Shown: in pieces, positions 1 to 64,000 of the stretch
Layout of the letters: each line of letters opens with the position of its first letter
Position numbering within the stretch: the stretch's first letter is position 1
Virus record (IMG/VR): IMGVR_UViG_3300029310_000003
DNA from: a virus
Reading direction: 5' to 3' (one strand)
Length of the DNA stretch: 64,000 nt
Notes under the pieces: model-generated
Told to the model about the DNA's origin: nothing
Seen by the model: the letters and a program-made list of their open reading frames with translations, nothing else
The model's database searches: none
Program-made: the position numbers and the translations under genes

Positions 1-754
1 CCGCACGCTCTGCCGCCTCTGTTTCTGCTTTCTTCTGCGCCATGCGCTCCGCACGTTCCCGTTCCGCCTTTTCCTGCGCTTCCCGTCTCGCGCGTTCAGC
101 GGCCTCCTGCGCAGCCCTTCTGGCTTCCTGTTCCTGCTTCATGCGTTTCAGTTCGCTGCCGCGCCGCATGGCGGCTCCGAGGTCCAGCGTTTTCTGGTAT
201 TCCAGAAGCATTTCGTTTTCGAACTCTCCGCCGGACTCTGTGATCGCTGTGACGTTCTCGCCGATAGCCGTCACAGCCGCCTGAATGTCGGTCTTGGCCG
301 TTTCCATGTCATAGGTCACATTCATCCAGCGCGGATTTTCGATCCGCTCAAACGAAAGCCACGCCTGTGTGTTGACGGAAGCAAAATATCCTCTCAGCGT
401 CTCGCGTTTCTCGGCCTTCCGCTTTTCATCGAACGCCTTGACCTGCACGTCGATGTTCTTTGCCGCTTCGTCACACATGCCGGAAAGCTCCTTCATCTGT
501 GCCTCAAATATGTTGTACGGCTCCAGATAGCGTTTCTTGATGGCGATGCGCTGCTCGGATATCGCCTTGCTGATCTTGGCGATCTTCGCCTTGTCGGCCT
601 TTGACGCGCCGATGGTATCCTCCGTGACCACCATCGACTTGTACGCCGCCAGATTTTCCGCCAGCCACGCCTTGACTTCCTCAAAGTTGAAGTCCAGACT
701 CTGTGGAATGGCCTTGTCGAGGTCGGTTATCATCCGGATCTCGGTGGTTTCCAT
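1..754 (-). CDS. DUF1351-like phage protein (C-terminal part runs off the window edge)
   Basis: Not in the ORF track because it has no stop in the window. The reverse strand from the ATG at 754 reads METTEIRMITDLDKAIPQSLDFNFEEVKAWLAENLAAYK... and stays open to position 1. ATGA overlap with the upstream stop. K/E/R-rich coiled-coil tail. This family usually sits next to RecT/Exo. Confidence 0.55.
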   Translation of the reverse strand, partial: METTEIRMITDLDKAIPQSLDFNFEEVKAWLAENLAAYKSMVVTEDTIGASKADKAKIAKISKAISEQRIAIKKRYLEPYNIFEAQMKELSGMCDEAAKNIDVQVKAFDEKRKAEKRETLRGYFASVNTQAWLSFERIENPRWMNVTYDMETAKTDIQAAVTAIGENVTAITESGGEFENEMLLEYQKTLDLGAAMRRGSELKRMKQEQEARRAAQEAAERARREAQEKAERERAERMAQKKAETEAAERA

Positions 755-1056
755 CAGCCATCCACCTCCGGCACGTCATACTCCTCGATCTTCTTCAGCG
801 GGAAAAAATCCGGATGGATGTTTTCTTCCGGCACATTCACCGCCGTAACGATTGCCCGATTTTTTCCGCCTCCCGCCGGAACGATCACACGGTCGCCGAC
901 CTTCAGCGGCATTTCCGTGTCATAGCTGTACCCCCGTCCGACGTAAGCCATCGCACTCTTGCGAAAAAATTTCACCTCTACGATCATTTTTTCCCTCCAT
1001 TTTTTCATAAACTCAGTGTCATCGGCGGCATCTGCCGCTTCTGCACATAGCCCCAA
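754..1056 (-). CDS. hypothetical phage protein
   Basis: 100-aa ORF in the co-directional early operon. Its stop overlaps the next start. No recognisable motif. Confidence 0.45.
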   Translation of the reverse strand: MGLCAEAADAADDTEFMKKWREKMIVEVKFFRKSAMAYVGRGYSYDTEMPLKVGDRVIVPAGGGKNRAIVTAVNVPEENIHPDFFPLKKIEEYDVPEVDG

Positions 1057-1688
1057 AACGTTTCTGCCTTATCCAGCAGCCACGCAAGATCCTCCTCATG
1101 GTCGGCGCGTTCGATACGCCTTGTCCTGATCGACCAGTCTCCGCGTATATCCTGAAGCGCCGCGAACAGATCCACGAAATCCCAACCGGTCGCCAGCAGC
1201 TGCCAGCAGGTTTGTGTCAGATAGTAGACCGGCACATTCCCGTCCGCCCACTTGTCATAGTCGGCCTTTTTCATGAGCTGGCCGGTCTTGATTTCCAAGA
1301 TTCCCTGCCGCCCGTTCTCATCGGTCAGTTCTCCGTCAAGCGTCGCCGTGAGCCACGGCCGTTCGAGCTGTGACAGAATGTCATACGGATAATGCTTCAC
1401 TTCCATCTGCGGATTCATCGCCGCATACAGTTCACGGAGCGCCGGCTCCATCCGAACGCCGCGTTCCACCGCCGCGTTGGCCGAAAGATCTTTGGCCTTT
1501 TTCTGCCCGGTCTTGATCTTCCATAACTCTACAGGTGATGTCCACGGAGAAAGCCCGCATACCGCCGCCGCGTCTGAGCCTCCGATTCCCAACTCCTGCC
1601 GCCCTTCCAGCCAGCTTTCGCGGTCATCAAAGTGCTTCCGGATCAAAACCGACTGTTTTCCATTCAAGTACGGCATAATTCCTCCCAT
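1005..1688 (-). CDS. YqaJ / lambda-exonuclease-like recombination exonuclease
   Basis: 227 aa with GIGGSDAAAVCGLSPWTSPVELW and ILEIKTG (E-x-K) motifs typical of YqaJ viral recombinase exonucleases. Confidence 0.75.
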   Translation of the reverse strand: MGGIMPYLNGKQSVLIRKHFDDRESWLEGRQELGIGGSDAAAVCGLSPWTSPVELWKIKTGQKKAKDLSANAAVERGVRMEPALRELYAAMNPQMEVKHYPYDILSQLERPWLTATLDGELTDENGRQGILEIKTGQLMKKADYDKWADGNVPVYYLTQTCWQLLATGWDFVDLFAALQDIRGDWSIRTRRIERADHEEDLAWLLDKAETFWGYVQKRQMPPMTLSL

Positions 1689-1698
1689 TCATCCGGCT

Positions 1699-1917
1699 TC
1701 ATACCTCAATCTCCCGTGTCTTTCCTCGTCCGGAGCTGACTTCTGTAGCCGAACGGCCAAAATAGGCGTAAACCTTGTCTACCATGAATGGATGCGGCTT
1801 TCTTCCGGAAAGCCAATTTGCCACCGACGACTGACTGACGCCGAGATCCTTCGCAAGTCTGTACTTGGAAACTCCCTTCGTCTCCATCAATCTTTTCAGT
1901 GTTTCAGAAAAGTTCAC
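1699..1917 (-). CDS. Cro-like XRE-family HTH regulator
   Basis: HTH KYRLAKDLGVSQSSVANWLSG. Divergent from a CI-like gene. GTG at 1917 is preceded by GGGGGTGA. The longest ORF extends to 1980. Confidence 0.6.
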   Translation of the reverse strand: MNFSETLKRLMETKGVSKYRLAKDLGVSQSSVANWLSGRKPHPFMVDKVYAYFGRSATEVSSGRGKTREIEV

Positions 1918-1937
1918 AATTTCACCCCCAAATCCTC

Positions 1938-2099
1938 TTGACAAAGCACAAGTTGGAGTAGTAAAATTCTGAACGTCCAATACAGAATTACTCCATCAAC
2001 CAGTCAAAGCGCCATAACGTGCTTTGATTATTTGGGCTTGTCTTATGCTCCATATTTTACACCATTATTGACGCATATGCAACCCTATTGGAGTAAAAT
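1938..2099. promoter_or_regulatory. Genetic-switch intergenic region with repeated TGGAGTA operator cores
   Basis: TTGACA(1938)-N18-TAAAAT(1962) on the + strand. TGGAGTA core at 1954-1960 and 2089-2095, and inverted at 1989-1995. Lies between divergent Cro-like and CI-like genes. Confidence 0.45.
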
Positions 2100-2127
2100 C
2101 ACTATCCAAATTTGGAGGTATCTTTTT

Positions 2128-2478
2128 ATGGAATTTTCACAAAAACTGAAAGAACTGATGCGTGCGCGCGGCTTGTCCGCTTACAAGATGGCAAATGACC
2201 TGCATTGCTCGCAAACGACGATCCGCAATTGGGCCGATGGAAAAACGACGCCGCAGCCCCGGACGATCATTCAGCTCTGCGAATATTTCGGTGTCTCCGA
2301 AGAGGAACTGATCGGCGGTGCGCAAGTGCAAAAAAATAACCCCGACGTCAGCAACGACGCCGAGGTTATGGAAATGGTTCATATTTTCAGCCAGCTTTCC
2401 GCATCCACTCGTTCCAAATTGCTCGAACTGGCTCGTCTCTATTCAGAAGCGGAACACAAAAACTCAGAAACCGAATAA
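2128..2478 (+). CDS. CI-like XRE-family HTH repressor
   Basis: MEFSQKLKELMRARGLSAYKMANDLHCSQTTIRNWADGK is a classic XRE HTH. RBS GGAGG lies 9 nt upstream of the ATG at 2128. Confidence 0.7.
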   Translation: MEFSQKLKELMRARGLSAYKMANDLHCSQTTIRNWADGKTTPQPRTIIQLCEYFGVSEEELIGGAQVQKNNPDVSNDAEVMEMVHIFSQLSASTRSKLLELARLYSEAEHKNSETE

Positions 2479-2530
2479 ACCGCTTTCTATCCTTTACTTC
2501 CATCAGCACCTCTATAAGATCTTCGTTCAT
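2387..2530 (-). CDS. small IWNEW-family protein (paralog 1 of 3)
   Basis: MNEDLIEVLMEVKDRKRFIRFLSFCVPLLNRDEPVRAIWNEWMRKAG aligns with ORFs at 31727 and 39268 (KNQ..F..F..FC...IWN.W). Antisense-overlaps the CI-like 3' end. Confidence 0.4.
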   Translation of the reverse strand: MNEDLIEVLMEVKDRKRFIRFLSFCVPLLNRDEPVRAIWNEWMRKAG

Positions 2531-2947
2531 GTCCACTGCTGCTTCCTTTCCAGACTTCATCGTACCATGCATCCTTTCCTGTTTCATTCGTTTCCAGATA
2601 TCTATGCCGTGTTTATATTTTAGAACGGAAGTTTCAAAAATGCAATCGCTCATATTGCACAAATTTCCATTTCATTTTTCTATAGCACAAATTCAGAATC
2701 ATCCCGTTTATCGGACTCATTTTGTGCTATGGTACTCCGTCAGCCCCGCCGCCTCTGGCACAGGCGGCGGAGCCTTACGTCAGACCACCTCATTTGTCCA
2801 CCGATCTGCTACACCTACATCGTAGCAGAAGCGCAGAGATCCGTACAGATGCAGTTTTGCGTTTTTATCGCATCTATTGCGATTTTCACACCTATCTTCT
2901 GTGAAAACCGTGAAAATCGTGAAATCATACGATGGAGGTTATACCCA

Positions 2948-3559
2948 ATGAGTGCAATTCAGGAGTTAGCCCCATATATCGCGGAATTTCAGCCCAGCAT
3001 CAAGCGTGCCAAGGCTGCAAAGGGCTATACGAACAATGACCTGATCGCGCTTTCCGGCGTTTCTAAGTCCGCTGTTGACCGTCTCTGTGACGGCTCCCAG
3101 ACCGACCCGAAACTGTATTATGCCGTAGCCATCTGCAAATCGCTTGACCTGTCTATCGACGATTTGTTCGGCCTATCCGCTTCTTCCGAATGCGCACCGG
3201 AGATTGCTGAGAAGCTTCACGGCCTGGAACTGCAAAACCATGAAAAGGAAACGCGGCTCTCTGAAATCAAGGGCGCTCTGAACGTGGCTATTTGTGATAC
3301 CGAGCACCAGAAAGAGACGACCGAGATGCTCCGGTCTCAGAACAAAGGACTCAGATATACCGTTTTCTTGCTTGTCGGCCTTTGCGCAGTCCTTGTGTTT
3401 ACGCTTCTTTTCTATATCATTTGGGATTCCAGCGTTCCAACCGACGGCCTTATTCGGAACGGGAACGTCAGTATTCTTGCATGGATCGCGATTGGACTGG
3501 TTGCCGCGTCATTCCTGTCTATCTGTGGGTTTCTTTTCCGGCTCCTTCGTAAAAAGTGA
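2948..3559 (+). CDS. membrane-anchored HTH regulator
   Basis: N-terminal HTH (YTNNDLIALSGVSKSAVDRLCDG), a central coiled coil and two C-terminal hydrophobic helices. RBS GGAGG upstream of the ATG at 2948. Confidence 0.6.
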   Translation: MSAIQELAPYIAEFQPSIKRAKAAKGYTNNDLIALSGVSKSAVDRLCDGSQTDPKLYYAVAICKSLDLSIDDLFGLSASSECAPEIAEKLHGLELQNHEKETRLSEIKGALNVAICDTEHQKETTEMLRSQNKGLRYTVFLLVGLCAVLVFTLLFYIIWDSSVPTDGLIRNGNVSILAWIAIGLVAASFLSICGFLFRLLRKK

Positions 3560-3605
3560 TTTTTCCTTTAACTCCGTTACATATTTTTTCTTGGAGGTCT
3601 TTTCT

Positions 3606-3794
3606 TTGAGCAATTACAGCGAACGTGATAAAGCCGTTCTGGACAGTCTGGACGAGAACATTCGTCTTGCACCGCGTCTCGGAGTCTGCGCCGATACCTT
3701 CTATGCCCTGAAGCAGGAGTTCCTGCGTGTCATGCGTGAACGCGACGAAGCCATCCAGAAGCTTTCGGAGGTGCAAGCGCATGGCAAACACTGA
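3606..3794 (+). CDS. small hypothetical protein overlapping the integrase start
   Basis: TTG start after GGAGG. 62 aa with a helical C-terminal part. Overlaps the integrase start by 14 nt. A role in directionality is speculation only. Confidence 0.35.
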   Translation: MSNYSERDKAVLDSLDENIRLAPRLGVCADTFYALKQEFLRVMRERDEAIQKLSEVQAHGKH

Positions 3795-5235
3795 TTTGAC
3801 CGTCGCGGCTGCCTATATCCGCGTCTCCACAGAGGATCAGACCGACCTTTCCCCGGAGTCTCAGCTTGAAAAGGTGAAGGAATACGCCGCGAAAAACAAT
3901 ATGCTTCTCCCCAGCGAATTCATTTTCCACGACGATGGTGTTTCCGGCCGTGCGGCAAATAAACGTCCCGGCTTTCAGCGCATGATCGCCGCCGCGAAGG
4001 ACCCCGTGCATCCATTCAGCGTCATCATCGTCTGGAAATATTCCCGATTTGCCCGGAATCAGGAAGAGTCCATTTTCTACAAATCCATTCTCCGCTCGAA
4101 ATGCAACGTTGACGTGATTTCCGTCTCCGAGCCGTTGATCGCCGGCCCCTTTGGAAGTCTGATCGAGCGCATCATCGAGTGGATGGACGAATTCTATTCC
4201 GTCCGCCTTTCGGAAGAGGTCAAGCGCTCCATGACCGTCAACGCGAAGAACGGCGTCCTGCAATCCACCGCTTCCTTCGGCTACAAGGTCGAAAACGGCG
4301 TGCTTGTTCCCGTCCCCGAGGAAGCGGAACTCATCAAAGAGATTTTCCATCGTTTTCTTTCCGGCGAGGGCTTTTACCCCATCGCGCAGGACCTGAATTC
4401 CAGAGGCATCAAAACGCATCGCGGGAGCCGCTTTGAAAACCGCACAGTGGAATACATCATCCGCAATCCCGTTTACATCGGAAAGCTTCGCTGGAATCCG
4501 GCCGGGCGTACCCGCCGGGACTTCCATAACGAAAACATCATCTGCGCCAAAGGCGCTCACGAGCCTCTGATTGACGAAGAGACATGGGAGGCCGCCCAGC
4601 TCCGCGTCGAGCAGTTGAAATCCCAATGGGCATACCATGGCCGTCCATCCTCCGACCGCAAGCACTGGCTCTGCGGCATCGTCCGCTGTGCATCCTGCGG
4701 TGCAACCCTTATCTGGTCCCAGCCGCATTTTTTGAAGTGCAACAATTATGCGCGTGGTTCGTGTAAGACCTCGCAGCACATTGCCGTGGAGCTGATCGAG
4801 GAATCCTTTATCCAGCAGTTGCGTCACGATTTTTCGTTTTCTTCTGAAATCTCCTACCAGATTATCGACATACCAAAGCCGCAGGACACGCGCGCCGGCC
4901 AGCTCCGCCGCAACCGTGACCGCATGTTGTCGCGCCTCGCGCGTTCGCGCGATGCCTACATGAACGGCATCGACTCCCTTGAGGATTACGCCGCAATCAA
5001 GGCATCCATCCAGAAAGAGATCGACCAGATCGACGCGGAGCTGTCCACCCTAGAATCCGCGTCCGGAGCATCCACTGAGGTTTCCATGAAGGATTCCATC
5101 AAACGTACCTTGGAAACGCTGGAATCCGACGCCCCAATCTCGAAAAAGTACGACGCCGTCAAACGCATCATTGACACCTGCACTTTCGATAAGCAAAACA
5201 TGCTTCTTTCCATTGTATACCGCTATGAAATCTGA
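3781..5235 (+). CDS. int: large serine recombinase (phage integrase type)
   Basis: AAAYIRVSTEDQ catalytic-Ser motif, a resolvase N-domain, a recombinase domain, the Cys cluster CGIVRCASCGATL...CNNYARGSC, and a C-terminal coiled coil. Confidence 0.9.
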   Translation: MANTDLTVAAAYIRVSTEDQTDLSPESQLEKVKEYAAKNNMLLPSEFIFHDDGVSGRAANKRPGFQRMIAAAKDPVHPFSVIIVWKYSRFARNQEESIFYKSILRSKCNVDVISVSEPLIAGPFGSLIERIIEWMDEFYSVRLSEEVKRSMTVNAKNGVLQSTASFGYKVENGVLVPVPEEAELIKEIFHRFLSGEGFYPIAQDLNSRGIKTHRGSRFENRTVEYIIRNPVYIGKLRWNPAGRTRRDFHNENIICAKGAHEPLIDEETWEAAQLRVEQLKSQWAYHGRPSSDRKHWLCGIVRCASCGATLIWSQPHFLKCNNYARGSCKTSQHIAVELIEESFIQQLRHDFSFSSEISYQIIDIPKPQDTRAGQLRRNRDRMLSRLARSRDAYMNGIDSLEDYAAIKASIQKEIDQIDAELSTLESASGASTEVSMKDSIKRTLETLESDAPISKKYDAVKRIIDTCTFDKQNMLLSIVYRYEI

Positions 5236-5317
5236 CTTTTTTCTCCATACCTAAAATTGTAGTCTATTGACGTCCGGAGGTCCAGATACCAGAAGCCTAC
5301 AATTCCACCGCAAATGA

Positions 5318-5349
5318 AAACGCGCAGCGAACTTAACCGCTGCGCGTTT
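5318..5349. terminator. bidirectional hairpin between convergent integrase and early operon
   Basis: AAACGCGCAGCG-8 nt loop-CGCTGCGCGTTT, a 12-bp stem with flanking A/T runs. Confidence 0.6.
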
Positions 5350-5374
5350 CCCATATTTTCGTGTCATATCTCAT

Positions 5375-5578
5375 TCACGGCGCATGTACCGATCCGTTCG
5401 GAGCGCTGCTACAATCGAAAAATTTCGCTTTCCCTGCGTAAAGCTCGTTCATGAACGCAAGCGTGGCCTTTGTTGCAAACGCCTGCCGTTCTTCGTAATG
5501 GAGATCTTCAATTGCAATCAGGCTTCCGTCTTTCCTTTTCGCATAGCTGCACACCCTGATTTTTGCGTTCTTCTTCAA
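5375..5578 (-). CDS. hypothetical phage protein
   Basis: 67-aa ORF, the last gene of the minus-strand operon. No motif. Confidence 0.45.
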   Translation of the reverse strand: MKKNAKIRVCSYAKRKDGSLIAIEDLHYEERQAFATKATLAFMNELYAGKAKFFDCSSAPNGSVHAP

Positions 5579-5609
5579 TTCCGACCCCCTCTTCTACATT
5601 TCGGACCGT

Positions 5610-5831
5610 TTACAAAGTAGGAAGCACCACATCGTAGTCTAGAAGCGCTTCCCGCCGAATATCCTTTTCATCGACAAACACTTGCTGTTCTATCAGCTGT
5701 TCCATGAGATCCCGAATCGCTTCCGTCTTGAGCCTCGCCGTTCCCTTTTCATAATATGACGCAGGGACTTCAAAATAGCTCTCAAAAAATGCCGTGGCGC
5801 GTTGGTAGTAATCACCTCTCACGCTTTTCAC
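5610..5831 (-). CDS. hypothetical phage protein
   Basis: 73-aa ORF in the operon. No motif. Confidence 0.45.
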   Translation of the reverse strand: MKSVRGDYYQRATAFFESYFEVPASYYEKGTARLKTEAIRDLMEQLIEQQVFVDEKDIRREALLDYDVVLPTL

Positions 5832-6066
5832 CCGCTTTCAGTGATTTTATCAGTTTCCATTCGCCATCCGGGATGATCTGCATTGGTCTCCCGTAGCCAA
5901 ACTGAAATTTTGATTCATCCATGAGATCAGGGAATGGACTCGTTTGCGCTTCTTTCGCTTCGGATACGAGTCTTTCATACTCGCGCTCCATGGCTTCTTG
6001 AAACAGCTTTTGCAATTTTTTGAACGACATTGCGCGTTCAAGTCCGTCCATCTCGTCCCATGTCAT
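5812..6066 (-). CDS. hypothetical phage protein
   Basis: 84-aa ORF. ATGA-type overlap with the dUTPase stop. Confidence 0.45.
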   Translation of the reverse strand: MTWDEMDGLERAMSFKKLQKLFQEAMEREYERLVSEAKEAQTSPFPDLMDESKFQFGYGRPMQIIPDGEWKLIKSLKAGEKRER

Positions 6067-6662
6067 CTTCCGCTGCTCCCGAATCCGTGATCTCCGCGCG
6101 GCGTTTCATCGAGCGTGGTCACTCGCTTGAGATTCGCGTGCTGGAACGGAATCAAAATCATCTGCGCAATTTTGTGTCCTTTGGAAACGCCAAACGCTTC
6201 TCCGCTCGTGTTGACCAGCGTGACCATGATTTCCCCCGTGTATCCGGAGTCTACAGTACCGGAGCATAAGATCCCGAACGATTTTAGAAGTCCGCTCTTT
6301 GCGCGGATCGCGCCGAAGTATCCTTCCGGGATTGCCATATGAATGCCCGTCCGCACCGTTCCGCGCGAATGCGGCAGTATGACTTTCTCTTCTGCTGCAA
6401 GCAGATCCATTCCAGCGTCCGCGTCGTGCGCGTAACCCGGCATGATTGCGCAATCCTCCAACATGAGCGGAACTTGAATTTCCGGCGTTACAAAATCAAT
6501 CGCCGGTTTAGGCGCAGTACCGTTATCCATCATCATTTTCAAGATATCCGCCATCTGCGCATTTATGCCGTCCAGGAAACCTTTCCAATATGCGCAGGCT
6601 TTGCTTCCGGTTTCTGCCGCCTCCAAGCCCGCAAAACCTTTCTCAATCGCGCTGTTCATCAT
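6063..6662 (-). CDS. dut: dUTP diphosphatase with N-terminal extension
   Basis: GTVDSGYTGEI (motif 3) and RGDHGFGSSGR (motif 5), plus an extra N-terminal segment of about 60 aa. Confidence 0.85.
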   Translation of the reverse strand: MMNSAIEKGFAGLEAAETGSKACAYWKGFLDGINAQMADILKMMMDNGTAPKPAIDFVTPEIQVPLMLEDCAIMPGYAHDADAGMDLLAAEEKVILPHSRGTVRTGIHMAIPEGYFGAIRAKSGLLKSFGILCSGTVDSGYTGEIMVTLVNTSGEAFGVSKGHKIAQMILIPFQHANLKRVTTLDETPRGDHGFGSSGR

Positions 6663-6991
6663 GCTTTTCTCCCCTTGTAATTGAATTTTTTGATATGCTC
6701 GTTTCTGGCGTAAAACGGCTGAAAACGTTCTCCGTATCCCTTTTTCAGGATTCGGTCAAGTTTCTCCTGCAAAACATCGGATTCGTTCCCGCATCCCCAT
6801 GCATCTCCGAGTTCTGCATCCAGCTCCGCGACCTTCACGGCAAGCTTGTAAAGCCGTTCCGGGCCGTATCCATCCATTGCAAGAGCCGCTCCGTACAGGT
6901 CGGCGTATTTCTGACAGCCAGATTCAAACCCGATTTGAAGGTACTCCTGCAGTTGTTCCTTCTGCTTCTGAGCGAAGGTCATGCCCATCAT
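6659..6991 (-). CDS. hypothetical phage protein
   Basis: 110-aa ORF with overlapping stop/start on both sides. Confidence 0.5.
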   Translation of the reverse strand: MMGMTFAQKQKEQLQEYLQIGFESGCQKYADLYGAALAMDGYGPERLYKLAVKVAELDAELGDAWGCGNESDVLQEKLDRILKKGYGERFQPFYARNEHIKKFNYKGRKA

Positions 6992-7194
6992 TCACCCTCC
7001 CGGAAACACGCGCGGATCTTGCTTCCATTCCACATGGTGAATTCTACCGTGTAAAAACGTCTATTGGGATGTACATAGATCACTGTTCCGTAGAGTGCTT
7101 CCTTGTCTGCCGGCCGGCTTTCCATTTTATCCGGCGAAAAATTAACGAACTGCTTTACGGTTTGTCCTACCTGAATCATTTCTTTTTCCCCCAT
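6988..7194 (-). CDS. hypothetical phage protein
   Basis: 68-aa ORF. The start may be the internal ATG at 7179. Confidence 0.4.
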   Translation of the reverse strand: MGEKEMIQVGQTVKQFVNFSPDKMESRPADKEALYGTVIYVHPNRRFYTVEFTMWNGSKIRACFREGE

Positions 7195-7345
7195 CTGACG
7201 GCCGGTAGACTCGGCCGTCCATATATGCCTTGTACCCGTTTTTCATCATGGAGCGGATCGTATCATCGTCATAGACGCACGACTCATGTTCCGTCGCCAT
7301 CATGGTCTTTCCGTCGAAAGCGCGGACGATTTTGAAATTCTTCAT
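7142..7345 (-). CDS. hypothetical phage protein
   Basis: 67-aa ORF. ATGA overlap with the upstream gene. Confidence 0.4.
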   Translation of the reverse strand: MKNFKIVRAFDGKTMMATEHESCVYDDDTIRSMMKNGYKAYMDGRVYRPSDGGKRNDSGRTNRKAVR

Positions 7346-7590
7346 CGCACGCGCCCTCCGGCCGCCTTCGCGTCACGCTGGCGCTTTCTGGCGCGGCTTT
7401 TCTGCGCCTCCGAAGCGCCGGTGCGGATACGCCGTTCCTGCTCATTTTTGAGTTTTCTTGCATACTCCGCCCTCTTTATTTCCGCATATGCGGCATATTC
7501 CTTGCATTCCTTCCGGCATTCCGCGCTTCTTTTCGCACACTCTGCCGTGCAAGGGCATCTTTTGTCAAAGTGCTGCGGCATCCTCGCCAA
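7342..7590 (-). CDS. small basic Cys-rich protein
   Basis: 82 aa with CPCTAECAKRSAECRKEC followed by a K/R-rich tail. Confidence 0.45.
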   Translation of the reverse strand: MARMPQHFDKRCPCTAECAKRSAECRKECKEYAAYAEIKRAEYARKLKNEQERRIRTGASEAQKSRARKRQRDAKAAGGRVR

Positions 7591-7595
7591 ATGTC

Positions 7596-8522
7596 TTACA
7601 CCCCCAAAAGTTTTTTCATGTCTCTACAGTCGCTCCGGCCCATGTTCTTTCTCCGGCTTTCGCCGACCATCATGACGGGATAGCATCTTTCCAGGAGTCT
7701 GTCATAGATGCGATTTCTTCGCATGTCGTATTCCTCCGTCATCTGCTTCGGTGTAAAGTTTGTGGTAATGACCATGGGTACCTTTGCCCGATAAAGCGTA
7801 TCGACGATGGTCGTGATATGCTCGTTCATGTACTCTGTGTCGCGCTCAACGCCGAGATCGTCTATGGATATCAAATCCAGCTTCGCCAGCTCGTCGATGA
7901 ATTCCATCTTCCCGTTCCAAATCGTGCTGATCTGGTTCGTGAGCCTCGAAAAGCTCGTCATTCGGCATCTGTATCCCTTGGAAACCAGTTCATTCACGAT
8001 GCACGCCGCAAAAAAGCTTTTCCCCGTCCCGACATTCCCGTAAAGGAGAATCCCTTTCCCGTCTCTCCGGAGCCTTGGAAAATTCTCGCAATAGCTCTGC
8101 ATTCCTGCGGATACCTTCGGGTTTGCACGGTCATCTGCTGCAAACGTAAAGTTCGCCATGCATTTGTCCATTCCGGCAAAAGCAGCTGCTCTCAGGTCCG
8201 CAATCTCCATCGCGTGTTCCTTTTCTGCCTGCATCCGGACGGATTCTTCGGCCTTTTCCGTCATGCACTTGCAAAGGCACGGAGCTTTCATTGTCGTTCC
8301 ATCCGGAAGATCGACCTTCGTCTGCCGTTTTCCTCCGCAGATTGTGCAGTAAAGAAATCCATCGTTGCCTGTTTCTGTGTTCGCCAAGTCCGCAGGAACC
8401 TTCTTTGCGGTATTCCGCATGAGCGCCGCATATCCGCGTCTGTTGTCCTCATCCGGGATGTAAGGGGCTTCCGCCTGCTTCTGTGCACGCAGCTTCATGA
8501 GTTCATCCATCCCAAGCGTCAT
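7596..8522 (-). CDS. DnaC/IstB-like AAA+ helicase loader with N-terminal Cys cluster
   Basis: Walker A GNVGTGKSF, Walker B LISIDDLG, N-terminal CTICGG...CLCKC. Directly follows the replisome organizer. Confidence 0.8.
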   Translation of the reverse strand: MTLGMDELMKLRAQKQAEAPYIPDEDNRRGYAALMRNTAKKVPADLANTETGNDGFLYCTICGGKRQTKVDLPDGTTMKAPCLCKCMTEKAEESVRMQAEKEHAMEIADLRAAAFAGMDKCMANFTFAADDRANPKVSAGMQSYCENFPRLRRDGKGILLYGNVGTGKSFFAACIVNELVSKGYRCRMTSFSRLTNQISTIWNGKMEFIDELAKLDLISIDDLGVERDTEYMNEHITTIVDTLYRAKVPMVITTNFTPKQMTEEYDMRRNRIYDRLLERCYPVMMVGESRRKNMGRSDCRDMKKLLGV

Positions 8523-9343
8523 TTGTAGAAATCCTCCGGTGATCCGTATTCAGTTGGTACGGCATTTTTCAGGGACTGCGTTGTTTTTCTGGAACTGCCG
8601 CCCTTATCCTGCTCTCTTGCAAGCCATGCCGTAATAAATGCCCGTACCCCGCGCCGCGTCTTTCGCTTAGTCTTGTTGGAGTCGCACCATCCGGCCATCT
8701 TCCGAAGCTCCTGCATAACGTCAACAGCTGGGTACAGTTCTTTCCATTTGACGTAATCGTCGTTCGTGACATCGAAGTATGAGTTATCATGCAGGATAAG
8801 CGAGATCACCGGCGGCGTGGAGGCGGATTTTTCCGGCTCCGCGCAAGAAGCATCGTTAGATGCTTCCTTAACCTCTTCTAAGTCTAAACCTAAACCTAAA
8901 CCTAAACCTAAACCTCGGTTGCCATGGTTGCCAGATTGGCAACCACTTGGCAACCGCTCTGGTTGTTCGGGCTGTGTACTGCTTGGATAAAACTCCGGCG
9001 TTTTTTCCGTGTACGATTTATTCTCTTTGACGCATAGCAGTGACAGCTCGTCCTGATAGTCGGTTGGGTGATACCGGTCACTTCTGAGCGTGTTGTGCAT
9101 TCGCCAATGCTTAATAACGATTACCCCAGAATCGAATCTGATGATAAAACGTTTTGCAAGCAATATTTTGAGGTCGTCAGCGGACGCATTGACATAGCTT
9201 GTAATGCGCATTGGGTTATTGATAAACCCGTCATCGTCGGCTCGCATGTTCAAGTGGAAATATAGCGCCTGTGTGGAAAGCGGCATTTCAAGAAATGCGT
9301 CGCTATCTATGATTGCCTTTGTGAACATTCTTTTTTCGGCCAC
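8519..9343 (-). CDS. phage replisome organizer (DnaD-like N-terminal domain)
   Basis: MFTKAIIDSDAFLEMPLSTQALYFHLNMRADDDGFINNP is typical of the phage replisome-organizer N-domain. It has an internal (GL)5 linker. Confidence 0.75.
   Translation of the reverse strand: MAEKRMFTKAIIDSDAFLEMPLSTQALYFHLNMRADDDGFINNPMRITSYVNASADDLKILLAKRFIIRFDSGVIVIKHWRMHNTLRSDRYHPTDYQDELSLLCVKENKSYTEKTPEFYPSSTQPEQPERLPSGCQSGNHGNRGLGLGLGLGLDLEEVKEASNDASCAEPEKSASTPPVISLILHDNSYFDVTNDDYVKWKELYPAVDVMQELRKMAGWCDSNKTKRKTRRGVRAFITAWLAREQDKGGSSRKTTQSLKNAVPTEYGSPEDFYK
8884..8913. repeat. (CTAAAC)5 hexanucleotide microsatellite inside the replisome organizer gene
   Basis: Five perfect tandem CTAAAC units encoding GLGLGLGLGL on the minus strand. 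Confidence 0.9.
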
Positions 9344-9349
9344 TCTCTG

Positions 9350-9583
9350 TCACCTCTTGTGTGGTTTATCACGTCTGTTCCATGCTTTGATTGCTTTGTA
9401 GCAGACATCATTCTGCCATTCGCTTTCAGATGGATCTTCGCTGCATGAGAAAACTTTAGATTGTGCGCCGCACATTTCGCATGTGACAAAAACGATCCAT
9501 CCCATGTATCTTGCCGAACATCTCCTGCTACGCAGCTCAATCATTTCATTTTCTCCGCAAAACGGGCATCCTTTTACTTCCAT
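9350..9583 (-). CDS. Lar-family restriction-alleviation-like zinc-ribbon protein (copy 1)
   Basis: MEVKGCPFCGENE...VTCEMCGAQS...AIKAWNRR. RBS AGGAG before the ATG at 9583. Confidence 0.6.
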   Translation of the reverse strand: MEVKGCPFCGENEMIELRSRRCSARYMGWIVFVTCEMCGAQSKVFSCSEDPSESEWQNDVCYKAIKAWNRRDKPHKR

Positions 9584-9774
9584 TCGTCGGCTCCTTCGGT
9601 TTTCTCCGGATGTGGACGCACGATCGTTGAAAGACCAGCATTCGCGCATATCTCCATGACCGTCCAATACTCTTCCTCGGTCAACACGCCAAGATTGATT
9701 TTCACAATGTCTTTGTTTCTTACGTCATCAAGAGTAGCGGCATCTATGAGAACCACTTCATAATTCATGTCCAT
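9574..9774 (-). CDS. hypothetical phage protein
   Basis: 66-aa ORF between SSB and Lar. Confidence 0.45.
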   Translation of the reverse strand: MDMNYEVVLIDAATLDDVRNKDIVKINLGVLTEEEYWTVMEICANAGLSTIVRPHPEKTEGADEWK

Positions 9775-9786
9775 TCTTTATCCCCC

Positions 9787-10227
9787 TCAAAATGGCAGAT
9801 CCAGTCCGCTTTCATCGATCTGCGTGAAAACCTCCTCGACCTGCGTCGTCCCATTTTCTGCCATCTTCTCGTGGACCGGCGGATTCTTGCCGCTCCGGCT
9901 TTCGCCGAAATAAACGCTGTCCGCCACGACCTCGGCCTTGGAGCGCTTATTTCCGTCCTTGTCCTCAAACTTCCGGATCGTAAGCCTTCCCCTCACGATA
10001 GACATCTTGCCCTTTGTGAAGTTCCTGTCCACGAATTCCGCCGTCTTTCTCCATACAACACAGTCGATGTAGTCCGTCTCCCTCGTTCCGTCTCTGTTCG
10101 GGATATCCCGTTCCACGGCCAGTGTGAAGGACGTTACCGCGTCCCCTGCCTGCGTCCTGCGCAGCTCCGGGTCCTTTACGAACCGGCCCTGCAATAAAAC
10201 TTCATTCAGCAATTTCCAATCCTCCAT
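9787..10227 (-). CDS. ssb: single-stranded DNA-binding protein
   Basis: OB-fold pattern (GRFVKDPELRRTQAGDAVTSFTLAV...VVWRK) and an acidic C-terminal tip ending DLPF. Confidence 0.85.
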   Translation of the reverse strand: MEDWKLLNEVLLQGRFVKDPELRRTQAGDAVTSFTLAVERDIPNRDGTRETDYIDCVVWRKTAEFVDRNFTKGKMSIVRGRLTIRKFEDKDGNKRSKAEVVADSVYFGESRSGKNPPVHEKMAENGTTQVEEVFTQIDESGLDLPF

Positions 10228-10346
10228 TTTCTAGTTTGCACCGCGTCGAGCCGCACGCTCGGCCACACGCCACGTTGATGTGTTCCAGCGTTAGTTTTAT
10301 CATCGAAATCCAAATTCGCCTTGAGGCCGCTTCTGCGGCCTTACAG

Positions 10347-10541
10347 TCACATGCCGTTCAGGAGCAGGAGCATCACGCCGATTGAAACGGCCAGAAGCGA
10401 GATCCCCACGGCGGCGTAGCACACCATCTCGTGGCTGCTGCGGAATCCTCTCCACTTGTATCCGGCTTTCAGAAATATGATCCCGCCGACCATACACACG
10501 ATATCCGAGAATACCGCAAGGAATGTCAAAAACACCTTCAC
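10347..10541 (-). CDS. small two-helix membrane protein
   Basis: GTG start overlapping the DUF3310 stop (GTGA). 64 aa with two hydrophobic helices. Confidence 0.4.
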   Translation of the reverse strand: MKVFLTFLAVFSDIVCMVGGIIFLKAGYKWRGFRSSHEMVCYAAVGISLLAVSIGVMLLLLNGM

Positions 10542-10894
10542 TTCTTCTCTGCCTCGCTTTCCAGATATCGCTCTTCCATCCGTGCAAGATAAAACTGTGC
10601 CTTCCGGATGTCCTCCAGCGGTTTCCCTTTGAACGGATGCCGCCAGATGTACTTGACCGTCTGCCATGCCAGCACCGCCGCCACCGGATCATCCCATCCC
10701 TCGACCATCGCATTCAGCGCATCAATGCACTCAATGGAGCCATGGCAATAATGCGTCGGATGCTCCACGGCGTTTTCAGCCTGTGTTGCCTCTGCATCCT
10801 GATTCATGAATGCATTGACCTGTGCCATCGGCTTTTCCGCTGTACCCTCCATCTGCGTCACTTTTCCTTCGCCTCCCTCTTGTAAAATCTGCAC
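10538..10894 (-). CDS. DUF3310-family phage protein
   Basis: HPTHYCHGSIECIDAL...KYIWRHPFKGKPLEDIRKAQFYL matches the DUF3310 signature. Confidence 0.65.
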   Translation of the reverse strand: MQILQEGGEGKVTQMEGTAEKPMAQVNAFMNQDAEATQAENAVEHPTHYCHGSIECIDALNAMVEGWDDPVAAVLAWQTVKYIWRHPFKGKPLEDIRKAQFYLARMEERYLESEAEKK

Positions 10895-11040
10895 CCGCAG
10901 TCAACCGAACCACCAAAAAACCGGCTTTCCGCGTTGAAGCAGCTGAACTTGTCCCACGACTCGCATCCCATGCACGTTTTCTGCGGCGCCGCAAGCTCCT
11001 CCCGTGCGGTTACGGCTTCTGTTCTTTTTCGCTCCGGCAT
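10858..11040 (-). CDS. small Cys-rich protein (paralog a)
   Basis: 60 aa with CMGCESWDKF...DCGCRFYKR. Confidence 0.4.
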   Translation of the reverse strand: MPERKRTEAVTAREELAAPQKTCMGCESWDKFSCFNAESRFFGGSVDCGCRFYKREAKEK

Positions 11041-11171
11041 TCGACGTCCTCCTTCCGTTCAAAAAACTCACATCCGCAGTTTACAAAATCTGCGCAATGC
11101 GGACTGTCTCCGTTGCAGCAGGCCCATGTGAAGTCCTCCCACCATACACATCCCTCACAGTGCTTCGACAC
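11010..11171 (-). CDS. small Cys-rich protein (paralog b; below the ORF-track size cut-off)
   Basis: GTG after AGGAGG. It reads MSKHCEGCVWWEDFTWACCNGDSPHCADFVNCGCEFFERK..., sharing the C.GC..W..F...CGC.F pattern with the neighbouring ORF. Confidence 0.35.
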   Translation of the reverse strand: MSKHCEGCVWWEDFTWACCNGDSPHCADFVNCGCEFFERKEDVECRSEKEQKP

Positions 11172-11388
11172 GTTTCGCTGCCTCCTTCACAAAATATCGC
11201 TTGTATCGCGTCGCGTCTCCGAACCTGTCCGTTCCGTTCTCCCATACGTCCGTGACCTCATATCCGCGATGCTTCAAGTCCCAAATTCTTGCGCCGAGAC
11301 GGGTGTTCCCCAGCTCACGCGTTGCTTCCATCTGTGTGATGGAGCCATGCTCCTTGCAGTAGGCAACGATCCTCTCACAGTCGTTCAT
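11155..11388 (-). CDS. winged-helix DNA-binding protein
   Basis: MNDCERIVAYCKEHGSITQMEATRELGNTRLGARIWDLKHRGYEV. RBS AGGAGG before the ATG at 11388. Confidence 0.55.
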   Translation of the reverse strand: MNDCERIVAYCKEHGSITQMEATRELGNTRLGARIWDLKHRGYEVTDVWENGTDRFGDATRYKRYFVKEAAKRVEAL

Positions 11389-11401
11389 ACCGTTCCTCCT
11401 T

Positions 11402-11614
11402 CTAAACGTCTGCCCAGTTCCGGCAGAGCATCGTGAGCGAAACATACGCAATGGCATTTTCTCCGACCTCTACCCAAAACTTTCCGTACATGCTGACGAT
11501 GCTGACCGCATAGACCTTTCCGTGCCTGAGTCCGTGGTATCCGGTCTTTCCCGTATACCGCATCCGAACTGTGCTCCGTTTGTCATTCATCGTGTATCCC
11601 CTCCTAATTCTCAT
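11402..11614 (-). CDS. hypothetical phage protein
   Basis: 70-aa ORF with RBS GGAGGGG, directly downstream of the promoter-like motif at 11613-11657. Confidence 0.5.
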   Translation of the reverse strand: MRIRRGYTMNDKRSTVRMRYTGKTGYHGLRHGKVYAVSIVSMYGKFWVEVGENAIAYVSLTMLCRNWADV

Positions 11615-11657
11615 TCTACAAGCGGCAACAAATGTTTTTTGTACAATTTTATGTCAA
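11613..11657 (-). promoter_or_regulatory. TGTACAAAAAACATTTG-type promoter (copy S1)
   Basis: On the minus strand: TTGACA-N6-TGTACAAAAAACATTTG-N10-TAGAAT. Confidence 0.5.
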
Positions 11658-11734
11658 CCAAGTGGGAAAGAAAATCAGCGGAGCGCTTGGAATCGCGCCC
11701 CGCTGTTTTGCTTTGCTTCTTAGTTGTACGCATC

Positions 11735-12616
11735 TCACCACAGGCTTTCCTGTGTTGTCTCCGTGACTGCCGCGCAGTTCTTCACGCTCTGTTCGTAGTA
11801 ACTCGGTTTCAGCTCCACACCGACAAATCTGCGGCCGTTCTGCAAGGCCACAACGCCCTCAGATCCGATGCCCATAAACGGACTGAGAACCGTATCGCCG
11901 GGATTCGACCACAGATTCAGTGCGCGGCGAATGACGGTGAGCTGTAAAGGGCAGACGTGTTTCTCGTCCTTTTCCTCGCGGGCAGAGCTTGCCTGCAGCG
12001 TATCGGATGGATTGATGTCCGTCCAAATTGGAGATGCATACCGCTGCCAGATGGAAACTGGGAAGGATTCGTTCGTGTGCTCGACTCTTTCAGGGTTTTC
12101 CCCCGGCTTGCGCATCGCAACCAGATAATCCGGAATACCTTGTCTGGACATGCAGGAATCTTTTTTTAGCTGTTTGTGCAAAAGCCCAAGTGCCTTCGTC
12201 CGCTGCATGGCGATCACAGGGTCCTTCCAAATGCATACCTCTGAGTGGTAGATAAAGCCGGCTTTCTGGAATGCGCGAATCAGATCGCCACGAAAGTCCT
12301 TGATCCCGATGTATCCATCTCTTTCCTTTGAGGTTGGGAGATTCATGCAGTGAACGGCCATGATACGTCCCGGCATCAGAACCCGGTAAAGTTCCTTGAT
12401 GATGAACTCGAAATGTTCAAAGAACTCGCTATCAGACTTGCAGTTCCCAAGATCGCGTTCGCTGTTCGAGTATGTGTATAGCGATGCAAAAGGCGGTGAG
12501 TAGATTTCAAAGTGTACGCTGTTTGATGGGATACCAGGCAGAATCTCGCAGCTATCGCCGTTATAGATGGCGTATCTGTCAGTAATAACCTCTTTTTTTA
12601 CGCAAGTTTCATCCAT
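11735..12616 (-). CDS. beta-class DNA methyltransferase (SPPF motif IV; N4-C or N6-A)
   Basis: Motif IV IYSPPFASLY lies near the N-terminus. AdoMet motif I DTVLSPFMGIGSEG lies near the C-terminus, which is the beta permutation. Confidence 0.8.
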   Translation of the reverse strand: MDETCVKKEVITDRYAIYNGDSCEILPGIPSNSVHFEIYSPPFASLYTYSNSERDLGNCKSDSEFFEHFEFIIKELYRVLMPGRIMAVHCMNLPTSKERDGYIGIKDFRGDLIRAFQKAGFIYHSEVCIWKDPVIAMQRTKALGLLHKQLKKDSCMSRQGIPDYLVAMRKPGENPERVEHTNESFPVSIWQRYASPIWTDINPSDTLQASSAREEKDEKHVCPLQLTVIRRALNLWSNPGDTVLSPFMGIGSEGVVALQNGRRFVGVELKPSYYEQSVKNCAAVTETTQESLW

Positions 12617-13998
12617 TGTGGTACATTCATCCTTTCATTTGCATAATAGGTTTCTGTGATTCTTGTCGTATGCCGTACATCAGCGCTCAAAATGTCCTTC
12701 GTGTATTTTACCAATTCCTGCGTCAGCCGTATCGCGTCCGCCTGCTTGCGCTCGATGTTCGCCTTTACTGCGCCTTCCGCATCCGAAATCACGATATAGA
12801 CATCTACAGGTCTTGTCTGACCATAACGCCAGCACCGCCGGACCGCCTGGTAATATGCCTCGAAGGAATCCGAAAGTCCGACGAAAACTTCCCGGCTACA
12901 GTGCTGCCAATTCATCCCAAATCCAAACACTGATGGCTTACTGATGAGTATTTTTCGTTCTCCGGATCTCCATCGTCTCTCATATTCCACTTTCAAGTTA
13001 TCCGGCGTAGCGCCTCGGATGGAGAACGCTTTTTCTCCGAGGTAACGTTCCAATTCGTCCTGTTCCGCATTCAGGTCGCACCACAAGATGCACGGCGTAT
13101 CCTTTCCTACTGCGATTTCAGCGGCTTTCGAAGTTCGTATCTCCAAACTGTCGCGTCTGGCTTTTCGCCGTTCCATCAGCGACATGGATACCTGCGGTAG
13201 AAACCCGATTTGACCATCATCTGCTTCAATCCTCTCAGACCGGCAAATACATTCATGCAGACGCAATTCTGGAAGGTCGAATCCGGACATTTCGTAGCCA
13301 AGATCCGACGGCTTTGTCATGCAGCACGCCCAGCTCGCGACCCATGCGAAAAACGCCTCCTGCGCGTGCCCCTTGAGCCGCCATTTCTGCGTTTCTCCGC
13401 CGTCATGTACGAAATAGGTAGCCAGCATTTCCGTCCGGCTCATAATGCCTAGGAATTCTGCATGGTTGCCAAGTTCCACATAATCGTTCGGGGATGGCGT
13501 CGCAGTGCAGCAGAGTTTGTACGGTGTGAACTTGAACATATCCGTCAGCGCCTGTTTTGTCGCGCTGGTGTAGTCCTTCAGGATGCTGGATTCGTCAAGA
13601 ACCACGCCGGCGAATGCAGATGCGTCAAAGTTTCCAATACGATCATAGTTTGTTGTGTAGATGCCTAGTGTCGTCACTGCACTCATATCTGGCGCGTAGG
13701 ACGCATGTATGTCGAACTTCTCGCCCTCACGGATTGTCTGATGTGCAACGCTGAGTGGTGCTACCACCAATACGCTCTTTCCGGTGTGTCTGCAAACCTG
13801 ATTTGCAAACTCAAGCTGCATCGGCGTTTTTCCAAGGCCGCACTCTGCAAAAATAGCGGATTTTCCTTTTTTAAGCGCCCACCGAACAATGTCATGCTCG
13901 TATTCGTAGAGTTTCGGGTTCAGGTCATCCACTTCAAATCCCGCATCGGACGCAACGTTTTGTTTTGATTTCAGAAACTCCAAATAGCTCTTACTCAC
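12598..13998 (-). CDS. SNF2-family helicase/ATPase
   Basis: Motif I ECGLGKTPMQL, motif II VVLDESSILK, and a C-terminal helicase domain (QAVRRCWRYGQ). Its 3' end overlaps the methyltransferase start by 19 nt. Confidence 0.8.
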   Translation of the reverse strand: MSKSYLEFLKSKQNVASDAGFEVDDLNPKLYEYEHDIVRWALKKGKSAIFAECGLGKTPMQLEFANQVCRHTGKSVLVVAPLSVAHQTIREGEKFDIHASYAPDMSAVTTLGIYTTNYDRIGNFDASAFAGVVLDESSILKDYTSATKQALTDMFKFTPYKLCCTATPSPNDYVELGNHAEFLGIMSRTEMLATYFVHDGGETQKWRLKGHAQEAFFAWVASWACCMTKPSDLGYEMSGFDLPELRLHECICRSERIEADDGQIGFLPQVSMSLMERRKARRDSLEIRTSKAAEIAVGKDTPCILWCDLNAEQDELERYLGEKAFSIRGATPDNLKVEYERRWRSGERKILISKPSVFGFGMNWQHCSREVFVGLSDSFEAYYQAVRRCWRYGQTRPVDVYIVISDAEGAVKANIERKQADAIRLTQELVKYTKDILSADVRHTTRITETYYANERMNVPQWMKLA

Positions 13999-14338
13999 AC
14001 GCTTTGCCCTCCGGAATTTCAGCCAGCCAAAAATCACGGCGACATTTTCTGCATTCTTCCTCGTCTCTCACAAGGCAGAAGAGAGCATCGTCGTCTTTAT
14101 TGTGGCGTCTTTTATCTACGACGATCGGACAAATAGAGGGCATCCCGTCACTTTCAATTCTCGCATTCGGGAACATCTTCAAAAACTCGCTCTGTCTCGT
14201 TTTAACAGGATGTTCTTTTGCCCATTGCTCTACTTGCTCTACAACGGCTTCTGCCGACCATCCACCAAGCACTGATCTAATCTGAACATCATTTGCAATC
14301 ATTCTTCTGCATTGCTTTACATATTCAACAGCATCCAT
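13991..14338 (-). CDS. hypothetical phage protein
   Basis: RBS AGGAGG before the ATG at 14338. About 115 aa. No motif. Confidence 0.45.
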   Translation of the reverse strand: MDAVEYVKQCRRMIANDVQIRSVLGGWSAEAVVEQVEQWAKEHPVKTRQSEFLKMFPNARIESDGMPSICPIVVDKRRHNKDDDALFCLVRDEEECRKCRRDFWLAEIPEGKACE

Positions 14339-14349
14339 TTTCTGTCCTC

Positions 14350-14790
14350 CTACATCCAGACCATATCGCATTTGTTGTCCACGCAGTCCTGCAAGATTGC
14401 CTTGAAGTCTCGGAACATTGCGCAGTCGCTCCGGCCGGCATAGCCGTAGCAGATGTTGTCGTCGTAGTCTCCGATGACCTTCAAGATCTCCTTGCAGGCT
14501 CCGTATCTGATTTTTCCATTGCAGTCGCTTCCAAGCAGGAAATTCACGACCTTTACGTGAAGGTCGTTTTCACGGACAATCCTGATTGCTTCCGTGTCCC
14601 ATTCCGTATAGAACTTCTTTTCCTCATCCGGACGCATGAGAGGCGGCGCATCGTATAATTTTTTGTAGTGGCTGCAAAACGGCCCTCCCATGAGTTCGAC
14701 CACCTTGCGCCGCAGCCGCATGAAGCCGCTATATCCAAGGTCGATATACCGACCAGTTTTCTTACACTTGATTGTTACGCCCATTTTCAT
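14350..14790 (-). CDS. hypothetical phage protein
   Basis: ATGA overlap with the upstream stop at 14787. About 146 aa. Confidence 0.45.
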   Translation of the reverse strand: MKMGVTIKCKKTGRYIDLGYSGFMRLRRKVVELMGGPFCSHYKKLYDAPPLMRPDEEKKFYTEWDTEAIRIVRENDLHVKVVNFLLGSDCNGKIRYGACKEILKVIGDYDDNICYGYAGRSDCAMFRDFKAILQDCVDNKCDMVWM

Positions 14791-15056
14791 TTTCCTTTCT
14801 TCGGCTCCCCGTAGCTGCAAAAATCGAATGGATACGCCGATGGCAAAACACCTTTTTGCCGTGGATGCCCGCAGTTTCCATATTCCGTCCGATGCTTACA
14901 GTCCTTGCACCGCACCACCTCCGCAACGTTGGCGGCGGGCATTTCCCGAATTTCGGCATATGCGCGTTCCAACCGTGTTAGTGCCGTCATGCTTCCACCA
15001 CGTTCTGCTTTCCGTAACGCAAATAGCGCATCCTCGCGCCGGATAAAATTAGCCAT
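14787..15056 (-). CDS. hypothetical Cys-containing phage protein
   Basis: MANFIRRED...CKDCKHRTEYGNCGH. Start uncertain (15056 or 15092). Confidence 0.4.
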   Translation of the reverse strand: MANFIRREDALFALRKAERGGSMTALTRLERAYAEIREMPAANVAEVVRCKDCKHRTEYGNCGHPRQKGVLPSAYPFDFCSYGEPKKGK

Positions 15057-15246
15057 AAGGCATACCTCCTGCAATAACTCCGGCCATCCCATCCGGCAGG
15101 GCGTGGAATGGGTCGATTGTTTGTATAATTTTCAGCCGCAAGAGCCTTTCCGCCTGCCTCTTGGTCAGCCGTTTCTCACGCTGCTTTGGCGGCAGTTCGC
15201 CATTCTTAGCCGCGATGGCAGTCGGGTTGTGCTTATGTTGACCCAT
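15049..15246 (-). CDS. small basic hypothetical protein
   Basis: 65 aa from an internal ATG. Fills the gap between neighbours. Weak call. Confidence 0.3.
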   Translation of the reverse strand: MGQHKHNPTAIAAKNGELPPKQREKRLTKRQAERLLRLKIIQTIDPFHALPDGMAGVIAGGMPYG

Positions 15247-15469
15247 CGTCCCGCACCTCCACGCCAGCCTCGTCCAGCAGGTCACAAAGATCGGTGTCCA
15301 CGCTGCTACCAATAAACTCACCATTTTCGTCGTAGTGGTTGTACTCCTTGGTCGGCCGGGATTCTATCCCTGCAAACTCTTTTAAGAGTCTCAGATATTC
15401 GTCGTTATCGATGAGCTGAGTCTGATAGAGTCGGCTCAACTGCGCTTTGGTTATGCACTTAGCCATCAT
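15233..15469 (-). CDS. hypothetical phage protein
   Basis: 78-aa acidic ORF in the operon. Confidence 0.45.
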   Translation of the reverse strand: MMAKCITKAQLSRLYQTQLIDNDEYLRLLKEFAGIESRPTKEYNHYDENGEFIGSSVDTDLCDLLDEAGVEVRDDGST

Positions 15470-15653
15470 TTACCCTCCTGTTCCATGCTTTCGTAACGGA
15501 CTCTATCGCCGTTTCTTCTTCGTCATAGGTTATGGTGGACATAGAACACAAGCATTGATTGCATTGTATTGATGCTTCATACCCTTTTCTTGCTCTGTAC
15601 GGTTCAAGAAGTGCTTCTCCCCCGCAAAACGGGCACGGTTTCAGTTCAGCCAT
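15459..15653 (-). CDS. Lar-family restriction-alleviation-like zinc-ribbon protein (copy 2)
   Basis: MAELKPCPFCGGEA...IQCNQCLCSMS...AWNRR. Confidence 0.6.
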   Translation of the reverse strand: MAELKPCPFCGGEALLEPYRARKGYEASIQCNQCLCSMSTITYDEEETAIESVTKAWNRRVNDG

Positions 15654-15762
15654 CTTCTCTTACCTCCACATCCAATTCGCAGAACGTGCCTTGCCAATGT
15701 GGGCAATCCTTATACGGAACCTCGCACCAGCCGTATCCGTATGGGCAACGATAATCAGCCAT
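15646..15762 (-). CDS. 38-aa Cys-rich micro-ORF
   Basis: MADYRCPYGYGWCEVPYKDCPHWQGTFCELDVEVREDG. Its start overlaps the upstream stop and its stop overlaps the Lar start. Confidence 0.35.
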   Translation of the reverse strand: MADYRCPYGYGWCEVPYKDCPHWQGTFCELDVEVREDG

Positions 15763-16309
15763 CTTTCCTCGCCTCCAAGGCTTTCTCCGCTTCCTCGCGG
15801 GTTAAGAAAATCGTTTTTCCTATGGAACTTTCCACGAATGGGCAGAAAGGGTATGTTTCAATGTCCCATTTTCCCCGTATTGCGAAGTATTTCATGCTCC
15901 AGACTCGGTGCTCGAAGATTTCTCCGGCAAACACGCGGTATAATTTATCTCCGATTTTGCACGGCATCACGACCACGCGCCCCTCTCTATCTGCCCGCAT
16001 CAACTCCCGGATTCGCTCTGCACGTTCCGGCTTATCCTCAAAAGCCATCTCCACGATGTTCTTTGCCGCGTCGGCCTGCCACGGCTCCAGTCCAAGATCT
16101 TCATAAGGCTTCAACCGAACATACAATTCCCGAATGATCTTCCGAAGAACGTCTTTGCTAAATCCCATGAGCGCAGGACCGTTCAGAATCAGATCAATAA
16201 CACGGTCCGATGCGGTGCTCCATTCAAATTCTCTTTCTCCGATTTTGGCATTCAGATACCGGTCGGTATCTTTGTCAACGCTGATATTCGGTCTGGTCAA
16301 TCGTTCCAT
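15755..16309 (-). CDS. hypothetical phage protein
   Basis: 184 aa from MERLTRPN with a G-rich RBS. The longer ORF-track version overlaps DUF4406. Confidence 0.45.
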   Translation of the reverse strand: MERLTRPNISVDKDTDRYLNAKIGEREFEWSTASDRVIDLILNGPALMGFSKDVLRKIIRELYVRLKPYEDLGLEPWQADAAKNIVEMAFEDKPERAERIRELMRADREGRVVVMPCKIGDKLYRVFAGEIFEHRVWSMKYFAIRGKWDIETYPFCPFVESSIGKTIFLTREEAEKALEARKDG

Positions 16310-16584
16310 TTCAAAACCCCTTTCCCCACATATCTGCAATACGCAATTTCCAGCTTCGCACCCTTGCTTTCCTTTGCATCCGGCAGCGCGAACAGAATAT
16401 CCGCCGCATCGATCATCCCGAAGCACAGCCGCATATAGTCCTTCGGTGTCAGTCCTTCCGGCAATTCCGCCGGATTCAAGATCACCGCGAGAGGATATAA
16501 CTCCTGTATGTGCTTTGCCGCCATGCGGAATTTCATCTTGTAATTCGGATCTCCGGTGATCTTACCGGCCATGTAGATTTTCAT
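16297..16584 (-). CDS. DUF4406-family (nucleoside deoxyribosyltransferase-like) protein
   Basis: MKIYMAGKITGDPNY...AELPEGLTPKDYMRLCFGMIDAADILFALPDAKESKGAKLE. ATGA overlap with the upstream stop. Confidence 0.6.
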   Translation of the reverse strand: MKIYMAGKITGDPNYKMKFRMAAKHIQELYPLAVILNPAELPEGLTPKDYMRLCFGMIDAADILFALPDAKESKGAKLEIAYCRYVGKGVLKWND

Positions 16585-16976
16585 GCCTTTTCTCCTTCCT
16601 CCGGCGCGTCCGGCAATCCGCGCCATTCCCAGTGGCTGGAATTGCCGCATCCGGCGCATGGACAATTTTTCGTCACACAGTTCATGCATTCGATAACAGT
16701 CGCATTATCAAATTCGCAGTAGTCGAAATGCTTACAATCCAGACACGATCGACGCGCTTTTATCTGCTCAAGCAGCGCGTCCCTCTCGGCTTCTGCCTCT
16801 GCCTGCTTCTTCCGCAGCGCCGCGTTCTCGGCGGTCAGGCGCTCGATGAGGTCGGCTGCATCGGCCACTAAGCGTTTTAGGCAATCCCCGTAACAAAAGT
16901 ATTTGCAAGCTGTGCAGTCAATGTAGTCCGGGTCGCTGCAATACCGCAGCGCCTGTATAATTTCCTCGTATCTCAT
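16581..16976 (-). CDS. Cys-rich coiled-coil protein
   Basis: 131 aa with Cys clusters at both ends and a central coiled coil. ATGA overlaps on both sides. Confidence 0.5.
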   Translation of the reverse strand: MRYEEIIQALRYCSDPDYIDCTACKYFCYGDCLKRLVADAADLIERLTAENAALRKKQAEAEAERDALLEQIKARRSCLDCKHFDYCEFDNATVIECMNCVTKNCPCAGCGNSSHWEWRGLPDAPEEGEKA

Positions 16977-17857
16977 ATATCCTCCATCCCTTCAAGAACC
17001 ATTTGCCCCGGCAGAACGCCGTCTTCCATCCACCAGTGCATCACGTCCTCGCCGGTCTGCCACGCGCACGGAAGTTCTCGCTTGCGCCGTTCCTCAAGCA
17101 TCCTGTCAAACGCTCGGATATACGCGGCCTTGATCTTTGGGTAACGCGCGAACTCCACCTTCCGGTGCTTGCCTGCAATCGGGCAGCCGATACAACCCAC
17201 GCGTTTCCATCCGCATTCATACAGCGGATTCATGCAAATCTTTTCGGCAGAAGCGTAGTCCAACACGTCAGATTCCTGCCAGTCAATGATTGGGTTGACC
17301 GTCCTGGTCCCCTTGAGCTGGCAGTTTTCCATCAGCATGCGGCTTTCGTCATTGTCGTTCATCAGCATCAGCCGCTTGGATTTGTCCCTGTGCAGCGCCT
17401 CCATGACTCCGCGGGATTTGCGCTTTTGCGACTCGGCCCACCGGACGCCGGTAGCGATCCACCTCCCGCGGCCGCTGGTCTCTTTGAGCACCGCGCAGCA
17501 GTAGCGTACCAGGCGTGTCGGCGGCATGAGTTTGCGCGGAATCAAATTCCACATGGTTACATTCGTTCCGTCTGGGCGCTTGTGCGTATCAACGTCGCAC
17601 TTTACCCCCGCCAGCTCCAACCGCCGGAAGGTATCCAGCACATGCCGCACCGTCTCCGGCGCATCTGCTGTCGTCAGCGAGTGCAGCACCTCATACGGTA
17701 TCCCTGCCGCGCAAGCCAGATGCAGCAGCACGTCAGAGTCCTTGCCGCCGGAGTATGTGATTACCAGCGGTTGCTTGTAGAGCCGTAAGCTCATATCCGA
17801 GGCCATTTTCAGCCGCTCAATCGCGGCCCTTTCCAAATCCATTTCATTTCCCCTCAA
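16973..17857 (-). CDS. PAPS-reductase / ATP-pyrophosphatase-family protein
   Basis: PP-loop ITYSGGKDSDV and a C-terminal Cys cluster CGWKRVGCIGCP. Confidence 0.75.
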   Translation of the reverse strand: MRGNEMDLERAAIERLKMASDMSLRLYKQPLVITYSGGKDSDVLLHLACAAGIPYEVLHSLTTADAPETVRHVLDTFRRLELAGVKCDVDTHKRPDGTNVTMWNLIPRKLMPPTRLVRYCCAVLKETSGRGRWIATGVRWAESQKRKSRGVMEALHRDKSKRLMLMNDNDESRMLMENCQLKGTRTVNPIIDWQESDVLDYASAEKICMNPLYECGWKRVGCIGCPIAGKHRKVEFARYPKIKAAYIRAFDRMLEERRKRELPCAWQTGEDVMHWWMEDGVLPGQMVLEGMEDI

Positions 17858-18341
17858 AATCGTACTTCGGCATTTCCGCCCACGCGATCACGTCGTCCCA
17901 ATCTCCGCGTTCCTCCAATCCAAACGAATGGTTTTCCCAATCGTCGGTATCGACGCGGCACACATCTTTGTCCACTCCCCACTCGGTTGCGATTAGGATT
18001 TCCTGCTCATCATCAGGCATAGGGCAGTCGAACATATACTCCGGGATTTCAAAATCCAAATAGCCATGCTCGGAAAATTCAGTTTTTTCCGCATCCGTCA
18101 GTGGGCGTTCGTTGAGTTTATGCCACAATACCGGCTCGACAAACTCTCCCATTGTGCTGCCGTCCCGCCTCACAGCGTACTGTAGTGCCTTGCGCTTGAT
18201 TAGAGACAGAAGCGTTTGAATCTGAAGATTCATGAACCGCTTTCGGTTCCAAATTCTCCCGTTCCAATAGATGTTTTCTTGCAGCACCAAATCGTCCAGC
18301 GACCGAATGCAATCGCCTTTCATGTATTTGGGTTTACTCAT
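17844..18341 (-). CDS. hypothetical phage protein
   Basis: About 165 aa with an acidic C-terminal half. Start is 18341 or 18356. Confidence 0.45.
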   Translation of the reverse strand: MSKPKYMKGDCIRSLDDLVLQENIYWNGRIWNRKRFMNLQIQTLLSLIKRKALQYAVRRDGSTMGEFVEPVLWHKLNERPLTDAEKTEFSEHGYLDFEIPEYMFDCPMPDDEQEILIATEWGVDKDVCRVDTDDWENHSFGLEERGDWDDVIAWAEMPKYDFEGK

Positions 18342-18537
18342 TTCCTTTTCTCCCATTCCAATCCGCCGAACATAGTCGTTTGCTCCATGTCCGGTTTCTT
18401 TTTCTGCGCCGCCATCCGTTTCTCAACCGGCCTTCATAAATCACGATCATCCAGTCCACGACACTGCTATAGCCAATTTCGATGTGCATCGGTATCCGCG
18501 ACCTTACTTTGTCGAAGAATCTCAGAAAATCATCCAT
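18334..18537 (-). CDS. doubtful small ORF
   Basis: MDDFLRFFDKV... has an implausibly R/K-rich tail. An alternative 25-aa ORF exists in another frame. Could be a frameshifted gene. Confidence 0.25.
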   Translation of the reverse strand: MDDFLRFFDKVRSRIPMHIEIGYSSVVDWMIVIYEGRLRNGWRRRKRNRTWSKRLCSADWNGRKGNE

Positions 18538-19192
18538 TTTCGTCCCCGTACCTTTCTTTGATTGCCGCTTTTGCCTCTTCTTCCGTCTTGAATACGTAAC
18601 CCGCTCTGTTACGGTCATCGCCACTGTCAACATTCAACGTTTCCGTACTCCATATATTCATGCGGTTGCTAGAATCGAAGCAGAGCAACATCCTGACATT
18701 CGTGATTTTTGACTTTTTTGGGAAATACGTTGATTTTGAAACGGTTCCGTAGCCTCTGCACGTGGGGCAGTCAATTTCAAACGTCTCCCCGCCAATGTCA
18801 GCCGACACTTTCTTTTTGCCGCCGCACTTCTCGCAGGTATGCCGTTCGTATTCCGAACCGATCACCCAGCACTCATCGCCGGGTCGGAAGTCCTTTGTCA
18901 GATGGTTGACGATTGCCTTGACCTGCCTTGCAGGAACCTCGTGCGCTTCGACATAGACCTTCTGCTCACGAAGCTGCTTGACTTCTTCCTCAAGCTTCGC
19001 TTTATGCCAATTCAGGCTGGAAACCTCGCTTCTGATTTCATCGGCTTTCGTCTTCGCCTCGTTGGCATCGTCCATCAGCTGCTTTACTTCCTCGGTCAGC
19101 TCATTCCAGAGCGCAGCCTTTGCGTCCTCAATGATCTGCTCGGCTTTTGACGGCTCCGAAAACATCTCGTCGTATTCCTCGAAATAACTCAT
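18530..19192 (-). CDS. coiled-coil / zinc-ribbon phage protein
   Basis: 220 aa from MSYFEEYDEMF with a long coiled coil and CEKCGGKKKV...CPTCRGYG. Confidence 0.5.
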   Translation of the reverse strand: MSYFEEYDEMFSEPSKAEQIIEDAKAALWNELTEEVKQLMDDANEAKTKADEIRSEVSSLNWHKAKLEEEVKQLREQKVYVEAHEVPARQVKAIVNHLTKDFRPGDECWVIGSEYERHTCEKCGGKKKVSADIGGETFEIDCPTCRGYGTVSKSTYFPKKSKITNVRMLLCFDSSNRMNIWSTETLNVDSGDDRNRAGYVFKTEEEAKAAIKERYGDENG

Positions 19193-19241
19193 GTTTTTGC
19201 TTTCATCCTTTCTGCATCGGCGCGAAGCGCCCGCGCAAAAT

Positions 19242-19634
19242 TCAAATTTTCGCATCGAACACCGTTCCGCAACGCTTGTACCGGAATCCCGACCACATAG
19301 CTGAGCTGCCATGACCGTCTGCGGCTTCCTGCCTGAATTCACCCTTGTGCTGGAAGAACTTCACCACAAATTCAGATTCAAAATCCTCAACCGTGACGAT
19401 ATCCCACTCGAAGATCTTTTCACCATGAATATCGTCCATGCCTGTGTACTGCCCCACCGTCTCCGGATTGACCTCCACGGCCGTGTCAAACGGCTTCCCG
19501 CTGTCGATGAAAGTCTTTCCTCCGCACGCGCACCCGTCGCTTTCCTTTCGGACGATCAGATTTCCGTACACCCACTCGCCGTTGTCCACACGCTTACCTC
19601 GAAAAAGAATGTCCCTCAATTCAATGCCTCCCAT
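19242..19634 (-). CDS. YopX-family protein
   Basis: ILFRGKRVDNGEWVYGNL...GQYTGMDDIHGEKIFEWDIV is the YopX signature. Confidence 0.7.
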   Translation of the reverse strand: MGGIELRDILFRGKRVDNGEWVYGNLIVRKESDGCACGGKTFIDSGKPFDTAVEVNPETVGQYTGMDDIHGEKIFEWDIVTVEDFESEFVVKFFQHKGEFRQEAADGHGSSAMWSGFRYKRCGTVFDAKI

Positions 19635-19676
19635 TGTTTTTCGTTTGAGAACTTCTGTGTCGCTCCCTATATTTCC

Positions 19677-19721
19677 ATCATACGAATCGCCACAAATATT
19701 TTTTGTACATCGTTATGTAAA
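19677..19721 (-). promoter_or_regulatory. TGTACAAAAAACATTTG-type promoter (copy S2) heading the early operon
   Basis: On the minus strand: TTTACA-N6-TGTACAAAAAATATTTG-N10-TATGAT, about 40 nt upstream of the YopX start. Confidence 0.5.
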
Positions 19722-20132
19722 CGCACAGCATCCCGCTTTCGCCCATCACCACCCACACCGGACCGTTGCCTACCTGCACACTACCTGACCTTCCGTCGAA
19801 GCACTTCCGAAGGGAACCTGTATCGTTGCCGAAAGGCAACCGCGCAAATTTTATTTTTTGAGGTATGACCTATCGCCTTTTCATTTTTTCACCTCAGAAT
19901 TGGAAAACCACCCCCTCCCCATTTTAAGGAAGAAGAAATGGACGCATCGTCAGCGCACAGAACGTAAAGCGCCGAGTTGATCGCGCACGCCGGATGTATT
20001 TAGAATCAGATAGAGGTCGAGTGAGTGAACGTGGAGGTGGGGGGAAGTGCTATGCGTGGTTACGAAAACAGAAGCCCGTCTTGACTTGTAAAATGGGGGC
20101 GGCTTGCATTTCTGCCGTCTCGGTTCCGGATT

Positions 20133-20163
20133 CCGTTTACATTAGTGCCAATAATGTAAACGG
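20133..20163. repeat. perfect 12-bp-stem inverted repeat
   Basis: CCGTTTACATTA-GTGCCAA-TAATGTAAACGG in a non-coding region. Confidence 0.9.
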
Positions 20164-20480
20164 AAGTTGGCTATAATTGAATGATATCTTGCAAAACTCG
20201 GATTTGCCCGAACTTTTGACGATTTTTCGAGTTCTGAGGCGCTGCCTGGGGTCGTTTCCCTTGTCCGTTGCTATGGCAACAAAACGGGTCAGACAAGCCG
20301 GAACCGCTGAACACGGCGGAGCCGTGAACACTTTCCCCGCCCTGGCCTTGTGTTCCTGTATGCGCTGGCAATGGCTGGCGTGAGAGTGGCCGGAAGTTTG
20401 CCGGGCTGAGATGTGCCGCGCTTGCATAGGTGGGAGTAAATGAAACGGGAGTAAACTATACTTTAACCGTGGGCGTGTAA

Positions 20481-20539
20481 AACGTGTGCGCACATACGCG
20501 CACGGGCGCATACACGCGCGACGCGCGCGCACGCACGCA
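20481..20539. repeat. alternating purine-pyrimidine (Z-DNA-prone) tract
   Basis: ACGTGTGCGCACATACGCGCACG/GGCGCATACACGCGCG/ACGCGCGCGCACGCACGCA forms three runs of perfect RY alternation. Confidence 0.85.
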
Positions 20540-20620
20540 ATATTAATTGTATGTAGATACAGTTAAGCCGCCTCGACGTTTAGCCGGGGCGGCGTGGTGG
20601 ATGTATGGCGGGGCGTTGCT

Positions 20621-21337
20621 TTAGGCTTGGGCGCGGTAGCGGCTGCGGATGGAGTTGATGCGGCGTTGAACTGCTGATTTGCTCATGCCGAGCGCAGAGG
20701 CAATAGCGCGGACGGTGAGACCGACTGCAAGCGCCTGTATGATCTGTCGATCGGTGTTGTCGGCGGCTGTTGCCTCGATGGCGGCGCGGATGATGGCGGC
20801 ATCTTCTGGGCTGCTGGCGGGGGCGGCTGTGACGCTTGGGAGTGCGTCTAGTGCGGTTTGATCGGCTGTGTCTCCGTCCGCGTCGCTGGCTATGATTCGG
20901 CAGCAGTTGGAGGTGTGGCGATACTCTGCGCGGGCTATGGTGTGTACGGCCTGCGTGCAGGCGGCGAAGAGAATGAATGCGAGCATGTGCGGTTCTTCGG
21001 CCTGCTCGTTGCGGGCCAGGGCCGGAGCTACGCGGGGCCAGGCTTCGGCGGCGACGGTCTGCGCGTCGTCGGCTGTGCGCATCCATGCCGTGTCAGCGCT
21101 GCGGCCTGTAGCTTCGGCGCGGCCTTTGACGGTCCACGCCATTCTCTGCAATGCGGTATACTGTTCCTCACCGCTCATATTCTCCCACTCACGGCGGACG
21201 CTCTGCGCGGCTCTGGCGGCCTCGTGGGCGGCTTTCAGGCATAATGCGAACTGGGCGCGGCTGCGCGTCTCTGGGAACTCTGCGACGGTGGCGCGGTAGA
21301 GGCTCCACGCCTTGCGCATGATCTGGCTTTTGTTCAT
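20621..21337 (-). CDS. sigma70 region-4-like / LuxR-type HTH protein
   Basis: C-terminal DRQIIQALAVGLTVRAIASALGMSKSAVQRRINSIR. The N-terminal two thirds are unrecognisable. Sits in a GC-rich block. Confidence 0.55.
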   Translation of the reverse strand: MNKSQIMRKAWSLYRATVAEFPETRSRAQFALCLKAAHEAARAAQSVRREWENMSGEEQYTALQRMAWTVKGRAEATGRSADTAWMRTADDAQTVAAEAWPRVAPALARNEQAEEPHMLAFILFAACTQAVHTIARAEYRHTSNCCRIIASDADGDTADQTALDALPSVTAAPASSPEDAAIIRAAIEATAADNTDRQIIQALAVGLTVRAIASALGMSKSAVQRRINSIRSRYRAQA

Positions 21338-21433
21338 GGTGACGGTCTCCTTTTTCGTTTCATTTGATGGGGGCGGGGCCGCTTTGGTGCCCGGTGCGGC
21401 TCTGCTAGGGTGTCCGGGGTGGGGGCTGTGCCC

Positions 21434-21610
21434 TCAGAAGCTCGGCTGTAGCTTGATCTCCCAACGGCCACAAATGTCGCCTGCGGCGTTTTTCTCGGCC
21501 TTTTTCAGGGCCTTTTCGATTGCTGCCGCTTTGTTGGGTGCGCTCACGGTAAATGCTTGGTGCTTGCCGCCATTATCCACGCAGCGGAATGCGAACTTGT
21601 AGCTGCTCAT
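21434..21610 (-). CDS. small hypothetical protein
   Basis: MSSYKFAFRCVDNGGKHQAFTVSAPNKAAAIEKALKKAEK... ATGA overlap with the upstream stop. Confidence 0.45.
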   Translation of the reverse strand: MSSYKFAFRCVDNGGKHQAFTVSAPNKAAAIEKALKKAEKNAAGDICGRWEIKLQPSF

Positions 21611-21837
21611 GCTCTCACCTCCCCGACGGTGAATTCTCCGGCCCATGCCTGCAAGATGCTGCCGTGCTCCATGACGGCGGTGATCCAGCCGCTGACGTTC
21701 GCGGCCTTGCGGCAGCGGATGATCTGCCCGCGTCCGGCGTTGTAGTCGATTCGCAGGCCCTCGGCGGATGCGGCGCGGATCTCTTCGGGCGTGTGCCACT
21801 GCGGGCGGTCCGTGGGACTAATGTTGATCTTCTGCAT
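21607..21837 (-). CDS. hypothetical protein
   Basis: 76-aa ORF in the operon. Confidence 0.45.
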   Translation of the reverse strand: MQKINISPTDRPQWHTPEEIRAASAEGLRIDYNAGRGQIIRCRKAANVSGWITAVMEHGSILQAWAGEFTVGEVRA

Positions 21838-21893
21838 GGTGTATGCTCCTTTCAGGTTGTCCCGGCGGCGTGTGCCGCCGGGGTGGTTAGTAT

Positions 21894-22652
21894 TCAGATG
21901 ATGTACAGTGTGCCGTTGATCTCGGCGCTGATTGCTTCCTGCTGCATCTCGTCTTTGATCTGCTGGGCCAGTGTCAGAACGTCCGGCAGGCGTTCGCGGA
22001 GCTGGTCGGCGGTGCAGGCGGCGTATACGATGGTCACGGCCTCACGGATCAGCCTGGCGGACTCGCTGAGCCAATAGCCAGCGCTTTGCTGGGCGGTTGC
22101 GCCGCCGAACCAACCGCAAAACTCGCGCGCGACGCGTTCGACCTGCGCGGCGTTGTCGGTGGCGTGGTTGATGTCCTGCGTGCCGGGTACGTAGAGCGCG
22201 ACGCGCTGCGGGAGAGTCACGGCTCCGGCCTGCTGCATGATCTCGGTGGTGTCCTGCACTTCCTGCGCGGGTGCTTCCTGCTCCTGCGGCGCGGGCGGCG
22301 CGTACTTGCTCATAGCCTGCGCAAGCTGGTTGATGTGCGCGGGGTGGATTTCTGCGGGTTGGTAGATGCTCTTTGCTTCCAGCTCGTCACGGGTCGCGGC
22401 GGTCTCGATGGTGGCGGCCCACTCGCGGGAGCTGGGCCAGATTCTGCCGTCCCACTCGCCGACGGTGTTCACGATTTCAGCGATTGCTTCGCGGGCGGTA
22501 TCGTATCCGATCTGCTCCACGATAGCGGCGACGGTCTCGGCGGGGGTCCGGTCGCTGGTTTCGCAGTAGATGTTTACCACGGTTTTGATGTTCGCGCGGG
22601 TGGTCTTGATCTGCTCGCGGCGGGCGGTGATCTCGGTTGCATTCATTTTCAT
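21894..22652 (-). CDS. hypothetical protein (first gene leftward of the divergent control region)
   Basis: 252 aa, A/E/Q-rich. No motif I can name with confidence. Confidence 0.5.
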   Translation of the reverse strand: MKMNATEITARREQIKTTRANIKTVVNIYCETSDRTPAETVAAIVEQIGYDTAREAIAEIVNTVGEWDGRIWPSSREWAATIETAATRDELEAKSIYQPAEIHPAHINQLAQAMSKYAPPAPQEQEAPAQEVQDTTEIMQQAGAVTLPQRVALYVPGTQDINHATDNAAQVERVAREFCGWFGGATAQQSAGYWLSESARLIREAVTIVYAACTADQLRERLPDVLTLAQQIKDEMQQEAISAEINGTLYII

Positions 22653-22713
22653 ATTGGTTTCTCCTTTCCCTTGCGGGGCGTTCGTTGTTTCATTTGATGG
22701 CTTTATTATATAT

Positions 22714-22877
22714 ATGATTAATCATATTGTCAAAACAGCGTTTTAGTTATGATTAATCGTATTTTACTATATGATTAACCGCATTGTATCCTTGAATAGT
22801 TCGGGATTTCCATCTTTTCGTGGATTTTTCGTGTTAATCATACATTTTGCGAAAAGTTCACCAAATGTTAATCGCAT
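22714..22877. promoter_or_regulatory. operator array: five ATGATTAAYC sites
   Basis: Perfect palindrome ATGATTAATCAT at 22714-22725. Related sites at 22749-22760 and 22771-22782. Inverted copies at 22831-22841 and 22867-22877. Confidence 0.55.
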
Positions 22878-22897
22878 ATTTTGTTCAATTCGACAGT

Positions 22898-22925
22898 GGT
22901 ACATAAAGTCAAAACCCGGTAGAAT
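22898..22925 (+). promoter_or_regulatory. GGGACA-N16-TAGAAT-type promoter (variant GGTACA)
   Basis: GGTACA-16 nt-TAGAAT, 35 nt upstream of the ATG at 22961. Confidence 0.45.
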
Positions 22926-22960
22926 AAAAAATAAAATCACCCAGATCGGGGGCATACAAT

Positions 22961-23260
22961 ATGAGCATCAAAAACCCAAACAGTGCGAAGACGGACGCGG
23001 AGCGTCGCGCACAAAATAAGTGGGAGCAGGCAAACCGCGTGACGCTGGGCGTGCGCCTGAGCAAGGCAGACGGCGAAGCGTTCCGGGCGTGGTGCGCGGC
23101 GCGTGGTCAGACGGTCAACGCGGCGCTTTCGTCCTACGTCGCGGACTGTCTGCGGGGGTCCGCTTTCCCGGATCAGGCCGCGCCGGAAAATTCCCCAGCT
23201 TCGCAAAAAACCGGAGCCGCCGAAGCTCCGAAAATTCCGGCCGAAGATTCCGGGGACTGA
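22961..23260 (+). CDS. possible ribbon-helix-helix (CopG/MobC-like) protein
   Basis: VTLGVRLSKADGEAFRAWCAARGQTVNAALSSYVADCL shows a strand-helix-helix pattern with a disordered P/A-rich tail. Confidence 0.4.
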   Translation: MSIKNPNSAKTDAERRAQNKWEQANRVTLGVRLSKADGEAFRAWCAARGQTVNAALSSYVADCLRGSAFPDQAAPENSPASQKTGAAEAPKIPAEDSGD

Positions 23261-23334
23261 ACAGCCGCTTTCCAAAAACTCCGGGGCCTGACGGCCTGAA
23301 CAGCGCTGCCGGAAAATCCGGGGAAAATACAGAA

Positions 23335-23367
23335 CAGCGTCCGAGAAAAACTCGGGCGCTGTTTTTT
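23335..23367 (+). terminator. rho-independent terminator
   Basis: CAGCGTCCGAG-AAAAA-CTCGGGCGCTG followed by TTTTTT. Confidence 0.6.
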
Positions 23368-23377
23368 GCGCTTGAGC

Positions 23378-23405
23378 GGGACAAAAGCAGAAAACGGAGC
23401 AGAGT
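23378..23405 (+). promoter_or_regulatory. GGGACA-N16-CAGAGT promoter-like motif
   Basis: Exact GGGACAAA, then CAGAGT after 16 nt. ATG at 23448. Confidence 0.5.
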
Positions 23406-23447
23406 ATAAATCAGAAACAAAATCACACCGAACGGAGGAACTTCAAA

Positions 23448-23939
23448 ATGACGAATAAAGAGCTTGGCAGCGCGATCCGCGCGACACTGAAAACGGCAGG
23501 CTATGCACCGCGTGATATATCGGTCCGTGTCCGGGACTGCGGCTACAGCACGAGCGCGAGCGTGACGATCAAGAACCCGGAAATCCGCCGGGAAAGCGTG
23601 GAGCGCCTGCTTTCCAAATTTGAGAGCATCGACCGCGACTATGCGACGGGCGAAATTCTGGCAGGCGGCAACTGCTACTTATTCGTAGACTACGCGGACG
23701 GAATTTTCGACGTACCGGCGCAGGAGATGGCAACGACGGCAGCGGGCATTCTCCGGGAAAAACGGGAATGCATCCGCATTTTCGACGGTCTTTACCTCTG
23801 CAACATCCACGGGCGCACGGAGCTTCGCCAGCAGAACGGCAGCGGAAGCTTTTCACGTCAGATCGGCGGCTTTTCGCTTCTGAATGAGCTGTGCATTGCC
23901 ATGTATAAGTATGCAAAATTCGGGACCATAGCGCCCTGA
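23448..23939 (+). CDS. LPD29-like domain protein
   Basis: KELGSAIRATLKTAGYAPRDISVRVRDCGYSTSASVTIKNPEI resembles the large-polyvalent-protein-associated domain 29. Recognised from memory only. Confidence 0.4.
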   Translation: MTNKELGSAIRATLKTAGYAPRDISVRVRDCGYSTSASVTIKNPEIRRESVERLLSKFESIDRDYATGEILAGGNCYLFVDYADGIFDVPAQEMATTAAGILREKRECIRIFDGLYLCNIHGRTELRQQNGSGSFSRQIGGFSLLNELCIAMYKYAKFGTIAP

Positions 23940-24014
23940 CGGTGCGGCATGCGAACCAAAAAAACCAGAAAAACCAAGGAAAACGCAGAATCCGGCAAAA
24001 CCAGAAAAAGCAGA

Positions 24015-24042
24015 AAGCCGTCCCATTCGGGGCGGCTTTTTT
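24015..24042 (+). terminator. rho-independent terminator
   Basis: AAGCCGTCCC-ATTC-GGGGCGGCTT followed by TTTT. Confidence 0.6.
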
Positions 24043-24130
24043 GCGTCCGGATGTACAAAAAACCACTTACACGGCCTGCTATGCTGGGATCATGGGGCCC
24101 CGCAAAAAATGAAAAAAGTCCGAAATCGGC

Positions 24131-24158
24131 GGGACAAATCCGGATTTCCGTGCAGAAC
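24131..24158 (+). promoter_or_regulatory. GGGACA-N16-CAGAAC promoter-like motif
   Basis: Exact motif. ATG at 24198. Confidence 0.5.
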
Positions 24159-24197
24159 AAAAACTGTAAAGAAATCACCCAAAAAGGAGACAAAACC

Positions 24198-24299
24198 ATG
24201 AAGCCTGAAACTTTCAAAACGATCATTCGCGGATTTCTGCTGACCGTTCTTTTCATCGTGATCTTCAGCGCGGACGCGCTGATCGAGTACATTTTCTGA
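24198..24299 (+). CDS. 33-aa hydrophobic peptide
   Basis: MKPETFKTIIRGFLLTVLFIVIFSADALIEYIF. RBS AAGGAGA. Has its own motif promoter. Confidence 0.4.
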   Translation: MKPETFKTIIRGFLLTVLFIVIFSADALIEYIF

Positions 24300-24373
24300 G
24301 GGAGGAAAAAATCATGACCGTCTATTCCTGGGAAATTTCCGAGCAGGAGATCGAATAAAAATCTGAAATTTCC

Positions 24374-24401
24374 GGGACAAATCCGAAAAACCCGGCAGAA
24401 C
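24374..24401 (+). promoter_or_regulatory. GGGACA-N16-CAGAAC promoter-like motif
   Basis: Exact motif. ATG at 24435. Confidence 0.5.
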
Positions 24402-24434
24402 AGTCCATAGAACAGAAACAGGAGGAACCCCCCA

Positions 24435-25079
24435 ATGAAAAATTTCGAGACCATCGCCAAAACCATTGAAAACCAGCTGAATTCCGGAAATTCCCGTATG
24501 ACCATCTGTACGCAGAACGAATTCGGCGGCGTGTATTTTCTGCACGTCACCATGACGGGCGCAAAGATCGAGCCGTATGCGCAGTACAAGGAAAGTCTCC
24601 TGCTTCTGTTCAAGAAGCGCGGAGGCCGCACGGTGTACGGGATGCGCATCTACGGCGAGAAGCCCATCGCGATTTTCAGCGGCTGGCCGGAAACGACCTA
24701 CGAGCAGCCGAAAAGCTTCTGGTGCTTTGATAAAAATCTGTTTTACGGCCTTGTGGACGGATTCCCGCAGGAGCTGAAGCTTGCGGAGGAATCGGAGCGC
24801 GTCCACCTCGCAGAAATTCAGGCGAAGGGCAAGGTCTACCGCGTCATCACGATGAACGAAGCCCGGCGCATGACCATCGCAGAATTCCAAACCGCCGACG
24901 AATTGAAAGCCGCCTTTGAATCCACGGGAGAATTCCACAGCGTATCCTGCCGGGCCGAGCTGCAAGGCGCACCGAAGCTAAAGAATTTCTGCGGGCCGAT
25001 GTACGACGGAACGGACGAAGCCGGAAATTCGGTCATCCGCTACGAATCGCGCGAGGTGTACGAAATTCTGAGCGCATAA
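24435..25079 (+). CDS. hypothetical protein
   Basis: 214 aa with RBS AGGAGGA. No motif. Confidence 0.55.
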   Translation: MKNFETIAKTIENQLNSGNSRMTICTQNEFGGVYFLHVTMTGAKIEPYAQYKESLLLLFKKRGGRTVYGMRIYGEKPIAIFSGWPETTYEQPKSFWCFDKNLFYGLVDGFPQELKLAEESERVHLAEIQAKGKVYRVITMNEARRMTIAEFQTADELKAAFESTGEFHSVSCRAELQGAPKLKNFCGPMYDGTDEAGNSVIRYESREVYEILSA

Positions 25080-25103
25080 AATTGAAAGAATTCACGGGAA
25101 AGC

Positions 25104-25131
25104 GGGACAAACCCCGCTTTTTCTGTAGAAC
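25104..25131 (+). promoter_or_regulatory. GGGACA-N16-TAGAAC promoter-like motif
   Basis: Exact motif. ATG at 25167. Confidence 0.5.
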
Positions 25132-25166
25132 AGAAACCAGAAAAACCAAACAAGGAGGCATTTCAA

Positions 25167-33429: not shown

Positions 33430-33670
33430 GATTAGGCAAGCAAAGGATTGGCAGCGAACAGAAGTGGGACGCAAAGCAGAGCAAAGGCAAAGCAAAGTAC
33501 TGTGGCGCGGGGCAAAGGCAATGCTAGGACAAGCTGGGCAGAGCAAAGGCAGAGTTGCGCAGAGTCACGCAGAGTTGCGCAGAGTTGTGAACAGCAAAGG
33601 ATACGCATGGCCGTGCGCGGATACGATCAGCAAAGCAACGACAAAGCGGCGCATAGTAAGGCAAAGGCAA
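33430..33670. repeat. purine-rich iteron-like repeat field
   Basis: At least 7 copies of GCAAAGG(C/A), plus 4 tandem GCAGAGTYRC units at 33549-33588. Strong G+A strand bias and non-coding. Confidence 0.7.
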
Positions 33671-33711
33671 AAATCAAAAGACAGCAGAAACCATTCCGGA
33701 ACGCATCCAAA

Positions 33712-33744
33712 TGTGCAAAAAACATTTGCGGCGTTTGGTACAAT
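33712..33744 (+). promoter_or_regulatory. TGTACAAAAAACATTTG-type promoter (copy S4) of the tyrosine integrase
   Basis: CAAATG-TGTGCAAAAAACATTTG-N10-TACAAT. ATG at 33768. Confidence 0.5.
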
Positions 33745-33767
33745 AAAATCAGAAAGGACGGAAACAG

Positions 33768-34853
33768 ATGAGCTTCCCCAAAGCGTATGAAAAATTTCGG
33801 TCGGCCATGATCGCCTACGAAGATAACCTCCGGGCGTTGGGACGTTCCGGAGTCACGATCAAAAATCAGGAACAGATCTTCAAAAATTTCTCCGGCTTCC
33901 TTCTGGAAAACAAATTGTGGGATCATGAGGAGGGCTTTCCGGAGATCCTCGCATGGCGCGACCAGATGCGCCGGGACGGCAAAAAACCGTCCACCATCAA
34001 GCAGTATCTGACCGTCCTTTCTGCCATGTACAATTTCGCCAGCTCCGAAGAACTCGGCGAAAACCGCTGGTACGACCGGAATCCCGTCGCAAAGCTCCTC
34101 ATGCCGGATACGCGAAAGCTCGACAAGCGACCGTATGAGCAATTTTTGACCGACGAACAGGTCATGCTTCTCTGGCGAAATAACCCTCCCGCGAAAACCG
34201 TGGAAAGCCCGAAATTCTGGCCGCGAAATTACGCCATCGTCATTTTGCTTCTGACAACGGAGCTTCGCAACAGTGAGCTTCTGGCGCTGACGCCTGCGGA
34301 TCTCGACTGGGAAAATTCCGAGCTGTACGTCGAGCACGGCAAGGGCGATAAATTCCGTCCGGTCGAATTCCCGCCGCTTGCGCAGACCGCCGTCCGGCTG
34401 TATCTTCGCAGCGGACTGCGTCCGGCGGCCGCAGGCGACCATGACCCGCTTTTTGGCACGGAGGCAACCAAGGAATTCAAGGGAACCAATCGGGGCGCAG
34501 AATGGCACGCAGGCACACGTCAGTGGCTTTCGGACGTCGTGAAGCGCCATGTAAAAACCGTGACCGGCGTGGATATGATCCGTTCGCACGATTTGCGGCA
34601 CGTCGGCGCACGGCTCGATCTCAACAGCGGCATGAGCTTTGAGGAGCTTCAGGCAAAACTCGGCCATGAATCCGTAGCGACCACGCAGATCTATTCCGGC
34701 AAGCTGACCAGCCGGAAAAACCGCCGTATGACGAAGATCGTGCAGGAGGAGAAGGAACGGCAGGCGCAGCGGAACGTCCTGCGTCTGGAAGAGTCGGGAG
34801 ATGATTTTTTCGAACAGCTCCGGCTGAAACAGCCCCGGCCGGAGATCGCCTGA
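33768..34853 (+). CDS. int: tyrosine recombinase / phage integrase family
   Basis: N-terminal SAM-like domain. HDLRHVGA (H-x-x-R) and GHESVATTQIYSG (catalytic Tyr). Confidence 0.85.
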   Translation: MSFPKAYEKFRSAMIAYEDNLRALGRSGVTIKNQEQIFKNFSGFLLENKLWDHEEGFPEILAWRDQMRRDGKKPSTIKQYLTVLSAMYNFASSEELGENRWYDRNPVAKLLMPDTRKLDKRPYEQFLTDEQVMLLWRNNPPAKTVESPKFWPRNYAIVILLLTTELRNSELLALTPADLDWENSELYVEHGKGDKFRPVEFPPLAQTAVRLYLRSGLRPAAAGDHDPLFGTEATKEFKGTNRGAEWHAGTRQWLSDVVKRHVKTVTGVDMIRSHDLRHVGARLDLNSGMSFEELQAKLGHESVATTQIYSGKLTSRKNRRMTKIVQEEKERQAQRNVLRLEESGDDFFEQLRLKQPRPEIA

Positions 34854-34905
34854 ACAAACCAGAAAAACAGAAATGATCCGGGTTTCGTCGTAAGCCCGGA
34901 GGCAC

Positions 34906-34973
34906 GGCGGAGGCAGGTGCGTCGTGGGGATAACCCACACCCCGCGATTTCGGTTCAAATCCGGATTCCGCCG
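34906..34973 (+). ncRNA. aberrant tRNA-like element A (acceptor + T-arm, no D-arm, no encoded CCA)
   Basis: GGCGGAG/TTCCGCC acceptor, T-arm TTCGG-TTCAAAT-CCGGA, and a central 8-bp stem TCGTGGGG/CCCCGCGA with a 10-nt loop. 68 nt. Confidence 0.3.
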
Positions 34974-35166
34974 CAATGCTGTGAGTTTGGGCATGGCTCA
35001 CAGCTGGTCATAACTGACCTCCTTTCTGTGAAGAAAAGCGTCACCCATGTAAGCGAAGGCGCTCACCGGAACATTTCAGAGATTCCGGTGCTCCAGGCTG
35101 GGAAGCCTGGCCATGGGTTTTCGGGAAGAACGCTCCCGCACCGGAGTAAAACGGGGAGCCATTTAT

Positions 35167-35240
35167 GTGCGTGTAGTTTAATGGCAGAACATCAGACTTC
35201 CAATCTGATGGTGGGAGTTCGATTCTCCTCACGCACTCCA
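35167..35240 (+). tRNA. tRNA-Gly (anticodon UCC)
   Basis: Full cloverleaf: GTGCGTG/CACGCAC acceptor, D GTTT-AATGGCA-GAAC, anticodon arm TCAGA-CTTCCAA-TCTGA, T GGGAG-TTCGATT-CTCCT, encoded CCA. Confidence 0.9.
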
Positions 35241-35607
35241 CATGGGTATTGCGGCGGACTCAGGGAAAGTTTTGAGGTTCCAAAGGCTTGGTGAAACGAT
35301 ATATCCGGCCATCCGCTCAATCTGTAGGTAGTGCAAGTACGACAGATTGCGAATTTAATTAGCTGGCTCCGGCTTAATGTGTGAAAAAACGGATGCGACC
35401 GATGCACCGGCGCAGGGCTGAAAAGTTCCGTGGCTTACCCTCCCGGCCTTCCGACAGTCTGCTGTGAGGCGTAAAGGATGGAAGAAAAACCGGCGTGGCG
35501 ACGCAGACCAACTTCTGCACGGAAGCGTCTAGGCGTCGAGTAACGGCGGCTCCGGAGCCGGGAGGCAGGCTGTAAAAACCAAGAAAAAAAGGCAAGGAGG
35601 AAAACAA

Positions 35608-35931
35608 ATGAGCTTGGAAATTCGCTATCTCACCAACGGCACGAAAAATGTCTACGTCGTCGCAGAGAAGGACGTGGCGCCGGTCGCGGTCCATTTCTAC
35701 AGCGAACGGGACGAAATCCCCTATCAGATCCGTAACTACGCACCGAAAGGAAAGCCAATGTTTGTCGGGCCGGATTCGGCAAGAAACCTTTTTGCAATGA
35801 AAGCCCTGTATCCGGAGCTGATCCACGAATTCTGCGACAAGCAGGAGTACGCCGGATCACCCTGCATCTTCGAGTCGTGCAGCCTCGCGGACTGGAAAAC
35901 CTGCAAATACCGCTGTACCGCAAAAATCTGA
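35608..35931 (+). CDS. hypothetical protein inside the tRNA island
   Basis: 107 aa with RBS AAGGAGGA and a Cys-rich C-terminus. Confidence 0.55.
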   Translation: MSLEIRYLTNGTKNVYVVAEKDVAPVAVHFYSERDEIPYQIRNYAPKGKPMFVGPDSARNLFAMKALYPELIHEFCDKQEYAGSPCIFESCSLADWKTCKYRCTAKI

Positions 35932-35941
35932 ATGAAATCAT

Positions 35942-36009
35942 GCGGCATTTGGCAAAGGGCAGTTACGAGCAGCTGTCCCAAGGCCGTTCGATTCGGTCAC
36001 GCCGCACCA
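35942..36009 (+). ncRNA. aberrant tRNA-like element B (acceptor + T-arm + CCA, no D-arm)
   Basis: GCGGCAT/ACGCCGC acceptor with one A-C mismatch, T-arm GGCCG-TTCGATT-CGGTC, discriminator A plus CCA. The central stem GGGCAG/CTGTCC has a 10-nt loop. 68 nt. Confidence 0.3.
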
Positions 36010-36250
36010 TCGTAAAAATCGTGTGACTAAGGTTTTCGTAGAACGCCGCGCATTTTCAAGATGCAAATCGTTCAGCTTGCCGGAGAAAGCCAACGCGTGG
36101 CAGATCCGGATGAAGTCACTTGAGAAGCCGAACTGACAAAACCGGCCGCACCGGAATCCGGTGTGAAGCGGAAACGGCAGGATGCCGCAAAGAACTGCCC
36201 GTTGGCCAGCGCGCATGGCCTCGCGTCCGGTACGTCAAGCCGGAAACGAC

Positions 36251-36326
36251 GGGCCGTTATCTCAAAGGCTAGAGCAACTCGCTCATAACGGGTAAAATCT
36301 CGGTTCGACTCCGGGACGGCCCACCA
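36251..36326 (+). tRNA. tRNA with CAU anticodon (elongator Met or Ile2/lysidine type)
   Basis: GGGCCGT/ACGGCCC acceptor, anticodon arm ACTCG-CTCATAA-CGGGT, T CTCGG-TTCGACT-CCGGG, encoded ACCA. G1:C72 argues against an initiator. Confidence 0.85.
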
Positions 36327-36354
36327 TGAAATTTTCGGGAAAGGAGGAAAAACC

Positions 36355-36627
36355 ATGAACAAGGAAGCACTTGCACAGGCCGTAGCCAATCGCACGAATA
36401 TGCCGAAGGGCGCAGCGCTGGAATCCATCGACGCGGTTTTCGAAAGCATCCGTGAAGCGCTGATCTCGCACGAGACGGTGAACATTCCGGGCTTCGGAAA
36501 ATTCGAAGCGCCGTATAAGGCGTCCAGAGTCGCAAGAAACCCGGCGACCGGCGGAACCATTTCGGTTCCTGCGCATCACGGCGTGAAATTCGCGCCCGCG
36601 AAGGCGCTGAAGGATGCCGTACATTAA
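36355..36627 (+). CDS. hup: HU-family DNA-binding protein
   Basis: MNKEALAQAVA...VNIPGFGKFEAPYKASRVARNPATGGTISVPAHHGVKFAPAKALKDAV aligns over its full length with the HU consensus. Confidence 0.9.
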   Translation: MNKEALAQAVANRTNMPKGAALESIDAVFESIREALISHETVNIPGFGKFEAPYKASRVARNPATGGTISVPAHHGVKFAPAKALKDAVH

Positions 36628-36696
36628 GGAACCTCTGAATAAATCCGGGCGAAAGCCCGGAGTACATAAACGCCAGAAAAATGAAAGGAGCAGCCC

Positions 36697-37242
36697 ATGG
36701 AACAGGAAATTCATCGCGGAGACGTATTCTGGATCGCGGATGCACAAACGGCGGTCGGCTCCGAGTACACAAAAACCCGGCCGGCCGTGATCGTGTCCAA
36801 CGAAGCAAATAACCGATACTCCGCAAATCTGGAGATCGTCTGGCTCACAACGGCCAATAAAAAGCCGCTTCCGACGCACGTCACGCTCTATTCCGCACCG
36901 CGCGTATCCGTCGCGCTTTGCGAGTGCGTCACAACGATCTCCAAGGAGCGTCTCCGGGAATATTATTGCACGCTCACGTCGGAGGAAATGGCGCATATCG
37001 ACCGTGCCATCCGCATTTCGCTGGGGCTTCCGGAGCCTGCCGAAAAACCGGAAAAAACCGCATCGTCCGAAAAAACGCCGGATGATCTCCAGCTTTCCAA
37101 CCTCCGCAGCGACTATCAGCTCCTGCTGAAAAAGCACGACGCTCTGCTTGCGCAGCAGGCCGTCTATGAGAAGATCTGCATGGCCTTCATTCCAAACTGG
37201 ACGCCGCAGGCCAAAGCCGCAGAGAACGGGAGCCGCGTATGA
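36697..37242 (+). CDS. PemK/MazF-family endoribonuclease domain with ~70-aa C-terminal extension
   Basis: RGDVFWIADAQTAVGSEYTKTRPAVIVSNE...IVWLTT...PTHVTL...CVTTISKERL, followed by a P/E/K-rich linker and a helical tail. Confidence 0.75.
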   Translation: MEQEIHRGDVFWIADAQTAVGSEYTKTRPAVIVSNEANNRYSANLEIVWLTTANKKPLPTHVTLYSAPRVSVALCECVTTISKERLREYYCTLTSEEMAHIDRAIRISLGLPEPAEKPEKTASSEKTPDDLQLSNLRSDYQLLLKKHDALLAQQAVYEKICMAFIPNWTPQAKAAENGSRV

Positions 37243-38348
37243 TCTACCTCGACCACGCAGCGACCTCTCCCCTTCTGGCCACCGCCCGCCGGGAATTTTA
37301 CCGGGCCTCGCAATTCAGCTGGGGCAACCCAAATTCCGTCCATTCCTTCGGGATCGCAGCCGCGCGGGAGCTGGAAAGAGCGCAGAGGATCGTCGCCTAT
37401 TGCCTTTCATGCAAGCCGGAACAGGTGATCTTCACCTCCTCCGCCACGGAAAGCTGCCGATTTGCCATGAACGCCATGATGTACGAATGCGGCAGCGTCC
37501 ATATTTCCAGCTTTGAGCATAAGGCCGTTTCTGCCGGATGGGAAGACAGTTTCCGCTTTTTCGGGATCAACCGCAGCACCTCCGGCTTCGCACATATCCA
37601 TACCGGCAACGAAACGGGCGAAATTTATGACCTCGCAAAAGCATTCGAGCCGTACACCGTCTGTTTTTCGGACTGCACGGCAGCCATGGGAAAAGCGCCC
37701 CTCGACTTCCGGCATGGAAAATGGTCGTACATCGCGGGCGGCGGACATAAATTCGGCGCACCCATCGGCATCGGCGTCCTGATCGCCAGAAAACCGGAGG
37801 TGATCCGAGAGCTTTTCCATCCGGCAACGCCCGCCGTTCCTCTGGCCGCAGCCCTCGCGCAGGCGCTTTTCTTCCGCACGGAGCATATCGCAGAATTTGC
37901 GGATACCGCCGGATACTTGCATGACCGCCTGATCGATGGTATCATGGAGGAAATTCCAGACGCGCAGCTGAACGGCACGAAATATCGTGGAAACGAAAAA
38001 ACACAGTCGCCCTATATCACGAGCATTTCTTTCCCAAACATCGAAAATCATGCGCTTGTTCTGCGGATGTCCGCCGACGGCCTGATGGCGTCCTCCGGAG
38101 CCGCCTGTTCCAGCGGAGAAAACGAGCCGTCTCCGGTGCTTCTGGAATCCGGCTATCCCGCCGCCCGCGCAAGGAGCGCCGTCCGCTTTTCTCTGGACTA
38201 TAAGCTCGACCCCTGCGCTTACGAATTTTCGCACGATCTTGGCATCGACCGCCGCCGGGACGAAGCCATCATCGACCACGCCGTCAAAATCGTCGCGCAG
38301 AACGTCCGGGAGCTGAAAAAATTATCTCCCGCGCGGGACAAAGCGTAA
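37239..38348 (+). CDS. class-V aminotransferase / cysteine desulfurase (NifS/IscS-like)
   Basis: IYLDHAATSPL, PLP-Lys motif GGGHKFGAPIGIGVL, and catalytic-Cys loop SSGAACSSGENEPSPVL. ATGA overlap with the MazF-like stop. Confidence 0.85.
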   Translation: MIYLDHAATSPLLATARREFYRASQFSWGNPNSVHSFGIAAARELERAQRIVAYCLSCKPEQVIFTSSATESCRFAMNAMMYECGSVHISSFEHKAVSAGWEDSFRFFGINRSTSGFAHIHTGNETGEIYDLAKAFEPYTVCFSDCTAAMGKAPLDFRHGKWSYIAGGGHKFGAPIGIGVLIARKPEVIRELFHPATPAVPLAAALAQALFFRTEHIAEFADTAGYLHDRLIDGIMEEIPDAQLNGTKYRGNEKTQSPYITSISFPNIENHALVLRMSADGLMASSGAACSSGENEPSPVLLESGYPAARARSAVRFSLDYKLDPCAYEFSHDLGIDRRRDEAIIDHAVKIVAQNVRELKKLSPARDKA

Positions 38349-38362
38349 AATACCCGTAGAAT
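38335..38362 (+). promoter_or_regulatory. GGGACA-N16-TAGAAT promoter-like motif
   Basis: Exact motif spanning the desulfurase stop. ATG at 38406. Confidence 0.5.
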
Positions 38363-38405
38363 CCAAACCAAGCCCAACCGGGCAAAAAATAAAAGGAGAA
38401 CAGAT

Positions 38406-38747
38406 ATGGATATTCAGGATATGGCCGCCGCAATGGCGCAGAAAAATGAAAACTTCCACGGAACGGTGCAGAACGAGGAAAAGGCGGAGATCTTCCACAC
38501 CGTCCACGAGCACGCCGCCGCCGTCGCAAAAGCGCTCCGCACGCCGATGCACACCGAAGGCTTGGAGCTGCACGCGCAGTGCGCGTCCGTCTCCGTCGAT
38601 TTTCCGCTTCCAACGGGAATTCTGAACGAGAACATCCGCCGCAGGATCTCGGAAATGACCAAGCTCTGCGACATGGTGACGTATGCGGACGTGAACTGCC
38701 GTCTGCGCATGACCTTCACCGTCGCAAACGTCTGGAAGGAGGAATGA
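38406..38747 (+). CDS. hypothetical protein
   Basis: 113 aa with RBS AAGGAGAA. Confidence 0.5.
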   Translation: MDIQDMAAAMAQKNENFHGTVQNEEKAEIFHTVHEHAAAVAKALRTPMHTEGLELHAQCASVSVDFPLPTGILNENIRRRISEMTKLCDMVTYADVNCRLRMTFTVANVWKEE

Positions 38748-38751
38748 ATAT

Positions 38752-38946
38752 TTGGAAAAGCCAAAGCTCCGCACGAACGTCATAAGCCATGGATACACAT
38801 TTCTCGTGACGTTTCACGGCCGAAAAAGCAAGGAGATTCGAGTGGAAGCAGAAAGCATCGACGCGGCAATTTTGAAGCTTCCCGCTGACCGTATGTGCGC
38901 CAGACTTCTCCGTGAAGATACATGGGAGGTCGCAGAAAATGAATAA
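38752..38946 (+). CDS. hypothetical protein
   Basis: 64 aa with a non-ATG start in the ORF track. Tightly packed. Confidence 0.35.
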   Translation: MEKPKLRTNVISHGYTFLVTFHGRKSKEIRVEAESIDAAILKLPADRMCARLLREDTWEVAENE

Positions 38947-39229
38947 CGATCAGGAAATGAAGCAATTCGCCGACCGCTTGTGGGAATATTTTCTTCCGAA
39001 GGTCGAAGTGCTGACGCGCGCGAACGTCTGGTATTTCCGCGCGCAGGTGACAAAGGCCGCAGAAAACGGGCGTATCACCGTCCAACGCCCCTTCGATAAA
39101 GAAATCGCCCTTCCCTATGTGACCAGCATGGCAGCCGCATCCATAGGCTCACAGGTCACGGTTTTCGTCCTCGGCAGCAGCCTCACGAACGCCGTCATCA
39201 TCGGCGACGGCACGCTTTCCAATTTATAA
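38939..39229 (+). CDS. hypothetical protein
   Basis: 96 aa from MNNDQEMKQF with RBS GGGAGG. Confidence 0.5.
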   Translation: MNNDQEMKQFADRLWEYFLPKVEVLTRANVWYFRAQVTKAAENGRITVQRPFDKEIALPYVTSMAAASIGSQVTVFVLGSSLTNAVIIGDGTLSNL

Positions 39230-39230
39230 G

Positions 39231-39262
39231 AAAAAACCGGGAGGCGTAAAACCTCCCGGAAT
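39231..39262. terminator. bidirectional terminator between convergent genes
   Basis: AAAAAA-CCGGGAGG-CGTAAAA-CCTCCCGG. Confidence 0.6.
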
Positions 39263-39267
39263 CCCAT

Positions 39268-39441
39268 TCAGCTCTGGCTTTCGCACCATGCGTTCCAGAT
39301 GTTCTCCACAGTCTCGCTTTCATCGTCCTTCAGGCGCTCCATGCAAAAAAGCATGAAGTCTGCAAATCGTTTTTGATTCTTCACCTGACGGGAAATTTCG
39401 AGCAACTCTTCCTGTTCAAACAAAATCGTGCTGCAACTCAT
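39268..39441 (-). CDS. small IWNEW-family protein (paralog 3 of 3)
   Basis: MSCSTILFEQEELLEISRQVKNQKRFADFMLFCMERLKDDESETVENIWNAWCESQS. Confidence 0.5.
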   Translation of the reverse strand: MSCSTILFEQEELLEISRQVKNQKRFADFMLFCMERLKDDESETVENIWNAWCESQS

Positions 39442-39458
39442 GTTTTTCATACCTCCAT

Positions 39459-40220
39459 TCACATCTGCGCATCCGAAATCAAACTGGCGGCTTTCCGGCG
39501 GATAATTGCTTCGAACGCCGGTCGAAGCTTCCGGTCTCGGGAAATGACCTGCAAAATCGAAACCTGTTTGCATTCCGTTTCCGTTGCGCCGTTTTTCCGC
39601 ATTCGGTTGCGCAGACGTGTCTGGCGGCATTTTAAGTCAACGCCGGTTTCCGATTCCAACTCAGCGTAGCGGTCGCTGCGGAACTTTCTGTGATTTCCGC
39701 CGTACTGCTCCACAAGCGTGTTGATCTGGTGATTCATCGCCGAAGTCCAATCGTCCGGGCTGACCGCCGGGGCGGAGAAAATGTCCAGCGTTTTCTGCAT
39801 GGTCTGTTCCGTGCGTTCTGCGCGGTTTTCCAGAGCCTTGAGACGGCGTTCCTGCTCCACCATGAGCTGTGCTTGTGCAAGAAGCTGTTCCGCCGGAGAC
39901 AACTGCGGATTTTTGATTTGCGCTTCCATACGGTTGAATGCGTCGATGTACTTGAGTTTCCATTCGAGCGCAGACTTTCCAGTGAAGCCCATGACCAGCA
40001 GTGAGAAACCATCACGATTCATGAGGTACGCGCGCTGCGGTCTGCCGTAGCTGTCCGGAATTTCGACCGAGAAAAACATCTGCTCAAAATTGAGCACATC
40101 TTTTCTGAGGTCATCAATGTCACGAAGAACATTCCGATGCTCTTTTTCGAAGTGTTCGGCGATATCCCGGCTGCTTGCGACGGGTTGACCGTTCTGGTTA
40201 ATGGTGATTAAATCTTTCAT
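39459..40220 (-). CDS. Rha-family phage regulatory protein + ORF6C-like C-domain
   Basis: VASSRDIAEHFEKEHRNVLRDIDDL (pRha). The C-domain contains SPAEQLLAQAQLMVEQERRLKALE. Confidence 0.75.
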   Translation of the reverse strand: MKDLITINQNGQPVASSRDIAEHFEKEHRNVLRDIDDLRKDVLNFEQMFFSVEIPDSYGRPQRAYLMNRDGFSLLVMGFTGKSALEWKLKYIDAFNRMEAQIKNPQLSPAEQLLAQAQLMVEQERRLKALENRAERTEQTMQKTLDIFSAPAVSPDDWTSAMNHQINTLVEQYGGNHRKFRSDRYAELESETGVDLKCRQTRLRNRMRKNGATETECKQVSILQVISRDRKLRPAFEAIIRRKAASLISDAQM

Positions 40221-40339
40221 ATCAAAATCCTTTCTTGACGCGTCCGAAAGAACCTGATAGAATAAATTTATCAAAGTTTCTTTTGGACTTTGGTGGTTAG
40301 AGCCGTCCGTGATCTTTGCAGGAGCAACGGGCGGTTCTT

Positions 40340-40516
40340 TTATTTTTTGACCGTGGCTTTCACCATCTGAATTCCCAAACGAATCACATCGCTCTTTGTC
40401 TTACTGAGTTTTTCACAGCAATACTCCAAATCCGACATTGTATCTCGATCTGCCAAAAATTTCACCTGTGTATCTTTCGGGTTTTCAGATTTCGGTCTGC
40501 CTGTACGGGGCGACAT
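40340..40516 (-). CDS. ribbon-helix-helix (CopG-like) regulator
   Basis: MSPRTGRPKSENPKDTQVKFLADRDTMSDLEYCCEKLSKTKSDVIRLGI. RBS AGGTGA. Confidence 0.55.
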   Translation of the reverse strand: MSPRTGRPKSENPKDTQVKFLADRDTMSDLEYCCEKLSKTKSDVIRLGIQMVKATVKK

Positions 40517-40546
40517 TTGTATCACCTACTTTCTATGTACATGTTT

Positions 40547-48863: not shown

Positions 48864-51800
48864 TCACATATTTTTCTGGATCGCCAGCGTCGCCGCAGAC
48901 CGCGCGAAATCCGCCACACTCATGCCTCGTGCGCGTCCCTCGGAGATCGTCACCCCTCCGAAGCTGTAAAAGCTGCATCCGTTCTGCTGTGTACCGACGT
49001 GGTGATCGTCATACGTCGAGCCTGCGAAAACGTTGGAATTCCGCAGATCTCCGCAGAGCGCCGCGCGCATCCGGTCCATCCCGCGCTCAAACCGCGCGTC
49101 CGCCTGCGGGACCAGAAGCATATTCTGGATGGCCCTTGTGATGTCCGGCGGCAGCACCATTTCCGGCTCCGCCGTAGCCTTGATCCCGCCGATCCCTTCG
49201 AGGATTCCGCCCCGGTCGTATACCGTGTAGACCTTTCCGTCCTTCTTCGTGATGGAGGTCGTCCCGTCGTAGTTTTTCAGCCACGACGTGCCGTCTCCGC
49301 CGGTCATTCTGGCTCCCGCCGCCTCGTAATTGAGGAAATCCAGACCCTTCTTGGAGCTGATGGTGTACCGGGAGCCGTCCTGCGCGTAGGCGTAGACCGT
49401 CCCGCTGTATTTCAGTCCGCTTCCGGAGCCGCCGGAGCCGCCGGAGCCTCCGGAGGAATCCCCACCCGGCGGCGCGTCGTACTGTCCGCCGTAATTGTAG
49501 GTGGTCTGATTTTTGTCCACCAGCTGAGACTGATACGTTCCGTCCGGATTGACGCCGATAATTTCATAAGTGCCGCCGCCTGTGACCACGCGGTCGCCCA
49601 CGGAAAGCCCGGAGGGCGCTTTTCCGTCCGCGCCGACCTTCACGATGCGGTTTGCCGTTTCGTTCACCGCATCGGAGAGCTTCGACACGTCCACGCCGAA
49701 CTGCCGGAAAATGTCCGCGTTTTCGAGAATGATCTTTTTCAGCTCCGGCGTCGCATTTTTCCAGATGTCCTGCAGGATCTCCCCGATCCCGCGCGTCTTG
49801 GCCTTGAGCGAATCGAGGAAATTGTTGTACTGCCGTTCCAGCGCGTCATACTGCGCGTTGATGGCGTCCTTCCGCGCCTCAATTTCCGCCACAGCCGCGT
49901 TGTACGCCAGATCGTCCTGAAAATCCTTGAGGTCCTTTTCAGCCTTTTCCAGAGAATCCTTCGCAGACTTGACGTTTCCCTCGTCCGCGACCCATTCCCA
50001 CTGTCCCGTCGAAGCGTTCCACTGCCGGACCGTCCGCTCGTTCTGAGCGTTCGCAAGGTCCGCCTGTGCCTTCTGAACTGCGAGAATTTTTTCCTCCAGC
50101 GTCAGCTGGTCGTCCTTTGTCTCCTTCTGCCGTTTGAGCGCGTCGAGCTGCGCGTCCAGCGCGGCCAGCTCCGCATCCCTCGCATCCTGCTGGGAGCTGA
50201 GAGAATCCTGCATCGCATCCTTCAGCTCCGAAAGCAGGTCGTCCATGCTCTTCGTCTGCTCTTTGATCTTTTTCTGCCAGTCGTACCATTCCGAGGAAAG
50301 GTCGTTGATGTCGGCCTGACTGGCTCCGATGGAGCGCATATAATCCGCCTGTGCGGAAAGCGCGTCCTGAATTTCGCGCATTTTGGCCTTCTGCGCGTCC
50401 TCGCTGGCTCCCTGCTTTTCCAGCAGCGTCAGCTCGGATTTCAGCAGCGTCACGCGTTCCTTGTGCGCTGTCAGCGTCGCATCCGACGAGCTTCCGCCAC
50501 CACCGGAGCCGGAACCCTTGGAACCGGAGCTGCCGGACTTGTTCCACGAACTTTCGCTGTAATCAAAGGAATCGTAAATCCCCTGAAGAAGCTTCTGTTC
50601 GCCCTCTTCATAGCTTCCTACCTGTCCGGTTTGAATCCATCCCTTGATGGTCCTGTCCGCGTCGGAGGATTTGATCCCGCTGATCGATGCAATGGAAGCC
50701 GCCGTTGCACCCGCCGCGCGTCCAAGCGCAACGACCTGCGCGATCTGCGCGGAAAGGTCAAGTCCCGTCTCGTTGAGCTTGATGATCTCCAGCGCCAGAT
50801 CGTAAAGCGCTTTTCCGGAGTATCCGGCATTTTCCGCAACATCGAGCAGGGAAGAAACGAATTTCGCTGCCGCCTCGTCCGCGCTGGACGAAGCGCCGAT
50901 CTGCTGCTGTGTCGCGTCCACATCCTCGAGGATCGCACTTGCCACCGCCTTGAGCGATTCTTCCGTGATCCGAAGCTGTCCGTCCTCGTCGGTCAGCATC
51001 TCCACATATTTATCACTCAGCCCGATCAGGCTCTGCAGCGTGGAGGCGGAGATATTTCCGTTGATGCGGTATTCACCGAGCGCCGCCGATACCGCCGCAA
51101 GGTCGCTTTGCTGTGTTTTCAGCGCCTTGCCGTATTCCTGAATTTTCGAGACCTTTTCAGAAGTTTTCTGATTGTTCTCATCTGTGAGCTGATTGTTCTC
51201 CTCCAGCAGCTCATTTTCGCGCCCGTAACTGTCCAGAGTCCCGTCGCGCACCGCCTGAAGCTTGTTTTCCAGCTCCGTCTGATTCGCAATGGCTGTGTTA
51301 TAATCCTCGACTGCCGACTTGACGCCGTTTATGAGCTTTTCATTGCTGGAATACTGGTTTTCGCCGAAAATTTTCGTTGCGTCCTGTTTTCCTGCATCGA
51401 TTAGTTCCTTGCGGGCTTCCAGATTTTTCTGATAGTCCTTGATAACGGCTTCTGCACTGTCCAGTTCCAGCGCACCTGCCATCTGCGAACCGTAGGTGTC
51501 CTCCGCTGCGGCAATGAGCGCCTTTTCCGCCGCGATCGTCGCAGCCTTTGCGTCGTAAAGAGCCGCCTCGAGGGCCGATTCCGTAGAGGCCCGAATTGCC
51601 TCGTCCAGACTTCCGTATTTTGCCGTCAGATCGTCTACGCTTTCCTTTTCGTATCCGAGTTTTTTCAGCAGCCGGTCCGTCGCGTCCTCGAAGTCCTTTT
51701 TGGAGCCGGCACCGGTCTCATAGGAGCTTTTCAGATCGGAATAGGTCTGGTAGAGAGACTGAATTTCCTCGGCCTCCCGAGCCGCAGCCTTTCCGGCTTC

Positions 51801-53771
51801 CAGCGCTTTTTGCCGTGCTTCCTCCTGTGCGCTTTTTATTTTGTTGACCGCAAAAATGAGAATCCCAATTGCGGCTGTAACAGCGCCGATGGCCAGCTGC
51901 GTCGCAGAAAGGGAGATATTCAGCGACTGCATGACCGCGCTGAACGACGATGCACTCACGCCCGCCGTCTTAAAGATCGTCACAAGTCCAGAAACGGCGC
52001 TTCCGATTTTTACAAACGTCGCAACGACGCTGTTCCATTTCGCGGCAAGCAGGAAACCGCTGACGATCAGGAGCACATTTCCAAGATTGTCAAACCCGTC
52101 GATCAGCCACGTCAGCGCGTCCACAAGCCCCTTGATCCAGCTCGTGTCGATGGTTTTCGCAATAAATTCCGTCCATGTGTTTTTCAGCTGATTTGTCTTG
52201 GCTTCCCAGCTCGTCAGCATAATGCCGACTTCCTTATCCGCGCTTCCTGCCGCCGAAGCCACCTTATCGAGCATTTCGGCGTACATGTCGTAATTTTTAA
52301 TGAGCGCGTCGAGCTGGTTCGTTCGAAGCTTGCCTCCAAGCTTTGTCTCGATCTCGGCCAGCTGTGCCTGCGTCAGAACGCCGTCCTTATACGCCTCTGC
52401 CAGCGCCGCAACGGCCTTCATCGGATCGACGATCTTTCCCGCCGCATCCGCAGCCTTCATCGCGTCCTCCGCATAGATCCAGAGAACGTCGTTCAGCCCC
52501 TCGATCTCCTCCTTTGTCCACGTCACGCCGTCCTCGATCTCGGTCTCGGTATCGCCGATGATGTTGAGGATCAGCGCGCGGAGCGCCGTCGCCGCCTTCG
52601 AGCCGGATTCCTGCGTGACCGCCGTGATCGTGCCGAGCGCCGCCATTGTCTCATCAATGGACATATTCGCCATCGACGCCACATTCGCAACGATTGGGAA
52701 GCCTTCGGCCAGCTTCTGAATGGAGGTCGCGTATTTATTTTCAATTTCGTTGGCCCTGTCGAGAACGCCGGAAAGCTCCTCGACATTGCCCTTCATCTTA
52801 TAGGCCGCGTCCGCAGAAAGCAGGAACTGATTCGCGGTCGCGGAGTTCACATCGCCGACGAGCTGCGTCTTGGTCGCCAGCTCCGCCATGTCCTCCGACA
52901 TTTCTTTGTAACCGGCCTTCGCAAACGTTCCCACGGATTCCAGATAATCCGCCACAGCCACGCCATACTGCGACGCGACCTCGTATGCGTGTTCGCTGAG
53001 ACTGGCCATTTCCGCGTCGGTGTTGTTCGTCACCTTCTGGATCGCAACCAGCTCCGTGTCCACTTCCTTCATCGTCGCCAGCGCTTCCTTGAAGGAACGA
53101 ATAACCGTGGCCACCGTTGCATTGAACACCTGCCACGCAGCGACCTTTTTCAGGATGTTTCCAAGACTGTCTCCAAGGACGTTTGTTGATTTTTGCAGCT
53201 TTTCGGTGTCTGCCTTGGTCTGTGAAAATTCTGAACGCAGGCCAGCCAGCCCAGATTTCGCATCCTCCACGCTGTTCATCAACGTGTAGAATCCGCTGCT
53301 TCCGTCCTTCACGCCGTTTGCCAGCGCGTCCAGCTCCGTTCTGGCCTGTGCGACTCTTTCGGAAAGCCCGTCAAACGTACCTTTCGGATATTTCGCAGAC
53401 GCGGCCGCTATGGAGTTTGCAAGATCCGCATACTGCTTTTGGAGCGCCGGAATGCTGTTTTTTGCGTTCGTGAACCGCTGCTGCTCCGCCTTGTATGCGC
53501 GCTGTGACGCCTTTTCCGCCGCAGCCGCCGCTTTTCCCGCAGCTTTCTCCGTCTGTTCATAGTGCTGCGTAAACTTCCCGCGCAGACTATCTACGTTCTG
53601 CACCATCGTCTGCACAGAACGATTGAATTGGTTGATCGCCTCCATTCCGGAAGAATCCACCGTGACCTTGATTTTCTGCTCCTTCAAGCTGTTTACGTCC
53701 TTGATGAGCGTATCGAGCTGTGTCCGAACGACCTCTACTTGAAGCTGGACCTTATCCACATTTCCGGCCAT
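48864..53771 (-). CDS. tail tape measure protein
   Basis: 1635 aa, largely coiled-coil with central hydrophobic helices and a TP901-type core (IQKLAEGFPIVANVASMANMSIDETMAALGTITAV). GGSGGSGGSG tracts. Confidence 0.9.
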   Translation of the reverse strand: MAGNVDKVQLQVEVVRTQLDTLIKDVNSLKEQKIKVTVDSSGMEAINQFNRSVQTMVQNVDSLRGKFTQHYEQTEKAAGKAAAAAEKASQRAYKAEQQRFTNAKNSIPALQKQYADLANSIAAASAKYPKGTFDGLSERVAQARTELDALANGVKDGSSGFYTLMNSVEDAKSGLAGLRSEFSQTKADTEKLQKSTNVLGDSLGNILKKVAAWQVFNATVATVIRSFKEALATMKEVDTELVAIQKVTNNTDAEMASLSEHAYEVASQYGVAVADYLESVGTFAKAGYKEMSEDMAELATKTQLVGDVNSATANQFLLSADAAYKMKGNVEELSGVLDRANEIENKYATSIQKLAEGFPIVANVASMANMSIDETMAALGTITAVTQESGSKAATALRALILNIIGDTETEIEDGVTWTKEEIEGLNDVLWIYAEDAMKAADAAGKIVDPMKAVAALAEAYKDGVLTQAQLAEIETKLGGKLRTNQLDALIKNYDMYAEMLDKVASAAGSADKEVGIMLTSWEAKTNQLKNTWTEFIAKTIDTSWIKGLVDALTWLIDGFDNLGNVLLIVSGFLLAAKWNSVVATFVKIGSAVSGLVTIFKTAGVSASSFSAVMQSLNISLSATQLAIGAVTAAIGILIFAVNKIKSAQEEARQKALEAGKAAAREAEEIQSLYQTYSDLKSSYETGAGSKKDFEDATDRLLKKLGYEKESVDDLTAKYGSLDEAIRASTESALEAALYDAKAATIAAEKALIAAAEDTYGSQMAGALELDSAEAVIKDYQKNLEARKELIDAGKQDATKIFGENQYSSNEKLINGVKSAVEDYNTAIANQTELENKLQAVRDGTLDSYGRENELLEENNQLTDENNQKTSEKVSKIQEYGKALKTQQSDLAAVSAALGEYRINGNISASTLQSLIGLSDKYVEMLTDEDGQLRITEESLKAVASAILEDVDATQQQIGASSSADEAAAKFVSSLLDVAENAGYSGKALYDLALEIIKLNETGLDLSAQIAQVVALGRAAGATAASIASISGIKSSDADRTIKGWIQTGQVGSYEEGEQKLLQGIYDSFDYSESSWNKSGSSGSKGSGSGGGGSSSDATLTAHKERVTLLKSELTLLEKQGASEDAQKAKMREIQDALSAQADYMRSIGASQADINDLSSEWYDWQKKIKEQTKSMDDLLSELKDAMQDSLSSQQDARDAELAALDAQLDALKRQKETKDDQLTLEEKILAVQKAQADLANAQNERTVRQWNASTGQWEWVADEGNVKSAKDSLEKAEKDLKDFQDDLAYNAAVAEIEARKDAINAQYDALERQYNNFLDSLKAKTRGIGEILQDIWKNATPELKKIILENADIFRQFGVDVSKLSDAVNETANRIVKVGADGKAPSGLSVGDRVVTGGGTYEIIGVNPDGTYQSQLVDKNQTTYNYGGQYDAPPGGDSSGGSGGSGGSGSGLKYSGTVYAYAQDGSRYTISSKKGLDFLNYEAAGARMTGGDGTSWLKNYDGTTSITKKDGKVYTVYDRGGILEGIGGIKATAEPEMVLPPDITRAIQNMLLVPQADARFERGMDRMRAALCGDLRNSNVFAGSTYDDHHVGTQQNGCSFYSFGGVTISEGRARGMSVADFARSAATLAIQKNM

Positions 53772-53785
53772 GTTTCATCCTCCCG

Positions 53786-54229
53786 TCATTTGACATCGAA
53801 GCCTGCGGCTTTCAGCCCGGCTTGCAGCGCACCTTCAAACCATCCGGATTCCACAACGATTTCCTGCGCTCTTTTATGGAACGGTCTCGGCCTCTGCCCA
53901 TCCCACGGAAACCGGTAGCCCTCACCGCTTTCCACGACCGGCGCGACCAGCCTTCCGGTTTTTTCGTCTCGGCTCATGTCCTGAACCTCGAGGGTCCTTG
54001 TCTGCGGGTCATAGGTCGCCTCCATGTTGTCCGGACTCTGATCCTGCAAACCGCCGTCCATCGGTCCGCGCCGGATATACATGTGCGGATCGTAAGCGTC
54101 GTAGACCTCCGTCTCGACCGCCTCCGCCAGCGATACCCGGACCGCCGAAGCCACATCGTTTTCCATCGCGTACTGAATGGCTCTGTCCAGCTCCGCACTG
54201 AACTGCGCCGCAAAATCCTCGATCGCCAT
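53786..54229 (-). CDS. phage structural/assembly protein between tube and TMP genes
   Basis: MAIEDFAAQF... after GGAGGA. Alternative starts at 54268 and 54325. Occupies the position of a tail chaperone, but no frameshift partner was seen. Confidence 0.45.
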   Translation of the reverse strand: MAIEDFAAQFSAELDRAIQYAMENDVASAVRVSLAEAVETEVYDAYDPHMYIRRGPMDGGLQDQSPDNMEATYDPQTRTLEVQDMSRDEKTGRLVAPVVESGEGYRFPWDGQRPRPFHKRAQEIVVESGWFEGALQAGLKAAGFDVK

Positions 54230-54330
54230 AAGCTCCTCCGAATTTCCCAAAACGCGCCAATCCGGCATTTCCTGCCGTCCTCGCGCGTTTCCCGGAAGGG
54301 ATTTCTCCCCTCCGGGATTTTTCAAATGCC

Positions 54331-55464
54331 TTACGCCGTCACGGAAACGTCGCAGGTGTCCTTGAACGTGGACTCGCCTGCGGTGTAGCTCACCTCGACG
54401 GTGAAATCACCTGCGGTCGCGCCTGCGGTAATGAGACCGCCCGCTGCAACGGTCGTTCCGGTCGGAGCGCCGGTCGCGCTGTAGGTGAAAACGGCCGGGT
54501 CGCCCTTGACCAGCTCGCCGTTTTTCATCACGATGCGCGGCTGCATCTGATAGGTGCTGGACTTCGCCACGGAAATGCTGCCGATGGAGGCAACAATGCC
54601 CTCCACATCGTCCGCAGAGCTGTCGCACGGCTGATAGATGTAGTAGCAGAGATCGGAACCGGCTCCGCTGCAATCGTCGCAGCCGTCGGAAATGACGTCC
54701 GGGTCATACTGCACGGCCTGACCGGAAAGCGACGTGGTGTCGTTGTTGGTCTGATCGCCGGTCAGTCCGCCGTTTGCGCCGAACTTCAGAGAAGGAACGA
54801 TCACGAACAGCGTGCCGACGCGCGTACCCTCGTTCTGAGCCGAACCCGCGTCGTTGCAGAAAACGGCCAGCGTCGCAGTGAAGTGAACGACCATCGGGTC
54901 CATTGCCGTGGTCATGGTGGCGATCTGGGCGCCCGCCTTGTTCACGAAATAGAACACCTTGTACTTCTTGCCGTTTTCGGCCGTGAAACCGGAGATCGCG
55001 CCGGTGTCGGGATTGAGCGCATACGCAACACCGCCCGTTGCAACCTCGGAGGGCGCACCGACCTCCTGCACATAGCAGAAAATCTTCGAGAAGCCCTTCT
55101 GCGCGACCGGCGTACCCTCTGCCTTGTTGATGGAAAGCGAGGTTCCCGTTGCAGTCACGGTCGTGCAGGTCATGACGGTCGCGTTGTAGCTGAGAACTGC
55201 GCCCTGCTGGGCTGCCTTTGCCCACATGGAGAAATCGGCGGCGTTGAATTCCACGGTGATACCGGCGTTCGACGGAATCATGGCCGCAATGGCGTTTCCG
55301 AGGCCCGCGCGAATTTCGCCGTTATCGACGTTCGGGGTCACGTTGCCGGTCTGGAACTTGTTCGACCAGTACCGGATATTACCCGTTACCTTGTCGGTAC
55401 ACATGGCCTCGCCGATTCCCTTCACATAAAGTCTTTTGTCAGTAAAACGAATCATTCTTTTCAC
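54331..55464 (-). CDS. putative major tail (tube) protein with C-terminal Ig-like domain
   Basis: 377 aa, beta-rich and T/A/G-rich. The C-terminal ~90 aa are Big_2-like. Position is upstream of the TMP. Confidence 0.45.
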   Translation of the reverse strand: MKRMIRFTDKRLYVKGIGEAMCTDKVTGNIRYWSNKFQTGNVTPNVDNGEIRAGLGNAIAAMIPSNAGITVEFNAADFSMWAKAAQQGAVLSYNATVMTCTTVTATGTSLSINKAEGTPVAQKGFSKIFCYVQEVGAPSEVATGGVAYALNPDTGAISGFTAENGKKYKVFYFVNKAGAQIATMTTAMDPMVVHFTATLAVFCNDAGSAQNEGTRVGTLFVIVPSLKFGANGGLTGDQTNNDTTSLSGQAVQYDPDVISDGCDDCSGAGSDLCYYIYQPCDSSADDVEGIVASIGSISVAKSSTYQMQPRIVMKNGELVKGDPAVFTYSATGAPTGTTVAAGGLITAGATAGDFTVEVSYTAGESTFKDTCDVSVTA

Positions 55465-55490
55465 TCCTTATCGTCTTTTTGAGATTTTTG

Positions 55491-56330
55491 TCATGTCGTC
55501 TTGTTTCCTGCGTTCTGGTATGCCCGCATACCGCCGCCTCCGGCGAAGCTTTCCAGCGAGATCACGCCGCCGCTCGACTCCCGAATACGGTCGAAAAGCG
55601 GGCTTGGATACGGATTCCCGTCCTTCCATTTGGCTCCCTGCGCTTCGGCAGCGCCGCAAAGCAGGTATCCAAGCATCCTTTGCAGCGCCTCCCTTTGCCG
55701 CAGAAAGCGCAGGATTGGCCATTCGTCCATGTCCTCCTCGGGAACGCCGGAAACGAGAGAAATACTTGCCTTTACGGATTCGAGAGAAAAATCCAGCTCC
55801 GGCGCGTTCAGCTCCGCAAGGTCGCGTTCTGCCTGCACAAGCTCCGGATTGGCATTTTCCGAAACCATTTCAATGCCGTTCTGAGCCGCGAGAATGGGCC
55901 GAATTCTCTGAAACTGTGCAGGAGTTACGCTTTTTTCTCCGTCCTCCGTCCGGAAAACGATCCTTTCGAGCCTTTTCGGGTCGTCCGCGTTCGGAACGAT
56001 CTGCACAAGCTGCATCCTCTGCTCCATTTCCATTCCGTCTCCGATCCGGAGCGCCAGCAGGAGCGCAAGCACGCACTTGAAGATCATCCCTTCGCTTTTT
56101 TCGCCATGTTCCGCCGCGTCCAATTCCATCCGATAGAATGCCTGCAGGATCGGCTTGGAGATCAGTGTCACAGGGAGGCACTGCTGCATGAAGTCGATCA
56201 CCGGCCGCACAATCGAAAATTCCTCGAACTCGCGTACACGGATCGGATATAAGGTCAGTCCTTCGGCCTCCACAGGCTCATACCTCCGGATTTTTCTGAC
56301 CATGCCTTGAGAAAGGTTGTTATAATGCAT
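55491..56330 (-). CDS. phage structural protein, unknown function
   Basis: 279 aa from MHYNNLSQ with a purine-rich RBS. Confidence 0.45.
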   Translation of the reverse strand: MHYNNLSQGMVRKIRRYEPVEAEGLTLYPIRVREFEEFSIVRPVIDFMQQCLPVTLISKPILQAFYRMELDAAEHGEKSEGMIFKCVLALLLALRIGDGMEMEQRMQLVQIVPNADDPKRLERIVFRTEDGEKSVTPAQFQRIRPILAAQNGIEMVSENANPELVQAERDLAELNAPELDFSLESVKASISLVSGVPEEDMDEWPILRFLRQREALQRMLGYLLCGAAEAQGAKWKDGNPYPSPLFDRIRESSGGVISLESFAGGGGMRAYQNAGNKTT

Positions 56331-56439
56331 TGTTTCCCTTTCCTTCTGCCAAAACAAAAAGAGCCGCTGCATATGGAAAATCCATACGCATCAGCTCTAT
56401 CCAGCCCTTTTGCGGCACTATCCTGCCGCAAGCAAATTA

Positions 56440-57135
56440 TCAGATTGTGCCGCTGTCCGGCGCATCCTCGTGCGAATCGCACCATTCCAAGCTCAGATGC
56501 GGCATTCTCAGCACATGCACGCCGTAGTCAAAGCCGCCCTTGCTTCCGTTGTCCGGATGCGCGTAGCGGTTGAAATCGAAAACGCCAACACCCGTCATGT
56601 TCACACCATGCAGTGCCTCAATGATGCACTGCTCGATGTCGTAGCTTCTCGCGTAAGCGTCCGTCCTCGTTGTGTTTTCCATATTGACGTTTACGAGAAT
56701 TTCGAACTGCAATCCCAAAACCGTGTGAAGGCTGTCCTTCGCAATGGTCCTCCCGAGATACAGCTTCAAAAGGACGCCCGCTTCTGTGTCGCTCTGACCC
56801 CATACTCTTTGGGGGAAAACGCGGTATCCCTTCGGATGTCTTGCTTTCTCCTCCGCCGTGTTGAGAACGGGATGCTCTCCGTCAAAGAGCATCGAGAGCT
56901 TTTCCTCCGCCGTCGGCAGCGGATTTTCCAGAGGCCTTGCGCCGTCGTACCAGAGATATTTCGCCAGCCGTACCCTTGCACGCTCGTTGTCGTCCTTCGG
57001 GAGGTATCCCGGCAGCGGCAGATCGAGCAGATACCGAAGCACCTTCATTGGGATCTCTTCGGTCCCGCGCAGCCGGTTGTATCCCGGAAAAACGCGGCTG
57101 TAAGGATACGTCGGGGAATCGACCGATACCGTCAT
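56440..57135 (-). CDS. phage structural protein, unknown function
   Basis: 231 aa. ATGA overlap with the upstream stop. Confidence 0.5.
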   Translation of the reverse strand: MTVSVDSPTYPYSRVFPGYNRLRGTEEIPMKVLRYLLDLPLPGYLPKDDNERARVRLAKYLWYDGARPLENPLPTAEEKLSMLFDGEHPVLNTAEEKARHPKGYRVFPQRVWGQSDTEAGVLLKLYLGRTIAKDSLHTVLGLQFEILVNVNMENTTRTDAYARSYDIEQCIIEALHGVNMTGVGVFDFNRYAHPDNGSKGGFDYGVHVLRMPHLSLEWCDSHEDAPDSGTI

Positions 57136-57755
57136 TTTTTCAGCACCGCCTTCTCGCGTTCTTTCTTATAGGCTTCCATTTCCTTCTGCACGTTTTCCAG
57201 CTCCTTCTGCAATCCCTGCATGACCTCCGGCGTCGTCTGGAGCTGCATTGCCATGAGAATGCGGCTGACCGGCTCGTTCATGACCATGAGCTTTCCGGAA
57301 ATTTCCGCGTTCAGCATTTTTTCGGTCGTCCGCCAATCCGCCAGAATGTCGAATGCGCGGTCGCGCACCTCACCGTATTCGGATTTCAGCCGCTCGAGCT
57401 GGTTAAAAATGTGGCTTCCGGCATAAAGGTCATACGCCTCCTGCGTCATGAGCCACGGGCAGACCTCTCGCTTTATGGGCTTTCCGTCCGCATCCTCGGA
57501 GGCTTCCGTTTCCGTCTCAAACTCCATCCCGAGATACATTTTCACAAATCCGCCCATGAGCATCCGGAGCTTAAACTCCGTGTTTTCCTTGTACATCGGC
57601 GGCATCGGCAAACTGTCCGGTCCGCCCGAAAGCTTCAGATTCAGCCGGTCGAAGCAGAAATTCGCCGCCTCCTGCGCATAGTGCGTCTTGAGCGCCACCG
57701 GCACATAATCTTTCGCCTTCAAAAGCTGTTCCGCCGTGATTGTGATTTTTTCCAT
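57132..57755 (-). CDS. phage structural protein, unknown function
   Basis: 207 aa from MEKITITAEQ with RBS GAGGAG. Confidence 0.5.
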   Translation of the reverse strand: MEKITITAEQLLKAKDYVPVALKTHYAQEAANFCFDRLNLKLSGGPDSLPMPPMYKENTEFKLRMLMGGFVKMYLGMEFETETEASEDADGKPIKREVCPWLMTQEAYDLYAGSHIFNQLERLKSEYGEVRDRAFDILADWRTTEKMLNAEISGKLMVMNEPVSRILMAMQLQTTPEVMQGLQKELENVQKEMEAYKKEREKAVLKK

Positions 57756-57959
57756 GCTTTTCAAACTCCTCTCAGATCTTCCATGGTTTTCTCCGCACCG
57801 CACAGTCCGCCGAAGCGCACCGGCGCGCCCATGCGGTGCTTTCCCTACGATTTTTCTCTGTGGGCATTTTTCAGGATCTCGCATTCACACGCGCCGTCCG
57901 AAACCTCCCACATCTTTGTCCTCTTGCACAGGTACTGATGTGCGCACCAGTCCCGCCGA

Positions 57960-58133
57960 TTATCCTTTCCGCTCAGAAGATCGCAGTGCAGGCTTGCATC
58001 CGCATTCTTCCGGAACGCATGCTGGCATTTTCCCATACGCCATCAACCTTTCTTCCGCCTCAATCTCGCACTCCGGACAGACCATCCTGCCCTCCGGCAC
58101 GGCCCGTCCACAGCATATGCAAGTATCCATCAT
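57960..58133 (-). CDS. small zinc-ribbon protein
   Basis: MMDTCICCGRAVPEGRMVCPECE with RBS GAGGAG. Confidence 0.4.
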   Translation of the reverse strand: MMDTCICCGRAVPEGRMVCPECEIEAEERLMAYGKMPACVPEECGCKPALRSSERKG

Positions 58134-58143
58134 TCCGGACTCC

Positions 58144-64000: not shown

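What the first reader, a model, noticed from the sequence alone, without database searches (positions are those of the whole stretch)
22898..38362. A conserved non-canonical promoter-like motif, (C)GGGACAAA-N13-[CT]AGA[AT]N, precedes almost every gene of the plus-strand accessory block
Exact GGGACA is followed after exactly 16 nt by CAGAAC, TAGAAC, CAGAAT, TAGAAT, CAGAGT, TAGATA or CAGATT. The GGGACA starts are at 23378, 24131, 24374, 25104, 26385, 29486, 32277, 32590 and 38335. A one-mismatch copy (GGTACA-16-TAGAAT) sits at 22898 and a first-half-only copy at 40606.

All copies are on the + strand. Each lies 35-90 nt upstream of a + strand start codon, and two lie in the 3' end of the preceding ORF. 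The spacing is that of a sigma70-family promoter, yet both hexamers deviate from TTGACA/TATAAT in the same conserved way. Textbook TTGACA-17-TATAAT promoters do exist elsewhere in the window (27615, 40547, 40934).

With equal base frequencies, GGGACAA is expected about 4 times per strand in 64 kb. Ten copies on one strand, all promoter-positioned within 17 kb, is unlikely to be chance. This implies individually promoted gene cassettes under one dedicated sigma factor or activator.
Basis: seen in the sequence. Interest (0 to 1): 0.75.

Follow-up and report, generated by a model that had tools for sequence, protein, structure and literature searches.

The report
Phage sigma-factor promoter array
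A phage of gut Clostridia-type bacteria carries about ten copies of an unusual promoter sequence in front of its accessory genes, most likely read by a sigma factor the phage encodes next door; this is a new example of a known way phages control their genes.

Summary
GGGACA-N16-YAGA occurs 9 times, all on the + strand between 23378 and 38335, against 0.18 expected. A tenth, GGTACA variant sits at 22898.

The window is an uncultured Firmicutes-type tailed phage. The motif has full promoter anatomy:
- an upstream A-tract;
- GGGACAAA;
- a 15- or 16-nt spacer;
- an invariant G followed by YAGA;
- a conserved pyrimidine-purine step 12-13 nt after the Y, the likely start site;
- a 29-67 nt leader, then a Shine-Dalgarno sequence and a start codon.

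In 34 related phage loci I found 245 copies in front of at least 34 unrelated gene families. Orthologous genes with unrelated upstream DNA keep only these two blocks.

It is driven by a perfect sigma-A promoter that sits among operator-like repeats. Motif arrays accompany sigma homologues down to 50% identity and are absent where the homologue is 40-47% identical.

Best reading: the phage sigma redirects host RNA polymerase to about ten transcription units of the accessory block. That these are promoters is near certain. That this sigma reads them is probable (about 0.65) but untested. Rivals are a host sigma-H-like factor and an activator such as the phage Spo0A-C protein.

This is a new member of a known kind.

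The parts
22898..22925 (+). P1, a variant promoter GGTACATA-N14-TAGAAT at the head of the block. Next start codon at 22961 (99-aa ORF).
   Evidence: score 14.8. The same GGTACAAA-N14-TAGAAT variant is kept at the equivalent place in relatives L190 and L192. A perfect 0A box (TTCGACA, 22889-22895) and operator-like repeats lie just upstream.
23378..23405 (+). P2, GGGACAAA-N14-CAGAGT. Next start codon at 23448 (163-aa ORF). A terminator-like hairpin plus T-run lies immediately upstream.
   Evidence: The orthologous sites in L001, L002, L008 and L187 keep both blocks.
24131..24158 (+). P3, GGGACAAA-N14-CAGAAC. Next start codon at 24198 (33-aa ORF).
   Evidence: A 33-37-aa downstream family occurs in 20 loci.
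24374..24401 (+). P4, GGGACAAA-N14-CAGAAC. Next start codon at 24435 (214-aa ORF).
   Evidence: The gene family is found in 25 loci with three to four unrelated upstream contexts, all of which keep the motif.
25104..25131 (+). P5, GGGACAAA-N14-TAGAAC. Next start codon at 25167 (399-aa DUF3560 protein).
26385..26412 (+). P6, GGGACAAA-N14-CAGAAT. Next start codon at 26464 (63 aa), probably followed by the SHOCT-domain gene 26767-27585.
29486..29513 (+). P7, GGGACAAA-N14-TAGATA. A sigma-A-like promoter follows at 29552-29581. The likely operon is an Arc-like repressor (29602-29760), a Bro-N protein (29939-30712), an ORF6N protein (30838-31692) and the Spo0A_C protein (31849-32310).
32277..32304 (+). 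P8, GGGACAAA-N14-CAGATT, inside the 3' end of the Spo0A_C gene. Next start codon at 32352 (73 aa).
32590..32617 (+). P9, GGGACAAC-N14-CAGAAC. Next start codon at 32665 (231 aa). Possibly one long unit through the tyrosine integrase (33768-34853), two tRNAs, HU (36355-36627), MazF-like (36697-37242) and an aminotransferase (37239-38348).
   Evidence: The extent of the operon is inferred.
38335..38362 (+). P10, GGGACAAA-N14-TAGAAT, inside the 3' end of the aminotransferase gene. Next start codon at 38406 (113-aa ORF of unknown function).
   Evidence: The promoter and its gene are orthologously conserved in relatives, where they can lie about 30 kb from the sigma gene.
40606..40613 (+). Half site: A-tract plus GGGACAAA but no YAGA element. 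It lies in the 730-nt gap between the Rha gene and the endolysin gene. Probably a relic or a non-functional copy.
20621..21337 (-). 238-aa divergent ECF-type sigma factor, the proposed reader of the motif. It has an extra helical N-terminus of about 90 aa, a sigma-2-like region at about 88-142, a disordered linker at 144-176 and a sigma-4 helix-turn-helix at 177-238.
   Evidence: A family profile matches E. coli sigma-E (1or7) at E=5e-7 across sigma-2 and sigma-4, and also AlgU, CnrH and SigW. Of 59 family members, 21 match Pfam Sigma70_ECF and 17 match Sigma70_r4_2. The AlphaFold model has pLDDT 72. Of its top 20 Foldseek PDB hits, 19 are ECF sigma structures and one (rank 3) is an integrative RPSH-RPOB model, all with weak E-values of 0.014 or more.
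22705..22733 (-). Consensus sigma-A promoter TTGACA-17-TATAAT. It drives the minus-strand operon 21894-22652, 21434-21799 and the sigma gene.
   Evidence: 12 of 12 matches. Its role as the sigma operon promoter is inferred from its position.
22712..22880 (.). Five operator-like repeats of the form TGATTAATCRTAT. They overlap and flank the sigma operon promoter and lie upstream of P1.
   Evidence: Read from the sequence. The pattern gives 5 matches against 0.57 expected, and four of the five matches lie in this region. The two right-hand repeats (22832, 22866) are more degenerate and were read by eye.

Best explanation
The ten sites are promoters of a class specific to this phage family. Host RNA polymerase carrying sigma-A first transcribes a minus-strand operon from a consensus promoter at 22733->22705. 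That promoter lies among operator-like repeats, so it is probably repressor-controlled. The third gene of the operon (20621-21337) encodes a divergent ECF-type sigma factor.

This sigma then directs host core polymerase to promoters with this layout: an A-tract, GGGACAAA as the -35 element, a 15-16 nt spacer, G-YAGA as the -10 element, and a start about 13 nt after the Y. These promoters head about ten transcription units of the divergently oriented accessory block (22.9-39.2 kb).

Shown: the motif, its statistics, its conservation and promoter geometry, and the sigma-like nature of the protein.
For: Statistics. Nine exact sites against 0.18 expected, all on one strand within 15 kb.

Promoter anatomy, from 139 unique sites in 34 related loci:
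- G just before YAGA in 99%;
- A at +9 in 94%;
- a pyrimidine at +12 in 97% and a purine at +13 in 99%, the usual -1/+1 pattern, placed 7 nt after the hexamer;
- two spacer classes, 15 nt (63 sites) and 16 nt (76 sites).

Of 245 instances, 217 are followed by a Shine-Dalgarno sequence and a start codon, mostly 29-67 nt downstream. They precede at least 34 unrelated protein families.

Footprint. Orthologous genes with unrelated upstream DNA keep only GGGACAAA, GYAG and the ribosome-binding site.

Not sigma-A. The G is invariant, the T expected at the last -10 position is usually absent, and canonical sigma-A promoters exist nearby for comparison.

Sigma identity.

Association of sigma with motif:
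- Every locus whose sigma is at least 58% identical, and that has upstream DNA, carries 2-5 strict copies on the strand opposite the sigma gene. Up to about 10 GGGACAA half sites lie there.
- L024, from another metagenome, has a sigma 50% identical and a different gene order. It still carries two good sites, flanking the sigma gene on the same strand.
- Twenty-seven loci with sigma homologues 40-47% identical have no site.
- The window's sigma group (at least 90% identical) mostly uses CAGA, while the 58-80% groups use TAGA.

No sign of a host regulon. A scan of 185,579 species genomes with a strict form of the motif gave 37 scattered single hits, about what chance predicts, and 4 in Firmicutes-type records (2 Lachnospiraceae, 1 Clostridiales, 1 Bacillota), not a cluster.
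Against: - There are no transcript data, so neither the start sites nor the dependence on this sigma is demonstrated.
- The co-occurrence evidence is partly circular. Most loci were fetched through the sigma gene, and all relatives belong to one phage lineage, so other genes conserved in that lineage co-occur equally well. The 252-aa gene 21894-22652 is one example.
- The CAGA/TAGA difference between sigma groups amounts to a single evolutionary event.
- Fold-search E-values are weak, and the N-terminal 90 residues match nothing known.
- Phages with sigma homologues 40-47% identical showed no alternative promoter array within 10 kb on either side. Covariation between sigma and promoter therefore could not be shown.
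- A Spo0A-C-like protein also recurs in the family.
- The motif loosely resembles sigma-H promoters.
Confidence: 0.65

Rival explanations
1. The sites are promoters read by a host alternative sigma factor. The best candidate is a sigma-H-like factor, active at the transition to stationary phase and sporulation. The phage accessory genes would then follow host physiology, and the phage sigma would have other targets.
For: From my own knowledge, the sigma-H consensus is RnAGGAwww-N11-12-RnnGAATww. It shares GGA in the upstream block, and a purine followed by two bases and GAA(T) in the downstream block. The window's G-CA-GAAC and G-TA-GAAT fit that downstream pattern. The phage family also carries Spo0A-C-like genes, which hints at a link to sporulation.
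Against: - The distance from GGA to GAA is 22-23 nt here against 20-21 nt for sigma-H.
- G at the first position and C at the fifth position of GGGAC are invariant, where sigma-H has A and W.
- Most relatives have GATA rather than GAAT.
- The motif tracks the identity class of the phage sigma.
- A strict-motif scan of species genomes gave only chance-level, scattered hits. That pattern was narrow and the host is unknown, so this point is weak.
Confidence: 0.12
2. The sites are activator-dependent promoters. A DNA-binding protein occupies GGGACAAA, and perhaps the YAGAA repeats, and recruits sigma-A polymerase to a poor -10 element. The candidate is the phage Spo0A-C-only protein (31849-32310), which lacks a receiver domain and so should be constitutively active.
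For: - The Spo0A_C domain match is strong: Pfam 1e-22, and PDB 1lq1 at 3e-15 with the SxVERAIR recognition helix kept.
- Divergent 119-aa homologues recur in related phages.
- The reverse complement of the motif, TTTGTCCC, shares TGTC with the 0A box TGTCGAA.
- G-TAGAA resembles TGTCGAA, and a second YAGAA lies 12 nt downstream in 64 of 139 sites.
- A perfect 0A box abuts P1.
Against: - The conserved recognition helix predicts binding to canonical 0A boxes. These are not enriched in the window (12 found, 11.6 expected).
- The -10-like block lacks the last-position T that sigma-A needs. Its invariant G and the two spacer classes fit recognition by a sigma better than by a single bound protein.
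- The second YAGAA coincides with the pyrimidine-purine start-site position, and its spacing of 12 nt differs from the 10 nt of tandem 0A boxes.
- The window's Spo0A_C gene itself lies downstream of P7.
- No Spo0A_C homologue was found in the 19 kb fetched for L024, which does have the motif.
Confidence: 0.12
3. The repeats are not promoters. They would instead be structural or recombination elements that mark cassette boundaries, such as hairpin or terminator remnants or recombinase sites.
For: About 12% of sites form long GC-rich hairpins spanning GGGAC and the spacer. On the opposite strand, the A-tract would read as a terminator T-run. Homology breakpoints between relatives fall within the motif.
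Against: - Across all sites, pairing is barely above a shuffled control. Stems of 6 bp or more occur in 27% of sites against 20.5%, and the mean stem is 5.2 against 4.6.
- The fixed distance to start codons, the pyrimidine-purine step, the two-block layout with 15/16-nt spacing and the strict co-orientation with downstream genes all argue for promoters.
- Rfam finds no RNA family here.
Confidence: 0.04

Closest known systems
SigN (ZpdN) of the Bacillus subtilis prophage-like plasmid pBS32 and its regulon (PMC6751061)
   Same: A sigma factor encoded on a mobile element, itself expressed from a repressor-controlled sigma-A promoter. It directs host polymerase to a set of non-canonical two-block promoters that lie almost entirely on its own element.
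   Different: - The promoter sequence differs: an example from that paper reads TTTACGTTT ... GATATAAT.
- SigN also activates its own gene, whereas no motif lies on the sigma strand in this window.
- There is no detectable sequence relationship beyond the sigma fold, and the host lineage differs.
- Here every step is inferred, while SigN was shown to work in vitro and by Rend-seq.
Ltr superfamily of late activators in phages of Gram-positive bacteria: RinA, ArpU, LtrA (Sigma70_r4), LtrB (DUF1492), LtrC (PMC3753634)
   Same: Small phage-encoded proteins, some with sigma region-4 similarity, that switch on phage genes. One of the 59 family members matched DUF1492 and three matched Phage_Gp111.
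   Different: - Ltr proteins act at a single promoter upstream of terS and turn on the morphogenesis and lysis operon.
- Here there are about ten promoters in an accessory block, and none on the structural-gene strand within the window.
- This protein has both sigma-2 and sigma-4 regions.
ECF (group 4) sigma factors and their promoters, for example E. coli sigma-E with GGAACTT-N16-TCAAA (consensus quoted from my own knowledge)
   Same: A two-domain sigma-2/sigma-4 protein. A G-rich -35 with AC at its core followed by A/T, a spacer of about 16 nt, a short -10 preceded by G, and A-rich upstream DNA.
   Different: - The recognition-helix residues differ: phage VQRRINSIR against sigma-E VRSRIFRAR in the alignment.
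- The -35 is GGGAC rather than GGAAC, and the -10 is TAGA rather than GTC or CGT.
- There is an extra N-terminus of about 90 aa.
- No anti-sigma partner was identified.
- It is encoded by a phage.
Sigma cascades of lytic Bacillus phages (SPO1 gp28, gp33/34) and the PBSX factor Xpf (from my own knowledge, not checked here)
   Same: Phage-encoded sigma factors that replace sigma-A to read classes of phage promoters with their own consensus.
   Different: Those classes drive middle or late genes essential for lytic growth. Here the targets are variable cargo genes of unknown function, plus an integrase, HU, a MazF-like protein and a Spo0A-C protein.
Portable promoter cassettes: morons of lambdoid phages and the promoter-early stem-loop modules of T4-like phages (from my own knowledge, not checked here)
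   Same: Single genes each carrying their own promoter and often a terminator, with a conserved promoter sequence at mosaic junctions.
   Different: Those cassettes use host sigma-70-type promoters. Here a promoter class specific to the phage is used.

Membership tests
Sigma-70 family, ECF-type (for the protein 20621-21337) | A C-terminal sigma-4 helix-turn-helix (region 4.2) | tested here: met
   For the window protein alone, the Sigma70_r4_2 and Sigma70_ECF hits fall below Pfam's cut-offs. Among 59 family members, 17 match Sigma70_r4_2 (best 8e-9) and 21 match Sigma70_ECF. The model shows four helices at 177-237.
Sigma-70 family, ECF-type (for the protein 20621-21337) | A sigma-2 domain (regions 2.1-2.4) joined to sigma-4 in the same order | tested here: met
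   The family profile aligns positions 97-241 to residues 45-186 of E. coli sigma-E (1or7) at E=5e-7. It also matches AlgU, CnrH and SigW. Of the top 20 Foldseek hits, 19 are ECF sigma structures and one (rank 3) is an integrative RPSH-RPOB model, but E is 0.014 or more and TM scores are low.
Sigma-70 family, ECF-type (for the protein 20621-21337) | Binds core RNA polymerase and confers promoter-specific initiation | not testable with these tools
   Needs in vitro transcription or genetics.
Bacterial two-block promoter (for the motif) | Two conserved blocks 15-18 nt apart, oriented towards and at leader distance from a downstream gene | tested here: met
   Spacers of 15 or 16 nt. In 217 of 245 instances a Shine-Dalgarno sequence and start codon follow, mostly 29-67 nt downstream.
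Bacterial two-block promoter (for the motif) | A transcription start 5-9 nt downstream of the -10 block | tested here: inconclusive
   The only evidence is a conserved pyrimidine (97%) and purine (99%) 7 nt after the hexamer. No transcript data are available.
Sigma-A (housekeeping) promoter | TTGACA / TATAAT with A at position 2 and T at position 6 of the -10 hexamer | tested here: not met
   The -35 is GGGACA. The -10 is CAGAAC or TAGATA in most sites, with an invariant G at position 3 and usually no T at position 6. Only 38335 passes the lax sigma-70 scan.
Sigma-H-type promoter | RnAGGAwww, 11-12 nt, RnnGAATww (consensus from my own knowledge) | tested here: not met
   GGA and R-nn-GAA are shared. 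However, the blocks are 1-3 nt further apart, G and C replace A and W in the first block, and most relatives have GATA.
Spo0A regulon (0A boxes) | TGTCGAA boxes, often in tandem about 10 bp apart, at the regulated promoters | tested here: not met
   TGTCGAA occurs 12 times against 11.6 expected. Only one copy (22889-22895) lies near a site. The motif shares only TGTC with the box.
Ltr late activators (RinA/ArpU/LtrA-C) | Acts at one promoter upstream of terS to switch on the morphogenesis and lysis operon (PMC3753634) | tested here: not met
   No motif lies on the minus (structural-gene) strand of the window. Whole-contig pattern scans of relatives found extra hits only at the orthologue of site 38335 and upstream of an integrase homologue. 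The terS region itself lies outside the window.

The most novel reading that the evidence does not exclude
The promoter is more than a switch. It may be a portable module of promoter, leader, gene and terminator, whose conserved 28-nt core also serves as the homologous-recombination junction through which this phage family swaps cargo genes. The family would then maintain a private 'expression slot' system that only its own sigma can read. That sigma could be coupled to host sporulation signalling through the recurrent Spo0A-C-only proteins. Supporting observations: at least 34 unrelated cargo families sit behind the same core, and homology breakpoints between relatives fall inside the promoter.
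Probability: 0.15. Interest if true: 0.6.

Novelty: new member of a known kind. Interest (0 to 1): 0.4.

Why it matters
If confirmed, this gives a defined sigma/promoter pair for an abundant, uncultured family of human-gut Clostridia-type phages. More than 280 protein clusters at 90% identity match this sigma, and about 186 clusters at 50% identity.

The promoter marks which cargo genes are switched on together, and most of them have no known function or family. The pair would also be an orthogonal expression part for Firmicutes.

It adds a case in which a phage sigma drives variable accessory genes rather than essential late genes. The principle is already established by pBS32 SigN, SPO1 and PBSX.

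Tried and rejected
1. Chance or base composition. Rejected: 0 of 100 shuffles reach 9 sites.

2. A general hairpin or terminator across the motif. Only a minority of sites form long stems, and pairing overall is barely above a shuffled control.

3. A known RNA family. Rfam finds only two tRNAs in 20-42 kb.

4. Canonical 0A boxes as the real signal. They are not enriched.

5. A different promoter array next to the sigma homologues that are 40-47% identical, as a test of covariation. Dyad enumeration found none. In those phages the sigma gene lies inside a long co-directional operon with no divergent block. Their few GGGACAA matches are coding sequence.

6. Host identification.
- No relative of the sigma was found in 185,579 species genomes.
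- No near-identical DNA was found among 50,697 deposited phages.
- The closest cultured phages are Enterocloster phages at about 19% protein identity for one structural protein.
- The sigma gene matches one unannotated human-faecal phage record at 46%.
- The host remains unknown.

7. Function of the promoter-driven genes. Pfam, NCBIfam and PHROGs give nothing except DUF3560 and an Arc-like repressor.

8. Literature search for the motif string returned nothing relevant.

9. An alignment of distant sigma relatives (A3) was too divergent for the locus search tool.

Full report
**The observation**

The pattern GGGACA-N16-YAGA matches nine times, at exactly the coordinates given. All nine are on the + strand between 23378 and 38335. 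Dinucleotide-preserving shuffles give 0.18 matches on average and never more than 2. GGGACAA alone occurs 14 times against 7.5 expected, and ten of those lie on the + strand between 23378 and 40606.

The GGTACA variant at 22898 and the half site at 40606 are as described. A position-weight scan of both strands finds nothing else above noise.

Each full site ends 33-51 nt before a start codon that has a strong GGAGG-type ribosome-binding site. The one exception is 29486, at 88 nt, where a sigma-A-like promoter lies in between.

'Almost every gene' is too strong. Ten sites serve about 25 + strand genes, although as operons they could cover nearly the whole block.

**Context**

The window is a tailed phage of a Firmicutes-type host, with 54% G+C and strong Shine-Dalgarno sequences.
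- Minus strand, 39.4-64 kb: tail and lysis genes, including the tape measure (48864-53771), an endolysin (41009-42511) and a Rha gene.
- Minus strand, 5.4-22.6 kb: replication and nucleotide genes, including SSB, a DnaC-like protein, dUTPase, an SNF2 helicase, a methylase and a PAPS reductase.
- 1.7-5.3 kb: a Cro/CI/serine-recombinase module.
- + strand, 22.9-39.2 kb: the accessory block.

The block mostly holds proteins with no family. It also holds a DUF3560 protein, a SHOCT protein, Bro-N and ORF6N proteins, a Spo0A C-terminal-domain-only protein, a tyrosine integrase, two tRNAs, HU, a MazF-like protein and an aminotransferase.

No deposited phage is close, and no species genome in GTDB holds a relative of the regulator. 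Relatives are abundant in IMG/VR, mostly in one metagenome set, and matches to human-faecal phage records point to the gut.

**Are the sites promoters?**

I fetched 34 related loci through the regulator gene. All those with upstream DNA carry the motif in several copies, on the strand opposite the regulator.

With the second block relaxed to YAG[AC] and the spacer to 15-16 nt, there are 245 instances, of which 139 are unique. Of the 245, 217 are followed by a Shine-Dalgarno sequence and a start codon, mostly 29-67 nt downstream. The downstream proteins fall into at least 34 unrelated families.

Aligned on YAGA, the profile reads as follows:
- C at -3 in 72%;
- G at -1 in 99%;
- T (86%) or C at position 0, then A, G, and A in 91%;
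- A at +9 in 94%;
- a pyrimidine at +12 in 97% and a purine at +13 in 99%.

That last pair is the usual -1/+1 signature, placed 7 nt after the hexamer. An A-tract lies 12-22 nt upstream of GGGACAAA, where an UP element would be.

Orthologous genes in different relatives often have completely unrelated upstream DNA. They keep only GGGACAAA, GYAG, the leader and the ribosome-binding site.

The two spacer classes (63 sites at 15 nt, 76 at 16 nt) fit a -35/-10 pair better than one rigid protein site.

A hairpin spanning the motif exists in about an eighth of sites but is not general. Stems of 6 bp or more occur in 27% of sites against 20.5% in a shuffled control. Rfam finds no RNA family there.

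I therefore take the promoter reading as near certain on sequence grounds, although no transcript data exist.

**Which polymerase form reads them?**

The blocks do not fit sigma-A. The first is GGGACA. The second has an invariant G at its third position and usually lacks the final T. Good sigma-A promoters occur nearby for comparison.

An exhaustive search found 186 clusters of relatives at 50% identity. A profile of 59 of them gives the following:
- It matches E. coli sigma-E at E=5e-7 across both sigma-2 and sigma-4. It also matches AlgU, CnrH and SigW.
- Twenty-one members reach Pfam Sigma70_ECF and 17 reach Sigma70_r4_2.
- The AlphaFold model has pLDDT 72. It returns ECF sigma factors as 19 of its top 20 PDB neighbours (rank 3 is an integrative RPSH-RPOB model), though with weak E-values.

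The protein is therefore a divergent ECF-type sigma with an extra helical N-terminus of about 90 residues.

**How the sigma gene is controlled**

The sigma gene is the third gene of a minus-strand operon. That operon starts at a perfect TTGACA-17-TATAAT promoter (22733->22705).

The promoter is embedded in five operator-like repeats of the form TGATTAATCRTAT, which are found almost nowhere else in the window. This suggests a cascade: repressor release, then sigma-A transcription of the sigma operon, then sigma-dependent transcription of the divergent block.

**Strength of the sigma-motif link**

Evidence for the link:
- Arrays are present wherever the sigma is at least 58% identical.
- L024, from a different metagenome, has a sigma 50% identical and a different gene order. 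It has two good sites on the same strand as its sigma gene.
- Twenty-seven loci with homologues 40-47% identical have none. Their few GGGACAA matches are coding sequence.
- The window's own sigma group prefers CAGA, whereas the 58-80% groups use TAGA almost exclusively.
- A scan of 185,579 species genomes with a strict form of the motif gave 37 scattered single hits, about what chance predicts. Four were Firmicutes-type records (2 Lachnospiraceae, 1 Clostridiales, 1 Bacillota), so nothing points to a host regulon.

Weaknesses:
- Ascertainment through the sigma gene and shared ancestry mean other lineage-specific genes co-occur equally well. The neighbouring 252-aa gene is an example.
- The CAGA/TAGA shift is one evolutionary event.
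- I could not find a different promoter array next to the distant sigma homologues, which would have shown covariation.

**Rivals**

A host sigma-H-like factor. The sigma-H consensus, quoted from my own knowledge, shares GGA and R-nn-GAA with the motif. However, the spacing is 1-3 nt longer here, two invariant bases differ, and most relatives have GATA.

An activator at GGGACAAA.
- For this rival: the phage Spo0A-C-only protein is a strong homologue of the Spo0A DNA-binding domain with the recognition helix conserved. Divergent 119-aa versions recur in relatives.
- Against it: the conserved helix predicts binding to canonical 0A boxes, which are not enriched. A sigma-A -10 element is also lacking.
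- The downstream YAGAA repeat, found in 64 of 139 sites, coincides with the likely start site.

I put these two rivals at about 0.12 each, and non-promoter readings at about 0.04.

**Comparison with known systems**

The closest documented analogue is SigN of pBS32. It is a sigma encoded on a mobile element, under a repressed sigma-A promoter, that reads non-canonical promoters confined to its own element (PMC6751061). The consensus differs, and SigN activates its own gene.

The Ltr late activators of Gram-positive phages are sigma-related, but they act at one promoter upstream of terS (PMC3753634). Here, no motif lies on the structural-gene strand in the window. Whole-contig pattern scans of relatives found extra hits only at the orthologue of site 38335 and upstream of an integrase homologue.

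The promoter layout resembles ECF promoters in general.

The finding is thus a new member of a known kind: a phage sigma with its cognate promoter class. The less usual feature is that the targets are a variable, cassette-like accessory block rather than essential late genes.

**Verdict**

Interest is moderate (0.4).

Noticed in passing
window 22712-22880: Five operator-like repeats of the form TGATTAATCRTAT, with a palindromic core TGATTAATCA. They surround a 12/12 sigma-A promoter (22733->22705) in the divergent region between the sigma operon and the accessory block. They occur almost nowhere else in the window. The repressor that binds them was not identified.
   Followed up: partly
window 31849-32310 (+); L072 3370-3864, L117 1205-1564, L151 4694-5053, L160 1495-1854: A phage-encoded protein made only of the Spo0A C-terminal DNA-binding domain, with no receiver domain (Pfam 1e-22; recognition helix SxVERAIR conserved). 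Divergent 119-aa versions (31-37% identity) recur in related phages. It could interfere with or mimic the host's master regulator of sporulation.
   Followed up: partly
window 33768-38348 (+): A tyrosine integrase is followed by tRNA-Gly(TCC) at 35167-35240, tRNA-Met(CAT) at 36251-36326, HU, a MazF-like toxin and a class-V aminotransferase. The phage also has a large serine recombinase next to its CI/Cro genes (3727-5235). The second integrase with its cargo could be a nested mobile element or a dimer-resolution system. The listed ORF 34917-35294 overlaps the tRNA and is probably spurious.
   Followed up: no
window 40275-41008: A 730-nt gap between the Rha gene and the endolysin gene. It contains the half site at 40606, several sigma-A-like promoters on both strands (40235, 40658 on +; 40465, 40575, 40962 on -) and a strong bidirectional terminator hairpin at 40969-41002. 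No convincing ORF is present, so it may encode a small RNA or be a regulatory hub.
   Followed up: no
window + strand 23257, 23296, 28512, 28808; related loci L005-L022, L187-L221: The 8-mer CTGAACAG is strongly strand-biased in relatives: 110 against 4 in one group of loci and 156 against 13 in another. This includes phages that lack the promoter motif. Its meaning is unknown.
   Followed up: no
window + strand 23971, 26427, 26789, 31758, 35576, 38365: AAACCAAG occurs six times, only on the + strand (2.25 expected on both strands). Most copies lie in A/C-rich leaders 25-90 nt before start codons, including genes that lack the promoter motif. In relatives it is 113 against 0 by strand. It may be a leader or translation element.
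   Followed up: no
L024 6681 and 10793 (+), sigma homologue at about 9561-10151 (+): This phage comes from another metagenome, and its sigma is only 50% identical. The same GGGACAAA-N14-TAGAA promoter flanks the sigma gene on the sigma strand. The upstream copy might make that sigma self-activating, unlike in the window.
   Followed up: partly
window 21894-22652 (-) and 25167-26366 (+): Weak DUF3849 and clear DUF3560 matches. From my own knowledge, these domains are known from 'polyvalent' proteins of phages and conjugative elements. This hints that part of the cargo acts in host takeover or counter-defence.
   Followed up: no
Genome-contig loci L227, L232, L235, L239, L240, L247, L252, L254, L257: Nine of the 37 chance-level hits of CGGGACAAA-N12-GGTAGATA in species genomes are in Candidatus Omnitrophota MAGs. 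That is more than their share of the collection would suggest, so it may be a repeat element in that phylum.
   Followed up: no

Follow-up and report, generated by a model that had tools for sequence, protein, structure and literature searches.

The question raised by this locus is what two tRNA-like elements without a D arm, here called A and B, represent among the canonical tRNAs of a phage genome: leftovers of tRNA genes, tRNAs that still decode, or RNA modules with another function. The window analysed is the complete stretch of 64,000 nucleotides from IMG/VR record IMGVR_UViG_3300029310_000003, and it holds exactly two tRNAs by ARAGORN and by Rfam at the gathering threshold. The block at 34.9-36.3 kb is a one-strand island of structured RNAs inside a tailed-phage genome (Table 1), in which a hairpin, element A, an ‘up’ RNA, tRNA-Gly, a ‘mid’ RNA, the open reading frame ORF107, element B, a spacer and tRNA(CAU) follow one another from 5′ to 3′. 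Within the phage genome it lies between replication genes and tail genes, and these flanking phage genes keep their synteny in viral contigs of 30-120 kb. The clade carrying A and B consists of gut phages of 80-110 kb, probably with an Oscillospiraceae host.

Table 1. The RNA island and its neighbouring genes, in window coordinates.
Feature	Position	Strand	Evidence
Tyrosine recombinase (integrase-family) gene, upstream neighbour	33768..34853	+	Pfam Phage_integrase, E = 7e-18
Hairpin CCGGGUUU-CGUCGU-AAGCCCGG, between integrase stop and A	34878..34899	+	Read from sequence
Element A, subtype A1, tRNA-like	34906..34973	+	Covariance model R1, 80 bits; RNAfold z = -2.6
‘Up’ RNA, conserved, structured	34974..35166	+	RNAalifold, 15 loci: 49 pairs, 10 with double changes
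tRNA-Gly(UCC), encoded CCA	35167..35240	+	ARAGORN; Rfam 71.5 bits
‘Mid’ RNA, ~330 nt, structured; 3′ boundary approximate	35241..35570	+	RNAalifold
ORF107, 107 aa, Cys-rich C-terminus, good ribosome-binding site	35608..35931	+	Open reading frame
Element B, tRNA-like	35942..36009	+	RNAfold z = -2.3; 24-variant comparison
‘Down’ spacer, B to tRNA(CAU), no credible ORF	36010..36250	+	Structure z = -1.2, not significant
tRNA(CAU), encoded CCA	36251..36326	+	ARAGORN; Rfam 50.8 bits
HU-family DNA-binding protein gene, downstream neighbour	36355..36627	+	Pfam Bac_DNA_binding, E = 4e-27
MazF/PemK-like gene	36697-37242	+	Pfam PemK_toxin, E = 1e-21
Class-V aminotransferase (cysteine-desulfurase family) gene	37239-38348	+	Pfam Aminotran_5, E = 2e-24

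The integrase-family gene is syntenic at related loci (62-99% amino-acid identity), and synteny also holds downstream for the HU gene and for the MazF-like and class-V aminotransferase genes. The last two are the RNase and sulfur-transfer genes that a sequence-only reading of this DNA had brought into connection with A and B; both genes are present, but no link to the elements was found. ORF107 is kept in 37 IMG/VR loci with 65-97% amino-acid identity and has no relative in Pfam, PHROG or PDB, and hence offers no functional lead. Between 33500 and 37000, a search for sigma-70-like promoters returned no matches and a search for + strand terminators no convincing candidate.

Both elements have the tRNA-like anatomy originally ascribed to them, which can be read directly in the sequence: an acceptor stem, a canonical T arm and a 10-nt central loop. 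Element A is laid out as GGCGGAG / GCAGGUGC / 9-bp stem with 10-nt loop / UUCGG-UUCAAAU-CCGGA / UUCCGCC / G, with 7/7 acceptor pairs (one of them G.U) and 5/5 T-stem pairs closing the loop UUCAAAU, and its discriminator G is followed by CAA, not CCA. The description of A as lacking a D arm is correct in that there is no D stem-loop, but an 8-nt remnant, the linker GCAGGUGC (GC-AGGU-GC), is retained in its place. Element B reads GCGGCAU / UUGGCAAA / GGGCAG-10 nt-CUG(U)CCC / AA / GGCCG-UUCGAUU-CGGUC / ACGCCGC / A-CCA, the 8-nt linker UUGGCAAA again standing for the D arm and all five T-stem pairs being formed. Its acceptor had been described as a 7-bp stem; it has 6/7 pairs only, made up of 5 bp, a mismatch at A6 that recurs in 24/24 variants, and U7-A. 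The T arms are of the GGTTCRANYCC type (GGTTCAAATCC in A; CGTTCGATTCG in B, where the first and the last base are off-motif), and their stems have 5 bp. Two distances also had to be corrected. A does not directly follow the integrase stop, from which (34853) it is separated by 52 nt including a conserved hairpin, and the gap between the ORF107 stop and B is 10 nt rather than 11. The hairpin is kept in relatives with altered sequence (CAGGUUUG..CAAGCCUGG in L039, CCGGGCUUG..CAAACCCGG in L031) and may protect an mRNA 3′ end.

The two canonical tRNAs had been called perfect cloverleaves with encoded CCA; ARAGORN and Rfam agree on coordinates and CCA, but the D stem of tRNA(CAU) contains one non-standard pair. 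The tRNA-Gly is 97-100% identical among relatives. The G1-C72 pair of tRNA(CAU) argues against an initiator, and 28 nt lie between its 3′ end and the HU gene. A and B are absent from the ARAGORN calls and from matches to the Rfam tRNA model, even at E<=10. We scanned both strands of the window for T loops closed by a 5-bp T stem and accompanied by 6/7 or more acceptor pairs, and the only matches were A, tRNA-Gly, B and tRNA-Met; the same scan of 100 dinucleotide shuffles gave a mean of 1.13 matches, or 0.15 at 7/7 acceptor pairs.

Model R1 finds exactly one A-type match per related locus, upstream of tRNA-Gly, with scores of 53-80 bits. The A family comprises at least seven sequence subtypes with one shared architecture, in which an acceptor stem, an 8-9 nt GG-containing linker, a long central hairpin and a canonical T arm succeed one another. 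Across the family the acceptor stem is 90.7% paired, with 6/7 pairs changed on both sides, and the T stem is 100% paired, with three of its five pairs so changed. The covariation score, whose counts are of sequences rather than independent events and whose alignment was fitted to the model, is 0.523 vs 0.200 in shuffles, none of 500 of which reach it, and slid partners score <=0.16; the majority of the related contigs come from a single large gut dataset. Subtypes are 62-70% identical to each other, and the neighbouring integrase and ORF107 genes show ~72% and ~68-70% nucleotide identity. Element A is thus as divergent as the neighbouring genes yet still paired, which is the pattern predicted for a signal of structure only. 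The central loops, 7-10 nt in length, are unrelated across subtypes (AUAACCCACA, UUCAUAGU, CUCAUCU, CUACAAAA and others), and CCA is encoded in subtypes A2, A3 and A5. A relaxed ARAGORN search proposed a hidden tRNA-Gly(CCC) at 34898-34974 instead of A; we rejected this candidate, which has two acceptor mismatches and A33, and whose shifted acceptor is impossible in other subtypes.

The A model does not match B at E<=1, and despite their common architecture the two were not merged into a single family. The B family, drawn from viral and metagenome contigs, has 24 distinct variants with 92% identity and 93% pairing; they differ mainly at the bulge, at the mismatch partner and at the junctions. 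One T-stem pair, 44-54, is compensatory (AU in 15 variants, CG in 8, GU in 1). Against distant relatives B is 81-84% identical, with an invariant loop core, ACGAGCA. In the same phages the neighbouring protein gene reaches only ~68-70% nucleotide identity, and B is far more conserved in sequence than a purely structural signal needs, which hints at a sequence-specific partner. The equivalent of U33 is not conserved (UUACGAG in the window, CGACGAG, with G, in most variants), and several variants end in CCG or CCAU in place of CCA. Mimicry of a TadA substrate or of tRNA-Arg(ACG) was considered and set aside as speculation only: although ACG is the same in every variant, the equivalent of U33 is not, and the loop has 10 nt. 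The idea that A and B are functional therefore holds in the sense that both are under selection, visible as heavy compensatory change in A and as high identity beside a much less conserved gene in B. Compensatory conservation in relatives, which the sequence-only reading had named as a check, is present in both families, at the acceptor and T-stem pairs of A and at the single T-stem pair of B.

The hairpin-rich flanks of these elements are a larger find than A and B themselves. All three had been described as ORF-poor and full of hairpins; ORF-poor they are, but structure is found in 34974-35166 and 35241-~35570 and not significantly in 36010-36250. The up RNA fills the stretch from the 3′ end of A to tRNA-Gly: whatever the subtype, it begins at the discriminator of A (CAAUGCYG.. 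or CCAGCCG..), and it stops where tRNA-Gly starts. An invariant 10-mer within it, CCUCCUUUCU at 35018-35027, occurs once in the window vs 0.12 expected and is a perfect copy of the anti-Shine-Dalgarno tail of 16S rRNA. The mid RNA begins straight after the CCA of tRNA-Gly and has an invariant core at 35392-35429 that recurs in at least 119 IMG/VR contigs. Six close relatives share it at 97-99% identity and 27 of the distant loci at 82-90%; in L008/L009 only the last ~60 nt match. Within the clade RNAalifold predicts 87 pairs, 11 of which show double changes; for 21 diverse members the figures are 47 and 22. It has no match in Rfam 15, and Rfam scans by gathering threshold and by E-value over the window island and 26 related loci yielded tRNAs and noise only. 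A reduced RNase P RNA was rejected as an identity for the mid RNA: GGAAAGU, ACGACAGA and CCGGCUUA resemble P4 strands by eye, but P4 cannot form, the alifold structure pairs these words otherwise, and the Rfam RNase P models do not match. The down spacer is conserved in close relatives only, save for ~45 nt (36199-36243) upstream of tRNA-Met that are found in all loci. Protein-coding interpretations of the flanks also fail. Open reading frames on the + strand overlap the tRNAs, those on the minus strand are antisense to the conserved RNAs, and alignment indels in the up and mid RNAs are not multiples of three. A minus-strand AGGAGG-ATG at 35027-35009 is followed by an open frame of just 18 codons here, and in L039 by one of 45 codons without relation to these.

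At 87 of the 90 evaluable loci with a mid-RNA core, the 5′ end of the RNA is abutted by a tRNA or a degenerate tRNA-shaped module, defined by at least 6/7 acceptor pairs and an NCCA or NCAA end. Thirty of these modules are ARAGORN tRNAs of many identities and 57 are uncalled tRNA-like elements, some of which keep a D arm together with a degenerate anticodon arm. The module types are interchangeable (Trp, Thr, Gly, Met, Ser, Cys and degenerate forms); the geometry is fixed, with zero spacer bases between module and RNA and a module-to-core spacing of 127-135 or 151-156 nt. In many loci a tRNA-Gly begins at a constant 156 nt past the core. The precise placement of tRNA-shaped modules, with nearly any body, where structured RNAs begin and where ORFs end fits handles for processing or maturation.

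A and B exist, are conserved, covary and lie exactly at RNA and ORF boundaries. The explanation that we favour, with our confidence about evenly divided, is that they would be tRNA-shaped modules without a decoding role, to which RNase P, RNase Z and the CCA-adding enzyme are recruited so that a polycistronic transcript is cut. The half of the tRNA that is retained, namely the acceptor stem and the T arm with its canonical T loop, would be the part read by processing enzymes; the GG of the linker could form the elbow contact, and the discriminator followed by CCA or near-CCA would have been kept for processing. In place of the anticodon arm there is a long hairpin, the loop of which would be free to vary, and the D arm is down to 8 nt. 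Features needed for decoding, the loops in A and U33 in B, are not conserved, which supports a non-decoding role.

The transcription, cleavages and enzymes that we infer for A and B would come into play in three steps. The co-directional block would be transcribed as long precursors, in keeping with the negative promoter and terminator searches, and RNase P would then cut at the 5′ end of each module and so fix where the mRNA or other RNA upstream of it ends, leaving the integrase mRNA capped by the hairpin in front of A and the ORF107 mRNA with an end ~10 nt past its stop. RNase Z or exonucleases, together with the CCA-adding enzyme, would finish the 3′ end of the module and thereby free the structured RNA that follows at its 5′ end. 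The small CCA-ended by-products might themselves have a role. Besides the sequence conservation of B, three features fit this scheme less well. A long central helix is present in all A subtypes, which speaks against processing handles since RNase P and RNase Z need the acceptor/T minihelix only. CCA is an anti-determinant for Bacillus-type RNase Z, and because the mid RNA abuts an encoded CCA its 5′ end would need another nuclease. Finally, the spacer after B lacks conserved structure, and B is thus not obviously liberating an RNA in the window.

It is also conceivable, if unlikely, that A and B act in trans as free, CCA-ended tRNA mimics of ~65 nt that compete with host tRNAs, possible targets being a tRNA-binding enzyme, a toxin, a defence nuclease or T-box leaders. 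Such a role would be in line with the CCA encoded in B and in three A subtypes, with the conserved elbow-forming GG and T loop, and with the central helix of A, whose length is close to that of an anticodon helix stacked on a D helix (in the Rfam alignment of L038, 9 bp = 5 + 4). The acceptor stem and loop of A have diversified rapidly, as an arms race would predict; the anticodon-like loop that a decoy would need, however, varies in both sequence and length. The invariant loop core of B points towards a mimic, the CCG and CCAU ends of several B variants away from it. A MazF-like RNase gene is syntenic downstream, but neither element has a defence or anti-defence gene linked to it in particular, and elsewhere the same positions hold ordinary tRNAs or other degenerate modules, so that a generic shape fits better than a specific target. 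The decoy role that the sequence-only reading had suggested, with anticodon nucleases, tRNA-modifying enzymes or CCA-adding enzymes as targets, is neither supported nor contradicted by the evidence.

In a broader and likewise rather improbable interpretation, the island would represent a class of “tRNA-tethered” phage RNAs, in which the module is the obligatory partner of a ~330-nt gut-phage RNA and A and B are D-arm-less mimics with a job of their own at the ribosome, EF-Tu, T-box leaders or tRNA-targeting toxins. Combined with the anti-Shine-Dalgarno copy in the up RNA, this would hint at manipulation of translation by the island. We regard it as less probable still that the tRNA-shaped modules remain uncut, as covalent domains of larger RNAs (A with the up RNA, a tRNA with the mid RNA), comparable to the tRNA-like part of tmRNA. 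The missing spacer, the fixed core spacing and the presence of a module at almost every mid-RNA locus would be expected of such domains, and the large phage RNAs GOLLD and ROOL lie near tRNA islands, with tRNAs at times within the GOLLD linker (PMC12286853). The free exchange of module types argues against this arrangement, as does the fact that we saw no covariation between module and RNA; canonical CCA-encoding tRNAs, such as the tRNA-Gly here, are moreover expected to be matured and released.

That A and B are genuine decoding tRNAs without a D arm, as in some mitochondria, is very improbable. In its metazoan-mitochondrial mode ARAGORN calls B (35941-36008) a D-replacement-loop tRNA-Arg(acg) and does not call A; the A6 homologue L038:3093-3159 exceeds the gathering score of the Rfam tRNA model (32.3 vs 29 bits), with the D arm deleted in the alignment, and some A subtypes have 7-nt loops starting with CU (CUCAUCU, CUCACGA). 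The loop of A in the window has 10 nt, however, and subtype loops have 7-10 nt; subtype A3 has a pyrimidine at position 37, and in B the stem is bulged and the U33 equivalent is G in most variants. D-armless tRNAs are not known to be used by bacterial EF-Tu and ribosomes.

The least credible explanation, and one now largely refuted, is that A and B are non-functional leftovers, either decaying tRNA pseudogenes or tRNA 3′ fragments in an attP site beside the integrase, as the sequence-only reading had also considered: A does adjoin an integrase-family gene, plain BLAST conservation in distant relatives does begin within its T arm, and L005-L007 do carry an extra tRNA-Gly between the A2 element and the shared tRNA-Gly, but A has its own 5′ acceptor strand, kept paired with the 3′ strand by double changes in seven subtypes, the island is phage-internal, exact 25-mers from the 3′ halves of A1 and A5/A6 have 0 matches in a collection of 185,579 species genomes (exact matches only), and B is 92% conserved whereas its flanks are replaced.

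Annotations of phage tRNA islands usually list the tRNAs and leave the spacers “empty”, and here both the spacers and A and B are conserved content. New in this island are two families of non-decoding tRNA look-alikes and two structured RNAs outside Rfam 15, one of them in at least 119 viral contigs; the literature searched contains no account of D-arm-less tRNA-like elements or of the mid RNA in phages. If A and B are processing handles, some bacteriophages would use mitochondria-like tRNA punctuation to cut polycistronic transcripts and make non-coding RNAs, and degenerate phage “tRNA pseudogenes” would have to be re-read as processing signals. Activity in trans would make them viral tRNA mimics of a new kind. 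The mid RNA is a further phage RNA associated with tRNA islands, alongside GOLLD and ROOL, and its boundaries are adequate for structural and biochemical work.

As processing handles, A and B would resemble most closely the t-elements of plant mitochondria and the mascRNA of MALAT1. mascRNA and MEN-beta are non-decoding tRNA-shaped modules fused to MALAT1 and NEAT1; RNase P and RNase Z set the ends of module and long RNA alike, and the released module carries a CCA tail. Unlike A and B they are eukaryotic and nuclear, with the module 3′ of a long RNA, and the Rfam model mascRNA-menRNA has no match in the island. Mitochondrial tRNAs that lack the D arm (metazoan tRNA-Ser(AGY), nematode tRNAs) share with A and B the acceptor stem, the T arm and a short D loop, but have 7-nt anticodon loops, against 10 nt here, and dedicated factors. 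A tmRNA was not found by ARAGORN, and the position 3 pair is C-G in A and G-C in B, not G3.U70.

Among phage RNAs, the T4 stable RNAs are non-tRNA molecules matured by the tRNA machinery and co-located with tRNA genes. The phi80 M3 and P1/P7 C4 RNAs, which are likewise cleaved by RNase P and matured by tRNA-processing machinery (PMC11143913), parallel what is proposed for A and B; M3, C4 and the T4 RNAs nevertheless have no sequence relationship to them and are not D-armless look-alikes with canonical T loops. Fragments of tRNA genes at integration sites (PMC9897764) adjoin an integrase, as A does, and are missed or mis-scored by tRNA finders, but they are 3′ (or 5′) pieces identical to the host tRNA and have no partner strand, whereas A has a covarying 5′ strand. 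The mid RNA is comparable to GOLLD and ROOL, which occur in phages and prophages next to tRNA islands, with tRNAs sometimes embedded or adjacent (PMC12286853, PMC5737381): all are phage-encoded RNAs of complex conserved fold and unknown function that lie by tRNAs. The GOLLD and ROOL Rfam models have no match at E<=10 in the window island or at E<=1 in seven other loci, and the mid RNA differs from them in its size (~330-400 nt vs 580-800 nt or more) and in its strict head-to-tail junction with a tRNA-shaped module.

The t-elements are organellar and their role was demonstrated by end mapping. A and B are phage-encoded and differ further in their regular, conserved architecture of 8-nt linker and long hairpin, in forming sequence families and in flanking structured non-coding RNAs as well as mRNAs. 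Like A and B, however, t-elements are non-canonical and keep the acceptor stem and T arm; they lie at the 5′ and 3′ ends of mRNAs, where they are cleaved by RNase P and RNase Z, and once released they can receive CCA (PMC1920247).

Two tRNAs, and no others, are called in the 64-kb window by ARAGORN and by Rfam with its curated thresholds: tRNA-Gly(UCC) and tRNA(CAU), each where the sequence-only reading had placed it. Elements A and B are called by neither at these thresholds, and relaxing the Rfam cut-off to E ≤ 10 across 34700-36500 brought up only noise over them. The tRNA-like anatomy attributed to A and B is present in the sequence, and each folds independently into a three-way junction (z = -2.6 for A and -2.3 for B). 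Some details of that description had to be amended. The 7-bp acceptor stem of B contains an A6.C mismatch, the central stem of A has 9 bp rather than 6-8 bp, and A, which does lie downstream of the integrase gene, starts 52 nt beyond its stop, with a hairpin in between. This hairpin is kept in relatives with an altered stem sequence and, as it lacks a U tract, is not a typical terminator. A purpose-written scan, which required a T loop with a 5-bp T stem and six or more of seven acceptor pairs, covered the entire window in both orientations and matched only A, B and the two tRNAs; 100 dinucleotide shuffles gave a mean of 1.13 matches (0.15 with a perfect acceptor stem).

Features of the island and its neighbours, with the sequence subtypes of the A family
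Feature	Position	Strand	Description
Tyrosine-recombinase gene	33768-34853	+	upstream neighbour of the island
Hairpin	34878-34899	+	CCGGGUUU-CGUCGU-AAGCCCGG, between integrase stop and A
A (subtype A1)	34906-34973	+	GGCGGAG / GCAGGUGC / GUCGUGGGG-AUAACCCACA-CCCCGCGAU / UUCGG-UUCAAAU-CCGGA / UUCCGCC / G, then CAA; acceptor GGCGGAG/UUCCGCC, central loop AUAACCCACA
Up RNA	34974-35166		invariant CCUCCUUUCU at 35018-35027
tRNA-Gly(UCC)	35167-35240	+	encoded CCA; ARAGORN and Rfam curated thresholds
Mid RNA	35241-~35570		invariant core GAUGCGACCGANNNACCGGCGCAGGGCUGAAAAGUUCC at 35392-35429
ORF107	35608-35931		107-aa ORF
B	35942-36009	+	GCGGCAU / UUGGCAAA / GGGCAG-UUACGAGCAG-CUG(U)CCC / AA / GGCCG-UUCGAUU-CGGUC / ACGCCGC / A-CCA
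tRNA(CAU)	36251-36326	+	encoded CCA; ARAGORN and Rfam curated thresholds
HU, MazF/PemK-like and class-V aminotransferase genes		+	downstream of the island; domain matches
Subtype A2			acceptor GGGAAAA/UUUUCCC, central loop AACAUAAAG
Subtype A3			acceptor GGAGAUG/CGUCUCC, central loop CUCAUCU or CUUAUCC
Subtype A4			acceptor GGCAGGA/UCUCGCC, central loop CUACAAAA
Subtype A5			acceptor GAUGGGA/UCCCACC, central loop CUCACGA
Subtype A6			acceptor GGUGGAA/UUCCACC, central loop UUCAUAGU
Subtype A7			acceptor GCAAGGG/CCCUUGC

The window belongs to a tailed phage encoding a tape-measure protein, a tail fibre, a helicase and a large serine recombinase (3727-5235; PHROG integrase, E = 2e-106), and the presence of a protein with a Spo0A-C domain suggests that its host is a member of the Firmicutes. 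Given the serine recombinase, the tyrosine recombinase beside A may not be the integration enzyme. The island is internal to the phage genome. With ORF107 as bait, 37 IMG/VR loci were retrieved (65-97% amino-acid identity), mostly from one very large gut dataset, so that counts of relatives are of sequences and not of independent events. The large majority share the order int - A - tRNA-Gly - conserved RNA - ORF107 - ... - tRNA-Met - HU - MazF - aminotransferase; an integrase match was not found in L013, L017, L035 and L036, nor any of the flanking genes in L008/L009. ORF107 has a Cys-rich C-terminus (C..C....C.......C...C), is conserved within this phage clade only and has no relatives in Pfam, PHROG or PDB. 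The MazF-like protein (181 aa) extends C-terminally past its toxin domain. Genes for HU and the class-V aminotransferase (cysteine-desulfurase family; within 36697-38348) also stand behind the tRNA/RNA island of distant phages (L002, L103, L107 and others), at 38% and 32-38% identity, respectively.

Plain BLAST recovered full-length A from three near-identical relatives only. The same position in other loci holds an element of A's architecture but different sequence, and at least seven subtypes could be told apart. All share a linker with GG (GCAGGUGC, GCGGGCGC or CAAUGGCGC), a central hairpin of 8-9 bp where readable, little or no variable region, and a 5-bp T stem with a UUCRAYU loop; the discriminator is followed by CCA in A2, A3 and A5 and by CAA in A1, A4 and A6. 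When a covariance model was trained on 16 members, it gave one match per locus at 53-80 bits, compared with only ~20 bits for real tRNAs, and did not find B. In the alignment fitted to this model, pairing reaches 90.7% in the acceptor stem, where six of seven pairs show double changes, and 100% in the T stem, where three of five do. The covariation score is 0.523 versus 0.200 in shuffles (0 of 500 reach 0.523), and slid partners give at most 0.16. Only 67% of the central helix is paired in this alignment; its length varies by subtype, yet the hairpin folds in each. Subtypes are 62-70% identical to each other, which makes A as divergent at the nucleotide level as the neighbouring integrase (~72%) and ORF107 (68-70%), and the constraint on A is therefore one of shape, not sequence. 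One A6 member exceeds the Rfam tRNA threshold (32.3 bits). Its acceptor stem, T arm and a 5-bp anticodon stem are aligned with the D arm deleted, and four added pairs lengthen the anticodon helix to that of a stacked anticodon-plus-D helix.

Almost every related locus has a B homologue, at a distance from ORF107 that varies; homologues are also present in ~50 metagenome contigs, mostly human-gut assemblies of 80-110 kb. Across the 24 distinct variants, identity is 92% and pairing 93%. T-stem pair 44-54 is AU in 15, CG in 8 and GU in 1, one clean compensatory exchange with its intermediate, and the adjacent pair is G.U in some variants and G-C in others. All 24 keep the A6 mismatch; most of the variation falls in the bulge, at the partner of A6, at the junctions and along the 3' tail (ACCA, ACCG, GCCA, CCAU). 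The loop core ACGAGCA is invariant, but the U33-equivalent position is not. In its metazoan-mitochondrial mode, ARAGORN accepts B as a D-replacement-loop tRNA-Arg(acg) and does not accept A. Because B remains 81-84% identical between clades whose B flanks are wholly replaced, it is under sequence constraint beyond shape. Both elements, then, are real and conserved, with covarying stems in related phages and with decoding features lost.

The flanks of A, B and the tRNAs are a larger finding than A and B themselves. All three had been described as rich in hairpins; the first two are conserved structured RNAs, the up RNA (between A and tRNA-Gly) and the mid RNA (after tRNA-Gly), while 36010-36250, after B, has no significant structure and is conserved in close relatives only, save for ~45 nt before tRNA-Met. 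Identity of the mid RNA is 82-90% across 27 of the distant relatives and rises to 97-99% in six close ones, with no more than its last ~60 nt matching in L008/L009; where the RNA is present, no neighbouring protein gene is as well conserved. Among the 87 pairs predicted by RNAalifold, 11 show double changes, and the structure includes a closing helix (CAUGG/CCGUG) directly after tRNA-Gly and a GAAA-capped hairpin. At least 119 IMG/VR contigs carry the mid-RNA core, many of those listed being ~40-kb with different neighbouring genes, as do two unannotated GenBank gut phages; the genome searches, all exact-match, hit just three bacterial metagenome-assembled genomes (Oscillospiraceae, Oscillibacter, Eubacteriales). 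Of the 47 consensus pairs of 21 diverse members, 22 show compensatory changes. No match to the mid RNA was found among the Rfam 15 families. Members of the family (L100-L198, L001, L002 and the window) have a core of three helices that is invariant, along with a GAAA tetraloop and a long-range helix with strong covariation. The up RNA has a conserved structure of 49 pairs (10 with double changes) and starts at A's discriminator in every subtype. Its invariant CCUCCUUUCU, found nowhere else in the window, is identical to the anti-Shine-Dalgarno 3' tail of Firmicutes 16S rRNA. The minus strand there reads as a ribosome-binding site and ATG; the ORFs are short and not conserved.

The boundaries of A and B coincide exactly with conserved RNAs and ORF ends, and a tRNA, A or B stands at every coding/non-coding boundary of the island bar that from mid RNA to ORF107. 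This arrangement is general across phage groups. Of 90 evaluable loci that carry the mid-RNA core, 87 have an element that abuts the RNA's 5' end, at a fixed distance from the core (127-135 or 151-156 nt), and that shows six or more of seven acceptor pairs and an NCCA/NCAA end. Thirty are ARAGORN tRNAs, several of them odd (Trp, Thr, Gly, Met, Ser, Cys and others); another 27, not called, are tRNA-like and possess a T arm, some of them retaining a D arm beside a degenerate anticodon arm; and 30 are other acceptor-stemmed elements; what is required there thus appears to be something tRNA-shaped and no particular tRNA. In many loci tRNA-Gly starts 156 nt past the core. A second, different tRNA-Gly(UCC) lies between A2 and the shared tRNA-Gly in the close relatives L005-L007 (3345-3418), and several distant loci carry another tRNA-Gly(UCC) sequence (CCAGCAUUGG...) in place of the shared one, indicating that tRNA bodies are swapped and the position kept.

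Further elements were seen in relatives. An 89-nt element (GCGGCAUAGGUGCCCCGUAAGGGG...GCAGGGCAGGACUGCAAUGCCGUACCA; L101, L102, L112, L123 and others) stands in for a tRNA ahead of the mid RNA in many ~40-kb phage contigs, with a 7-bp acceptor stem, an ACCA end and a non-canonical GGCAGGA loop where the T loop is expected; its first seven bases equal B's 5' acceptor strand. Most relatives have, between ORF107 and B, a 122-nt element (UAUGCGGUGCAGG...GCGGGGUUCAAAUCCCCGCCGCAUCCACC; L003:4367-4488, L039:4723-4844 and equivalents) that combines an acceptor-like stem and a 6-bp T arm with a large central domain; it is absent from the window through a ~170-nt deletion relative to L003. More tRNA-like elements uncalled by ARAGORN occur just upstream of tRNA-Pro (L026:4977-5060, L026:4847-4953, L039 ~4335-4420), one of them 84 nt long and tRNA-Ser(UGA)-like with a long variable arm.

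The best-supported reading, to which we give roughly even credence, takes A and B for tRNA-shaped modules without a decoding role, which would recruit the tRNA-maturation machinery to punctuate long transcripts. Cleavage by RNase P at their 5' ends would leave the integrase mRNA ending behind the conserved hairpin in the case of A and create the ORF107 mRNA end in the case of B; at their 3' ends, RNase Z or exonucleases together with the CCA-adding enzyme would free the 5' end of the next RNA. The island block is co-directional, and neither a sigma-70-like promoter nor a good terminator was found inside it. The transcription, the cleavages and the enzymes are what we infer. Four observations fit the processing reading poorly: the strong sequence conservation of B, the long central helix kept in all A subtypes, the adjoining of the mid RNA to an encoded CCA, and the lack of a structured RNA after B in the window.

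That A and B act in trans as mimics or decoys is a less likely explanation, one that would suit the encoded CCA, the conserved elbow and the fast diversification of A; A's loop, however, is not conserved, and arbitrary tRNAs fill the same slot elsewhere. Somewhat less likely still, the modules might be covalently tethered domains of larger RNAs, a reading compatible with junctions that have no spacer and with reports on GOLLD. Genuine D-armless decoders are improbable, being contradicted by the loop data. Pseudogenes or att scars, among the origins first suggested, are the least credible, contradicted by the covariation and by the exact-match database searches.

In function, A and B come closest to t-elements and mascRNA, and in shape to D-arm-lacking mitochondrial tRNAs. 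The mascRNA module of MALAT1 is a precedent for a tRNA-like processing module. So are the t-elements of plant mitochondria (PMC1920247), and phage-encoded RNase P substrates are also precedented (PMC11143913). The corresponding Rfam models gave no match, and our literature search found no description of A/B-like elements. We class A and B with the tRNA-like modules known for processing or mimicry; what is new is their occurrence in phages, as two sequence families. The mid RNA is closest in genomic context to GOLLD and ROOL (PMC12286853, PMC5737381), and, itself uncatalogued, it joins the loose set of phage RNAs associated with tRNA islands.

Follow-up and report, generated by a model that had tools for sequence, protein, structure and literature searches.

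Among proteins of known structure, the closest matches of the toxin-type RNase described here are MazF (EndoA) of Staphylococcus aureus and Bacillus subtilis. T4 RegB is a phage-encoded, sequence-specific endoribonuclease with a toxin fold and no antitoxin, and CapRel(SJ46) is a fused toxin-antitoxin protein. In phages of Firmicutes, solitary MazF-like genes are commonly annotated as "growth inhibitors". Cysteine desulfurases of B. subtilis form dedicated pairs with acceptor enzymes, YrvO with MnmA and NifZ with ThiI.

We analyzed a stretch of 64,000 nucleotides (the window) of the IMG/VR virus record IMGVR_UViG_3300029310_000003. Its source is a ~84-kb gut phage binned with Oscillospiraceae, which are probably its hosts. 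In the window, genes for HU, a MazF-like protein (181 aa) and a class-I cysteine desulfurase (369 aa) sit 3' of tRNA-Gly and tRNA-Met. A preliminary description of this DNA had pointed out these three reading frames, their position directly downstream of tRNAs and an ATGA overlap of the MazF stop with the desulfurase start. All of this was recovered: the frames lie at the coordinates listed below, tRNA-Gly(UCC) and tRNA-Met(CAU) are found immediately 5', and stop and start codon share 4 nt (GTATGATC). The same proteins recur on 15 near-identical contigs and in diverged relatives, and the pattern of reading frames is therefore not a product of chance. Each part (MazF-like protein, desulfurase and HU) is a variant of an already known kind. 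We read the locus, with a probability of about 50%, as a lineage-specific accessory cassette in which the three proteins act separately and which is neither a toxin-antitoxin nor a defence module. For comparison, 54 loci were surveyed, comprising 30 related, MazF-bearing loci (group A) and 24 more distant ones (group B). The features are as follows.

16973..17857, - strand: PAPS-reductase-like PP-loop protein (PF01507, E 2e-21; SGGKDS; CC...CxxC)
33768..34853, + strand: tyrosine integrase, left bound of the accessory region (Pfam Phage_integrase, E 7e-18; kept in related loci)
35167..35240, + strand: tRNA-Gly(UCC), first in the phage tRNA array (ARAGORN; Rfam tRNA 71.5 bits; 26/30 group A loci)
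35241..35560, no strand assigned: conserved non-coding stretch (84-90% nucleotide identity across group A)
35608..35931, + strand: orf107, conserved hypothetical within the tRNA region (homologs in most group A loci, E ~1e-45)
36251..36326, + strand: tRNA-Met(CAU), 28 nt 5' of HU (ARAGORN; Rfam 50.8 bits; 30/30 group A loci)
36355..36627, + strand: HU-family DNA-binding protein, 90 aa (Pfam PF00216; PHROG 379)
36644..36661, + strand: GC-rich hairpin with GAAA loop in the HU-MazF spacer
36697..37029, + strand: MazF/PemK endoribonuclease core, residues 1-111 (PF02452, E 1e-21)
37030..37077, + strand: acidic, Pro-rich variable linker, MazF-like residues 112-127 (AF2 pLDDT <50 at 119-126)
37078..37242, + strand: predicted C-terminal amphipathic helix of the MazF-like protein (residues 128-164; AF2), short variable end and stop codon
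37239..38348, + strand: minimal class-I (NifS/IscS-like) cysteine desulfurase, 369 aa (PF00266)
38406..38747, + strand: orf113, conserved hypothetical accompanying the desulfurase (homologs in groups A and B)
38939..39229, + strand: orf96/105, conserved hypothetical accompanying the desulfurase (homologs in groups A and B)

Several of these features flank the three genes. The non-coding stretch at 35241..35560, which lies outside what we claim for the operon, is conserved far more strongly than its flanking genes and has a near-invariant core at ~35353-35439; group B as well as MT835513/MT835520 match the 79-nt core with 85-87% identity, and the stretch has no Rfam match. Neither orf107 nor orf113 matches Pfam or PHROG. 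The product of orf113 has no conserved Cys and is thus not an obvious sulfur carrier, and orf96/105 is devoid of Cys, with sub-threshold Pfam matches only.

Linkage of MazF and the desulfurase across phages

By the preliminary description's own standard, a finding that the three genes are linked nowhere else would have counted against it. They are in fact linked elsewhere: the trio is conserved in 30 IMG/VR loci spanning at least three sublineages, with MazF ~50% and the desulfurase ~60% identical, and both the ATGA overlap and the gene order are kept in all 30 group A loci while MazF diverges to ~50%. The 24 group B loci have the order tRNAs-HU-desulfurase, with no MazF detected within ±6 kb by profile HMM (E<=1), and MT835520 is likewise arranged as tRNA-Thr/Gly/Met-HU-desulfurase-Int, again with no MazF. 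HU accompanies the desulfurase in 54/54 loci. It stands immediately 5' of the MazF-desulfurase pair or of the desulfurase in group A, in L050/L052/L068 and in L176, and 0.8-3 kb upstream of the desulfurase in the other group B loci. As tRNAs occur within 6 kb in every surveyed locus too, the constant companions of the desulfurase are HU and the tRNA array. A single clade has MazF interposed between HU and desulfurase, and the GC and GC3 of MazF equal those of the neighboring genes. Beyond these loci, tblastn detected MazF-likes in 80 and desulfurases in 31 phage records, the host genera being essentially non-overlapping, and solitary MazF-likes, tailed and tail-less, are present in many Firmicutes phages that lack the desulfurase. 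Collectively, the comparison indicates that MazF was inserted into an older tRNA-HU-desulfurase block, and the pair is therefore probably not a working unit. Since all loci with both genes belong to one clade, their linkage represents a single evolutionary event.

These distributions weigh heavily against a joint function of MazF and the desulfurase as one unit. Such a unit could couple RNA cleavage to tRNA thiolation, as the preliminary description had suggested, or the desulfurase could neutralise or regulate the RNase as a large, unconventional downstream antitoxin. In one version of the coupling, MazF would destroy host tRNAs or mRNAs, and the desulfurase together with the phage tRNAs would rebuild a thiolated pool favoring the phage. 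The invariant overlap and gene order in group A speak for such a unit, as do the phage tRNAs immediately upstream and the reported cleavage of tRNAs by some MazF toxins (PMC4756823). The desulfurase family nevertheless occurs without MazF in the 24 distant loci and in MT835520, the MazF family occurs without the desulfurase in many phages, and the tailed MazF-likes of phages Lagaffe and Brigit and of other contigs have unrelated neighbors. Moreover, three assemblies carry a frameshifted MazF tail next to an intact desulfurase. The overlap itself, from which coupling had been proposed, is routine here, with 4-nt overlaps in 5/23 same-strand gene pairs nearby. We consider a single RNase-sulfur unit highly improbable. 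Under the separate-action reading, the 4-nt overlap would reflect compact phage gene packing and co-transcription, with no shared mechanism; because it is kept throughout group A, selection for co-expression of the two genes is nonetheless conceivable.

The MazF-like core, antitoxins and the C-terminal tail

Residues 7-109 of the MazF-like protein match Pfam PemK_toxin (PF02452) with an E-value of 1e-21 and 77.7 bits (cut-off 23.1), and the protein falls into PHROG 1936 ("MazF-like growth inhibitor") with E 4e-25. Both family alignments (15 and 70 sequences) have R28 without exception, and T51 is invariant among the 15 and nearly so among the 70; the two residues align with R25 and T48 of B. 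subtilis MazF. The AF2 model of the core has pLDDT values mostly above 90, and Foldseek matches it to S. aureus and B. subtilis MazF with E-values of ~1e-11 to 1e-12. The comparison supports a solitary, putative toxin-type RNase with intact catalytic residues and a conserved tail. Like MazF/EndoA, the protein would act as a dimer and cut single-stranded RNA at a short motif, with 2',3'-cyclic phosphate ends as products. The phage would use it during infection to degrade or re-programme host transcripts or its own early ones, much as T4 RegB is used; controlled by the timing of transcription, it would need no antitoxin, and the tail would tune it, either by clamping the dimer through a coiled coil or by acting as a lid. 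UACAU, the motif of the B. subtilis and S. aureus enzymes, is not avoided in the phage transcripts (z=+0.4), which lends no support to host-only targeting if the specificity is the same.

No antitoxin candidate adjoins the MazF-like gene, which is bordered by HU upstream, a 69-nt spacer and the desulfurase downstream. The missing upstream antitoxin and the HU gene in its place had already been remarked on, and the spacer holds no antitoxin ORF, nothing but a hairpin and the ribosome-binding site AAAGGAG lying there. As no T-run occurs with it on the + strand, the hairpin (36644..36661) is no intrinsic terminator of sense-direction transcription. The upstream protein matches Bac_DNA_binding (PF00216) over residues 1-89, on profile positions 1-89 of 90 (E 3.8e-27, 94.8 bits), and would be an ordinary phage HU-type DNA-bending protein. 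As a MazE-type antitoxin it was rejected, being a bona fide HU that is also present in relatives without MazF. A type II MazEF module was discarded likewise, as no cognate antitoxin gene adjoins and the tail is not similar to MazE, and so was a type III (ToxIN-like) system, as 34800-39500 contains no tandem repeats except a 19-nt chance match inside orf113. PADLOC 2.0 matches neither the MazF-like protein nor HU to any family at E<=0.001, and the earlier impression that the layout fits no described toxin-antitoxin or defence system holds, no catalogued system having been matched. Tail-less phage homologs follow a VRR-NUC-like or DnaC-like gene and also lack an antitoxin, and BFVD contains many viral PemK-like proteins of 170-266 aa. 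The solitary state is therefore normal for phage MazF-likes. In the literature searched, we found no experimental characterization or functional study of PHROG 1936 MazF-likes.

About 70 aa extend beyond the MazF domain. The linker and helical tail predicted from the sequence reappear in the AF2 model, where residues ~112-127 form a disordered linker and 128-164 a long helix whose block-mean pLDDT is 83-96; the overall pTM is only 0.59. Between sublineages, identity amounts to 57-64% in the core, 18-32% in the stretch 112-139 and 42-48% at the helix end; together with the predicted helix, this higher conservation of the end than of the linker places the tail under constraint. The helix end carries the motif LLAQQxxYEKICxAF, common to the proteins of Lagaffe, Brigit and other gut-phage MazF-likes. 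The MazF-like protein is 34% identical to the Lagaffe and Brigit proteins in a full-length alignment and 43-48% identical over the core. Their genes have diverse surroundings: the Lagaffe gene lies between genes for a DNA methyltransferase and a deoxyribosyltransferase, that of Brigit precedes a gene for an HTH protein, and another MazF-like with the same tail motif (L017) follows DUF2786. In one sublineage, a poly-C tract (C6/C7/C8) located exactly at the core/tail junction results in tail-less variants in the assemblies.

The tail might instead be a built-in antitoxin, as the preliminary description had suggested, or a sensor, making the MazF-like protein a single-chain toxin-antitoxin comparable to fused CapRel-type systems. 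The tethered helix would then fill the RNA-binding groove of the dimer until released by a superinfecting phage protein, linker proteolysis or a frameshift, and a resident prophage would gain a means of abortive infection or exclusion, or else a timed burst of RNase activity. Such a role is consistent with the lack of an antitoxin gene at the locus, with a conserved helix on a disordered linker that is free to vary, with the junction poly-C tract and its tail-less variants, and with the position of the gene in the integrase-to-lysis accessory region, the usual site of prophage morons; in B. subtilis MazEF (4ME7), moreover, the RNA channel is blocked by a C-terminal MazE helix. The tail profile, however, is unlike that of B. 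subtilis MazE (hhalign probability 0.1%), no stand-alone tail homologs exist among 1.8 billion representative proteins, and PADLOC returned no match. Tail orientations vary among viral models (rmsd 9-23 Å) and nothing points to docking in the monomer. Nor do tailed homologs occupy an obvious moron slot, that of Lagaffe lying in the replication module and that of Brigit among hypotheticals, before the HTH protein and a putative repressor. Because tail-less phage homologs also lack antitoxins, phages appear to tolerate an unneutralised MazF and the tail is not required as an antitoxin. We regard this reading as quite unlikely.

The desulfurase and its possible sulfur acceptors

The desulfurase had been described as apparently intact, and its GGGHKFG and SSGAACSSG motifs indeed align to PLP-Lys206 and catalytic Cys328 of IscS. 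Across 118 homologs, H104, N155, D180, H205, K206, T243, C328 and R354 (IscS numbering) are invariant, and Q183, which contacts PLP O3' in IscS, is Ala in 116. Three deletions distinguish the protein from IscS, namely ~21 aa (IscS 119-140), the GGGHERG loop and ~20 aa at the C-terminus; the GGGxERG loop is deleted in group A and part of group B. In view of the Q183 replacement and the loss of the loop and C-terminus, partner specificity, and perhaps chemistry, may differ from IscS/NifS. The AF2 model (pLDDT 91, pTM 0.90) has the class-V architecture of fold type I aminotransferases, with TM-scores of 0.80-0.84 to IscS, NFS1 and NifS. NCBIfam scores fall far under every equivalog cut-off (NifS 150 vs 530.75, DndA 110.6 vs 480, IscS 100 vs 643), so the protein fits no named orthologous group. 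Its clade comprises >100 protein clusters at 90% identity from human-gut phages. Judged by alignments and predicted structure, catalytic residues and fold are shown to have been retained under long-term purifying selection. The protein would be an active PLP enzyme that takes sulfur from L-cysteine onto loop Cys290 (A5 alignment) and hands the persulfide to host acceptors.

Most likely, the desulfurase is a sulfur donor feeding tRNA thiolation. tRNA-Gln(UUG) is present in 48/54 loci, and Gln-UUG or Glu-UUC in 50/54. In Firmicutes, NifS-like enzymes form dedicated pairs with MnmA or ThiI, and by this pattern the likeliest acceptors would be MnmA (s2U34 of tRNA-Gln/Glu) and ThiI (s4U8), so that phage and host tRNAs would stay thiolated during infection. 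In MT835487, an MnmA-like gene comes after a NifS-like gene of host type, a pair resembling YrvO-MnmA. In E. coli, thiolation of tRNA via host IscS-to-Tus promotes lambda infection (PMC3296357), and a role in tRNA thiolation has been suggested for tusE-like genes of phages (PMC8190135). The thiolation role suggested in the preliminary description is thus retained on circumstantial grounds, the conserved synteny with the tRNA array, and its coupling to the RNase is dropped. Two points count against thiolation. With the loss of tRNA-Gln, the sublineage of the window is left with Gly(UCC) and Met(CAU) alone, which are not s2U34 tRNAs, and shared descent within a single phage group could by itself account for the desulfurase-tRNA synteny.

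The PAPS-reductase-like protein is the sole other sulfur-related enzyme seen in the annotated parts of the window and a possible client of the desulfurase; supply to this protein, which is of Fe-S type, is the main rival to tRNA thiolation. The desulfurase would then serve DNA chemistry, providing a persulfide or a [4Fe-4S] cluster in the way that DndC is served by DndA and BrxP by the type-4 BREX desulfurase, and sulfur modification of phage DNA (phosphorothioate-like) would allow escape from restriction, with HU as the DNA-side partner. DndA-DndC and BREX type-4 pairings of this kind have been described (PMC12839542). The PAPS-reductase-like protein, with its SGGKDS PP-loop and CC...CxxC, matches BrxP with 68 bits and DndC with 30 bits (PADLOC), its gene lies amid DNA-modification and anti-restriction genes (N6/N4 methylase, Lar, DUF4406), the desulfurase does no worse with SspA (171 bits) and DndA (163 bits) models than with NifS (150 bits), and the genome strongly avoids several restriction-type palindromes. 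The two genes are, however, 20 kb apart on opposite strands, and the desulfurase is tied in position to the tRNA array rather than to the DNA-modification module. No relatives of DndD/E or SspB/C/D were found in the annotated parts of the window. The PAPS-reductase-like gene also occurs, at 80-90% identity, in dozens of phage contigs of 30-48 kb outside the set of desulfurase loci, implying that its product works without a phage desulfurase. We consider a function in DNA sulfur chemistry unlikely. A more far-reaching and very doubtful combination would make the block from tRNAs to desulfurase a translation-takeover kit around a self-restrained RNase: the tethered helix would hold the MazF-like protein off until the linker is proteolysed or slippage occurs at the poly-C tract that relatives have at the junction, the freed enzyme would cut host mRNAs or tRNAs, and phage tRNAs (Gly, Pro, Gln, Met), thiolated via the desulfurase, would sustain phage translation. 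If this holds, the phage would provide both the first case of a MazF neutralised intramolecularly and the first demonstration that a phage-encoded cysteine desulfurase acts on tRNA modification.

Comparison with described systems

Solitary phage MazF-likes generally have no antitoxin, retain the catalytic residues and in many cases bear a conserved tethered helix, and the family offers a testable hypothesis for the use and restraint of a toxin-type RNase by phages. In a large clade of human-gut phages, a trimmed, catalytically complete desulfurase is conserved by tRNA genes. Should it feed tRNA thiolation, it would add to the viral auxiliary genes a new class directed at the host translation apparatus, and the connection of sulfur relay and tRNA modification with phage fitness, known from lambda (PMC3296357), would become testable in gut Firmicutes. 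For annotation, the adjacency of MazF and desulfurase should not be propagated as a new toxin-antitoxin or defence system.

Compared with MazF/EndoA of B. subtilis and S. aureus (PDB 4MDX, 4ME7, 4MZM), the phage protein shares the fold (Foldseek E 3e-12, TM 0.8 on target length), ~38% identity, the LPTHV and GSE motifs and the catalytic Arg/Thr, but it is phage-encoded, has no MazE gene and carries an extra linker and helix of ~70 aa. Gp50 of Faecalibacterium phage FP_Lagaffe (169 aa) and gp83 of FP_Brigit (172 aa), likewise solitary members of PHROG 1936, share its architecture of MazF core, variable linker and C-terminal helix ending ...ERDxYxxLYxxLL, yet they have other neighbors, with no desulfurase anywhere in those phages. 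The likeness to T4 RegB is confined to the proposed model, in which a phage RNase of toxin-antitoxin toxin-like fold is controlled by timing and deployed during infection; RegB belongs to the RelE/YoeB-like fold family, not to MazF, and homology is not claimed. CapRel(SJ46) resembles the MazF-like protein as a single phage- or prophage-encoded polypeptide with a toxin domain and a C-terminal element, whereas its toxin fold is unrelated, and contact between tail and active site is hypothetical in our case. With Dnd, Ssp and BREX-4 systems the genome shares the presence of both desulfurase-like and PAPS-reductase-like proteins, but here the genes are not adjacent and the PAPS-reductase-like gene circulates apart from the desulfurase. 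The phage desulfurase retains the PLP-Lys, loop Cys, His104, Asp180 and Arg354 of IscS/NifS, and differs from IscS, NifS, YrvO and NifZ in being phage-encoded and standing apart from any acceptor enzyme.

Gene order and its recurrence in related phages

The three open reading frames described downstream of the tRNAs in the preliminary description were confirmed, including the overlap of the second stop codon with the third start codon, which reads GTATGATC:

36355-36627, HU (full-length PF00216, E 3.8e-27)
36697-37242, MazF-like ORF, 181 aa (PemK/MazF domain at residues 7-109, E 1e-21; PHROG 1936, "MazF-like growth inhibitor")
37239-38348, cysteine desulfurase, 369 aa, class-V aminotransferase fold, start overlapping the MazF stop

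A tyrosine integrase gene followed by tRNA-Gly(UCC) and tRNA-Met(CAU) immediately precedes this trio, and small conserved hypotheticals, a Rha-type regulator and then lysis and structural genes on the opposite strand follow it. No convincing promoter or terminator signal splitting the genes was found inside the trio, the hairpin after HU being devoid of a sense-strand T-run. The window is part of a ~84-kb phage contig that recurs in human-gut metagenomes, and distant relatives fall into genome bins of uncultured Oscillospiraceae and Eubacteriales. Elsewhere the window holds an ordinary set of replication and DNA-modification genes (YqaJ, dUTPase, DnaC-like loader, SSB, methylase, SNF2 helicase and a PAPS-reductase-like protein).

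To characterize the neighborhood comparatively, ORFs of 54 IMG/VR loci containing a desulfurase relative were screened with the window proteins and a MazF profile. In 30 loci (group A, desulfurase 57-95% identical) the trio is likewise linked, in the order tRNAs, HU, MazF (181 aa), desulfurase and orf113 (a conserved hypothetical, 38406..38747, + strand in the window), with the 4-nt MazF/desulfurase overlap in every locus; these span at least three MazF sublineages, ~50% identical to the window protein. The other 24 loci (group B, desulfurase 33-38% identical) have the same gene set of tRNAs, HU, orf113, the downstream hypothetical orf105 (38939..39229, + strand in the window), desulfurase and integrase, and a MazF-like ORF was not found in them even at HMM E<=1. 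The desulfurase directly follows HU after a spacer of ~90 nt in three of them (L050, L052 and L068), and GenBank phage MT835520 (desulfurase 32% identical) displays the order tRNA-Thr/Gly/Met, HU, desulfurase and, further on, integrase, again without MazF.

Tailed MazF-like proteins of other phages occur in different settings: flanked by a DNA methyltransferase and a deoxyribosyltransferase in Lagaffe, preceding an HTH protein in Brigit, and following a DUF2786 protein in another contig. No desulfurase was located near the tailed or tail-less MazF-likes examined in other phages, and GenBank phages yielded MazF-likes in 80 records (Lactobacillus, Enterocloster, Faecalibacterium, Coprococcus and others) and desulfurases in 31, the two sets being essentially different. 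Overlaps of 4 nt are common in this phage genome (5/23 same-strand gene pairs), and GC and GC3 of the MazF-like gene match those of its neighbors, giving no compositional signal of recent insertion. The simplest reading is a single gain of the MazF-like gene between HU and desulfurase in the group A ancestor, or losses elsewhere. As a single evolutionary event, the pairing is therefore weak evidence of functional coupling, and the coupling of RNase and desulfurase proposed earlier is unsupported by the comparative data, each family occurring without the other.

Further features of the phage were recorded. A 61-aa protein (40340-40525, - strand) adjoining the Rha gene resembles ribbon-helix-helix (CopG-like) regulators (…GRPKSENPKDTQVKF…) and probably regulates transcription; its length leaves no room for a toxin-binding tail, and its gene does not adjoin MazF. 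In group B phages a similar 62-aa protein is encoded directly upstream of the desulfurase, for example in L049 (5611-5799, + strand). The phage also encodes, at ~31888-32310 (+ strand), a Spo0A C-terminal (DNA-binding) domain protein between genes for Bro-N and ORF6N domain proteins, a hint that host sporulation or stationary-phase control may be manipulated. Restriction-type words are strongly depleted relative to Markov expectation on the sense strands of the whole window (GGACC/GGTCC, CCTGG/CCAGG, GCTGC/GCAGC and GGATC/GATCC, likewise GAACC; z from -4 to -8), which points to restriction-site avoidance.

The tailed MazF-like protein

Among solved structures, S. aureus and B. subtilis MazF/EndoA come closest (Foldseek E 3e-12, phmmer E 1e-16, ~38% identity). 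Arg28 is invariant when the protein is aligned with canonical MazF and with 70 relatives, Thr51 is invariant in a 15-sequence set and nearly so among the 70, and both align with the catalytic R25/T48 of B. subtilis MazF; GSE and LPTHV motifs are retained. Judged by this conservation of catalytic residues, the domain looks catalytically competent. UACAU, the B. subtilis/S. aureus MazF motif, occurs 39 times in phage sense strands against 36.9 expected (z=+0.4); self-avoidance in phage transcripts was thus not seen, in a test that is uninformative.

As claimed earlier, HU lies upstream and no antitoxin gene adjoins the MazF-like gene: the 69-nt HU-MazF spacer holds a GAAA-loop hairpin and a ribosome-binding site, and no small antitoxin ORF. 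A type III RNA antitoxin or other known RNA element was rejected, as repeats are absent and the two tRNAs are the only Rfam matches. An antitoxin beside tail-less phage MazF-likes was likewise rejected; these genes reside in replication modules, and the upstream ORFs, judged from translations, instead resemble a VRR-NUC-type nuclease or a DnaC-like C-terminus.

The C-terminal extension noted earlier is reproduced in the AF2 model, which predicts a confident core, a disordered stretch at ~112-127 and one long helix spanning 128-164 (block-mean pLDDT 83-96); pTM is 0.59, and the position of the helix against the core is therefore not confident in the monomer. The helix has an unbroken 3-4 hydrophobic seam, and conservation differs along the protein.

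Identity of the MazF-like protein between the sublineages carrying it
Core, 57-64%
Linker, 18-32%
Helix end, 42-48%
Last 11 residues, 9-18%

The terminal helix motif A-x-[RQ]-[DNE]-x-Y-[KE]-x-[LI]-[CY]-x-x-[LY]-[LI] is also present in otherwise distant phage MazF-likes, with the same motif in those of Faecalibacterium phages FP_Lagaffe (169 aa) and FP_Brigit (172 aa), and viral PemK-like proteins of 170-266 aa are numerous in BFVD. The tail is a conserved trait of a phage MazF subfamily and not peculiar to the window locus. No Pfam family matched it at E<=10. Kinship with MazE was rejected: a profile of 12 tail sequences, aligned by hhalign with B. subtilis MazE (MazE sequence checked against 4ME7_E), scored a probability of 0.1%. 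A split-off antitoxin was rejected as well, since a phmmer search of 1.84 billion representatives with the 70-aa tail returned no stand-alone homologs, its matches being the tail's own cluster and three repetitive proteins, probably spurious.

One related MazF sublineage, to which the window does not belong, has a poly-C tract exactly at the core/tail junction:

L026, ~3362, junction poly-C tract
L042, ~5798, junction poly-C tract
L027, L030, L039, L041 and L051, ~5799, junction poly-C tract

C7 keeps the frame, C6 (L026) yields a 119-aa tail-less MazF and C8 (L042) a frameshifted tail; L028 has a separate 1-nt deletion inside the linker. The tail is thus disrupted in three related assemblies, in which the desulfurase is intact. 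The C6/C7/C8 differences reflect either phase variation or homopolymer assembly error.

We infer that the MazF-like protein would act as a dimeric, sequence-specific single-strand RNase deployed by the phage during infection, a use that may be likened to that of T4 RegB. An antitoxin would not be needed if the producing cell is already committed, or if transcription is off in the lysogen, and the tail would modulate the RNase. Alternatively, the tethered helix may be a built-in antitoxin, as the preliminary description proposed, or a lid or sensor. A conserved helix carried on a free linker, the location of the gene in the integrase-to-lysis accessory region, and the truncated versions produced at the poly-C tract, if these are not assembly errors, are indirect evidence for a cis-antitoxin; however, tail-less phage homologs are also without antitoxins, which argues that the tail is not required as one.

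The desulfurase and its tRNA neighbors

Across 118 homologs spanning 35-96% identity, H104, N155, D180, H205, K206 (PLP lysine), T243, C328 (persulfide cysteine) and R354 (E. coli IscS numbering) are invariant. The family has Ala at Q183, a deletion of ~21 aa (IscS 119-140) and no C-terminal ~20 aa, and most members lack the GGGHERG loop. The AF2 model is confident (pLDDT 91, pTM 0.90) and superposes on IscS, NFS1 and NifS with TM 0.80-0.84. Scores fall far under every NCBIfam equivalog cut-off and are roughly equal on NifS, SspA and DndA models; with class-I catalytic residues and fold, the protein is therefore a divergent minimal class-I enzyme outside all named orthologous groups. Its PHROG entry (12787) is listed as "unknown function", and at 90% identity the family forms >100 clusters, which come almost entirely from phage-sized contigs and in part have the label Caudoviricetes.

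HU and the tRNA array are the constant companions of the desulfurase, with tRNAs within 6 kb in all 54 loci, tRNA-Gln(UUG) in 48 and Gln(UUG) or Glu(UUC) in 50. MnmA 2-thiolates the wobble U of three bacterial tRNAs, these two among them, with sulfur from a cysteine desulfurase, and Firmicutes use dedicated NifS-like/MnmA and NifS-like/ThiI pairs for thiolation (B. subtilis YrvO-MnmA and NifZ-ThiI). A host-type NifS-like/MnmA pair is visible in MT835487 (L177; 4992-7306), an "UNVERIFIED" fecal phage scaffold, where a full-length NifS-like desulfurase precedes an MnmA-like protein (…GMSGGVDSS…); we take these genes to be the s2U pair canonical for Firmicutes, the scaffold being either host DNA binned as phage or a phage that carries the pair in full. 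Circumstantially, tRNA thiolation is the best-supported role of the phage desulfurase. Lambda infection is promoted by the host IscS-to-Tus thiolation pathway, with which Fe-S assembly competes (PMC3296357), and tRNA thiolation is the proposed role of phage tusE-like genes (PMC8190135). Nevertheless, tRNA-Gln is lost in the window's own sublineage, and the synteny of desulfurase and tRNAs may reflect no more than common descent inside one phage group. Both orf113 and orf105 travel with the desulfurase, but were rejected as sulfur carriers because neither has a conserved cysteine.

The main rival holds that the desulfurase serves a phage PAPS-reductase-like protein in DNA phosphorothioation-type chemistry:

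16973-17857, - strand, PAPS-reductase-like PP-loop protein (SGGKDS motif, CC...CxxC cysteine pattern)

This protein scores 68 bits on BrxP of type-4 BREX, its best defense-model match, and 30 bits on DndC, its gene is surrounded by DNA-modification and anti-restriction genes, and desulfurase/PAPS-reductase pairs perform DNA phosphorothioation in Dnd and type-4 BREX (PMC12839542). The gene is, however, 20 kb from the desulfurase on the opposite strand, and among the best 80 of 141 viral matches it is common, at 80-90% identity, to dozens of mostly 30-48 kb gut phage contigs outside the desulfurase survey. Such a distribution suggests that the gene spreads horizontally and acts in DNA modification or anti-restriction, and we consider service to its product by the desulfurase unlikely.

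Directly 3' of tRNA-Gly lies a conserved non-coding stretch (35241-35560; core ~35353-35439), 84-90% identical at the nucleotide level across phages whose neighboring proteins are only 50-60% identical. It is also present in L009, L014 and L176, and overall in 28/30 group A and 6/24 group B loci; a ~45-60-nt core (…ACGGATGCGACCGATGCACCGGCGCAGGGCTGAAAAGTTCCGTGG) is nearly invariant even in distant relatives and GenBank MT835513/MT835520. The stretch has no Rfam match, the + strand core is no more stably folded than its shuffled versions (z=+1.45), and RNAalifold yielded weak structures without covariation. A host attB was rejected since the exact 45-nt pattern occurs in only 3 of ~185,000 species genomes, all on phage-like contigs; these are Oscillospiraceae, two of them with the core among tRNA genes. 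Related arrays contain odd tRNAs (L049, L053 and L057, e.g. L053 2979-3053; L009 4205-4275; L174 7502-7657), including one "tRNA-???" to which ARAGORN assigns an anticodon of only two bases (aa) and hence no amino acid, and tRNA-Asn(ATT), tRNA-Ile(AAT) and tRNA-Phe(AAA), whose anticodons are atypical of bacteria. The conserved core of some group B loci sits where others have an odd tRNA.

Relation to known systems

The stronger leads are the tRNA array-HU-desulfurase block of a large gut-phage clade and the tethered-helix MazF subfamily, the MazF-desulfurase pairing being the weaker one. Neither the MazF-like protein nor HU matches a catalogued defense system, and to call the layout undescribed was fair. 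HU does not stand out within its family. The MazF-like protein has the fold, domain and catalytic residues of the MazF family, lacks the adjacent antitoxin that defines a type II module, and belongs to a catalogued, uncharacterized phage subfamily.
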